Source of the DNA: Malacoraja senta
Lineage: Eukaryota
Assembly (NCBI GenBank): GCA_038087875.1
Contig: CM075991.1
Coordinates: 13,456,001-13,520,000 of the forward strand
DNA length: 64,000 nucleotides
Direction of reading: 5' to 3'
Part shown: one piece after another, positions 1 through 64,000 of the stretch
Layout: each line of letters begins with the position of its first letter
Numbering within the stretch: position 1 is the stretch's first letter
The notes under the pieces: model-generated
What the model was told of the DNA's origin: nothing
Database searches by the model: none
The model's input: the letters and a program-made list of their open reading frames with translations, nothing else
Program-made: the position numbers and the translations under genes

Positions 1-669
1 TAACCCAAAAATAATTCATAACCACTCAGATGATAAACAATTTTAAGATTTAAGTTTTTTCTATTTATCCAAATGAGTTATCGGGATTGAGTTCTGGACA
101 TTGATCTAGAAATGCAAGTTCCAATCCCACTCTATCAAAGGACTTTAAAGTCAAATAATGAAATTAATATGGATGTTCTTTAAAAATTTGGAACCTGTAG
201 TTTGAAAAGACTCTTTAATGGGATTAGCAGACTGTCTTTGTAAAGCCCACATTCTGAAACTATCATAAATTACCAGAGAAACACCATGCCAATTTAAATA
301 CTCGCATCCAATTCATGTGGGTTCCAGGACTTAATTACACGAGCCTCTTAATAACCTACCCAACTTGCTTTTCCTATTCCAGTTGTTTGTCATAGTTATC
401 ACACCCAGAACCACCCGCTAAAGGAATTAAATCAAATACCAAGCATGACTACATCGCTGCTTAATGTATTTCCAATAATTCCGTGGTAGTTTCCTGACAG
501 TTTCTTATGTACTTCAACTGTAATATAAAAACTGTTACATCTAAGCATTTACTAACTTCTATACAAATTGTTAATACATAAGAGAGGCAATAATAATTAT
601 AGAACATGTTATAGAAGTTAACAGAATATTTTGCCTGTGAACAACAACTAATCCAACTATATTATATGT

Positions 670-835
670 TTAAGAAAGAACTGCGGATGCTAGAAAAATC
701 GAAGGTAGACAAAAATGCTGGTGAAACTCCAATTCAAAGTCTGAAGAAGGGTTTCCACCCGAAACGTTGCCTATTTCCTTCGCTCCATAGATGCTGCTGC
801 ACCCGCTGAGTTTCTCCAGCATTTTTGTGTACCTT
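670..835. repeat. Inverted pair of Penelope-terminus-derived short repeats with a hammerhead core
   Basis: gaaggtagacaaaaatgctgg (~701) is inverted relative to ccagcatttttgtgtaccttc (~816); CTGAAGA-AGGG-tttcca-CCC-GAAACG at 741-766. Confidence 0.7.
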
Positions 836-844
836 CTTAAACCC

Positions 845-2030
845 TGCTGGAGAAACTCAGCGAGTGAGGCAGCATCTATGGAGCAAAGGAATAGGCGAGG
901 TTTCAGGGGGGGGGGTAAAAGAAAGGAAGACGCGGAGACAGTAGGCTGTGGGAGAGCTGAGAAGGGGAGGGGAAGGAGGGAAAAAGCAAGGACGACCAGA
1001 AATTGGAGAAGTCAATGTTCATACCACTGGGGTGTAAACTACCCAAGCAAAATATGAGGTGCTGCTTTTCCAATTTGCAGTGGGACTCACTCTGGCCATG
1101 GATGAGGCCCAGGACAAAAAGGTCGGATTCGGAAAAAGAGGGGAAGTTGAAGTGCTGAGCCACCAGGAGATTAGATTGTTTATTGCAAACTTAGCGGAGG
1201 TGTTGGGCGAAGCAACACCAAGCCTGCACTTGGTCTCACTGATGTAGGGCAGTTGACACCTGGAACAGCAGATGCAATAGACGAGATTGGAGGAGGTGAA
1301 GGTGAACCTCTGCCTCACCTGGAAAGACTTTGGATGGAGTCGAGGGGGGAGTGAGAGGGGGGGGGGGGTAAAGCAACAAGTGTAGCATTTCCAGCAGTTG
1401 CAAGGGAAAGTAACAGGGGAGGGGGTGGTTTGGGTGGGAAGGGACGAATTTACCAGTGAGTTACGGAGGGAGCGGTCTCTGCGGAAAGCAGAAAGTGGAG
1501 GAGATGGGACGATGTGGCCAGTGGTGGGATCCCGTTGGAGGTGGCGAAAATGTCAGAGGATTATATGTTGTATGCGACGGCTGGTAGGTTGGAAGGTGAG
1601 GACAAGGGGGGTGTCCTTGTTACGAGTGGGGGGGGGGGGAGATGGAGAGTGAGAGCGGTGCTACGGGATATAGAGGAGACCATGGTGAGAGCCTCATCTA
1701 TAATCGAAGAGGGGAACCCCCGTTCCATACAGAATGAGGACATCTCTGATGCCCTGGTTTGGAACACCTCATCCTGGGTGCAGATGCAGCATAGACAGAG
1801 GAATAGGGAGTACATTGACTTCTCCAATTTCAGGTAGTCCTTGCTTTCTCCTTCGTTCCCCTCCCCAGCTCTCCTTCCTTCCTCTCCCCAGCCTACTGTC
1901 TCCACCTCTTCCTTTCTTCCCCCCCCCCACATCAGTCTGAAAAAGGGTCTCGACCCAAAATGTCACCTATTCCTTCATTCCATAGATGCTGCCTCACCTG
2001 CTGAGTCTCGCCAGCATTTTTGTCCACCAG
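845..2030 (-). mobile_element. Penelope-like element, 3' part (GIY-YIG endonuclease, frameshifted), with an inverted terminal-repeat copy at ~1811-2030
   Basis: Minus-strand ORFs FTFTSSNLVYCICCSRCQLPYISETKCRLG (GIY-YIG motif) and AQHFNFPS...KLEKQHLIFCLGSLHPSGMNIDFSNF. Sequence 1811-2030 is the reverse complement of ~845-1020. Confidence 0.85.
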
Positions 2031-2183
2031 CTATATTATATATCTTTCCAATTGAGGACACATTTAAGCCAGAAATCATTCAGGCATCTCATAATTTTCA
2101 AACCAAAATTATAGCTCAAGAATAGATAAACTAAAGCTAAATTATTGGGGGGAAATAATACTTTTTTCTTTTGCTCTTCTCAC

Positions 2184-2483
2184 CCTACTGCGCTCTCTTG
2201 CATTAGCTGCTCGCCTCTTGCCAAACATGTCCTGCACATCTTTACTTGTGTAATGGCCAGAGGATTGTCTTTTGAATTTCCTCACAGGAGCCAAAAGAGG
2301 CAATGGGCCAAAAGTTTCACCGAGCACCTCATTCATCCTTTCTGCCTCAGGCACAATAATCAGCTGGGGGGAAACACCTTCTACTGCCTCCTCCTGATGG
2401 AGTAGTTCACAGTCTTGCAACTTCTTGAAAGCAACCTGATAGCAACTATGCTTCATATCTTTCCCTCTCTCCATTCCCAACAT
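2184..2483 (-). CDS. FIGLA: FIGLA (factor in the germline alpha, bHLH), first coding exon; remaining exons lie beyond the left edge
   Basis: Translation EVLGETFGPLPLLAPVRKFKRQSSGHYTS...KRRAANARERSR matches the recalled FIGLA N-terminus and basic region (DVLREQFGPLPQLAAVCRLKRLPSGGYSS...RRRVANAKERER). A phase-0 GTGAGA donor (+ strand tctcac 2178-2183) sits directly after the basic region. The true start could be the ATG at 2483, 2474 or 2456. Confidence 0.9.
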
Positions 2484-2639
2484 CTACCATTCACTCCTCA
2501 CACACTTGAATTGTACACTTTTATTCCAGGGCAAAGCCCTGCCTCAAGGAATCCTTTTCATTTGAGTTCATCATTGCCACAGGTGCGCTGATTGAGAGCG
2601 CATGGCATTGTGGTGGTTGTAGTCACATGCAGCTTCTCC

Positions 2640-2830
2640 CACATAGATGATGGAAACTACATTTCCCATCAGGCAATCTGGTAAGGAGCGCCTGCCCTTG
2701 CACACATGCGCACTAAGGCGCGGGGAAGCCGGCTCTCGCACGCATGCGTAGTGAGGAGGGGGAGCATGTGTAGTGAGTTCGATTCCGGTTGACGGCGAAA
2801 GGCTTTGGATTCCTAGAAAAAGTGCCCATG
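2640..2830. promoter_or_regulatory. CpG-rich, probably bidirectional promoter upstream of FIGLA
   Basis: ZNF143-type ACTACATTTCCCA at 2656-2668, NRF1-like CATGCGCA (2705-2712) and ACGCATGCGT (2740-2749), ETS-like TTCCGG (~2784), local CpG enrichment in AT-rich surroundings. Confidence 0.7.
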
Positions 2831-5800
2831 AGTGTTAAATTAAAACAGAAGGTTCGAAAGTTAACAAAGGAAGCATAAGTAAGTTGAAAGATCGGCTTTA
2901 TGTGCAGTAAGCCTCCGTGGGGTTGAAGCTGCTCAATGTGTGGGAGGATTGGGTAGAAACAGACAGGGCTCACTCACTTTAATCGCCGTCTGCACCTTAA
3001 TCATCTTAATCAAGTCGGTCCTTCCATCTGCGTTTACTGCGACAACTTTACAAAAACATCTGGAAGATAGACACAAAAAGCTGGAGTAACTCAGCGGGAC
3101 AGGCAGCATCTCTGGAGAGAAGGAATGGGTGAGACCCTCGCCATCCTGGGACAACCTGGCGTGGTTCCTAGCTGCTCCAGGGTGGTGTTGATGATTCTTT
3201 CCCTCTCTCCAAGTGTTCAGTCTTTCGCCATGACAACCTATCAAATATTAAACACCATGAACTCTACAAATAATCCACTTCAGTTGTCTATTGTCTGTTC
3301 TCCCCCCTGAAGTCTCCAACTACATTTACCTTTGACATTTTGCGTGGTGGACACATGAGAAATACTCATTTAAGATCTTGCCGATGTCTGTCCACTTGCA
3401 CCATCTTCGTTGCTACCAGCTGCCTGACATGCTGAGCATCATCGCTGGCGACTGTTTTTATTCCAAATGTGCAATGTTTGTTTGTTTGAATCAGTGCTGA
3501 AGGAAGTGACATTTTATTTTAATAAAATGTCTTATCTAATATTAAGCTTCAATTTGTGATTGAAAGTACTTATCGGGATCAGAAAAATAGTTTAGAAGTT
3601 TAGGGATAGTACTGTACCTTAGGGCGTTTTGAGTTGCTGCAATGCTAAGGCACAGTACCTCCAATTAAGAAGGGTCTCGACCCGAAACGTCACGCATTCC
3701 TTCTCTTCAGAGATGCTGCCTGTCCCGCTGAGTTACTCCAGCTTTTTGTGTCTGTCTCAAGATTTACGCTTGTCAGGTGATTTAATTTTTGGCTTTCCAA
3801 AATATTTGAACTTAAAAAAATGCACATAAATACAGCATTGAAAATATGTGGGGTACTGGAAAAAAGTAATTATAAAGGGGATGAGAACAAGAAATAATAG
3901 ACTAGTCTGCTTCATCTTTCTCATTAATCTTGCTTTTCAGTCCCAATAATTTCTCCACTTCTATCCGTCTTACTGATGCTATTTCATCTATTTCTCCACC
4001 TATCCATCTTACTGATGCTGATTTCGTTGAACTTATTTACTCCAGAATTGCAGTTTACCACTATTTCAGTAGAGACAAATATATATATTTCTTTAATTTC
4101 TTTACCTTTCTATTTCCTGGTATAATTTTTCCAGTGTCATTCAGTAAAGGACCCTCATTCACTTTTGCAAAAACTTTTTATTTTGTATATCGTTAAAAGT
4201 TTATGCAGTTTGTCTCATGTTATTTTTGCCTTCTACACTTGCAATTTACTTTCTCTTTCTGCTACCTACCCAACCCTCGGGTTTATGTTATTTTGGCAAC
4301 AATGTAAGCTTTTGTTTTGTTTTAATGCAATGTATAACTTCTCTTTATCTACGCTCTTTCCTTGATCCTAAAAAGATAAAAAATATCATGTAAACTGCAT
4401 GTTAATCCTTTAGACATTGATCTTTGTTCACTATCATATAATCAGTTCATATCTCCTACCTTTATCCTTGTTTACTTTATCCATACTTAAGTTTACAATT
4501 GTACAAAATCACTTTCAATTTAAACATATTACATTAAAAAATGTAAATGTTATAACATAATGATCACTGTAAAACAATTTGTTCTGATGTCCTGAGTTAA
4601 TTATTTTTTTCTTGAATTATCAAGTGTCATTCTTCCATTCTGGATAAGAATATCTAAAAGTGTATAGCACCAGATGTCCTCGGTGAGCTATTGTACATTG
4701 AAAGATGACACCTGATAATATTGTGCTGAACATTAGAAGGTAAGAAACAAAAGCATGTGCTGATCATTTGGCCTTTAGAGTCTGCTGCGTATTTTAACAA
4801 GATCTTCACCAACTCTACCTCAGACATTATTTTCCTTGATTCTTTTTATATTACAAAAGAATAACATAAAACTAGTGTACGGGGATCGATCATCGGCTTT
4901 GACACAATGGCTGAAGGGCCTGTTTCCACGCTGTATCTCTAAACGAAATGCATTGAATCAAGGCAATGACTGAACAGGCATCTGGGGTTAGCAAATTCCA
5001 GATTTCACAACCTCCTGAATGAAGATGTTTCTCCTCATTTCAATTCAGCCGCTTGCTTTGCAACTGCTTTCTTAACTCCTTATCCAAATCTGTTTCAACG
5101 AAGCCACCTCTCAATCTCCTAAAGTCGAGGGTATAGAGAGATCCAGCATAGGTGAAGTCATGAATCAGACCTGCCATTTCAGAATCCCAGTCGGTGAACC
5201 TATGCAGCAGTTACTCTACATATAGTTAAGAATCCAGAGGTCTACACGGGTGTAGGATCTGCAGGACCTTGTAGAGGCCTTGAAGATTCTCTGTATATTT
5301 GCCCTTCCTAACTGCCTGCTGGATTACGTTAGATTGTGAATGACGTTTCCCTGTGAGCGTTAACATTTTATGGTGCATCTCATCTAAAGAATACTCCTCA
5401 CTATTTTGCTCTACCATAGCTGACCAGTTCATATTTTTCAACACTGTACGCCATCTGCCATGCTTTTGCCCAGTCACCTGGCTTGTGTTTAATTCCTTTG
5501 AAGCCTCTCAATGGTCTCCTTGCTACCCTTATTTCTGCTTAGTTTTGAGTGAGTAGCAAACTTACAAATGTTACATCTGGTCTCTTGATGTTGGTTGTGA
5601 TTAATAGACACAAAGTACTGAAACTCAATGGGTCAGGCAGCATCTTTGGAGAACATGGATTGGTGACATATTGGTTCGGGACCCTTCTTCAGACATCACC
5701 TATCCATGTTCTCCAGAGATGCTGCCTGACCCGCTGAGTTACTCCAGCACTCTGAAACGACACCTATCCATGTTCTCAAATGCTGCCTGACCCGCTGAGT

Positions 5801-7934
5801 TACTCCAGCAAATTTTGTCCATTTTTTCTTTGTGTCTACGTTGGTTGTGATTGGTTGGACTCTGAGAAAGAAATTAATACTCAAGAACCAGAGAGCAAAA
5901 ATACACAACGTAGCTTTTTTTGGCTGGTTTAAACAACTTTTTTTTCATTTTGATGGAATATTTCAGCCAGCACTTGAATAACAACTGGAACTGGTATTAT
6001 TTTGAAGAGCAATCACTGTTTTGTAGACAAATATAACAGTCTGTAACTGCAATGAGATAAATTATGTCCAATGATAAGCAGAACTTCCTGTTCTTTTACA
6101 GATACAGTTGGTTTAGCATACATCCTTTACAATTTGTTGCTCAATACTGCTGTGGAACATTGGCCTAGATAATGTACTGATATCTGAAAGTGGGGCTTGG
6201 ATGTAACCTATCGCCACTAACTGAACTAATCTGGTGTTATTAGTAACAACACTATCAAAACAAACTGAGAACCTCATTCAATGCCTGTGTGTTTCATCTG
6301 ATAGCCTGATTTATTTTCTTGAAATTTATTCAATTATATTTACATTCCCTGAACAATGTCTGAACTTTTCCTTGATCTCTCAACATGTTTGGAGTAAATT
6401 TATCAGTCAGTCAACCAGGACTTTCTGGTATGCTAATTGTTTTCTGATTACTGATTAAACTCCCAATGATGATGTATCATTGCTCATTTTTCATTCCTAT
6501 CATCAACATCAGCTGCCTCAAAAAGAACAAACTAGTTCACCTGCACTACACTGATTATTGACACATCGTCAGAGGTGAAATGGAATGAAAAGCTTTTATG
6601 GTAATACCTTTTATATTATTGAAGCAGTTACATCATTAATACCTTTGAAGATACTGAAAGAGTTTGATAGCTTGGGCAAAGTGAAAATATTTCCCGAAAT
6701 GGGGAGATAATTCATAAATCGGAGGTGTAAAGTGGTGGTGCGGGATTCCCATAAAGTTAATTTGCCTGTCGGATCAATAGTAAGGAAGGCAAATGCAATG
6801 CTAGCATTTATTTTGAGAGGACCAGGACTCATTCCCCCAACATCCATTTTTAAAGTGTTAATGTACATGTCCAAACCTTTGGAACTAGTAATCCAATGGG
6901 ACCCTGTCAAAGGCCATACTGAAATCCATGTAGACTGCATCAAAGGCATTGCATCATCAATACATTTTCTAGCTTTCCCAAATAAAATTTAAAATCAAAC
7001 TTTTCACTAGGTACCTCCCTTAACAAAGCAAAGACTATATTTTCCCTTTCCCAAATGGCAATTAATCCTCTCCCTCAGAATTTTTTCCATCACTTTCTTA
7101 CCCCTGTCGTTAGACTCAGACCCACTATGAATGAACTGCTGCCTGTGACAGTGAGTGACTGGGGCCTGAGACGAATAGATGGGAGAAGTAGTGGAGTCAG
7201 ATTTAACTGAAGCATTCAAATGGGAGCTGGATAAGTATCTGAAAGGAATGTATTTATGTGACAATGCAGGAGTGGAGGTGTGGCATTGGTAGGTTTATGC
7301 TCATATAGGGTTGGTACAGACTCAACGGGTCATGTGGACTCTGTGCTCATGAAGACATGTGGATGTGAGAGAGATTTGTGGGTAAAGCAGTAAATGAGCA
7401 GTGAGAACCTTTGAAAATAATTTAGTTTGGATGTGTCCCAAATGTCAAAGGGTTAGCATTTTAACTGATTAAAATATGGAATTAAAACATCAAAAAGAGA
7501 TGTAATAAGTGGTGGATTCATTATTCAATACAGAGCTAAAAGATTAAGGAAGGGATGAAAAGGAAATGAAGATCAAGATGGATTAGTAGGTGACTAATAG
7601 GGCGGCACAATGGCAGACCTGGCAGAGACAGAGACCCGGGTGTCAACCGTCTGTGGAGAGAGAGGTTGAGACGTACTTGTTGTGATGTTAAGGTAGTTAA
7701 CCATGTTGGGGAGAATTGGGGGAAATTAGTGAGTCCATTATAAATGTCCACAGAAGATTGACTGTGAAGGGTATTAAATATCACAATTACAAAAACAGTT
7801 GTTCTAAATAATAAATAAGTCATGGCCTGTGAACGTGTGTTGTGGCTGAACAATAAAGAACATGACCTTTTAATTAAATCTACCATCTAGCACTGTATGA
7901 AAATTCACATATTTAATCAAATATTCATAACAAC

Positions 7935-8422
7935 TGTCAAGCTCCCGAAGATGTCGTCAGCTGGCCCAGTGGACGACATCTTCGGGAGCTCGCAGGTCAC
8001 AGGTTGGTGACCTGATTTTCTGGGGCTCCCGCTACTACAGCTGTGTCCGCTGGACTGGAGGGCGGCAGCTTCGGCAGCCTCGGCCAACCCGGGCCGCGGA
8101 GTTTGAACCGGCCCGTCGCGGACGGAGCACGGATTCAGCCGCGGGATTGCCTTACTTACCATCACCCGGTGGGGTCACAACATCAGAAGCCTGGATCACC
8201 TCAGTGCAGAGGGAGAACAAGGAGGGAAGAGACAGAGACTTTAAGACTTTTGCCTCCATCACAGTGAGGAGGTGCCTGGTGAACTCACTGTGGTGGATGT
8301 TAATTTGTGTTTATTGTGTGTTTTGTTATTTATTATTATATGTATGACTGCAGGCAACGGAATTTCGTTCAGACCGAAAGGTCTGAATGACAAATAAAGG
8401 AATCTCTAATCTCTAATCTCTA
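7935..8422 (+). mobile_element. Non-autonomous retroposon with LINE-like 3' end and (CTAATCT)n tail
   Basis: CpG-rich 5' part, terminal hairpin ttcagaccgaaaggtctgaa, AATAAA, then a tandem tail; family not assigned. Confidence 0.55.
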
Positions 8423-9004
8423 AGCAGAATCATTCTGTTTGAAAAGAGAAGTTCAGACCGTTTTATTATCCTTAGTTTTGTCATGAAATTGAGTTAGCTT
8501 CTGTTGTGAAGAAGCTGTAGATTTAGATCAGTGCATTGAAGTTCAGGTTGAGTTAGTACCTGAACTGTGTTGTATTCAACAGTGAATATTCATTTGCTGC
8601 TGATTTTCCTGGAAAGGTTAGTCATAATGCAAATGAATCATAGTGTTGGGTTAATGATACTGGCATAGTTGTGGATTAAGTTAAACTCTTGCACTTTTCT
8701 TTAGTTTCTCTCAAAGTTCTCCTTTGGGAATTATATCACTTTTTTGGTGAGTGGCTGCCCACTTCTCCCAAACTAATTTCTGATCTAATCTTGATAAACA
8801 GACATGGAACATACTGCCACGACTGAAGTGCGTAAGAAGGAACTACAGATGCTGGTTTACTCTGAAGATAGATACAAAATGCTGGAGGTGGAGTGAAGTT
8901 CAGTATCGGTCACCATTATCTCTGCATTCATTAAAGAGGTAAATTTGGCAGAACCTGTTTTGCACAGGGTATTGGCAGCACTCCTCGTCAATGTTTTGTA
9001 TACA

Positions 9005-10400
9005 TATACATAGATACATAGAAATTAGGTGCAGGAGTAGGCCATTCGGCCCTTCGAGCCTGCACCGCCATTCAATACGATCATGGCTGATCATCCAACT
9101 CAGTATCCCGTACCTGCCTTCTCTCCATACCCCCTGATCCCTTTAGCCACAAGGGCCACATCTAATTCCCTCTTAAATATAGCCAATGAACTGGCCTCAA
9201 CTACCCTCTGTGGCAGAGAGTTCCAGAGATTCACCACTCTCTGTGTGAAAAAGTTTTTCCTCATCTCGGTCTTAAAGGATTTTCCCCTTATCCTTAAGCT
9301 GTGACCCCTTGTCCTGGACTTCCCCAACATCGGGAACAATCTTCCTGCATCTAGCCTGTCCAACCCCATAAGAATCTTGTACGTTTCTTTAAGATCCCCT
9401 CTCAATCTCCTAAATTCTAGCGAGTATAAGCCAAGTCTATCCAGTCTTTCTTCATATGAGAGTCCTGACATCCCAGGAATCAGTCTGGTGAACCTTCTCT
9501 GCACTCCCTCTATGGCTATAATGTCCTTCCTCAGATTTGGAGACCAAAACTGTACGCAATACTCCAGGTGTGGTCTCACCAAGACCCTGTACAACTGCAG
9601 TAGAACCTCACTGCTCCTATACTCAAATCCTCTTGCTATGAAGGCCAACATACCATTCGCTTTCTTCACTGCCTGCTGCACCTGCATGCCTACTTTCAAT
9701 GACTGGTGTACCATGACACCCAGGTCTCGCTGCATCTCCCCATTTCCTAATCGGCCACCATTTAGATAATAGTCTGCCTTCCCGTTTTTGCTACCAAAGT
9801 GGATAACCTCACATTTATCCACATTATACTGCATCTGCCAAACATTTGCCCACTCACCCAGCCTATCCAAGTCACCTTGCAGTCTCCTAGCATCCTCCTC
9901 ACAGCTAACACTGCCCCCCAGCTTAGTGTCATCCGCAAACTTGGAGATGTTGCTTTCAATTCCCTCGTCCAGATCATTAATATAAATTGTAAATAGCTGG
10001 GGTCCCAGCACTGAGCCTTGTGGTACCCCACTAGTCACTGCCTGCCATTGTGAAAAGGACCCGTTTACTCCTACTCTTTGCTTCCTGTTTGCCAGCCAGT
10101 TCTCTATCCACATCAATACTGAACCCCCAATACCATGTGATTTAAGTTTGTATCCTAATCTCTTATGTGGTACCTTGTCGAAAGCCTTCTGAAAGTCCAG
10201 ATACAACACATCCACTGGTTCTCCCCTATCCACTCTACTAGTTACATCCTCGAAAAATTCTATAAGATTCGTCAGACACGATTTACCTTTCGTAAATCCA
10301 TGCTGACTTTGTCCAATGATTTCACCACTTTCCAAATGTGCTGCTATCCCATCTTTAATAACTGACTCTAGCAGTTTCCCCACTACCGATGTTAGACTAA
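9005..10400 (-). mobile_element. CR1-clade LINE (HER1-like), 5'-truncated, with an uninterrupted 427-aa RT/C-terminal ORF (9100-10383)
   Basis: QHGFTKGKSCLTNL, YLDFQKAFDKVPH, GVPQGSVLGP and FADD motifs; 3' UTR hairpin and (TTCTATGT)-like tail at ~9005-9025. Confidence 0.95.
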
Positions 10401-11509
10401 CAATTGTGAAGCGTGTTCGACACTGGAGCCATGTTTCAGCAAGAAATCAATCATTAGGAACTTCACCTGGTTTTAATACACATTCAGTCTGAAGAAGGGT
10501 CTCGACCTGAAAAGTCATCTATTCTTTCACTCCATAGATGCTTCTCACCTGCTGAGTTTCTCCAGCATTTTTATCTACCTTTAATATTTTATGTGCAGTT
10601 TCTAGATTGCTGATTAAAATGTATACAATTCATGCAACATGTCTTTGCAACATGTGTCTTTTTTCTGATCAAGAGTTGAATGGCACGATGGTAATCATGT
10701 ATTGTCTTTCCGCTGGCTGGTTGGCACGCAACAAAATCTTTTCATGGTACCTCAGTACACATGACAATAAACTAAACTGAAACTGAAGATTTGCTTCTCA
10801 GATGTGGTTGTGGCAGCTGTTTATTGTCCATCCTTCATTACCCTGAGAAGGGGGTGGTATTGGTTTGTGAACCTTGGCTGTGCTCATGATGAAGATGTTC
10901 TATAGTTGATAGTTTGGGGGAGGATTCCATGATTCTGACCTAAGGAACACAATTGACTGAATGCCAGATTTAATGTGAGTCATGGAGCAAATGATGTCAT
11001 TGTATCTATCATTGTTATTTCCAGCTGGGGCACAAACAGATATGATGAACATTTGCCCCAATTTCTGTTCCATTCAAGAGAGGGACTGGTATGTAGCAGA
11101 TTGTACTTGATTTGGAGGCACATTCCAATCACGGCAGCTGAACAATTTAAAATAAAATATTTAAATAAATAAAAGCCTTGTATCAGCAGTGGTGACCATG
11201 AATCTACAGACTGTTATAAAACTAATCTAGTTCACGGATGTCCTTCAGGAAAGGAAATGTTCCATCCTTACATGTTTGGTTCATGCACTAATCCCATTTC
11301 ATTCTCCCCACATTGTCATCAAGTACAAGTCATCTGAGCACCATGGGTGATCTACAGATTCATTTACAAACCTACATGTCTTTGGAAAATGGGAACAATT
11401 CAGAGCACCTGGGGGGAACCAATAAAGTCAGTGTGGAAACAGGCCCTTTAGCCCAACCTGCCCGCGCCGACCACATGCCCCACCTGCCAGTGTTTGGCCA
11501 ACTGATCCT

Positions 11510-11850
11510 GCTATAATCTTTGACATCCATCTTCACTATCTACAATACCACCCACTTCGGTGTCATCTGCAAACTTGCTGACCATGCCATGTACGTTCTC
11601 ATCCAAATCATTTATATAGAAGACAAACAACAATGGGCCCAGCACCAAACCCTGAGGCACACACCAGTCACAGGCCTCCAGTCCGAAAAGCAACCTTCCA
11701 CCATCACCCTCTGCTTTCTTCCATGAAGCCAATTTTCTATCCATTCAGCTATCTCACCTTGGACCGATGCGCTCTAATCTTCCAGAGCAACCTACCATGT
11801 GGAACCTTGCCGAATGCCTTACTGAAATCTATATATACAACATCAATTTG
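11510..11850 (-). mobile_element. Degenerate CR1 RT fragment
   Basis: VPQGLVLGPLLF...KFADDTEVGG. Confidence 0.85.
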
Positions 11851-13429
11851 TGCAACTCGAGTTATTGTTCAGGCAATAACTAGAAATAGGTTGTACTGGC
11901 ATCTTTGGAGGACACCACTGTACATTGTATCATTGGGGCCTACTGCTTGCCATGGGTGTGGGCATCAGAAGATGATGACAATGGCCTGGATTTGGAGAGC
12001 ACAGTGAAGCAACTGAACTTAAAGCAAAGGCCCCAAAAAGATACTGCATTCCTGCAGTGCGAGGTTTAGCAGGTGAGGTTGGCTGAGGTAGGCAGGTTTC
12101 AGAAGACCCCAGCATCCATCAAGCTGCTTTCACTGCCAATCACGTCAAACATTTCTGGTATTTACAAATTGTGCTTTTTACCTCCAACATGATATTATGG
12201 AATAAAAGTTGAAATTTGAGATTAATGTTAGGCTGATCTTTTAATTGTAATATATGTCCCGTTTTAATTTTAACGTGTTTCATTTTGATTTTTTTTTTTT
12301 AAACTGCAAATTGCTGGATATCTAAAATAGAAGCAGATATTGGAGCTACCCATCGAATCAGCTTGGTGTCTACGGGAATAACAATGACCCCTCATCGTGG
12401 GGGGGGGGGGAGGCAGGCAGAGGGCGGAGGGATGGTAGGGAGGAGGGGCAGAAAGGGGAGGCAGAGGGTGCGGGGGTGGGGCGCGGGAGGGGGGGGAGGA
12501 GGGGAGGAAGGAGGGGGGAGGCAGGGGGGGGCTGAGAATTTAAAGCATTTTTTTTCCTTCTATTTTTAGATCTTTTCCATCGAATCGTAGCACGTCATCC
12601 TGTAAATAAACGCATCACTAATAAGTGTCTACTCTTGTCATCAATACAACATTCATAACTTGGACTTTAGGCAACTATCCATAAAAGACAAAGATTTTAA
12701 TCAATTTGCCATATTCTGGACAGGCATTGTTCCCTTGATATTAATATTTGCATTTGCATGTTTAATTGTGAATATGCAATAATTTGGCAGTAATGGTACT
12801 GAATATTAATATTTTGCAATTTTATCAAATCTCAGACTGCCGTTTTCTGCCAATCTTCAAACATAGTCCATGAGTCATAGAGTACAGATACAGGCCCTTT
12901 GGCCAACTAGTCTATGCCAACCAAGGTGTTCCATCTAAACTCTCTCCACATCTGCTTTGGCACATATCCCTCCGTTATCCCATCCCCATACTGTTCCTCA
13001 AGCATTGTCTAACTATCCATTTCCCTTAAGATCACGTTTTCTTTCCCATTTTCCTCCTCCCATCAACTGTGCTTCCTACTTCAGAGGAACTTTGGATCAG
13101 AATATTTTCAAAAACAAATTGAACTCTGGATGTGGAAGATATAAAGTAAGTTCAGAAAACATTGGCAATGCACAGCAGGTGTAGCAGCACCAGTGGAGAG
13201 TGATAAAAATAAACATTGGCTTTTAATTACAACTACTTGCTTAGTCCCACGAGCCACATGAACATTGATCATCGTTGATGTGTGACTCAGTGCCATTATT
13301 GGCCTTGTTTGAGCTTGATAGATTTTAATTACATTTTAATTGAACAAGTGATCCAGCATCATTTGCCACGTCTAAAATAGGTTTGTAAACTTCAATCAGC
13401 CACTGTCAGAGTTTCCTAACCACATCTAA

Positions 13430-13690
13430 CCGAACCATTGCCTTACCGTGCCAGAGACCCACATTCAACCCTCACATTGGATATTGCCTGTATGGAGTTT
13501 GTTCTCGCTGTCACCCCTGGGTTTACTCTGGGTGTTCCAGTTTCCTCCTGCTCTCCCAAAGATGCACAGGTTGGGAAGTTAATTGGTCACTGTAATTTGG
13601 CAGAGTTTGATGGAAATGAGTATAAAATAGGATTAGCATAGGATTGTTATAAATAGATGTGTGCAGGTCAGTGTAGACTTGCTGGGCCAC
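13430..13690 (+). mobile_element. Degenerate V-domain tRNA SINE (HE1-like)
   Basis: tggagtttg...ttctc...gggtttactctgggtgttccagtttcctcc V-domain core. Confidence 0.6.
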
Positions 13691-14844
13691 AGGATAGAAG
13701 CAGCACAGAACCAGGCCCTTCGGTCCAACTCCAGATGTCAGAGTTTATGGGGAGAAGGCAGGAAAATGGGATTAGGAGAGAGAGATAGATCAGCCATGAT
13801 TGAATGGCAGACTTGATGGGCCGAATGGCCTAATTCTACTATCACTTATGATTTTATGAACTCATCCACACTGACCAAGATGCCCCATGTAAGACAGTCC
13901 TGCAACTATTTGGCCACATCTGGCCCATATACATTTCAAAGAATCTGAACCTAATGTTTGTGATTGCTGAAGAAGTCTGGTCTAATACTTGGAGCAAACA
14001 TGATTAGAAATAACTTTCTCATCTCCTGTCTCTCCCTTTCTTCCCCCAAATTCATGGCTCTTCAACTTCTCTACATTCCCTCTCTCTTCCCTGATCCCCC
14101 CCCCCCTGTAGTTCAACGACACACTTCCAACCAGAAACGTTGTCTGCCCATTCCCTCCACAGATGCTGCCTGACCCGCTGAGTTCCTCCAGCACTTTGTG
14201 TTTTGCTCAAGATTCCAGCATCTGCAATTCCTTGTGTCCCCGTTGCTAATGCTATGTAAGTAGCCAGTAAGTATGACTAATTTAGATGCATTAAAATAAT
14301 TGATGCGCATTGACATTTCCAGCGTTGCATTCCACAATAGGCTGTGGGCCGAGGAACTTTATCGTTCAAGTTCGTGACCCAACTCACGGAACTACCTGAA
14401 TGTTTAATATATTGTGTACAAATATTATATAAATCATACCTGAAACTCGTCGAGACCAAAACCTGCAAATGTTTTAAGAATATGAGAAAAAGCTCCAATT
14501 TTCTGAGTAGTAATTGTCCAATCAATGCATGTTTGACATTGAGGTCGGACGCAAATTGACCAATCCCGTGCTTTGTTTTATGGTCGCTAGGCAGCGAGGG
14601 CCCTGGGGTCATGGCTGCCTCATCATTACATCAAAACAATAACAAGGTTTCCAAGGAATAAAGGTAATGCTAACCTTGCTGATCATTTTGTTTTCCAATT
14701 GATTTATCTTTATGAAGTTATGATGTGAACTGTTAAATAACAAATGTAGAGCTAGGGTTAGGATTACGTTCAGTCGGTCGGGCGGTCAGGCTTGTCGGTC
14801 AGGCTTGTCGGTAGGCCGATAGATGCTGTGGAGGACCCACCGGC

Positions 14845-15215
14845 AGTGGGTGGTGAGAGTGGTCTGTGGGCCGGTGGGTGGTGAGAGTGGTCTGTGGGCT
14901 GGTGGGTGGTGAGAGTGGTCGGTCGGGCCACTGGTGGGTGGTGAGAGTGGTCTGTGGGCCGGTGGGTGGTGAGAGTGGTCTGTGGGCCGGAGGGTGGTGA
15001 GAGTGGTCTGTGGGCCGGTGGGTGGTGAGAGTGGTCTGTGGGCCGGTGGGTGGTGAGAGTGGTCTGTGGGCCGGAGGGTGGTGAGAGTGGTCTGTGGGCC
15101 GGTGGGTGGTGAGAGTGGTCTGTGGGCCGGTGGGTGGTGAGAGTGGTCGGTCGGGCCACTGGTGGGTGGTGAGAGTGGTCTGTGGGCCAGTGGGTGGTGA
15201 GAGTGGTCGGTCGGG
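14845..15215 (+). repeat. G-rich minisatellite, ~28-bp unit GGTGGGTGGTGAGAGTGGTCTGTGGGCC, about 13 copies
   Basis: Direct tandem repetition visible in the sequence. Confidence 0.95.
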
Positions 15216-18200
15216 CTGTCGGTAGGCCGGAGTTGCAGCGAGCGAGCGGGCAGACTGATGGAGCCGGTGCTATGGGGGTGCTGAAGGTGGCGTGCAGGGC
15301 AGCGCTGCTCCCCACCATCATCACGACAATTCAGAAGGGCATGCTGGCCGAGGTGGACGCACTGTGGGGCCACACGTACGGAGCCCGCAGCCGGTCCCAA
15401 AGCGGCTGCAGCTCCAGTCGTGGGCAGCTCTGGAAGGGGGGCGAGTTAGGGTTAGGCATTTTCCTGTCAGTGGAAGATGCCTTAGCCTTCCCCCAGCCTG
15501 GCACTGCCCCAGTCACACTATGGCCATGACCCCCACTCTGCACACTGGCAGTCAGTGGGGTTCAGTAAACAGGGGAACCCACAGGAACTGCCCTCGCCCA
15601 TTAATCAGGCTGGTTCAGGAGCCGGACCTCTGTGACGCTATAATTTCCTTCAGGTGCTCCTGTTTCCTCCTACATTCTATGAAATAGCTCAAGTTTACAT
15701 TTCATTGGTCACTGCCACCACTGTGTAAGTAAATGGTTGAATCTAGGTGAGGTTATGGGAAGATAAGACACCAAAAGCTGAAGTAACTCAGCAGGTCGGG
15801 CAGCATCTCTGGAGAAAAGGGACAGGTGACGTTTCAGGTTGGGACCCTTCTTGAGACGGAGTTTATGAGAATGTGGGCAGAATAAAATGGGATTGATGTT
15901 ACTGGGCGTGATGGAATGGGTTTGTTGGGCTCAAAGACCTGTTTCTCTGATGTATGACTTTGACATGAGAGAAATATTTACAGTAGCAGTTTGTCTGCCA
16001 TATACCACTGTATCCTCGATGTTGCAGCATGGATTCTGAGACAAGATACTGGAACGCAAGATTTGCAAATGATCTAACATTTATTACTTTACTCCTCCAG
16101 TTGTGGACAACGCCTTTTACAGACCGTGAATGTTAAAGTTTTAATGGGCTAGAAGACTTGGTACTTGAAGATGGAAGCATTTTGTGGGAATTGCTCATAG
16201 CCTGCAGATGGAGGAACACTAACCATGTGTTAATCAACATCTCTTCAGAAGGGCAAGTTGATCTGAGCTTTCTGATCAAAGTCTCATAATTTTGTTGAAT
16301 ATCTACAGCCGGAAAACACAATTACATTTTCTGAGCGGATGTGTGGCCTCTAATTAAAGAGGGAGGAATAGGACATTATTTACCTCATTGAAATTCCAAG
16401 CACTTAGACAAGTTCAAATATCAACAAGGACCTGTTGAATAGAGAAAGGTTGATAAAAGTGAAGCTGGTAACAGATGATAATAACAGCCAAGCTGGGAAA
16501 TTCATGTTTCATTTACAAAAGCACTATTCAAACCTCTTGGTAGAGATTTATTTTTACTGCAGCCCCACAGTGTTTTGAATAATATTATAACAACCTGGTG
16601 TTTGGCCTATTTGTGAAATACATTGCTAATTTACAAAAAAAGCATTTCAGAACTCGGCCAGAACTCATTCGATTTTTTAATACAGTTGTTTTCCATTTGC
16701 CAATGTTTAAGTGACGAGAGTATAATATAACCTATAATTTTAATTTGCATAAAACCATCCAACACTATCTCTGTACAAGTGATAACAAGAAAACCAGTGA
16801 ATAGAAATTGTAAATACCTAACTCCAATTATCTCTTTTCAAATATACCTAGTGGTTTCTATGTTAACTCCATGGAGCTGAAATATGGTGCCTCACATTCC
16901 TACCATCAATGCTGCCTGACCTGCTGAGGTCCTCCAGCACATTTGTGTTTTGCCACGATAAATTCAGCAGGCTTTCAGCAGAATTGTCAAATAAATTTGT
17001 GGAAAATATTTCTGTTCCACGGGACGACTTCTATTTAGATAAATGTGACTGCAGACCCATGTTAATGTATATTTAATAATGTAGATTTCTGATTAATGAT
17101 GCTGCCCAGAGTCCCACATTGAGCATTGATGGATGCACGGTTGATGGAGGCACCTGCTCCAGGTATCAATGAAATGGAGTTTGAAATCTCAAAACTAGAA
17201 CACTGCCTTGAGGCAAAGATCCTTTAATCAATTATTTAACCAACCGAGAAGAGTTTCAAAAATATTAATTATGTTCTAACATTCAACCTACATTAATTCC
17301 TCTTTTTTTCATTTCCTTTAGAGATGATTTTGAAATTTATCACGGTGGAAACCAATGATGACTTTAGCATTTACCCTGGAACATAGAGCTGTTTTAACGG
17401 ACCTCTATACAAGGGATATCGGTTACAGCATCCTGTTTCTACCCTCACTAGAACTGTGTGAAGTGCACTCAGTGGACACGGCAATGGGTGGGGGGGGGGG
17501 GGGGGGGGGGGAGCGCAATGGGACTGAAGAGGATGAGCCGTAATTCTCACCAAATCACAGCTTGTTTTGCAAAGAAATGCAGTGAATCAAGAATTTCAAT
17601 CATAAACATTCCTCTACTGCAGTACCACTGTGCCATCACAAGGCATGGTATATTTTGTGCCCTTTACTGTTTATTTATTGTATGTTTATTTGCTGTTTTT
17701 CCAAGAGCACTGTACATATTAAGCCCCTTATTTGGTTGTAGCAGAACATTGGCAATAACAGGCACCACCTCCCTCCTCCCTCTCAACTGCCGCCAACCCT
17801 CCCCCCCCCCCCCCACTGCCCAGTGTGGCTCGCTATAGCAAGGGTTTACTGTAATTCATGCTCCATCTCCCCCCCCTCCCCCTCCCCAAAGAAAACCAAA
17901 TTCTTGTTTCACCTCGGCAGGATTCAGTGCCTGCGCCCCAGTTACACCATAACCAGATTTCTTAGCTTTGGTGAGATGTATTGAGAGTCAAGAATTCCAG
18001 AGACACAAAATAAAAAGAGACCAATATACAAGATCACGGCTCTTTTTTAGTTGCTTTTACAATGACCTTTGAAAGGGTGGGTGGGATTTGAGTCACCTGC
18101 TGCAAAAGAAAGGGACTTCAGAACAACTCCTTGGTTGGACAATACACCCACTGGTCCTCATGACCCCAACATGTTAAGTCTTGCTGTCTACATAGACAAC

Positions 18201-18439
18201 CTTTGGAAGGGTACGTACTGAGTAACATCCTGCACCCTGGAAGAGCAGTGTCCAGAGTGGTTACAGTAGGTTTCTGGTGACATCTGATCTCTCTTTGGAA
18301 CAGGTTGCAGTCTGTAGTGACGAGGCTTCAATGGGCTTCTGCTCGATTTTTCCTTCCGGCACTGTGCAGCAAAATGTTGGAGATAGATCATCAGCCAGGG
18401 CAGGGCAACGCTGAAGATCCCAAAGGCCCATTGTTTCTC

Positions 18440-20040
18440 CAAATACTGAGCGATCCTGCACATACAAATAACAAGGCAAATGCAATGTTAGCATTCATTT
18501 CAAGACAACTGGAATATAAACTCAAAAAGCTGGAGTAACTCTAAAATATATATAAAGAGATGTAATGCTGAGGCTTTGGTAAGGCACTGGTCAGACCACA
18601 TGTGGAATATTATGAACAATTTTGGGACCCATATCTGAAGAGGGATATGCTGGTATTAGAGAGGGTGCAGAGGAGGTTTATGAGAATGATTGGATTAACA
18701 TATGATGAATGTTTAAAGGCTCTGGACCTGTACTCGCTGGAGTTTAGAATGATGAGGGGGGACCTCATTGAATTTGAAAGGGGGGATGTGAGAGGATGTT
18801 TCCACTAGTGGGAGAGAGTCTAGGACAAGAGGGCACAGCTTCAGATTTAAAGGATTTATCTTTAGAAAGGAGACAAGGAGGAATAAAATTAAAGAGAAAG
18901 CATATAACATTGCAAAGGTTAGTGGGGAAGCTGAAGAATTGGGAAGCTTTAAAAAACCCCAACAGAAGGTAACTAAAGGTTGCGAGTGGGCTGAGAAGTG
19001 GCAGTTGGAATACAGCATAGCAAAATGTGGAGTCATGCATTTTGGTGGTAGGAATAAAGGCGTAGACTATTTTCTAAATGGGGAGAGAATTCAGGATTTG
19101 GAGGTGCAATGGGACTCGGGAGTGCTGCTGCAGGATTCCTAAAAAGTTAATTTGCTTGTTGAATCGGTGGTAAGGAAGGCGAATGCAAAGCCGGCAGTTA
19201 TTTTGAGAGGGCCAGAATACAAATGCAGGGATGTAATGCTGAGGAGTTCCTAGGGCACTGGTCAGACCACATTTGGAATATTGTGAGCAGTTTTGGGCAC
19301 CAAATCTCAGGAAGGATGTGTTGGTCCAGAGAACATTTACGAGAATGATCTCAGGAATGATTGGGTTAAGATATGATGGCGTTTGGCGGCACTGGGCCTG
19401 TACTTGCTGGAGTTTAGAAGGATGAGGGGGAAACTCATTGAAACTTACCGAATAGTAACGGTGGATGTGGAGAGGATGTTTCCACCAGTCGGAGAGTTTT
19501 GGACCAGAAGCCATAGCCTCAGAATAAAAGGACGTACCTTCAGAAAGATGAGAAGGAATTTCTTTAGTCAGAGGGTGGTAAAGCTGTGGAATTCATTGCC
19601 ACAGACGAAGATGGAGGCCAAGTCAATGGATATTTTTGAGGCAGAGATTGACAGAATTTTTATTAGTACGGGTTTCGGGTTATGGGGATAAGGCAGGAGA
19701 ATGGGGTTGAGAGGGAAAGATAGATCAGCCCTGATTGAATGGCAGAGTAGACTTGATGGGCTGAATGGCCTTATTCTGCTCCTGTAACTTATGAATTTCT
19801 TTAGGGAGAGGGCGGTGAATCTGTGGAATTATTTGCCACAGATGGCAGCGGAGGCCAAGTCATTGGGAATTTTTAAAGTGGAGATTGACAGGTTCTTGAT
19901 TAGTAAGGTGGTCAAAGTTACGGGGAGAAGGCAGGAGAATGGGGTTGAGAGGGCAAAATAGATCAGCCATGGTTGAATGGTGGAGTAGACACGATGGGCT
20001 GAATGGCCTAATTTTGGTCCTATTACCAATGAACTTATGA
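18440..20040 (+). mobile_element. Cluster of degenerate CR1 3' fragments
   Basis: LVRPHx[17 protein letters not shown] and FFSQRVVKLWNSLPQ; two CR1 3' UTR ends at ~19790 and ~20040. Confidence 0.85.
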
Positions 20041-20414
20041 CAAGTGGCACTGGCAGAGCAGTTTGAAGGCCGACAGCTGTCTACATTGTTGGTAGCACAG
20101 GAACTGCTTCAGACAGTGAGAGATCGGGAGCCATGAATATGCTGCCAGTGAGTGTTCTACTGTTTGTAAGGTCTGTCTCGTGGGGAATTGCAGAGGAAGG
20201 ATACACAAGTAAAGGTCTTACCAGAAGTCCCGAGCAATGTCCCATACCAGGCACGGGAAGGCAGTTCAGCGGAGAAGCAGCTCAGTCTATTCCTAGTAGC
20301 ACCACATCGTCCTCAGGAATACAGAAGAGTCGGGAGTGATGAAGCTTCTACATGTTTCCCTTGGTCCATGGCCATCTCTTCAGATCTTGCCCTTTGGTCA
20401 ATCTCAAGTCAATC

Positions 20415-20626
20415 AGAGGCTGATGATCACCCTGATGAGCCCAGCCTGTGAATGCGGAGCAGAACAACTGGCAGCCAACCATGTCATCTCTGGGTGCCCG
20501 CTCTACCACCCACCAAATGGAGCTCAGGACCTGGCAGACATTGACGCAGACAACAACCTGGCTACTCAACACCCAGCTTGAGATCTAACTATTCCTTTGG
20601 CTAACGTTTCATTCGCAAGAAGAAGA
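20415..20626 (+). mobile_element. 3' end of an Ingi/Vingi-like LINE
   Basis: C-terminal CCHC motif CECGAEQLAANHVISGCPLY followed by an (AAG)n tail cgcaagaagaag. Confidence 0.55.
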
Positions 20627-22609
20627 CCCTGGAAATAGTTCAATCTCTTCCCTTCTTTGTTCTCCTGCGGTCGGGGGCCTCGAGACTTCAGTTGACGGGG
20701 TGATCTTGGCTCCCGTAGCCGGCGGTCGGGCCCTCCTCGTCGGGGTGATCAAGCTCCTGCATCGGGGGGGGGGGGGGGGGGTCTCAGCTACCCCGCGCCA
20801 GGCGATCAGACCACGGGTTGGGGCTGGTCGAACCTCCTGCGACTTTGGACCTTCCCGACATCAGTCTCTCCCCGAGTTTGCGAGCTCCTTGATGTTGAAA
20901 TCCGCAGGCCGCTGTTGGAGTGTCGATCCCAGGCAAGGATCGCAGGCTCCGATGGTAAGTCCAAGACCCTGCGGTGGGGCTCAAAGTCAGTCTTGAGCAA
21001 GGCCTCCAGCTCAGCACAAACTGGCAACACCCCCTCCTCTATAACCAACACAGGACCAGCTCAAGGCTGTGTGCTCAGTCCCCTGCTCTATGACCAGGAC
21101 TGTACAGCCAGACCATTCCAATGCCGTCTTTAAATTTCAACGACGGTACCACCGTTGTTGGACAAATAATGGGTAATGACGAGTCAGAGTACAGGAGAGA
21201 GATTGATAATCTAAGGGAATGCTGCCAATAGGACATTATTATTCCTGTTCTTCCATGTCTGCTTGGATATCCTCCAGAATGTAGTTACTGTATAGGAAGG
21301 TGGTTTACTGTAGGTGAATTTATTTCCTCATCCAGAGAGTGGCTATCAGTCATCATTGATCCTAGGTAGGTGAATTGGATGACAGTTTCCAGCTGACTGG
21401 TGTTTAGGATGTTTTCAGAGGGGAGTGGAGTGTCCTGGTCTATGACAACAGTTGTCTTAATACTGATTGCCAGTCGGTAATCATTGCAAGCAGGAGTCCA
21501 TCAGCCCCTGAAGTCCTTCTTCTGTTGGGGTGAGATGAGTGACCAATATGATCCCGATGGTTCCTCTTCCTTCTTGGCGGCGTGCCATTCCATAAGCAGT
21601 CTGACCTCCGGCACCTACCGAGGGCCCGTACTTGACACTTGTCTCAGCGGTCACTTCGGCTGCCGGGTTCGTCCTTGTTCATGGACACTGCGGGCCGAGT
21701 CCGATCTTGAGTGGCTTCAATTTTCTGTCATTCAAGTCCACGGTGATCATCAATCTTGGCCATTTCCTGTCATCAGAAACCGACCTGGTAAATGGAGACA
21801 AGAATGGAGTCTTGAAGATTTCCGATCCAAACCGTTGTCTGTCCAATCCCTCCGCAGATGAAATGTCCTCTCGGAGTCGTGTCCTCGATCGACCTGTCAT
21901 CCACCTTCAAACAATCTGGAGGAGATCCAGCGCCCTAAGAAATCCCACCGTTGTTCCTCAACAGCTTCTCCAGTGCCAGGTGTGGAAGTTCGCAGAGAAC
22001 GTGGAGCAAGATTGGGTCTTCAGGATCTTCAAGCATCTGACATGCAAGTCCATGATGATCGTCAACCTTGGCCATTTCCTGTCATCAGAAACCGACCTAG
22101 TAAATGGAGACAAGAAGGGTCTCGATCCAAATGTCATCTGTCCATTTCCTCCGCAGATGCTGCCTGACCGCTGTGTTCCTCCGGCAGTTTTCTGCTCCAC
22201 CTTCGCTGACAGCCCAGCTGTAAAAACACATCTCTATCGCGGTCTTCCACTGAGGGCAGTTTACAGAGGAACAGCTCCACATTCCCAGTGACACCATATC
22301 TTCCTCAGCACCACAGCAGGGTCAGGTGTGATGAAGCTTCTGTGTGCCAGCCCTGGTCCATGGCCGTCTCTTCAGATCTTGTCCTCTGGTCAATCACAGG
22401 AAACATGGCAGAGGTCGATGACCTCAGGAGGGGAAAGCCGATGATCTACAAACTTGTCTTCATTCAGGGACAGTGGTGGAGAACGTTATGTTGCAAGTTC
22501 CTAGGTGTCCATGTCTCTGAAGATCTGTCCTGGATGTCCTCACACATCTCCTTAACCATGTCTCTGCTCAATCTTGTACAACTGGATCTTCAATTTCCTC
22601 ATCAGCAGA

Positions 22610-23005
22610 CCACAATCAGCACAAACGGGCAACACCTCGTCCTCTATAACCAACACAGGACCAGCTCAAGACTCTGTGCTCAGTCCCCTGCTCTATGACC
22701 AGGACTGCACACCCAGACCACCCCAATGCCTTCTTTAAATTTCACCAACGATACCACCATTGTTGGACAAATGATGGATAATGATGAGTCAGAGTATAGG
22801 AGAGAGATTGATAATCTGAGGGAATGCTGCCAGTGCAGACGTTTTGTTCTCAATGTCCGCAGGACCACAGAGCTATTTGTTGACCTCAGGAGAAAGCCAC
22901 AGATCCACAAACTTTACTTAATTGATGGGACAGTGGTGGAGAAAGTTGTTCCAAGATCCTGCTTCAAGTTTCTGGGCGTTTATATCTCTGAAGACCTGTC
23001 CTGGT
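22610..23005 (+). mobile_element. Degenerate Rex1-like RT fragment (a similar piece at 21010-21230; duplicate at 26935-27330)
   Basis: FTNDTTIVGQMMDNDESEYRREID...FKFLGVYISEDLSW. Confidence 0.75.
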
Positions 23006-23129
23006 TCCGACGTGTCCCATTTTGTTCTCCACATCACTCCTCGACCGACCTCCGGCACCCACTGCGGGCCCGTCCTAGGCTGCCCACCACCGGGTCCTCT
23101 CTTGGTCCTCTCCCATTCATTTACCGTTC

Positions 23130-23965
23130 TTGATGTAGGTAAGCCGCCCAAGCTTCACTGCTGTACAGTAACGTGTTCAACACTCATGCATTGTAGACAG
23201 TTACCTTGGTCTTCATTGTGAGTTTCCTGTTCTTCCATGTCCACTTGCTTAGTCTCCCGAAGGTGGGTGCTGTAGAGGAAGGTGGTTTACTGTACGTGAA
23301 TTAGTTTCCTCATCCAGAGAGTGGCTGTCAGTCACCGTAGATCCTAGGTTGTTGAATTTAAGACATTTTCCAGCGTAGTGGAGTTTATGGTGATTTCAGA
23401 GGGGAATGGAATGCCCTGACCCATGACAACAGTCATCTTAACGCTGATTGCCGGTCGGTCTTTGGTGCAAGCATGAGACAGTCTGTCCATCAGTCCCTGA
23501 AGTCCTCCTTCTTTTGGGGAGCTGAGTGCTGCATCATCAGCAGGCTGGAGTTCCCTTATAAGCACAGTTCTCATCTTCGTCTTTGCTTTCAACATTGCCA
23601 CATTGAAGAGCATCCCATCACTTCTGGTTTGAAGATACACATCTTCCGTGCCTGTTGGGAAGGCGAAGGGCAGAAGGGCAGATCGGAAGATGCCGAACAC
23701 CATGGGAGTTGGGACACAGCCTTGCTTCACTCCACTTCTCATGGGGAAACTGTCCGATGTAGCTTCATCAAATTCCACTGTAGATGCATGTTCTCATGGA
23801 AGGAGGTTTAGAAGACGTGGTGGACATCTAAACTTCTCCAGTAGCTGATAGAGGCCGTGTCTGCTGACGGAATCAAAAGCTTTTGTAAGATCCACAATGG
23901 AGTTTGCTGCTCTGGACATTTTTCTTGGATTTGACACAGGGAGAAGATCATGTCCATTGTGGATC
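23130..23965 (-). mobile_element. Degenerate RTE-clade RT fragment (also 21240-21540, 36960-37130; duplicate at 27455-28290)
   Basis: SGVKQGCV.TPMVFGIF...TRSDGMLFN.AMLKAKTK..VLIRELQ.ADDAAL. Confidence 0.85.
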
Positions 23966-25395
23966 CAAGTCTTCGGAGGAACTTTCCCTCCGAAGACTTG
24001 CAGGAAAATGTCACTGGGGCAGATGATGAGTCAGAGCCAGACGAGTTTGACAAATTTCTTAAACGCTGTGGATTCTCACGTGCAACAGATCGCTGCCAGT
24101 TCTACTGGGAAATGTTGACAATGAAATCCCAAATGCAGACGAGAGCGCGGGCGGGGAAGAGGTTGTAGCTCTTTCTAGTAGTGGCTCTTAAAAGGGCCTT
24201 TGTTGGACAGAGTGAGAAATTCCGGTGCGGTCCCCACTGATGTGGCTTCATATCCGATGGTTTTATACGAACGGCTCGGGTTCCTGACATCCATTTTCTC
24301 TATTTTTGGGCTTCTGTTGCGTGCTATCCAATCCCTCTTGGAGTTGCATGGGAGAATCCACACCGTTTAAGAAATTTGTCAAACTCGTCCAGCTCTGACT
24401 CATCATCTGCCCCAGTGGCATTTTCTTGTAAGTCTTTGGAGGGAAACTTCCTCGCAAACAGCTGGTGACCACATCAGTCGGCAGATGTTTCATGCCTTCC
24501 GCTTCACACCGTCTGGAGGATATCCGGGGCGACAAGAAGTCCCACCAAGTTGTTCCTCAACAGCTTCTCCAATGTTCGGTGTGGAAGGTCACGTTGAACG
24601 TAGAGCTAGATTGGGCCTTTGGGATCTTCAAGGATCTGTCATTCAAGTCCACGGTGATCATCAAACTTGACCATTTCCTGTCGTCGGAAACCGACCTGGT
24701 AAATGGAGACAAGAATGGAGTCTTGAAGGATCCCGATCCAAATGTCATCTGTCCACTCCCTCCGCAGATGCCGTGTTCTCTCGGCGGCACGTCCTCGACC
24801 GACCTGCAGCACCCACCAAGGGCCCGTCCTCGACCAACCGCCGGCACTCACACATCTGTCATGTTTGTCCCTTCAGACAATCTGGAGGAGATCCAGGGCC
24901 ACAAGAAATCCCACCAAGTTGTTCCAACAGCTTCTCCAGCTCCAGGTGTGGAAGGGCGCAGAGAACTTGGAGCAAAATTGGGTCTTCAGGATCTTTCAAT
25001 CATCTCTCACTCCAGTCCATGGTGATCATCAATCTTTGCCATTTCCTGTCATCATAATCCAACCTGGTAAATGGAGACAAGAATGGTGTATTGAAGGGTC
25101 CCGATCATAACATCGTCTGTCCATTCCCTCCATAGATGCAGCCTGACCCACTGAGTTCCTACAGCAGTTTTCTGCTCCAACTTCGCTGACAGCCGAGCTC
25201 TTGAAATACATCTCCATCATGGTCATCCACTGAGGGCAGTTTACAGAGGATCAGCTCCACATTCCCAGTGACACCAGATCTTCCTCAGCAACACAGCAGG
25301 GTCAGGTGTGATGAAGCTTCTGCGTGCCAGCCCTGGTCCATGGCCATCTCGTCAGATCTTGTCCTCTGGTCAATCACAGGAAACATGGCAGAGGT

Positions 25396-25595
25396 NNNNN
25401 NNNNNNNNNNNNNNNNNNNNNNNNNNNNNNNNNNNNNNNNNNNNNNNNNNNNNNNNNNNNNNNNNNNNNNNNNNNNNNNNNNNNNNNNNNNNNNNNNNNN
25501 NNNNNNNNNNNNNNNNNNNNNNNNNNNNNNNNNNNNNNNNNNNNNNNNNNNNNNNNNNNNNNNNNNNNNNNNNNNNNNNNNNNNNNNNNNNNNNN
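25396..25595. other. Assembly gap, 200 N
   Basis: Run of N. Confidence 1.
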
Positions 25596-28500
25596 CTCCA
25601 GAATGTAGTTACTGTATAGGAAGGTGGTTTACTGTAGGTGAATTTATTTCCTCATCCAGAGAGTGGCTATCAGTCATCATTGATCCTAGGTAGGTGAATT
25701 GGATGACAGTTTCCAGCTGACTGGTGTTTAGGATGTTTTCAGAGGGGAGTGGAGTGTCCTGGTCTATGACAACAGTTGTCTTAATACTGATTGCCAGTCG
25801 GTAATCATTGCAAGCAGGAGTCCATCAGCCCCTGAAGTCCTTCTTCTGTTGGGGTGAGATGAGTGACCAATATGATCCCGATGGTTCCTCTTCCTTCTTG
25901 GCGGCGTGCCATTCCATAAGCAGTCTGACCTCCGGCACCTACCGAGGGCCCGTACTTGACACTTGTCTCAGCGGTCACTTCGGCTGCCGGGTTCGTCCTT
26001 GTTCATGGACACTGCGGGCCGAGTCCGATCTTGAGCGGCTTCAATTTTCTGTCATTCAAGTCCACGGTGATCATCAATCTTGGCCATTTCCTGTCATCAG
26101 AAACCGACCTGGTAAATGGAGACAAGAATGGAGTCTTGAAGATTTCCGATCCAAACCGTTGTCTGTCCAATCCCTCCGCAGATGAAATGTCCTCTCGGAG
26201 TCGTGTCCTCGATCGACCTGTCATCCACCTTCAAACAATCTGGAGGAGATCCAGCGCCCTAAGAAATCCCACCGTTGTTCCTCAACAGCTTCTCCAGTGC
26301 CAGGTGTGGAAGTTCGCAGAGAACGTGGAGCAAGATTGGGTCTTCAGGATCTTCAAGCATCTGACATGCAAGTCCATGATGATCGTCAACCTTGGCCATT
26401 TCCTGTCATCAGAAACCGACCTAGTAAATGGAGACAAGAAGGGTCTCGATCCAAATGTCATCTGTCCATTTCCTCCGCAGATGCTGCCTGACCGCTGTGT
26501 TCCTCCGGCAGTTTTCTGCTCCACCTTCGCTGACAGCCCAGCTGTAAAAACACATCTCTATCGCGGTCTTCCACTGAGGGCAGTTTACAGAGGAACAGCT
26601 CCACATTCCCAGTGACACCATATCTTCCTCAGCACCACAGCAGGGTCAGGTGTGATGAAGCTTCTGTGTGCCAGCCCTGGTCCATGGCCGTCTCTTCAGA
26701 TCTTGTCCTCTGGTCAATCACAGGAAACATGGCAGAGGTCGATGACCTCAGGAGGGGAAAGCCGATGATCTACAAAACTTGTCTTCATTCAGGGACAGTG
26801 GTGGAGAACGTTATGTTGCAAGTTCCTAGGTGTCCATGTCTCTGAAGATCTGTCCTGGATGTCCTCACACATCTCCTTAACCATGTCTCTGCTCAATCTT
26901 GTACAACTGGATCTTCAATTTCCTCATCAGCAGACCACAATCAGCACAAACGGGCAACACCTCGTCCTCTATAACCAACACAGGACCAGCTCAAGACTCT
27001 GTGCTCAGTCCCCTGCTCTATGACCAGGACTGCACACCCAGACCACCCCAATGCCTTCTTTAAATTTCACCAACGATACCACCATTGTTGGACAAATGAT
27101 GGATAATGATGAGTCAGAGTATAGGAGAGAGATTGATAATCTGAGGGAATGCTGCCAGTGCAGACGTTTTGTTCTCAATGTCCGCAGGACCACAGAGCTA
27201 TTTGTTGACCTCAGGAGAAAGCCACAGATCCACAAACTTTACTTAATTGATGGGACAGTGGTGGAGAAAGTTGTTCCAAGATCCTGCTTCAAGTTTCTGG
27301 GCGTTTATATCTCTGAAGACCTGTCCTGGTTCCGACGTGTCCCATTTTGTTCTCCACATCACTCCTCGACCGACCTCCGGCACCCACTGCGGGCCCGTCC
27401 TAGGCTGCCCACCACCGGGTCCTCTCTTGGTCCTCTCCCATTCATTTACCGTTCTTGATGTAGGTAAGCCGCCCAAGCTTCACTGCTGTACAGTAACGTG
27501 TTCAACACTCATGCATTGTAGACAGTTACCTTGGTCTTCATTGTGAGTTTCCTGTTCTTCCATGTCCACTTGCTTAGTCTCCCGAAGGTGGGTGCTGTAG
27601 AGGAAGGTGGTTTACTGTACGTGAATTAGTTTCCTCATCCAGAGAGTGGCTGTCAGTCACCGTAGATCCTAGGTTGTTGAATTTAAGACATTTTCCAGCG
27701 TAGTGGAGTTTATGGTGATTTCAGAGGGGAATGGAATGCCCTGACCCATGACAACAGTCATCTTAACGCTGATTGCCGGTCGGTCTTTGGTGCAAGCATG
27801 AGACAGTCTGTCCATCAGTCCCTGAAGTCCTCCTTCTTTTGGGGAGCTGAGTGCTGCATCATCAGCAGGCTGGAGTTCCCTTATAAGCACAGTTCTCATC
27901 TTCGTCTTTGCTTTCAACATTGCCACATTGAAGAGCATCCCATCACTTCTGGTTTGAAGATACACATCTTCCGTGCCTGTTGGGAAGGCGAAGGGCAGAA
28001 GGGCAGATCGGAAGATGCCGAACACCATGGGAGTTGGGACACAGCCTTGCTTCACTCCACTTCTCATGGGGAAACTGTCCGATGTAGCTTCATCAAATTC
28101 CACTGTAGATGCATGTTCTCATGGAAGGAGGTTTAGAAGACGTGGTGGACATCTAAACTTCTCCAGTAGCTGATAGAGGCCGTGTCTGCTGACGGAATCA
28201 AAAGCTTTTGTAAGATCCACAATGGAGTTTGCTGCTCTGGACATTTTTCTTGGATTTGACACAGGGAGAAGATCATGTCCATTGTGGATCCAAGTCTTCG
28301 GAGGAACTTTCCCTCCGAAGACTTGCAGGAAAATGTCACTGGGGCAGATGATGAGTCAGAGCCAGACGAGTTTGACAAATTTCTTAAACGCTGTGGATTC
28401 TCACGTGCAACAGATCGCTGCCAGTTCTACTGGGAAATGTTGACAATGAAATCCCAAATGCAGACGAGAGCGCGGGCGGGGAAGAGGTTGTAGCTCTTTC

Positions 28501-29764
28501 TAGTAGTGGCTCTTAAAAGGGCCTTTGTTGGACAGAGTGAGAAATTCCGGTGCGGTCCCCACTGATGTGGCTTCATATCCGATGGTTTTATACGAACGGC
28601 TCGGGTTCCTGACATCCATTTTCTCTATTTTTGGGCTTCTGTTGCGTGCTATCCAATCCCTCTTGGAGTTGCATGGGAGAATCCACACCGTTTAAGAAAT
28701 TTGTCAAACTCGTCCAGCTCTGACTCATCATCTGCCCCAGTGGCATTTTCTTGTAAGTCTTTGGAGGGAAACTTCCTCGCAAACAGCTGGTGACCACATC
28801 AGTCGGCAGATGTTTCATGCCTTCCGCTTCACACCGTCTGGAGGATATCCGGGGCGACAAGAAGTCCCACCAAGTTGTTCCTCAACAGCTTCTCCAATGT
28901 TCGGTGTGGAAGGTCACGTTGAACGTAGAGCTAGATTGGGCCTTTGGGATCTTCAAGGATCTGTCATTCAAGTCCACGGTGATCATCAAACTTGACCATT
29001 TCCTGTCGTCGGAAACCGACCTGGTAAATGGAGACAAGAATGGAGTCTTGAAGGATCCCGATCCAAATGTCATCTGTCCACTCCCTCCGCAGATGCCGTG
29101 TTCTCTCGGCGGCACGTCCTCGACCGACCTGCAGCACCCACCAAGGGCCCGTCCTCGACCAACCGCCGGCACTCACACATCTGTCATGTTTGTCCCTTCA
29201 GACAATCTGGAGGAGATCCAGGGCCACAAGAAATCCCACCAAGTTGTTCCAACAGCTTCTCCAGCTCCAGGTGTGGAAGGGCGCAGAGAACTTGGAGCAA
29301 AATTGGGTCTTCAGGATCTTTCAATCATCTCTCACTCCAGTCCATGGTGATCATCAATCTTTGCCATTTCCTGTCATCATAATCCAACCTGGTAAATGGA
29401 GACAAGAATGGTGTATTGAAGGGTCCCGATCATAACATCGTCTGTCCATTCCCTCCATAGATGCAGCCTGACCCACTGAGTTCCTACAGCAGTTTTCTGC
29501 TCCAACTTCGCTGACAGCCGAGCTCTTGAAATACATCTCCATCATGGTCATCCACTGAGGGCAGTTTACAGAGGATCAGCTCCACATTCCCAGTGACACC
29601 AGATCTTCCTCAGCAACACAGCAGGGTCAGGTGTGATGAAGCTTCTGCGTGCCAGCCCTGGTCCATGGCCATCTCGTCAGATCTTGTCCTCTGGTCAATC
29701 ACAGGAAACATGGCAGAGGTCGATGACCTCAGGAGGGGAAAGCCGATGATCCACAAACATGTCT

Positions 29765-30237
29765 TAGAAACATAGAAACATAGAAATTAGGTGCAGGAGT
29801 AGGCCATTCGGCCCTTCGAGCCTGCACCGCCATTCAATATGATCATGGCTGATCATCCAACTCAGTATCCCGTACCTGCCTTCTCTCCATACCCTCTGAT
29901 CCCTTTAGCCACAAGGGCCACATCTAGCTCCCTCTTAAATATAGCCAATGAACTGGCCTCGACTACCCTCTGTGGCAGAGAGTTCCAGAGATTCACCACT
30001 CTCTGTGTGAAAAAAGTTCTTCTCATCTCGGTTTTAAAGGATTTCCCCCTTATCCTTAAGCTGTGACCCCTTGTCCTGGACTTCCCCAATATCGGGAGCA
30101 ATCTTCCTGCATCTAGCCTGTCCAACCCCTTAAGAATTTTGTAAGTTTCTATAAGATCCCCTCTCAATCTCCTAAATTCTAGAGAGTATAAACCAAGTCT
30201 ATCCAGTCTTTCTTCATAAGACAGTCCTGACATCCCA
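29765..30237 (-). mobile_element. Short young CR1 3' fragment, same family as 9005-10400
   Basis: GMSGLSYEERLDRLGLYSLEFRRLRGD...GYGEKAGTGY; (AGAAACAT)n tail on the + strand. It interrupts a sequence that is contiguous at ~22450-22470. Confidence 0.93.
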
Positions 30238-31984
30238 GTGTCAGGACAGTGGTGGAGAACGTTATGTTGCAAGTTCCTCGTTGTCCATATCTCTGAAGAT
30301 CTGTCCTGGGTCCAGTACATCAATGCAATCACACACAAAACTTATGACCACCTCTATAAGCTTTTGTAACATCCACAAAGGCGATGAACATGGGGTTTGC
30401 TGCTCTTGACATTTTACTTGTATTTAACACAGGGAAAAGATCATGTCCATTGTGGATCTACCTCCATGGAAACCGCCTTGTGCCTCAGGTCACCGAGTCT
30501 GTTCAGTCTTTGCAGGATCACTCTGGCAAAGGCCTTTCCTGTAACACTCAGAAGTCAGATGTCCCTATAGTTGGTGCACTGCCTTGTTCTTGTACAGTGA
30601 CAATGTCGGTGTTACGTGTGTGTTACGCAGAAACTGCTCAGTCCGTCACAGGTGATGATCTCTTCACCATCAAAGGGATCTACAGGAGATGCAACCTGCA
30701 AAAGGCAACCCACAATGCCCGACCAGTGTGAAAAGCCAACAGAAGCAGGGAAACTGACCTCCATGTTTAAGAGCAGCTCCTTCACAGCAATTACAAGCCT
30801 CTCGAACACTGCACATGAACCACAACAATGAGATATTATGGAATGCGTCTTTTGCTGCCCGACAGATGTTTTTTACACTAGCATTCAATTATTAAATTCC
30901 TGTATTTTTATTTTATTAGTTATCTGTGTGTCATTGCACTACGCTCCCATTATTTTGTTCAGAAGCTCAAAAAACGTGACCTCCAGGTTCAGGAACAGCT
31001 TCTTCCCAGCAACCATCAGGCTCTTGAACACTGCCCGACACAAACCACATCTATGAACTGTGAAGAACGATGGACTGAGTCTTTGGTTGCATTACAGACA
31101 TGTTTACAGTAGTATCGTGAGTATAAATTTACTGAAATGTAAACTAATGCATTTTTGTGTTGTTGCAATTACAGGCTTGATAATCTACAGCAAGAAATCC
31201 ACCCCTCCCCCACCCCCACAACCACCCCCCCTCCCCCACCCATCCCTCCCCCACACCCCCCACTCCCTCCTCCCATGCTCCCTCCCTCCCCCAAACACCC
31301 CCCTCCTTCCATATCCTCCCGCATCCCCCCCAACACACCGCACGCCCACACCCCCCCTCTCCCACCCACACCTCACCCCAGCCCACCCCCTACCACTGCC
31401 CACAGACCCCCCCTCTCCGGCCCAACAACGCTCGTTGCCCCCTCCCTCCTCTCCCCTCCACACACCCCCCAATCCCCCACACACACTCCTCCCCTACACA
31501 ACCCCCGCCCACACACACCCCGCCAACACAACACAAGAACTCTGCACTTACATCCTCCTCACAGTTCACACTGCCACCCAGCTTTGTGTCATCTGCAAAT
31601 TTGCTAATGTTACTTGTAATCCCTTCACCTAAATCATTAATATATATTGTAAATAGCCGCGGTCCCAGCACCGAGCCTTGTGGTACCCCACTAGTCTCTG
31701 CCTGCCATTCGGAAAGGGACCCGTTAATCCCTACTCTTTGTTTCCTGTCTGGCAACCAATTTTCTATCCATGTCAGCACTCTACCCCCAATACCATGTGC
31801 CCTAATTTTGCCCATTAATTTCCTATGTGGGACCTTATCGAATGCTTTCTGAAAGACCAGGTACACTACATCCATTGGCTCTCCCTTGTCCATTTTCCTA
31901 GTTACATCTTCAAAAAATTCCAGAAGATTAGTAAAGCATGAATTCCCCTTCATAATTCCATGCTGACTCGGACCGATCCTGTTA

Positions 31985-33448
31985 AGGGCCAGTCCCACTT
32001 GGGAGACATTTTTGGCGACAGCCTGAAGAGGTTGTCGCGTCGTGACGCGGTGTGACGCATGTAGTGACGTGCGGTGTCTCCCTGTCGCCCCTGGATTTTG
32101 GAATGTTCAAAATCCAGGGGCAACATCTGGGTGTCTCATCATGTCGTGCGCCCTGTCACACGCTGACGTATGCTGTCCTGCGGGTGACCCCCGGTTAGGG
32201 TTAGGGTAAGAGACCACAGATGGGCTGTAAAATATTCTTCCTTCAATGCATCGATTTTAAACATTCATATATAAAATTAATACAATAAAATCAATTGTGC
32301 AAATAAAAAGATGTCTGAGTCATTCAGATTTATTCACAGATGTATTGGTCCGTTTCCAGATCCAATCACCCAGTTTTCAACTGTACCCAGTTGAAAAGCC
32401 CGCTGCCTCTGGGGGTTTGGAGAGACCATTGGAAGAGAGATCTGGGACAACTCGTGGTCAACAGTTTACTTCCCATGAGCAGGCAGAAAATTGGGGGTTC
32501 GAGTCCAACCCCTGGGGCCCCTGTATCACATTTAGTTCAGAGATACAGTGCCCATCGGCCCACCGTGTCCGCACCGACCAGCGATCCCCCGCACACTATA
32601 CCACACACGCTAGGAACAATTTATACTTATACCAAGCTTACCAACCTAGAGTTAGGGTTAGGCTTAGTGTTAGTTAGGGTTATGGTTATGGTTAGGGTTA
32701 GTGTTAGTGTTAGTGTTAGGCTTAGGGCTTGGGTTTGTATGAATTGTCCCTAGCGTGTGTGGGATAGTGTGCAGGTATTTGCTGATCGCAGGCTGGGTCC
32801 ACAAATGGGGGCATCGGGGAAAATGGGGTGGGGGGATTGGAGAATGGGAGAAGGGAGGGAGAGGGGGAGAAGGGGTTGTGAGGGGAGGGGGGGCAGTGAA
32901 GAAGGGGGGAGGAGTGGAGCGGGGAGAAGGGAGGAAGAGGGGGTAAGGGAAGAAGGGGGGGAGGGGAGAAGGGGAGAGGAGTGGAGCGGGGAGAAGGGAG
33001 GAAGAGGGGATAAGGGAAGAAGGGGGGGAGGGGAGAAGGGTAGGGTGGGTAGTGGAGAAGGAGGGATGGAGCGGGAGGTGGGAAGAGGGGGGTGAAGGGG
33101 AGAGGGGAGTTCAGTCTACACTCACTGAATCCATCCCTGTGAAAAGTTAGAGACGGTGAATGGATCTGGAAGCGGACCAATACATCTGTAAATAAAACTG
33201 AACGACTCAAACATCATTTCATTTGCACAATTGATTTTATTGTATTAATTTTAATATATTAATATTTAAAATCCATGCATTGAAGGAAGAATATTTTACG
33301 GCCCATCTGTGGACCCTAACCCAAACCCTAACCGGGCGTCACCCGCAGGACAGCATACGTCAGCGTGTATGTCGTACAACTTGACTGTTTTACAGGCGTC
33401 AGTCACTGACGTTCGCAGTCGCCGAAAAAATCGCAAAGTGGGACAGGG
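31985..33448. mobile_element. Non-autonomous PIF/Harbinger-like element, copy 1, inserted in a CR1
   Basis: Left TIR AGGGCCAGTCCCACTT after TTA; right TIR AAGTGGGACAGG (clipped); internal ~210-bp inverted repeats. Confidence 0.75.
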
Positions 33449-34733
33449 AAATGTGCCGCTATTTCATCTTTTATAATTGACTCCAGCATCTTCCCCACCA
33501 CCGATGTCAGGCTAAATGGTCTATAATTCCGTTTTCTCTCTCCCGTCTTTCTTAAATGTGGGCTAACATTAGCTACCCTCCAATCCTCAGTCACATCAGT
33601 TTACCCAACACCATTTCCTGCCTAATGTGGATTTCCTTCAGTTCCTCAGTCACCCCAGATCCTCTGGCCACTAGTACATCAGGAACATTGTTTGTGTCCT
33701 CTTTAGTGAAGACGGATCTAAAATACCTGTTCAACTCATCTGCCATTTCCTTGTTCCCCATAATAAATTCACCCTTTTCAGTCTTCAAGGGTACAACTGT
33801 GGTCTTAACTATTTTTTTTCCTCTTCACATACCTAAAGAAACGTTTACTATCCTCCTTCATATTTTTGGCTAGCTTACCTTCGTACACCCCCACCCAAAC
33901 CCCCTCTCCCGCACACACACTCCCTCACCCACCGCCCCCCACCACACACACCCTCAACCCACACCCCTCCCAAACACACTCCCTCCCCCACATACACCCC
34001 CCACCCACACACCCCTCACTGCCACCCACACACGACCCTCTCTGGCTCCACAACGCTTGCTCCCTCCCTCCCTCCACAACACACACACCCCCACTCACAA
34101 AGCCCCCTCCAGCGAAACAATGTTTCCTGCACTCCCTCCCCTCCCTCCCACACACCGCGCCAACACCATTTTCAGTCTTCAAGGGTACAGTACAACTTTG
34201 GTCTTAACTATTTTTTTCCTCTTCAAATACCTAAAGAAGCTTTTACTATCCTCCTTTTATATTTGTGCCTAACTTACCTTCGTACCCCCCCCCCCCACCA
34301 CAGCCCCCTCCCCCACCACCCCTCTCCTTCCTCCCACTTCCTACCTCCTCCCGTACCCCCTCCCCTACCCACACCCCCTCCCCCACCCCCCATGCTCCCT
34401 CACCTCCCCCAAACACACACCCCGCCTTGCGGTACCTCACTAGTCACTGCCAGTCATTCTGAAAGGGACCCGTTAATCTCTACTCTTTGTTTCCTGTCTG
34501 GCAACCAATTTTCTATCCATGTCAGCACTCTACCCCCAATACCATGTGCCCTAATTTTGCCCACTAATCTCCTATGTGGGACCTTATTGAATGCTTTCTG
34601 AAAGTCCAGGTACACTACATCCACTGGCTCTCCCTTGTCTATTTTCCTAGTTACATCCTCAAAAACTTCCAGAAGATTAGTCAAGCATGATTTCCCCTTT
34701 GTAATTCCATACTGACTAGGACCAATCCTGTTA

Positions 34734-36154
34734 AGGGCCAGTCCCACTTGGGAGACATTTTTGGCGACAGCCCGAAGAGGTTGTCGCGTCGTGGTTGGGT
34801 CGTGTTGGTTGTGACGCATGTAGTGACGTGCAGTGTCTCCCTGTCGCCCCTGGATTTTGGAATGTTCAAAATCCAGGGGCAACATCTGGGTGTCTCATCA
34901 TGTCGTGCGCCCTGTCACACGCTGACGTGTGCTGTCCTGCGGGTGAGTTAGGGTTAGGGTAAGAGACCACAGATGGGCTGTAAAATATTCTTCCTTCAAT
35001 ACATCGATTTTAAACATTCATATATAAAATGAATACAATAAAATCAATTGTGGAAATAAAAAGATGCCTGAGTCGTTCAGATTTATTCACAGATGTATTG
35101 GTCCGTTTCCAGATCCAATCACCCAGTTTTCAACTGTACCCAGTTGAAACGCCCACTGCCTCTGGGGATTTGGAGAGACTATTGGAAAAGAGATCTGCCC
35201 TCTGGGACAACTCGTGGCCAACAGTTTAGTTCCCATGAGCAGGCAGAAAATTGAGGGTTTGAGTCCAACCCCTGGGGCCCCTGTAGCACATTTAGTTCAG
35301 AGATACAGTGCCCATCAGCCCACCGTGTCCGCACCGACCAGCGATCCCCCGCACACTATACCACACACGCTAGGGACAATTTATATATATACCAAGCCTG
35401 TCAACCAAGAGTTAGGGTTAGGCTTAGTGTTAGAGTTATGGTTAGGGGTAGTGTTAGTGTTAGGGTTAGGGTTATGGCTAGGGTTAGGGCTCGGGTTTAT
35501 TATATACTGTCCCTAACATGTGTGGGCTAATGAGCTGGTATTTGCTGGTCGCAGGCTGGGTCCACAAATGGGGGGCATCGGGGAAAATGGTGGGGGGGGG
35601 GGGGTTGGAGAATGGGAGGGAGAGGGGGAGAAGGGGATGTGAGGGGAGGGGGGGAGTGAAGAAGGGGAGAAGAGTGGAGTGGGGAGAAGGGAGGAAGAGG
35701 GGGGAAAGGGAGGAATGGGGAGAGAGGAGTGGAGAAGGATGGAAGGAGCGGGAGGGGGGAATAGGGGGGTGGAGGGGAGAATAGGGGGGTGGAGGGGAGA
35801 GGGGAGTTCAGTCTACACTCACTGAATCCATCCCTGTGAATAGTTAGAGACGGTGATTGGATCTGGAAGCGGACCAATACATCTGTAAATAAAACTGAAT
35901 GACTCAAACATCTTTTCATTTGCACAATTGATTTTATTGTATTAATTTTAATATATTAATGTTTAAAATCCATGCATTGAAGGAAGAATATTTTACAGCC
36001 CATCTGTGGACCCTAACCCTAATCCTAACCCTAACCGGGCGTCACCCGCAGAACAGCATACGTCAGCGTGTATGTCGTACAACTTGACGGTTTTATGGGC
36101 GTCAGTCACTGACGCTCGCAGTCACCGAAAAAATCGCAAAGTGGGACAGGCCCT
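34734..36154. mobile_element. Non-autonomous PIF/Harbinger-like element, copy 2
   Basis: TTA|AGGGCCAGTCCCACTT...AAGTGGGACAGGCCCT|GTA; the CR1 sequence rejoins across it. Confidence 0.8.
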
Positions 36155-37129
36155 GTACTGCTATCCAAATGTGCCTCTATTTCATCTTTTATAATTGACT
36201 CCAGCATCTTCCCCACCACCGATGTCAGGCTAACTGGTCTATAATTCCGTTTTCTCTCTCCCGTCTTTCTTAAATGTGGGCTAACATTAGCTCCCCTCCA
36301 ATCCTTAGTCACATCAGTTGACCCAACACCATTTCCTGACTAATGTGGATTTCCTTCAGTTCCTCAGTCACCCCAGATCCTCTGGCCACCAGTACATCAG
36401 GAAGATTGTTTGTGTCCTCCTTAGTGAAGACAGATCCAAAATACCTGTTCAACTCATCCGCCATTTCCTTGTTCCCCATAATAAATTCACTCTTTTCAGT
36501 CTTCAAGGGTACAACTGTGGTCTTAACTCTTTTTTTCCTCTTCACATACCTAAAGAAGCTTTTACTATCCTCCTTTATATTCTTGGCTAGCTTACCTTCG
36601 TACCCCCCACCCCACCCCCGCTCTCCCTCACACACACCCCTCTCCCCCCTCCCACATCCTCCCTCCCTCCGCACCCTCTCCCCCACACACCGCCCGCCCC
36701 CACCCACAAACCCCTCCCCTCCCCCACACACCCCGCCAACAGAAGAACTCTGCACTTACAAACTGAGACTTGAAAAATGGCACCAAACCTGGACTCTCTG
36801 TCTACTATCTCAATCTACTACCGTTATACACTTGTACCGTATCCGAGATGCTTATTTAAGATTTGTCAGTGATTATGTATGGTGATACACGTATTAAAGT
36901 GTTTACAGAAATGAATTTCACTTTAGCTTGGTAAATATGACTAATAAAGAACCATTGGACATTTATAAGCACAGTTCTTACCTTGGTCTTGGCTTTCAAC
37001 ATTGCTAGAATGAAGAGGTTACTGTCGCTTCTAGTGTGAAGATACGCTCCTGTGTCAGTCGTGAAGACAAAGGACAGAGGGCAGATAGGAAGATGCCGAA
37101 CAGCATGGGAGCTGGGACACATCTTTGCT

Positions 37130-38000
37130 TCAATAGGCAATTGGTGCAGGAGTAGGCCATTCGGCCCTTCGATCCAGCACCGCCATTCGATGTGATCATG
37201 GCTGATTATCCACAATCAGTACCCCGTTCCTGCCTTCTCCCATATCCCCTTGACTCCGCTATCTTTAAGAGCCCTATCGAGCTCATTCTTGAAAGTTTCC
37301 AGAGAAGTGTCCTCCACTGCCCTCTGAGGCAGAGAATTCCACAGACTCACAACTCTCTGTGTGAAAAAGTTTCCCCATCTCTGGTCTAAATGGCTTACCC
37401 CTTATCCATAAACTGTGGCTGACTCCCCCAACACCTGGAACATGTTTCCCGTCTCTAGAGTGTCCAAACCCTTAATAATCTTATATGTTTCAATAAGATC
37501 CCCTCTCAGCATATGACAGCCCCACCATCCCGGGAATTAACTTTGTAAACCTACACTGCACTCCTTCAATAGCATGAATGTCCTTCCTCAAATTTGGAGA
37601 CCAGAACTGCATACAATACTCCAGGTGTGGTCTCACTAGGGCCATGTACAACTGCAGAAGGACCTCTCTGCTCCGATACACAACTTCCTCTTGTTATGAA
37701 GGCTAACATGCCATTCGCTTTCTTCACTGCCTGGTGTACCTGCATGCTTACTTTCATTAACTGATGAACAAGGACCCCCAGATCCTGTTGTACTTCCCCT
37801 TTTCCCAACTTGTCACCCCACTAGTCACTGCCTGCCATTCTGAAAGGGACCCGTTAATCCCTACTCTTTGTTTCCTGTCTGCAACCAATTTTCTACCCAT
37901 CAGCACTCTACCCCCAATACTATGTGCCCTAATTTTGCCCACTAATCTCCTATGTGGGACCTTACCAAATGCTTTCTGAAAGTCCATGTACACTACATCC
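37130..38000 (-). mobile_element. Degenerate CR1 with an internal deletion
   Basis: YMDFQKAFGKVPH and [22 protein letters not shown]1 3' UTR at 37130-37260. Confidence 0.88.
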
Positions 38001-38629
38001 TTCAAGCCTCCATTCTAGTCTCCATTCACCAGGTCAGTTAAGGACAACAGCAGATAGCAGAGGTTGATGATCGCTATGGACTGGAATAACACATGGTTGA
38101 AGATCCCAAAGGCCAATCTTGCTCCACGTTCTACATGACCGTCCACACCTGGCGCTGGAGAAGCTGTTGAGGATGGTGTGAAGGGGAAAACATGAAACAT
38201 CTGCTGACTGATGTGGTCGCCAGCTGGTTGCGAGGAACTTTCCCTCCAAAGACTTGCAGGAAAATGCCACTGGGGCAGGTGATGAGTCAGAGCTGGAGTT
38301 TGACAAATTTCTTAAATGCCGTGGATTCTCCCCTGGGAAATGTTGACGATGAAATCCCCAATACAGATGAGAGTGCGGGCAGGGTGGTTAGTGGCTCTTA
38401 AAATGGCCTTTATTGGACGAAGTGAGAAATTCCGGTGCGCTCCCCACAGATGTGGCTTCAAATCCGATGGTTTTACACGAACGGCGATCAAGTTCCTGAT
38501 GTTCATTTTATCTGTTTTAGTTTAGTTTAGTTTAGATTAATCTGGTTTACTTTAGATTAGTTTATATTGTCATATGTACTGAGGTACAGTGAAAGGCTTT
38601 TGTTGCGTTCTATCCAATCCCTCTTGGGG

Positions 38630-39611
38630 TTGCACAGGAGAATCCACAATATTTAAGAAATTTGTCAAACTCCTCCAGCTCTGACTCATCACCTGCCCCA
38701 GTGGCATTTTCCTGCAAGTCTTTGGAGGGAAAGTTCCTCGCAACCAGCTGGCGACCACATCAGTCAGCAGATGTTTCATGTTTTCCCCTTCACACCATCT
38801 GGAGGAGATCCAGGTCGACAAGAAATCCCACCAAGTTGTTCCTCAACAGCTTCTCCAGCGCCAGGTGTGGAAGGTCACAGAGAACTTGGAGCAAGATTGG
38901 CCTTTGGGATCTTCAACGATGTCATTCCAACCCATGGTGACCATCAACCTCTGGTACCTGCTGTCTCGGAAACTGACCTGTTAAATGGAGACTAGAATGG
39001 AGTCTTGAAGGGTCACGATCCAAAACGCCGTCTGTCCATTCCCTCCATAGATGCTGCCTGACCCGCTGAGTTCCTCCAGCTCTTTTTCTTCTTACCGAGG
39101 AGATTGAACCTCACCGATCTCCGACAAGATCTCTGTCTGGAAGCACATCTCGGTCGCGGTCTCGCACGCCATCGTCTTCAAGGCTGGTGGCAGAGCGGTC
39201 CAGGGGCGCTGGATCTACTCGGAGCCAACCTGACCTGTAGATGTTTGTGCGTAGCTGGACTTGCGGGGACTTAGCGCCGGTAGGTTTGTGTAACCGCGAA
39301 CACCATCAATGGAGCAGAATGACACAAGAAAGAGACTCCCCGCCCTCACCCCCCCTTCATACTCACCCCTCGCTCCTCTGGACAGGGCGGGTGGGAAGGA
39401 AGGAGTGACCCCTGAGAGGATATTTTATTAAATTGGGGGAAAGGGGCGATATCTTTGGTTTTGACCGTTGGTCGTGTCCGGAACGCAGACCCGGTCCGGC
39501 CGGTGAAGTCTCGCTGACCAGTGGGATGACCAGAGCGATGGGTTGTGTCTTGAAGGATCCCTGGCGGGAGCGCGCCGCTGTCCACTCGCGTTCAGGTTCT
39601 TCTCCGGCCAT
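38630..39611 (-). pseudogene. Unidentified compact exon-like unit (candidate exons 39611-39367, 39234-39096, 38977 onward); gene, pseudogene or mobile-element gene
   Basis: Kozak-like gacgATGg ~40 nt after the TATA box; GTGAGT and GTAAGA donors; CAG acceptors; compatible phases. There is an in-frame TGA at 39111-39113 and the third segment is frameshifted. No homology recognised. Confidence 0.35.
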
Positions 39612-39639
39612 CGTCCACGGACACTGCGGACGATGCCTG

Positions 39640-39885
39640 GACAGCACCGCCTTTTATAGACACTGCCATGTCCCGCCCCCCTCGATGACCATTGGACCTC
39701 ACTCCGGCCACGGCGTTGGGCCATGGGGTGGACAGTCCATCCGATTGGCGGAGACCGCTGTCCGTCAAACCCGCCAAACTTCAGCGCCAAACTTCAGCGC
39801 GCGAAGGACAGCTCGTGCGAAGCGATTGTCCGTTCGCTCCGGCCACGAGCCCCGCGTGACCCCCCCCCACTGGCGCCAAGTCGGA
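39640..39885 (-). promoter_or_regulatory. Putative CpG-rich promoter (TATA, two CCAAT, GC box, clustered E2F-like sites)
   Basis: On the - strand: TATAAAAG 39651-39658, GC box 39672-39680, CCAAT 39691-39695 and 39744-39748, TTTGGCGG 39771-39778, TTTGGCGC 39784-39791, TTCGCGCG ~39798-39805. Confidence 0.6.
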
Positions 39886-40870
39886 CACTGAGGGAAATGA
39901 GGGAGATGAGGGACACTTGAGGAAGATTTTAATGACCATTGGTCACTGAGGGAATGAAGGACACTGAGGGTCAGTTGGTCACTGAGGGACTGCCAGACTG
40001 AGGGTCATTGAGGGAGCACCGGACACTGACCGATGTTGAGGGACTGAGGGACACTTGAGTGGATGAGGGACATTGCGGGGATGAGGGACATTGAGGGGAT
40101 GAGGGACACTTGAGGGGATGAGGGACATTGAGGGGATGAGGGACATTGAGGGGATGAGGGACACTTGAGGGGATGAGGGACATTGAGGGGATGAGGGACA
40201 TTGAGGGGATGAGGGGCATTGAGGGGATGAGGGACACTTGAGTGGATGAGGGACATTGAGGGGATGAGGGACACTTGAGTGGATGAGGGACATTGAGGGG
40301 ATGAGGGACATTGAGGGGATGAGGGACACTTGAGTGGATGAGGGACATTGAGGGGATGAGGGACATTGTGGGGATGAGAGACATTGTGGGGATGAGGGAC
40401 ATTGAGGGGATGAGGGACACTTGAGTGGATGAGGGGCATTGAGGGGATGAGGGGCATTGAGGGGATGACGGACATTGAGGGGATGAGGGACATTGAGTGG
40501 ATGAGGGACATTGAGGGGATGAGGGACATTGAGGGGATGAGGGGCATTGAGGGGATGAGGGACACTTGAGGGGATGAGGGACATTGAGGGGATGAGGGAC
40601 ATTGAGGGGATGAGGGGCATTGAGGGGATGAGGGACACTTGAGTGGATGAGGGACATTGAGGGGATGAGGGACATTGTGGGGATGAGGGACATTGAGGGG
40701 ATGAGGGACATTGAGTGGATGAGGGACATTGAAGGGATGAGGGACCATTGAGGGGATGAGGGACCGCTGCTCATTGAGTGTCTGGTGGATGCTGAGGGAA
40801 TGAGGACACTGAGGGAATGAGGACACTGAGGGAATGAGGCACGCTGAGGAGATGAGGGGCACCGAGGAAT
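39885..40870 (+). repeat. Purine-rich minisatellite, 18/20-bp units GAGGGACATTGAGGGGAT / GAGGGACACTTGAGTGGAT
   Basis: About 40 tandem units, homogeneous over 40040-40765 with degenerate flanks. Confidence 0.95.
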
Positions 40871-41829
40871 ATTTAGCGGGTAATTAGCAGATAATACCCC
40901 TTAATGGTATAAACAGCGGAGCAGGAGTTAAGTCCTTGGATCCAAAACACATTTCCTCACCACCCAACTGTAACTCCACAAATCGCCTCTCCTGACTACC
41001 GCCTGCTCACATTCCCGCAATCAGATGGGATACAACTTGCACATAAAGTCCCGAAAATCAAGTTTCCAATTTTCCCAAGGACTGCAGATGCAGGTTTATA
41101 ACAAAGGTAGACACAGAGTACTGGAGTATTTCAGCGGACAGGCAGCATCTGTGGAGAACATGGATACGTGACGTTTTTGCAGACATTCTTCTGTATTTTT
41201 TCCTGACTTCTGAGGAAATTCTTCTGAATGACAGTCATTCTCCACCCTATTTTTGTTGCTCCGATGTTCCTGTAATTGAGCAACTCTATAGATTGGTACT
41301 TTCTACCCATTTACACTATTTCCGCAAACAATCGACAGTTTCTCCACCTCCCTATTCTGAGAAGTTGCCATTTACTGGGAAAAAGATTTGCCAGACATTT
41401 GGTGACCTCAAGTAGATGTAACTGGGTGAAATGTTTAAATTTCAGAGTGAGTCCCACTGCAAATTGGAGGAGCAGCACCTCACATTTTGTTTGGGTAGTT
41501 TACACCCCAGCGGTATGAACATTGACAGATAAGCAGAGGTCAGTGAATGTGGTTATTCAAATAAAGCAGCAAGGATAATTGTAGGATAATTGGGCCACAT
41601 TTTGTGCAGTGCTGGTGGCCATATCACAATGAGCATGTGATTGCACTGGAGAGGGTGCAGGGAACATGTTGCCTGTGATGGAGTGTTTCAGGTGCGAGGA
41701 GAACTGGATAAACTGGCTTTGCATTACTAGGAGCAAAGGAGGCCAAAGGGAGAGCAGATGGAGGGCACAAAATAACCGGGGCAGTTACAAGGTAGTCAAA
41801 CCTTCCACAGTGCAGAGCAACTAAAATGA

Positions 41830-42100
41830 AAGCGCAGTGGTAGAGTTGCAGCCTCACAGATCCAGAGACCCGGGTTCGTTCCTGACTATGGGTGCTGTCT
41901 GTGCGGAGATTTGTACATTCTCTCTGGGACCATGTGGGTTTTCTCTCACATCCCAGATATATAGGTTTGTACGTTAATTGGCTTCTATAAATTATAAATT
42001 GTCCCTAGTGTGTAGGATAGTGCTGGTGTACGGTTGATCACTGGTCTGCACAGAATCGGTGGGCTGAAGGGCCTGCTTCCACACTGTATCTCTACACTAA
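41830..42100 (+). mobile_element. V-domain tRNA SINE (HE1-like)
   Basis: A-box-like gcgcagtggtagag, B-box-like gggttcgttcc, V-domain, CR1-like 3' end. Confidence 0.75.
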
Positions 42101-43339
42101 AGGGGCATAAGCTTTGGCACTGGGGAAATTTGAGGGAGGATTCTTTGCCTTGTTTGAATCTGGAACACACTGTGGAGATAGGCCCACACCACCATGGAGG
42201 CAAGAGGCTGTATATGCTGGAATATGGGGAAAGAAACAAGCTGATGGGAGAAGTCAATGCGTGGAGTGGCATCTGTGGAGGGAAATGTGAATGACCAAGG
42301 CGTGGAGTAATGGCAGGAGGGCTGAGGGGTGATTAGGCATGGACATTGTGTGGCAAAGGGCCCGTATCTGTGCTGTGTGACTCTGTAATCATATCCCGTG
42401 TTATAGTTAGTGGGCATGTCGTACGTGATATGGGTGGACCTGCTCATTTAATCCCAGGGTACTTACTATATGTGGAATGAAATCTCTGTACCACTTTTAC
42501 TTTGGAGGAAGCAGTATCAGCAACTATTGACAGCTTTATTTTACTTGTAGATGTTTTGGTACAGCCCATTGGAGATATCTTCTTTAGTCAGAGTCTGTGG
42601 AATTCTTTTTGATATTTTTAAGGCAGAGACAGATAGATTCTTGATTAGTAAGGGTGTCAGGGGTTATGGGGAGAAGGCAGGAGAATGGGGTTAGGAGGGA
42701 AAGATAGATCAGCCATGATTGAATGGCACAGTAGACTTGATGGGCTGAATGGCCTATGTATTGAAGCACTTGCCACTTGGATGATGCAGTGGCTCGGATG
42801 GTTCAGAAAGGTCGTGTGCCACATAATTATCATTGAATCAGTTCCAGAACGATCCGGCTCCAAGGGTTTATGAATCAAATTAAAATTCTGGAAGAAATAT
42901 TAGCTACAGTGTCAATCTCAAGGTCATCGAACTGAAAAGCTGTTTTTTCTCTCCACACATTCTGCCTGACCTACATATCCCCAGCATTTCATGCTTACGT
43001 ATGTTACCATTTGCATTCTTGTACCCGAGGCTCAAAGCCAATATTCAATGAAACATTTTGAATTGCAAATCAGTTAAATTTGAATCTCTTAAACTTAAAA
43101 GCTCAGGAACAGTTGACCCCAATCTGATTCTGCATTCTTTCCTAAAATGTACATAAACTCAACTCCAATCTAGATTGATCATTCTGTTTTTATAAGTACG
43201 GTTGCTGAGTCTATGCTTGGTCTCATTGATGTACAGGAGGTAACATCATAGATAAGGTTAGAGGAGGTGCTGGTGAACCTCTGTGTCATTTGGAAGGACT
43301 GCTTGGGTCCCTGGATCTATGTTATCCCACTTTCTCATC

Positions 43340-43525
43340 TACTTCCAGTTAACCTACAAAACCGCACATCTTTGGGATGTGGGATGGCAGTGGAGCACCT
43401 GGAGAAACCCACGCGGTCACAGTGAGAATGTGCAAACTCCACGCAATCAGCACCCAATGTCAGGATCGAACCTGGGTCTCTAGCTCTGTGAGGCAGGAGC
43501 TCTACCAGCTGTGCCACATGGCTGC
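43340..43525 (-). mobile_element. V-domain tRNA SINE (HE1-like)
   Basis: On the - strand: tggcacagctggtagag...ggttcgatcc...gtggagtttgcacattctc. Confidence 0.8.
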
Positions 43526-44029
43526 CCTGGCATAATAATCATTGGTATGAAGGGCAACAGCCATGATCACCCTCCTCTGCCTTCACGGGCGACTGCTTCC
43601 ACCCTGACTTTGCATGTCTGAAGGTGCCTGCAGTCAGTGTCACAGGTAGCTCAGGGGCGCGAGTTTCTGGGGCCCTGTGTGTCAGGGATAAGGAACCTCA
43701 GGTTCACAGAACTACTTCCTCCACTTTGAGTAGTCACATGTCAGGGATTCTATGAGTCCTAGAGTCATATAGCACAGAAACAGAAACCTTGCCCATGCAT
43801 GTACCTGTCCAAGTGCCTTTTAAATGATTTTGTACCTGCCTCAACTACCTCAACTGGGGCAGCTCGTTCCATTTACCCATTGCATCCAACTACCTCTGCC
43901 TTCCCCGTGACATGGTCTAGTTGATAGCAATCTTGCATTCTATTCCCAAGGGTGCTCTAGGAGCATCATTCATTTCCTCCAGTAATCTCTTGCCCAAAGG
44001 GATTGTGAAGGAGTGTATGTTCAGTGGTC

Positions 44030-44468
44030 TGATGTTCAGCTGAACACACTATGGGAACTACACTCGCCCCTCTGCAGGAACTATACATCAGAAGGTGCAG
44101 ACCCAGAGCCAGCAACATTATGGGGGACCCCTTCCACCCAGCAACAGACTGTTCCAGCTGCTACAGTCAGGCAAACGCCTCCACTGTCATGCTGTGAAAA
44201 CAGAGAGGATGAGAAGGAGTTTCTTCCCAGAGGCCATTAGGACTGTAAACTCTTACCTCACCAGGGACTAACTTACTTACTGTACCAATTTACTGTTGTG
44301 TTGTGTCTTTTTAAAATTGCTGGGTTTTTTTTCTCACAAATATGTAATTACTGATTCTGTTCTATCCTGATTTGTAGGGTTTTTTGCACAATCCGTGAGC
44401 GTTGCCACTTTTCATTTCACTGCACATCTCGTATGTGTATGTGACAAATAAACTTGACTTGACTTGAA
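44030..44468 (+). mobile_element. Rex1-like LINE 3' end with (ACTTG)n tail
   Basis: HP...LFQLLQSGKRL...SFFP.AIR coding remnant, AATAAA, acttgacttgacttga. Confidence 0.7.
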
Positions 44469-45049
44469 CCATGTGGCTTGATCATCGTGAAGGCCACAAA
44501 CCATTAGAGCCTCAGCACTTCAAGGTGATGTGGCTGAGTGTACTTTTCAGCACAGAAACGGGCCCTTCAGCCCAACTCGTACATGCTGACCAAGTTACCT
44601 ACCTGAGCAGGTCCCATTTGCTTACATTTGGCACATATCCTTCGAAACCTTCCCTAAGCATGTACCTGTCCAACAAACTGTTGCAAGTAAACCTGCCTCA
44701 ACCACTTCCTCTGGCAACTCGTTCTATTTACGCAAAACCCTCTGTGTTAAAAGGTCGCCCCTCAGGTCCCTTAAATTATTTCCACTCTCCCCTTAAATGT
44801 CTTCTCTTTAGTTTTAGACTTGCCTCCGCTGTGACAAAGGCTATGACTATTCACTGCGTCCATGCCCTTCATTCTAAAACTCATAATGTTCAGCCTCATG
44901 CACCGCAGAGAAAAAAAACCTGTTGCCTAGCTACTCTTTTCCATAACTCAAGCCCTTCTATCCCAGTAGGAACCTTGTGAACCTTTGGAGACAGATTTGA
45001 GACAAGGCATGCAGAAAGAATCACTGCTGCCTGCTCATGAGTTCCGTGT

Positions 45050-45175
45050 GGGGTGGGAGATTGCAACCTTCACGTGGACGACTGCAATCAACCTGGTGTG
45101 CACAATCAAATAAGATCAAATAGAACAAGTTGTCCTACAACTTTAGGCTGTGCACGCCATACGCAAGAAGAAGAC
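45050..45175 (+). mobile_element. Short Vingi-like non-autonomous retroposon, internally deleted copy
   Basis: Homologous to 54992-55136; ends cgcaagaagaaga. Confidence 0.7.
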
Positions 45176-45889
45176 GTCAGTGTGGCCTTTAGGGGTTCAG
45201 CTCTGTAAACACTTCTTCAGACTCTGCTGGGTTCAATGCTAAGATTCATCCTTACCTCTCTGAATCTAACAGTAGTTATTTGTTATTAGAGGCAATATTG
45301 TACCATGTTTACAGGTTAGTTTGGTGATACTTAGTCCAAGACCTGTTCTCTTGTCTGCTGCAGTGAGTCTGTGATGATCTGATGCTGCTAATGTAAAGGG
45401 AGTTGGGTTGCTAACATTGAGTCAGGCTCTATAAGGAGAACAGTTCAATTCCCAAATGTACATGTTGCAAAACACGTATGTAAAATATAGATCTGAAAGG
45501 ACGTCCTTGAGTGCATGTAGCCCATGGCAACACCATGGCAACACCATGACAAGGGCACAGGGGGCAGTTTGATTGCTCAGCTTCTTCCTGTTGCCCTGCA
45601 GATGTGTGAGCATCTGTATCATGACTGCGTGCCAGAGGATGTCACATGTTTGTACATAACATGCTGCTCTACCTGACGGCAGCTCGACAGAAGACGGAAT
45701 CATGCCCCATCAAAGGACAGTGAGTGTGGAATGTGGACATCAAACCAATCCCATCTCATTCAGCTCACTGCTCTCAGTATAAATACTCTGAAATCTACCT
45801 CACCACTCATTCTTAACCATTTAATATAAAACAAGATGAAAAATAAAATCTTTCTGGGTGATGTGGGGGGGGGGGGGGGGGGGCCATGA

Positions 45890-47295
45890 CAATGTAACAT
45901 GGGCAATTGTGTGCAGTTCTGGTTGCCTAGCGATAGGAAGGTTGTCATTAAGCTGAAAGGGGGCAGAGAAGATACGCAAGGATGTGAGTAGGACAACAAG
46001 GCCCCAGTAATAAGGCAAGTGGCTAGGCTGCGGCATTTTTCCAGAGCCTTATAGAGATATATGTTCATAAGGGGTATAGATAAGGTGAATAATCACAGCC
46101 TTTTCACCATGTTAGGGGAGTCTAACACTAGAGGTTTAAGATGAAAGGGGATCCTGATGGGCTACTGTTTCACACCAAGGGTGGTGGGTAGGTGGAACGA
46201 GCTGTCAGAAGAAGCCATAGCGATGGGAACAATTACAATGTTTAAAGACTGTAGGGGAAGGTATATGGACTGGAAAGGGATGTGAGCAAAACAAATGGGA
46301 CTTGCACAGGGAGACACCTCAGTCAGAGAGCCTTTCTCCATGTTGTAAAAAAGGGAAAAAAGCTTTAAAAGGAAATCAGGAGAGCAAAAAGGGGGCAGGA
46401 GAGAACATTACGGACAATCGCAAGATATTTTATATATATATAAAGGGGAAAAGGGTAACGACTTCAGACGTTTATAAATCATAGGAGCAGGATTAGTTCA
46501 TTCTGCCCATCGAGTCTACCATTCAATCATGGCTGATCTATCTTTCCCTCTTAACCCCATTCTCCTGCCTTTTTCCTGTAACCTTTGACACCCGTACTAA
46601 TCAAGAACCTATTAAGCTTCTCTTCAAAAATACCCAATGACTTGGCTTCCATCACCGTCCGTGATAATGAATTCCACAGATTCACCACCCTTTTGCTAAA
46701 GAAATTCTCCCATTCTCCTTTCTATAGGGACGTCCTTTTATTCCGAGTCTTGTTCTGTCTATGCCCTATGTTCTGAAATGTCTTCACCAAATCTCTCTGC
46801 TTCTTGAACTTTTATCATCCTTTAAAATTACTATAAATATCAACCTCTTTAATCAAGCTTTCAGTCAGACCCAATATCCCTTCAAGCCATTCTATGTCAG
46901 GAATGGTTTTCTTTGTAACTTACTTATGTCCAGGGAATGAGGTGCTGGTGGGAAGGTCAAAAGTGATCACCCATGAGAAGGAGCTGGTGAGGCGAACCAT
47001 GAGCCAGAGGGCATTGGTTTAAGGTGAAAGTGAAAAGATTTAATAGGAACCTGAGGGGCAACATTTTCACTGAGAGGGTGGTGGGGTGTATGTGATAAGC
47101 TGCTAGTGAAAGTAGTCGAAGTGGTTGAGGGAGGTGCTATAATAACCTTTAAAATACACTTGGACAGGTATATGGATAGGAGATGTTTGGAAGGTTTGGG
47201 CCAAAAGTGGGCAGATTGGAGTAGTATAGATGGGGCATTTGGTTGGCAAGGATGAGTTGGCTGAAGAACCTGTTTCCGTGCTGTGTGACTCTATG
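45890..47295. mobile_element. Several old CR1 3' fragments (+ 45890-46330, - 46480-46750, + 46990-47295)
   Basis: Similar to the CR1 3' regions elsewhere in the window. Confidence 0.65.
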
Positions 47296-50200
47296 ATTTT
47301 GAAGAAGGTCCCGAACTGAAAAGCCATCTGTCCATTTTCTTTACAGGTTGCATGACCTGCTGATTTCCTCCGGCACTTTGTTTTTGACTCAAGGTTCTGG
47401 CATCTGCATTTTCTTGTGTCCCATTATGTGCCTTTTGTGCCGTTTAAAGGCCAGTTTTATATGAAATTTGTGAAGATTATTTTAACAACACAAGGATGAT
47501 AGATAAAGAAATTAACTTTAATTTTGAGAGCTGAATCATAAGAAAGCATTAACAAAGAATATTTCCAGAAATGTTATTGCTCCACGTTAATCATATGTTA
47601 CAACACAATTTTTGCAAAGTTTCATAAGTGAGGCAATAACTATTTTCAAAGTATCTGTTCTGATGTGTGGCAAGATGTAAGGTTACATACTCATAGTCTT
47701 CCCATATTTACATACTGTTCAGGGTTACCCAAGAAGATTAGGAAATGACTTCCTTGGCTGCTTCTGCTAGCAAAAGAGCCAGCTGCTATTTGCCTTTGAT
47801 TTAGATTTGATATAAAATTGGTAAAAGATGAAAAACCTCAGCTGGTTAGGCAGCATTTACGGAAGGAGGAACAATATTAGTGTTTTAGTTTGAAGATAAT
47901 TTATTAGAGATGGTGGTGGGATGGCCGGAACTGGGGTGTCCACCACTGAACTGGGGGGTCCACCTCTGGTCAATGTAAAGCCAAGGATGTCACAGGTAAC
48001 ATAGATCAGATCATCATTACTAGAGATAGCAGATGGTGGAATCTTGAGCAAAAAAAGCAAAGGAGAAATTCAGCACATCAGGCAGCATTTTTGGAGAGAA
48101 GTGGAGAAATTATGTTTTGGTTCAGGACCCTATTTCAGAAAACTGTTAAAGCAAAGTAAAGGGAAGCGTGGTTCTTTCCTTTCTCTGAAGAATAATGGGA
48201 TGTACTTCTCTGAAGATGTTATCCTTTTTGTAATCCACATTCTTGACCATTGATGTGGAACTGCTCGTGCGAATCATTTGATGGAACTTGAAAATCAAAA
48301 ATACTGCAGACACTGGGACCTTGTAGAGATATAAGCATAAAACATGTCAATGTTGGTTCAGTTCCCACAGATACTGCCCGACCGACAGGGTGGTTCCAGC
48401 AACAAAAAACGTGTTTTATAGAAGTTGCTATGTGCGTTTGACTCACTCACTGCCTTAGCCAAAGGAAAATGACTGTGCAAACATTTATTCATGAGTTCTA
48501 ACTTGGAAAACCGTTCATTATAATACAGTTAGAAGTTTAGAATTGGGGTGGTGGGGGGAGGGGGGGGGATATATATTAGTTCCCCAGAGAAGTGATTAGT
48601 TGTGAAGCTTTCAGACTGTTGAGAGAATCAATGTAGGTGCAAGGTTTTTTCTACTTTGCTTATGGCTAAGATGCCAGGCACCTGAATAAATTTGCACAGT
48701 TCACCATAAGGAACAGAACATTCAATACTGATCTTCCTCAAGAACACAATGTACCCTTATTCTGAAGGTTGATTTACTTATATGATTACAAAAATGCCTT
48801 GTAGCATACTGCAGTTTGCATTATAGTATTGTTTTCTCTTCTGAGTGTATACACTCATTTACATAGGAGTCAGATACTGAGCTGTATCCTGACCCATTGC
48901 CTTTTCTTCACATTGAGTCTGGGCAAAGAGGCAGACAAATGGTTTGTTTGTTGATCTGCTGCACCATTAATCCTTGAAATCTTCTTTTCAGCATGAGTTA
49001 GTTTGTCAAAATCAGGACCTGGACCAACAGCTATTATTTCTTTCTCAGCTCACCCCCCCTCCCACCCCCACCCCTATCTCAGGAGCCTTGAGCTTAAATG
49101 CGTGCTTTGCTAACCTCGCTCAAGTTTCAGATATCTTTGACAAAACACAAACAATATGTTATGATTTGTTGTATTATTTCACACCCACTCTTTAAAGAAA
49201 TAAGTTCATAGTTCACAGAAAATGTATGAACAAGGATATCAGATGAAAAGATGAGGCTTATAATGTGGCCAAAAAAATATGTAAATGTAAGATTTTGGGA
49301 AGATTTAGAAAGCAGTATGTTCATACTACCAACATACGACGAACAGTTGAAAATAACATAGGAAAGCCAATTAATAAGATAAATAAAATAATTGTAAGAA
49401 CTCCACAACTTTGTAAAGTGGAAAAGAATGGTAAAGTTAACGGTAAAACTGTAGAGATAATGACAGGCAAGATTGTAGTGGAGGAAATGATGGAGGTGCT
49501 GAATTAATATTTTCCATATTTTTTGATGTAGAAAGCATTATAAATGTAGTATAAATAATTGGGTACAGGGGGATTATTGTCAGTGAGGAGCTTAAAATAA
49601 ATAACAGGTTTTAAAAGAAAGGTGATAAGTTAGTGATGACCTTCCAAAGTTTGTCATATTCTGGACCAACTTACTGGGGTAAGTTGTAAGAAATGAATTG
49701 ATGCTCAGAGTCACAGAGAAATACAGCGCCTTCTGTCCACTCACGGCCCCCATCCATCACGCACCCATTTACATTAATACTAGTTTATTCTCCCAGTACT
49801 TCCATCAACTCCACCCAAATTCTAACTTGCATCCACACATAAACTAGAAAACTGCACATTTTTGGGATGTTATAGAAAATTGGAGCACACAGTGGAAACT
49901 CATGCGGTCACTGGAAGAAAGTGCAGACTCCACACAGATAGCATTTGAGGTCAGAATCAAACCCAGGTCACTAAGCTGAGGGGTAGCAGCACAAACAACC
50001 CCAGCACTGTACCATCATTTTAACATTTTCAACATTTATTTCATCCTGGTGTGCCTTCCCTTGTAATTACATTTCCTGAGGTGGTCATGGCTGCTGAAGC
50101 TGTCATTGAAGAAAGGAAAGAGAGGGGAAAATAAAAGAACTGCCATCCAGTTGGTCTCACATCAGTTGTTAAAATAATAAAATCATTATTAAGGTCATGT

Positions 50201-50467
50201 CTGCAATGAAGTAGGTGGAAGATCAAGGCTAGTTCATAGCTTATGGTTGGAACGTTCACGTCTGATTATAGAGAGGAAGAAGCTGTTCTTGAATTGGGTG
50301 GCACATGCTTTCAATCTTTTATGTCTACTGCTTGACGGAAACGGGACATGAGGGAATGACCTGGGTGAAAAACATCCTTGATTATGTTGGCTGCTTTCCT
50401 GAAGCAGTGTGATGTGTAGATGGTGTCAATGGGTGTTGGAATGGGCTACATCTACAATCTCTGCAAT

Positions 50468-51690
50468 TTCAAGATTCAAGAGATTCAAGAGAGTTTTTTG
50501 TCGTGTCCCAGATAGGACAATGAAATTCTTGCTTTGCTTCAGCACAACAGAATATAGACGGCATGAATACCGAACAGATCGGTGTGTCCATATACCATTA
50601 TATAAATATATACACACATAAATAAATAAACAGATAAAGTGCAAATAAACAGATAATGGTCTATTAATGTTCACAGTTTAGTTTGAGTTGAGTTTAATAG
50701 CCTGATAGTTGTGGGGAAGTAGCTATTCCTGAACCTGGACGTTGCCGTCTTCAGGCTCCTGTACCTGCTACCAGAAGGTAGCGGGGAAATGAGTGTGTGG
50801 CCAGGATGGTGTGGGTCCTTGATGATGCTGCCAGCCTTTTTGAGGCAGCGACAGCGATAGATCCCCTCGATGGTAGGGAGGTCAGAGCCATGATGGACTG
50901 GCAGTGTTTACTGCTTTTTGCAGTCTTTTCCGCTCCTGAGCGCTCAAGTTGCCGAACCAAGCCACGATGCAACCGGTCAGCATGCTCTCTACTGTGCACC
51001 TGTAGAAGTTAGAGAGAGTCCTCCTTGACAAACCGACTCTCCGTAATCTTCTCAGGAAGTAGAGGCGCTGATGTGCTTTCTTTATAATTGCATCAGTGTT
51101 CTCGCACCAGGAGAGATCTTCAGAGATGTGCACACCCAGGAATTTGAAGCTCTTGACCTTTTCCACCATCGACCCGTTGATATAAACGGGACTGTGGGTC
51201 CGCATCCTATCTCTTCCAAAGTCCACAATCAGTTTCTTTGATTCCAGCACAATAACCTGTTGAGGGCCAGGTTATTGTGCTGGCACCATTTGGTCAGTCG
51301 GTTGATCTCTCTTCTATACTCGGACTCGTCCCCATCAGTGATACGTCCCACAACAGTGGTGTCGTCCGCAAACTTGATGATGGAGTTCGCAATATGACTG
51401 GCTACGCAGTCATGAGTATAGAGTGAGTACAGCAGGGGGCTGAGCACGCAGCCTTGAGATGCTCCTGTGCTGATTGTTATTGAGGCTGACACATTTCCAC
51501 CAATACGAACAGTCTGTGGTCTGTGAATGAGGAAGTCGAGGATCCACTTGCAGAGACCCAGTTCTGCGAATTTGGTAACCAGCTTGGAGGGGATGATTGT
51601 ATTAAATGCCGAGTTATAATCAATGAATAACAGCCTGACATGTGAGTTTTTGTTGTTCAAGTGGTCCAGAGCGGAGTGGAGAGCCAGTGA
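50468..51690 (-). mobile_element. Rex1/Babar-like LINE, 5'-truncated and frameshifted, nested in an older related copy (50220-51980)
   Basis: RLLFIDYNSAFNTIIP, GASQGCVLSPLLYSLYTHDC, KFADDTTVVG, KKAHQRLYFLRRL; tandem ttcaaga tail at 50468-50493. Confidence 0.9.
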
Positions 51691-53156
51691 GCTCCACAAC
51701 AGATCATTTCTTATTGTCTTGAGCAGAGATGTTCCCAAACCAACCTGTGATGCAACCCATTGGTACTGTATGCTTTCTACAATGCATCTGTAGATGTTTG
51801 TGAGAGTCATTGGAGACATGCTGAGATTTCTCAGTCCACTGAGGAAGTAGAAGTGTTGGTGTGCTTATCTTTGGCTGTAGTTTCAGTGGGGTTAAACAAG
51901 GATTGATGGTTGGGAATATTTACGCTGAAGTACCTGAAGCTCTCAACCATTTCCACTTTGGTGCCATTGATGCTGATTGGGGCAGGACTCCACCAACACA
52001 TCCCACTATTACACGCTACACCAGGAGTTTTTCTTCTCTGCAATGATCTTTGATGCAACATCTTAACAAATATTTTCTGGAAAACTAAGTGTACTACATT
52101 GATTGATCCCATTTATCCAGAAGCTCTCTTACTGAAGAGCCAACAAGTGAGGCCATGTCAATCAGTGCTAACTAAGGCCTCAACTTTTTGCTCGTGTTAA
52201 TCATTAAAAAAACTCCAGTAAATTGGTCAAACATGACTTCCCTTTCACAAAACCACACTGACCTTCATTGATTACCTTGAATTTTCTTTTAATAATACTC
52301 ATGACACTTGCCTTCTGACAGATTATACGCTTGCAGTTTCCAGCTTTATGTTGAAGAAAAGCGTTACTTTTGCTACTTTTGTCCAATTCACCTTCAAACA
52401 ATAGAAGAATATCTGATCATATTTTTACAATCCTACTTGCAAGACACCCAATTTGATAGCTCTTGCCAAGATGACTATGTTTAATTAGCTGTGAAGAATT
52501 TCAGGGAACCGCAGTGATGGGACACCTACTATATTAATGCAACTTTTATGTTATGAAATAGATTATCCCTGTGAACACTGAGAAGAAATTATTGAATTGT
52601 ACACTTAGAACATAGGACATGTAATTTGTCAACCATGTCGGATGTTATAAGGACTGCTGTAATGACAGTCGAGGATGTTATCTGTAACTGTATCTGTTAG
52701 TCACTATCTGCATTATATGGCACTGGTGTCATGATAACAGAGGCTGTACCTGTAACTGAAATGACTTTCTTGTAAATGTATAATAAAGATGACATTGTGC
52801 ACTGGCAATTCATTGGCCATAAAGTTTTGAAAGAATAATACATATCTTAATCAAGCCTTTTGAAATAGAAGCTAGCTCATCTGAGATGAGATATTTGCAT
52901 ATTTCCTTGTGACATAGTGGCAGATATTTGGTCAATGTTGATCCATCTCATAGTATCATGGAATCATTGAGGCATGTAGCACAGAACAAGTCAATCAGCC
53001 AATCCTGTCCATGCCAGCCAATGAGTACCCATCTCCATTTACTGATGTTTGGCCTGTAATCTTGAAATACTCATCTAGATTCCTCTTGAATGTCATTACA
53101 GTATCTCTCTCCACCATCTCCAGAAGCAATGGATTCCAGATTCGGACAGTATTGGA

Positions 53157-53400
53157 CAGCATAATGGTAGATCGGTGGAGTTGCTGTCTGTCAGCACCAA
53201 AGGCCCAGGTTAGATCCTAACTACGGCTGCTGCCCATACAGAATTTATATATTCTCCATGTGATTGCGTGGGTTTTCCCCGGGTGCTCAGGTTTCCTCCC
53301 ACATTCCAGGGATGTATGGGTTTGTTGGTTAATTGGCTTCTGTAAACTGTTCCAAGTGTACGGGTGATCGATGGTTGGCTGGGGCTCCAAGGGCCCTTGT
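53157..53400 (+). mobile_element. Degenerate V-domain SINE
   Basis: gcgtgggttttccccgggtgctcaggtttcctcccacattcc core. Confidence 0.7.
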
Positions 53401-54140
53401 TCAGTTCAGTTCAGTTTAATTGCTTTTGTTGCATGCTAACCAGCCCATAGAAAGACAAGCCATTACAGTGTATAGGTGCATGATAAGGGAATAACGTTTC
53501 GTGCAAGGTTAAGCCAGCAAAGTCCGATCAAGGATAGTCCAAGGATCACCGAAGAGGTAGATAGTAGTTCAGCACTGCTCTCTGGTTGTGGTAGGATGAT
53601 TCAGTTGCCAATAGAGTCAATAAAGGGAGGTTGGTTTGTGTGACGGTCTGGGCTGTGTCTCCAATTCGCTGCAATTTATTGCGGTCTTGGATGGAGCTGT
53701 TTCCAAACCAAGTTGTGATGCATCCTGATAAAATGCTTTCGATGCAATCACTATCTCCTTTGTCTTCCCGACATTGAGAGAAAGGTTGTTGTCTCGATAC
53801 CAGGACACGAGGTTCTCAATCTCATTCCTTGTAGTCCATCTCATCATTATTTGATATCCGGCCCACGATGGTGGTGTCGTCTGCGAATTTGAAAATGGAA
53901 TTAGATTTGTACTTGGCTGCAGAGTCGTGGGTGTACAAGGAGTAAGGAATGGGGCTGAGAACACATCCTTGCAGAGCGCCAGTGTTGAGGATTATTGTGG
54001 AGGATGATTTGTCCCCTATCCTCATGGATTGGGGTCTGTTGGTCAGGAAATCGAGGATTCATTTGCAGAGATGAGTGCTGACACCGTCCTGCAAGTTTGG
54101 TGATGAGCTTGGATGGTGTAATGGTGTGAAAGGCAGAGCT
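53400..54140 (-). mobile_element. Rex1-like LINE fragment with deletions
   Basis: [21 protein letters not shown]...[18 protein letters not shown]; (TTCAG)n tail at ~53400. Confidence 0.85.
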
Positions 54141-54689
54141 GTCTAAGACCGTTTACACGCTGTATCTCTTAAGTATTTTAAACTAAGATTCCAACTACCC
54201 TCATGGCCAATAGAACCCTTTTTCTACAAACCTTTGAATGCTACTGTAAACCTATGCGCTCTAGTCATGGACATGGCTGCTGAGGGAAGCTCATCATGCA
54301 TGCCCCTCATTTTGTATCCTCCATGTCCTCAACTAGCTCCACTCCATGAAAAACTATCTAATCTCTCCTCATAAATCAAACACTCCATCCTAGGTAATAT
54401 TCTGATGAATCCAGGCTGCACCCTTTCCAGTTCAATCACACCTTCCTATAGTGTGGTGATAAGAATGACACACACTACTCCAAAGATAGACATAAAGTGC
54501 TGGAGTAACTCAGTGGGTCAGGCAGCATGATGGGAGAACACGGATAGCTTACATTTCGGGTAGGAACCCTCCTTCAATGTAAGCTATCCGTGTTCCTCCA
54601 TCATGCTGCAGACCCACAGAGTTCTTCTCCAGCACTTTTATGTCTATCTTTGAGAGTAGTGTGTGTCATTCTTATCACACACTATAGGA

Positions 54690-55515
54690 AAGAGTGTGTT
54701 GCAACTGGAAAGGGTAGCAGAGAAGATTTATGAGGATGTTGCCAAGGGGAGAGGGTGTGAGCTATATGGAGAGGTGTTGAGTAGGCTGGGAATCTATTCC
54801 TTGGAGCGCAGGAGGATGAGAGGGTGATAGTGTATAAAATCATGAGAGGAATAGATTGGGTAGATGCACAGATTCTCTTGCCCAGAGTGGGTGAATCGAG
54901 GACCAAAGGACATAGGTTTCAGGTGAAGGGGAAAAGATTTAATAGGAATCTTGAGGGGTAATTTTTTTAAATTTATTATTATTACTTTTTTGGAGTGGGA
55001 GATTGCAACCTTCACGTGGTCCGCCCTGTGCGACTAATGCAATCAACTCGACGTGCACAAACGGAAGATCAAACAGAATAAGTTGTCCAACAACTTTAGG
55101 CTGTGCACGCCACACGAAAGATGAAGAAGAAGAAGAAGGGGTAATTTTTTCACACAAAATGTGGTGGGTGTATGGAACAAGCTGCCAGAGGAGGTAGTTG
55201 AGGCAGGGACCATCCCAACGTTTAAGATGTACAGGTACATGGATAGGACAGGTTTGGAGGGATATGGACCAAACATGGGCAGCTGGGACTAATGTAGATG
55301 GGACATGTTGGACAGAAGGCTTTGGAGGCCGAGTCAATAGATATTTTTAAGGCAGAGATAGATAGATTTTTGATTAGTACAAGTGTCAGAGGTTATGGGG
55401 AGAAGGCAGGAGAATGGGGTTAGGAGGGAGATTTAGATCACCCATGATTGAATGGCATTGTGGACTTGATGGGCCGAATGGCCTAATTCTACTTTTATCA
55501 CATAACCTTATGAAT
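54690..55515 (+). mobile_element. Degenerate CR1 3' fragments hosting a nested short retroposon
   Basis: LGIYSLERRRMR-like remnant and CR1 3' UTR at 55380-55515. Confidence 0.75.
54992..55136 (+). mobile_element. Short Vingi-like non-autonomous retroposon with a 5' HDV-like ribozyme fold and (GAA)n tail
   Basis: 14-bp TSD AGGGGTAATTTTTT at 54954-54967 and 55137-55150; nested double-pseudoknot pairings at 54992-55044. Confidence 0.8.
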
Positions 55516-56010
55516 GCACTTGATCCCAGCTGCCTATACCTATCCCATGCGTCCTACTTGTTGAATACGTCTAGGGACAACACCAATGTCCCTCTGCTAC
55601 AATAGAACACAGCAGGGCAGGCAGAGATTAGTTTATCTTGGCATCATGTTTGGCAGAGACATTGTGGGCCGAAGGGCCTATAATTGTGTTGTCTGCTCTA
55701 TAGAACAGTTTTACATAGTATAGAACAGCACAGATGTCTGGAGAAGGGTCTCGACCCTAAACGTCACCCATTCCTTCTCTCCAGAGATGCTGCCTGTCCC
55801 ACTGAGTTACTCGAGCAATTTGTGTCTACTTTCGATTTAAACCAGCATCTGCAGTTATTTCCTACACAGCACAGATGTCTATACGTTGTGAACTGTACAG
55901 ATGTATTTACATTATGTAGAACAGCATCGTCAGATGGTGATTGAGGACATCGTCCATTGATAAATTCCCCTCCAAATTATTTGGTCTGTTTGCCCGCCCT
56001 CTCCCCGTTA

Positions 56011-56117
56011 AGGGCCTGTCGCACTTACGCGACCTTTACAGGCGACTGCTGGCCAAAATTTTCAACATGACGTGTGCCGGCAGTCGCCTGTAAAGGTCGC
56101 GAAGTGGGACAGGCCCT
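56011..56117. mobile_element. 107-bp Harbinger-type MITE
   Basis: TTA|AGGGCCTGTCGCACTT...AAGTGGGACAGGCCCT|TTA; inner arms gcgacctttacaggcgactg / cagtcgcctgtaaaggtcgc. Confidence 0.88.
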
Positions 56118-56199
56118 TTACATATCACTTGTAAAACAGGTCTTGAACACGCACCAGCTGTCCTTTAAATAATCAGCTGGGATTTTACTCATTCTCACT

Positions 56200-56574
56200 C
56201 AACTTGGACGGACGGTGAGGGACAGCGGCGTGTGCGCGGAGAGCGGCCCTTCCCCGGGGGAGAGGGGCAGAGAGGTGGGAGGGAACAGGCAGAGAGGGAC
56301 GGGGAAAGGCGAGAGAGGGAGGAGAGGGTGAGAGGGGCGGAGAGGCGGGAGGCGGGGATGACGGCACACCCACAGCGGGCGGCCAATAGCCGGGCAATGG
56401 CAACAGGATGGTGTGACGTGAGGCGGAGGCTGGGCTGAGCCAGAGATGGAATGAGCAACATTTCACTAAAATAGGAAGCCGGCATCTCGCCCCAGCAGTG
56501 AAGCATCGTCTCATCGCCCAGAGTTAGTGCCGTGGAACAGAACGGAGTTTCAGCCTCCACGTTATAAAACCAAG
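56200..56574 (+). promoter_or_regulatory. HK2 CpG-island promoter and 5' UTR
   Basis: GC boxes (GGGGCGG 56334-56340), CCAAT 56383-56387, CRE-like TGACGTGA 56414-56421, high CpG density directly upstream of the HK2 ATG. Confidence 0.75.
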
Positions 56575-56637
56575 ATGATCGCTTCTCATCTCATCGCGTA
56601 TTTCTTCACGCAACTGAAGCATGACCAACTGCAGAAG
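56575..56637 (+). CDS. HK2: Hexokinase 2, first coding exon (mitochondrial-binding N-terminal helix)
   Basis: MIASHLIAYFFTQLKHDQLQK followed by a phase-0 GT donor at 56638. Matches recalled HK2 [21 protein letters not shown] (63-nt coding exon 1) better than HK1 MIAAQLLAYYF. Confidence 0.92.
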
Positions 56638-57224
56638 GTGTGAATTCCCTCATGCTTACTATAGTTTGGTAAAGATCTAAGAACATCCTGTCGTCAGAAC
56701 AGGCTCGGTATTTCCTTTAAAATAATTCATTTTAATAGTCTGCGGTGACAATGTGTTTTGGGATTTGCAGCGAATGGGCAAGTTGTTTCGGAGTTTCCGT
56801 TGCGCGTGTGAGTTGGTGTGTACTCTATGAGCAGAGGGTAGGGGTGGAAGTGATTGGGGGGATCTGCGTTTTAAAGACTTTTCAGTAAATACAACTTTGA
56901 CCGATTTGACTAAAGTGGCAGGTATGTGGTTTCATCAGGTTGTGAGAATGCGGAACTCCGCGCGAGATTCATTCCTGTGAGTTGCGAGGAGACGGAATGA
57001 ATGAAAAGGTTTCGTGTCGTTTAGTCGCCAACAGTCCATATGGCGAGTTGTCTTTGTGAAACAAATACTGTGAATCCCCGGGGCTTCTGAAGAACGATTG
57101 GTTCTCGGCTTTATCTTCCGTGGCTCGAGTAATTATGTTGACTAGGTGCAAGTCTTCAGAACCAATGTTCCTCCAACGAGACACAAGGTCTATCTCCACA
57201 TCTCCAGGAATAATTAAAAAAAAA

Positions 57225-57420
57225 GCTGGAGTAACTCAGCGGGACAGGCAGCATCTATGGAGAGAAGGAATGGTGACGATTCAGGTCGAGACCTTTCCCA
57301 TAATTACTCGATCCGAAACGTCACCCATTCTCTCCAGAGATGCTGCCTGTCCCGCTGAGTTACTCCAGCATTTTGTGTCTATCTTGGGTTTAAACCAGCA
57401 TCTGCAGTTCCTTCTTACGC
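57225..57420. repeat. Inverted pair of Penelope-terminus-derived short repeats (family also at ~3065, 3666, 5600-5840, 10488, 14130, 15765, 39007, 41100, 47298, 55738)
   Basis: gctggagtaactcagcgggacaggcagcatct and its reverse complement. Confidence 0.75.
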
Positions 57421-57422
57421 AT

Positions 57423-58912
57423 TAGAAACATAGAAAATAGGTGCCGGAGTAGGCCATTCGGCCCTTCGAGCCTGCACCGCCATTTGATATGATCATGGCT
57501 GATCATCCAACTTAGTATCCCATCCCTGCCTTCTCTCCATACCCCCTGATCCCTTTAGCCACAAGGGCCACATCTAACTCCCTCTTAAATATAGCCAATG
57601 AACTGGCCTCAACTACCTTCTGTGGCAGAGAATTCCACAGATTCACCACTCTCTGTGTAAAAAATGATTTCCTCATCTCGGTCCAAAAAGTCTTCCCTCT
57701 TATCCTTAAACTGTGACCTCTATTTCTGGACTTCCCCAACATCGGGAATAATCTTCCTGCATCTAGCCTGTCTAACCCCTTAAGAATTTTGTAAGTTTCT
57801 ATAAGATCCCCCCTCAGTCTTCTGAATTCCAACGTGTACAAACCGAGTCTATCCAGTCTTTCCTCATATGAAAGTCCTGCCATCCCAGGAATCAGTCTGA
57901 TGAACCTTCTCTGTACTCCCTCTATGGCAAGAATGTCTTTCCTCAGATTAGGAGACCAAAACTGTACGCAATACTCCAGGTGTGGTCTCACCAAGACCCT
58001 GTACAACTGCAGTAGAACCTCCCTGCTCTTATACTCAAATCCTTTTGCTATGAATGCTAACATACCATTTGCTTTCTTCACTGCCTGCTGCACCTGCATT
58101 CCTACTTTCAATGACTGGTGTACCATGACACCCAGGTCTCGTTGCATCTCCCCTTTTCCTAATCGGCCACCATTCAGATTATAGTCTACTTTCCTGTTTT
58201 TGCCACCAAAGTGGATAACCTCACATTTATCCACATTATACTGCATCTGCCATGCCTTTGACCACTCACCCAACCTATCCAGGTCACCGTGCAGCCTCCT
58301 AGCATCCTCCTCACAGCTAACACTGCCCCCCAGCTTCGTGTCATCCGCAAACTTGGAGATGTTGCATTCAATTCCCTCATCCAGATCATTAATATATATT
58401 GTAAATAGCTGGGGTCCCAGCACTGAGCCTTGCGGTACCCCACTAGTCACTGCCTGCCATTCTGAAAAGGACCCGTTTACTCCTACTCTTTGCTTCCTGT
58501 CTGCCAGCCAGTTCTCTATCCACATCAATACTGAACCCCCAATACCATATGCTTTAAGTTTGTATACTAATCTCTTATGTGGGACCTTGTCGAAAGCCTT
58601 CTGAAAGTCCAGATATAACACATCCACTGGTTCTCCCTTATCCACTCTACTAGTTACATCCTCGAAAAATTCTATAAGATTCGTCAGACACGATTTACCT
58701 TGCATAAATCCATGCTGACTTTGTCCAATGAACTCACCACTTTCCAAATGTGCTGCTATCCCATCTTTAATAACTAACTCCTGAATTTTCACCACCACCG
58801 ATGTTAGACTAACTGGTCTGTAATTCCCCGTTTTCTCTCTCCCTTTTTAAAAAGTGGGGTTACATTAGCTACCCTCCAGTCCTCAGGAACTACTCCAGAA
58901 TCTAAAGAGTTT
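57423..58912 (-). mobile_element. CR1-clade LINE, 5'-truncated, with a 428-aa open RT/C-terminal ORF, in HK2 intron 1
   Basis: Same motifs and family as 9005-10400. Confidence 0.95.
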
Positions 58913-59700
58913 TAGATTCATCCTTCATCCTTTATCCTTTATCTGTGGGCGGCTTGATTGGATTCATGTCCAGTCTATCTTTAGCTGGATTGCACACAAA
59001 CAACCTCAGTACACCTTGCTCTTTGCTTTCCTTTACCTTTAAATATAATTTGTCTTTGCCTTTCACATGGTCTTTGTTGGTCTCTCCAAGTTCTGTTGTA
59101 CTTTCTTGTCACACTTCCCCTGCCAGCTGTTTGTCCTGTCACACTTCCCCTGCCAGATGTTTGTCCTGTCACACATGGAGTTGTTTCTTTGCACCTTTAA
59201 CCATGTTGTCTCATTTACAAGCCTGGCACAAGCCAGTGGCAGTAATGAGATCAGCCGCCAACTATTTGTAACACCAATGTTTGTTTGTAGAAACCTCTTA
59301 GTGGAAAGAGGGGGAAGGGTCAGCTGTCTGTGTGTAGTTGGGGCGTGGAGTTGTTCTGTTTTATCTCGTGTATGCAGAAGTTGCGCTTGCTATCGCTCTG
59401 TGAAATGTGCAGCCCATGCCCTTGTGTTGCAGACTGCATCTTCACATCAGCAACGGGCTGCAGTTCACAAGAATACTTGTCATCCTGCTCCTGAGACACA
59501 GAACAAACAGTCATTCCATGACAGTGTTGGACATGGACCATATCATAGCTAGCACATGAACAGGCCCTTCGGCCCAGTATTTCTGTGCTAACCATGATGT
59601 CAGTTTAAACAGATCCCAGCTGCCTGCATGTGGTCTGTATCCCTTGACCCTCTGTCTCTTCATGGGTCTGTCTACAAGCCTCTTTAAAGCTTCCATCATG

Positions 59701-61134
59701 TACCAAATTTATTAAATTTAATAGAGGAATTCGGGTCCTTTTCTGGATATAGAATAAACTGGAATAAAAGTGAAATTATGATGTTAAAACCACAAGAATC
59801 TACACACTTATTGAAGTTCCCCTTTAAAATTGCAACAGAAAAATTTAAATATTTGGGTATTCAAATTACTAGAAAATATAAAGCATTATTCAACGCTAAT
59901 TTTATACCTTTATTAAATAAACTCAATACGTTGATTGCATTTTGGAAAACACTTCCTTTATCATTAATAGGTAGAATAAACGCTATAAAAATGATTTTTC
60001 TACCACAATTATTATACCTATTTCAATCTATACCATTATATATACCAATATATATTTTTAAATTAGACTCTAATATTACTAATTTTATTTGGGATTATAG
60101 AACACACAGAATTTTAAAAAACCACTTATGTAAACCAAAGGATGTCGGGGGACTTTCACTCCCGATTTTTTTGTATTACTACTGGGCAGTGCATATTAAG
60201 AATATAATTTACTAGTTGGACAGTTCTACTCAACAGACAGAATGGATAAGAATGGAGAAAGAGGATTGTTTTCCTTGTAATATAGGAATGATCCTCTTCT
60301 CCCCGAAAAAACTGAACAACACAATATATAAGAAGAACCCAATTATACACGATACAATAAGAATTTGGAAACAAATAAAATGATCTCTAAAACTAAGAAA
60401 TTTATCATTGTTAATGCCAATAGCGAATAATCCTTTATTTAAACCATCTCTTATTGATAAAACATATAACCAATGGGAAAGAATGGGAATTAAAAGGATC
60501 AGTGATATGTATGAAATGGGAAATCTATTATCATTCCAACAATGACAATTACAATTTAAACTGAAAAAGAACCAATATTTTAAATATCTTCATATTTGCG
60601 ATTTCATGAAGAAATACATACAAGGATATCAAAAAACAGCTTTTGATTTACTGGAAGAAGCAATGAATATTAAGGCTGACACAGAAATTAATATCATATT
60701 TATATAATAGTATTTTAAATATAGACCTACCATCGACAGAGGTACTTAGAGAAGAGTGGGAACGGGAATTAATGACAAAAATTACGAAGGTTACATGGGA
60801 AAAGTATTTGATATATATACACAAATGTTCGATTAATGCAAGACATAATTTAATTCAATTTAAAATTTTACATAGATTATATTATTCAAAAACTAGATTG
60901 AATAAATGTTATCCAAATATATCCCCCATTTGTGATAAATGTCTATCCCAAAACGCAACTATAACACACTCTTTCGTTTCCTGCATAAAACGTTATAAAT
61001 TTTGGAGTGATATTTTTGAAATATGTACAAAATTATTCAAGATAAGAATGGAACCTAATACTTAAATGATTATATTTGGAGTAATGGAAGATGGGAATAA
61101 ATTGAACTCATCTCAAAATTTATTTTAAAATAAT

Positions 61135-61165
<31 letters not shown>

Positions 61166-62659
61166 TTCCGAACAAGTAAAGACATTAAAGACATTAATAT
61201 TAACAAAATCGAAATTATCAAACAATTGGACATTACAATCAATATTTACAAAGCAATGAGAATAACAAAATCAAAGTTCCAATGTCCAACTCTGTATCTG
61301 TACAAGCTCGAAAAGGAGTGAGAAGAATAACTTATTAAATCTCACCCCTTTTCCCCAACACTTCTACCATATTTAAAAATCAATTAATTACTAATAATAA
61401 TACTACCCTAGGCAATTTCCCATAATACCTACAGATATATATATACATACAACTATTATGTACATACAAACTTCATATCTGAAGTACCCAAACATAAGTA
61501 AACAATAGTAAAGCAAGATAAACATCAACCCCCACTTGTCAACCATCCCCTCCATCCCTGTACCCCTTGAGAATTATTTTTTTATATATCATTTTAAAAT
61601 GATTCATGTTTGTGCATTGCTTCAATTCCCCGTTCAATTTATTCCACACTCCTACTCCACAAACCGAAATACAAAAGGTTTTTCTAGTCGTACGGACTTT
61701 TTGTTTCTTAAAGTTAAATATTCCTCTTAAATTGTAACCCCCCACACGCTCGTTAAATAATTTTTGAATGTTTCCAGGTAAATTTTTATTTTTGGCCCTA
61801 AACATTATCTGAGCTGTTTTGAATGTAACCAAATCTTCTAATTTTAATAATTTTGACTCTAAAAATAATGGATTCGTATGACCCAGATACTTAGCATTAT
61901 GGATAATACGAATTGCTCTTTTTTGCATCATGGTTAATGAGTGTATCGAATTTTTATAATTATTACCCCAGACTTCTGCACAATAATTTAAGTAGGGTAA
62001 AATTAATGAACAATAAAGAATACGGAGTGATTTGTAATCCAGAGCTTGCTTGGCTTTGTATAATACAGAGATACTTTTTGACAATTTTAATTTTACATGT
62101 TTAATATGTGATTTCCAGCTTATTTTATCGTCAATTATAACCCCAAGAAATTTATTTTCATGCACTATTATGGTTTAATAATAGCAAAAAAACTAATACT
62201 TAAATTCTGGAAAAATACACCAATACCAACGCTTAAAATGTGGATTTCAAGTATGTTGGACACCGCACATCTTGAGGAAATGCGATTCCTCCTAATAGAT
62301 AAATCAGACCAATTCTTAACGAGTTGGTCTCCATTTGTCGTCTTTTTGGAATCATATGTTGCAACGCAATTGTAGAAATTAACTGTTCCAGGACTGGGTG
62401 AGGGATGGTCAAGATTAAAAATAATGATCTCCTTACTTTTCTTTTTTTTATTTCCTACTCTCTTTTTTCTATTTTCTCTTCTTCAATTTTCCTCTTTCAC
62501 TCTTTTTTTTTCTTTTTCACACACAATATACCTCATGTTTTTCTATCTTTTACTATCTACTTTCTTTTTCTTGTTTTTTATTATAATTTAAAAATTGGTG
62601 CCATATGATTGCACTTACTTCAAATAAAATAAAAATATATTTTTTTAAATTAAAAAAAA
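59701..62659 (+). mobile_element. L1-clade LINE, 5'-truncated and disrupted, with TSD
   Basis: FSGYRINWNKSE, FKYLGIQI, LPLSLIGRINAIKM, QFKILHRLY and C-terminal CDKC...H...C; A-rich tail; TSD AAAG(C/T)TTCCATCATG at 59686-59700 and 62657-62671. Confidence 0.92.
61130..62163 (-). mobile_element. Crack/L2-group LINE 3' fragment nested in the L1
   Basis: KFLGVIIDDKISWKSHI...LYCSLILPYLNYCAEVWG...QKRAIRII, 208 aa open; (TAAA)n tail at 61130-61167. Confidence 0.85.
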
Positions 62660-63104
62660 GTTTCCATCATGTCTGCTTGCACCACAGTGTGTTCCAGGCA
62701 CCACCATCACTGTTTTAAACATCTTGCTCCACACATTAACTTTCCCCCTTCTAGCCATGCCCTCTAGCCTTTGACATTTGCATCCTGGGGGTTAAGAGGT
62801 TCTGACCTTCCACCCTATCCATGTCTTTCATAATTTTATCAACCAGTCGAGTTTTTTCTCAGCGTCTGAAGCTCCAGAGAACCCAGTCCATGCTTGTCCA
62901 ACCTCACCTTGTAACCCATGGACAGATGCCATGAGTTGGAATCAGACCAGCTTGTCTTGTGTCTTGCCCCAAAATAATCGGGACTGAAACTCGCAGTAAT
63001 CTCTCCTGATGATGAAGAAATAAAGTAAAGATCCACATTTTGCTGTTGTGACAAACTCCACAAACTAAATGTTGGTTGGCAGATTATGAACTTGGCTATT
63101 CTAG

Positions 63105-63670
63105 ATTGAGTTTAGTTTATTATGATCACGTGTACTGAAGTATATTTTGTTGTGTGCTATCCAGTCAGCGGAAAGACTATACATGATACATAGTGTACTG
63201 ATAAAGGGAATAATGTTTAGTGCAAGGTAATGTCCAATTAAAGATAGTCCATGGGTCACCAATGAGGTAGATGGGAGGTCAGGACCACTCTCTAGTTGGT
63301 GAGAAGACGGTTCAGTTGCCTGATAACAGCCGGGAAGAAACTGTCCCTGAATCTGGAGGTGAGTGTTTTCACACTTCTGTACCTCTTGCCTGATGGGAGA
63401 GGGAGGAAGTGGGAGTGACCAGGGTGAGACTGGTCCTTGATGTGGCTGCTGGCCTTGCCGAGGCAGCGTGAGGTGTAGATGGACTCAGTGGAAGGGAGGT
63501 TGGTTTGTGTGATGGTCTGGGCTGCGTCCACAATTTCTTGTGGTGGAGCTGTTTCCAAACCAAGCTGTGATGCGTCCCAATAAAATGCTTTCTATGGTGC
63601 ATCTGTATAAGTTGGTGAGGGTTGTTGGGGACATGCTGAACTTCCTAAGTCTTCTGAGGAAGTAGAGGCC
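63105..63670 (-). mobile_element. Rex1-like LINE 3' fragment
   Basis: HPGHSHFLPLPSGKRYRSVKTLTSRFRDSFFPAVIRQLN. Confidence 0.85.
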
Positions 63671-64000
63671 TTGGATAGCTGTCGATTTCCTGTCTCAGTG
63701 GAAATGAAACCAAATATTTCCTGAGATTATTCAGTGCCACCATGTTAAACCCACCCCGCACTGACCAGCTGGACAGGAGCCATGGTTACCTGCTGACCAT
63801 TCACATCTGGTGCTGAGGGTGTGGTCCAATCCGAGGGAGGAAAAATCTCTTCTGTAGCAGGTGTAACGATCAACAACCTGCATTTACATAGCGCCTGAGG
63901 CAGAGCAAAGCATCCCATGGTCCTTGATAGGAATGTATAACACCAGGCATGTGAGATGGCCCAGAGGTTGGTCAAAGTGCCAGCTTTCAGGAGAGTTTAT

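Follow-up and report, generated by a model that had tools for sequence, protein, structure and literature searches.

What is a compact, CpG-rich stretch with the promoter motifs of an S-phase gene, followed by small introns and an open frame, doing on the - strand among repeats? An earlier note on this DNA had read positions 38630-39885 of the 64,000-nt stretch that we analyzed as a whole (the window) as an isolated, lineage-specific spliced gene, or else as a non-coding RNA or the relic of a mobile or viral element. Our own answer, which we hold to be probable rather than settled, is that the unit is a rearranged histone H3-derived multi-copy sequence: likely a family of dead pseudogenes, amplified as DNA, in which the promoter of an ancestral replication-dependent H3 gene has likely been kept. 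The earlier note missed this H3 origin, which would account for the third proposed exon (segment 3) and the 3' end and, plausibly, for the promoter as well.

The promoter motifs of the earlier reading are all present on the - strand and in the order described. Two E2F-like sites (TTTGGCGC at 39791 and TTTGGCGG at 39778), which are one 13-nt tandem duplication, are followed by CCAAT boxes at 39748 and 39695 (53 nt apart), a GC box at 39679, and the TATA-box sequence TATAAAAG at 39658, 47 nt ahead of the ATG, and together they mark a candidate S-phase-type Pol II promoter at 39650-39800. We summarized this arrangement as a promoter grammar (TATA box, two CCAAT boxes, GC box, and E2F-like site within 200 nt) that was defined after seeing the site; in this post hoc form, 0/5000 dinucleotide-shuffled versions of the 801-nt island contained it and the window has it at a single site, and TATA plus two CCAAT boxes alone came up in 3/5000 shuffles of the same island. 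Judged by its letters, the promoter looks real and S-phase-like. The observed/expected CpG ratio is 0.80-0.85 over 39001-40000 compared to 0.40 for the whole window, and 0.90-1.05 in the promoter and proposed exons compared to 0.30 in segment 3; three other H3 remnants of the window have values of 0.20-0.51. This retention of CpGs in the 5' part fits a promoter with continuing protection in the germ line. Abutting the promoter on its upstream side is a CpG-poor minisatellite of 18/19-nt units (39890-40830, around 50 units), and a second, GC-rich minisatellite with units of around 25 nt is found inside a CpG-rich stretch at 14860-15230.

A weak PDB match to the H3 tail prompted a direct test for H3 sequence. 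Briefly, we took as references 120 metagenome loci with an H3 C-terminus and a stem-loop at their end, of which 51 have a full collinear coding sequence; the remaining ones were dropped as truncated or non-collinear, and a DNA profile was built from the 28 GC-rich loci among the 51. This profile matched the window 15 times at E<0.05, always between 18.1 and 38.9 kb and with a best E of 4e-12, compared to a best E of 6.4 in the reversed window as control; 10 distinct H3 remnants are left after removing 5 matches in a duplicated block (see below). A protein-level check of the whole window gave top scores of 66, 66, 66, and 61 against maxima of 39-60 for 25 shuffled proteins. Profiles of H4, H2A, H2B, and H1 (15, 8, 2, and 1 sequences) had no matches in the window at E<=1, and no active histone cluster, in the sense of an intact H3 gene with H4, H2A, H2B, or H1 nearby, was found with these profiles, which are thin for H2B and H1. 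An H3 codon motif derived from the window retrieved no close H3 gene from the metagenomes. As an observation apart, one viral-collection contig carries two adjacent H3 genes (362-772 and 992-1414), one that resembles canonical H3 and another whose tail is divergent, and a second contig likewise carries a variant H3 (L003 and L002, respectively).

Segment 3 (38595-39005) is a frameshifted, internally deleted H3 coding sequence on the + strand, opposite to the promoter. H3 nt 26-82 align at 38714-38769 and nt 149-250 at 38803-38905, collinearly and with an E of around 2e-4, and a frameshift-aware protein alignment to H3 scores 64, with a null maximum of 42 and 0/200 shuffles reaching it. The H3 frame is disabled by frameshifts, a deletion of H3 nt ~83-148, and the inversion, and no frame is constrained among the copies of segment 3 in the window (dN/dS 0.62-0.94 over 12 frame tests). 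The earlier note had also seen a possible longer frame here. Antisense frames of real H3 match this same region, and the protein-like look of the frame comes from its position over the antisense of H3.

The 3' end of the unit is of histone type as well. An H3 C-terminus remnant on the - strand (38434-38457, H3 nt 385-408; P ~3e-4 over 21 allowed positions before the stem-loop) is followed after around 22 nt by a decayed histone-mRNA stem-loop (38393-38408, - strand) that keeps 4 of 6 stem pairs. The spacing is the same in a paralog at 24 kb and is 20-40 nt in the 51 reference loci, which had been picked by a pattern allowing 10-40 nt. Allowing one mismatch, the stem-loop pattern has 5 matches in the window compared to 0.33 expected, all at the focal site, this paralog, and the paralog's duplicate, and the focal 3' end matches real H3 3' ends by blastn with an E of 0.002. 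The focal stem-loop has no Rfam match at E<=10. The paralog (24158-24771, - strand), which is 86% identical to segment 3 and its tail, is better kept: it reaches 26.8 bits with the Rfam Histone3 model (E 4.9e-5; gathering score of 34 not reached, and 0 matches in the window at gathering scores), has an H3 C-terminus at 24247 (P ~8e-4), and carries a purine-rich AAAGAG 8 nt behind the stem-loop, which we take to be a U7-binding element. This downstream element is absent behind the focal stem-loop. Read-through frames of the paralog have no Pfam match and no longer or near-length homolog.

Behind the focal stem-loop, a second, inverted arm of segment 3 lies at 37999-38331, with H3 sense on the - strand. 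The two arms are identical over 127 nt (38172-38298 and 38673-38799) and 82-93% identical elsewhere, which suggests, as far as the alignment goes, recent gene conversion between them; the identical stretch includes at least one letter (38692) that is not shared with relatives or the paralog. In a read-through transcript, the arms are predicted to form a hairpin of -660 kcal/mol, a value with no shuffles at this length beside it. Between stem-loop and segment 3, the focal copy alone carries the inserted tail of another common repeat (38520-38600, matching 10718-10781), which is absent from the 24-kb paralog and has very high depth in relatives. A LINE fragment adjoins the inverted arm (37133-38000, - strand; 73-81% identical to 9023-10213 and 57430-58625, whose ORFs carry RVT_1).

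The unit is not isolated, as had been thought. Positions 38595-39086 recur at 21.7-22.2 kb, 24.3-25.2 kb, and, inverted, 38.0-38.3 kb with 78-86% identity, and the remaining 801 nt (39088-39888), which have no second copy in the window, receive coverage from numerous variant contigs of two other organisms (see below). On the - strand, one paralog at 24851-25329 consists of an H3 sense remnant (nt 102-271), a short repeat, and antisense segment 3, and paralogs at 21715-22343 comprise a sense remnant (nt 108-202), the short repeat, and antisense pieces of segment 3. Further remnants on this strand are the best-kept one of the window (20214-20359, H3 nt 100-247, E 4e-12) and one at 18156-18329 (H3 nt 111-319, E 2e-6). 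The short repeat at 39005-39086 (+ strand) is very common, with 29 blastn matches in the window including itself and a summed depth in the millions in relatives, and it supplies most of the second proposed intron. We take it to be a Penelope-type terminal repeat with a hammerhead core that has decayed here; a hammerhead model had no match in the best region tried. In three copies, H3 sense sequence is thus followed by the short repeat and then by H3 antisense, with weak sense matches in the focal one. The landmark to which exon 2 corresponds precedes the short repeat by 65-66 nt in two paralogs and by 88 nt in the focal copy, and the inverted arm begins at the same place in two copies that are 13% apart. 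As a side observation, the blocks 21701-25395 and 26025-29720, which flank a 200-N gap, agree at 3693 of 3694 positions; the pair is probably an assembly duplicate, and matches within it were counted once.

For the sense part of the focal copy, the H3 origin is less certain. A weak remnant resembling the H3 N-terminal tail (39234-39287, - strand, H3 nt 28-81; PSSM P ~0.04) lies inside the first proposed intron, and an H3 core remnant (39134-39165, - strand, H3 nt ~238-261; PSSM P ~0.01) lies inside the second proposed exon. The two are in H3 order on the - strand, as weak matches that were picked after the fact. A frameshift-aware H3 score of 54 over 39096-39366, one of 9 regions tested, was reached by 1/200 shuffles. 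At 22.2 kb (22190-22345), the H3 remnant ends in sequence to which the exon-2 stretch aligns without gaps (a match reached by 0/500 shuffles), and the remnant at 25.2 kb aligns at the same landmark without significance (41/500 shuffles); two other remnants showed no link to exon 2, so that three of the four remnants are without a significant one. Intron 1 and exon 2 contain no detectable inverted copy of segment 3. The ATG and the tail-like remnant are around 300 extra nt apart.

Where, then, does the promoter come from? TATA, CCAAT, GC box, and E2F motifs are all listed for human core-histone promoters in Table 1 of PMC1794435. The TATA-ATG distance of 47 nt falls among those of H3 genes, where it is 37-103 nt in 29 of 30 TATA-bearing loci. 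Among 49 H3 upstream regions, from loci that are presumably mostly invertebrate, TATA plus two CCAAT boxes are found in 15, an E2F-like site in 9, and a GC box in 4. The promoter and exon 1 together (around 520 nt) do not align to any part of 122 histone loci and do not match the profiles of H3, H4, H2A, H2B, or H1 (H2B, n=2; H1, n=1 sequences). One of the loci (L030) matches the TATA box region over 14 nt, which we set aside as uninformative. Motif set and spacing make it likely, in our analysis, that the promoter was inherited from a histone H3 gene.

Related organisms were searched for further copies. In six of 10 listed runs, from 5 organisms, 0.24-0.33 of the words sampled from the 801 nt are present, and among four runs that were aligned, DNA contigs from two relatives (X8 and X4) cover all 30 bins, including the promoter and both proposed introns. 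The summed depth over 39120-39890 is 161-814 in X8 and 166-1961 in X4, compared to 11-135 for most single listed contigs, although summed contig depth is no copy number. Many short variant contigs are present, up to 12 contigs carry the same variant, and one contig bridges 38887-39146 unspliced. This coverage of the region, introns included, by contigs of multiple variants points to a multi-copy family copied as DNA, and we estimate tens of copies.

H3 pieces thus lie on both strands, an H3 C-terminus is followed by a histone stem-loop, paralogs are found locally, and the sequence is multi-copy; the order of events, the origin of the promoter, and the absence of function are what we infer. At the start would have stood an H3 gene on the - strand with promoter, coding sequence, stem-loop, and downstream element. 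It would have been broken near H3 nt 260-270 by the short common repeat and by its own coding sequence, copied in inverted orientation, a second inverted arm would then have been gained behind the stem-loop, and the unit would have been duplicated locally and elsewhere at the DNA level, with each copy decaying. Histone pseudogenes as such are ordinary, and histone clusters evolve by birth and death (PMC13525598). With H3 pseudogenes and orphons, the unit shares H3 remnants, a stem-loop at normal distance, the promoter motif set, and decayed copies side by side; it differs in its internal inversion, the interruption by a short repeat, around 300 nt of extra sequence, the lack of other histone types nearby, and its amplification as a derived unit in related genomes. 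Several observations speak against this explanation: the promoter and exon 1 are without H3 similarity and around 300 nt of the latter are not explained by H3, the H3 matches in intron 1 and exon 2 are weak, the 5' CpGs were kept while segment 3 and other remnants lost theirs, an open frame of this length is uncommon in shuffles (see below), and E2F-like sites and GC boxes are rare in H3 upstream regions. The 300 nt of exon 1, the CpG retention, the 127-nt arm pair, and the hairpin therefore keep two other readings alive, a mobile element and a live RNA.

An unlikely reading is that a non-autonomous mobile element (a DNA transposon, an LTR-type element, or one mobilized by Penelope) captured H3 pieces, and that the promoter and exon 1 belong to this element. 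It would account for the many variant copies in relatives, for the lack of H3 similarity of promoter and exon 1, and for the common short repeat inside the unit, and it has a precedent in Dothideomycete fungi, where H3 was captured and amplified as an inactive repeat family by a hAT transposon (PMC6710886). The likeness ends with the inactive H3 repeats themselves: here, no transposon ends or transposase were found, and decay looks like CpG loss plus indels. Specifically, at three guessed pairs of ends, terminal inverted repeats were lacking and target-site duplications unconvincing (6-8 nt at best, as expected by chance), the frames tested have no homology to transposase, reverse transcriptase, or gag, and the local clustering of paralogs fits segmental duplication. 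The two ends of the unit share an 8-nt direct repeat, which was rejected as being at chance level and a minisatellite variant. The earlier note had allowed for an LTR; CCAAT, TATA, and AATAAA (at 39429, - strand) do follow each other as in a solo LTR, but the window holds no second LTR copy, internal retroelement genes, or gag/pol match, and the 3' end is of histone type. The relic of a repeated element was among the options raised in that note; no viral or LTR feature was found, and a solo LTR is still conceivable.

We regard it as unlikely that the family still functions as a non-coding RNA, with the promoter driving an S-phase or germ-line transcript that contains antisense H3 and feeds small-RNA pathways, and give the same low credence to the accompanying idea that this transcript is ended by the stem-loop in some copies and forms a long hairpin in read-through copies. 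Long inverted, gene-derived arms downstream of a Pol II promoter are also what is seen at hairpin endo-siRNA loci, which are pseudogene-derived inverted repeats; here, the arms are strongly diverged from H3, and the likeness comes from sequence and predicted fold. The intact promoter grammar, the kept CpG island, the common starting point of the inverted arm in two copies 13% apart, the 127 identical nt of the arms with at least one letter private to the focal pair, and the stem-loop with downstream element kept in a paralog all argue for a live RNA. Against it stand a read depth of 0 over 39120-39890 (promoter and exons 1-2) in a poly(A) run (X10; 1108 million letters, around 6% of the run, from another organism and with tissue unspecified), in which poly(A) selection would miss stem-loop-ended RNA, and the fact that listed contigs of relatives differ in the promoter (91-94% identity) about as much as in segment 3 (89-94%). 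Moreover, identity of arms is expected from gene conversion in any palindrome. Reads of the same run on segment 3 (depth <=2.4, first mate on the - strand) are too few and too diverged to use. Taken furthest, and at similarly long odds, this would be a cartilaginous-fish repeat family born from H3 with a live S-phase promoter and a histone-type 3' end, whose non-polyadenylated antisense or long-hairpin RNA would ride on the histone mRNA machinery as a selfish element or as a small-RNA source tuning histone expression in germ line or embryo.

The model of the earlier note, in which these pieces would have given rise de novo to a young, spliced protein-coding gene or gene family, is in our view very improbable. 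Its parts can all be read in the sequence: a Kozak ATG at 39611 on the - strand, 47 nt after the TATA box, GT-AG segments at 39366-39235 (132 nt) and 39095-38978 (118 nt), and joined exons that give a 122-aa peptide ending in TGA. The length of the frame is a point in its favor, as open frames after a Kozak ATG are uncommon in shuffles (>=122 aa in 3/500, >=82 aa in 14/500; the real sequence reaches 105 aa by the same one-intron procedure as used on shuffles). The splice signals do not rise above chance: 1.3 kb of sequence would by chance contain 0.6 and 1.5 donors of this quality, and 9 of 16 positions at the first acceptor are pyrimidines. The 82-aa unspliced ORF of exon 1 (39367-39611) has no Pfam family, no candidate homolog among proteins of 45-144 aa, no atlas match, and a low recognition score, and exon 1 has no homolog among 1.84 billion representatives; the sole phmmer match (P0001) was discarded as weak matches summed against a tandem-repeat ORF. 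At the DNA level, the 5' part of exon 1 weakly resembles the junction of intron 2 and segment 3 as well as the upstream part of the paralog, with z of 2.0-3.5 depending on gap costs. Junctions 39367/39234 and 39096/38977, which the note had proposed to look for, are absent among those listed for the poly(A) run, which has no exon reads either (weak evidence against the gene), and contigs of another run (X1, flagged as probably DNA) cross both borders of exon 2 unspliced. In relatives, 6 of 7 differing codons in exons 1-2 are non-synonymous, from only 8 differences among those listed, and some copies have frameshifting indels or, in one case, an 8-nt skip over the ATG. It is a small point for the gene that the listed indels are commoner in intron 1 (6 entries, probably from 3 contig lineages) than in exons 1-2 (2 entries plus the 8-nt skip). 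We infer that exons, introns, and the 122-aa peptide are chance readings across H3-derived pieces. That the unit could be the relic of a DNA virus early gene has only the promoter style and the small GT-AG segments on its side and is hardly credible, given the same lack of homologs among 1.84 billion representatives and host H3 accounting for segment 3 and the 3' end; a match to a viral contig (L001) was a chance one of 10 residues inside an unrelated 498-aa ORF.

In the literature covered, passages of the little skate genome paper (PMC10115646) included, we came across no account of repeats derived from H3 in cartilaginous fishes, and the family may already be catalogued as an unnamed repeat. 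If the decayed H3 family that we favor is indeed dead, it calls for caution in annotation: what looks like an orphan CpG-island "gene" under a cell-cycle promoter may turn out to be debris of histone genes, and a protein-like frame may be the antisense of H3. It would also show that an interspersed repeat can arise from histone genes in a vertebrate lineage. Should the promoter be live, regulatory parts of histone genes would have been re-used for antisense or hairpin RNA.

Beyond the unit itself, a field of H3 remnants without any other histone type extends over 18156-29654, between the FIGLA-like and hexokinase first exons, and looks unannotated. The hexokinase first exon at 56575 has its best matches in HK1 chains (E 0.018). 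These neighbors fit the account given in the earlier note; we take their names to be HK2 and FIGLA and the DNA to be of cartilaginous-fish origin. At 1019-1552, a 177-codon open stretch on the - strand adjoins the common short repeat and has no Pfam match at E<=0.1; we presume that it resembles a Penelope endonuclease region. Finally, a unit of around 2.7 kb occurs twice at 31200-36750 (93-96% identity), with LINE pieces, C-rich tracts, telomere-like TTAGGG runs, internal inverted repeats, and CpG-rich ends, and may be a nested mobile element.
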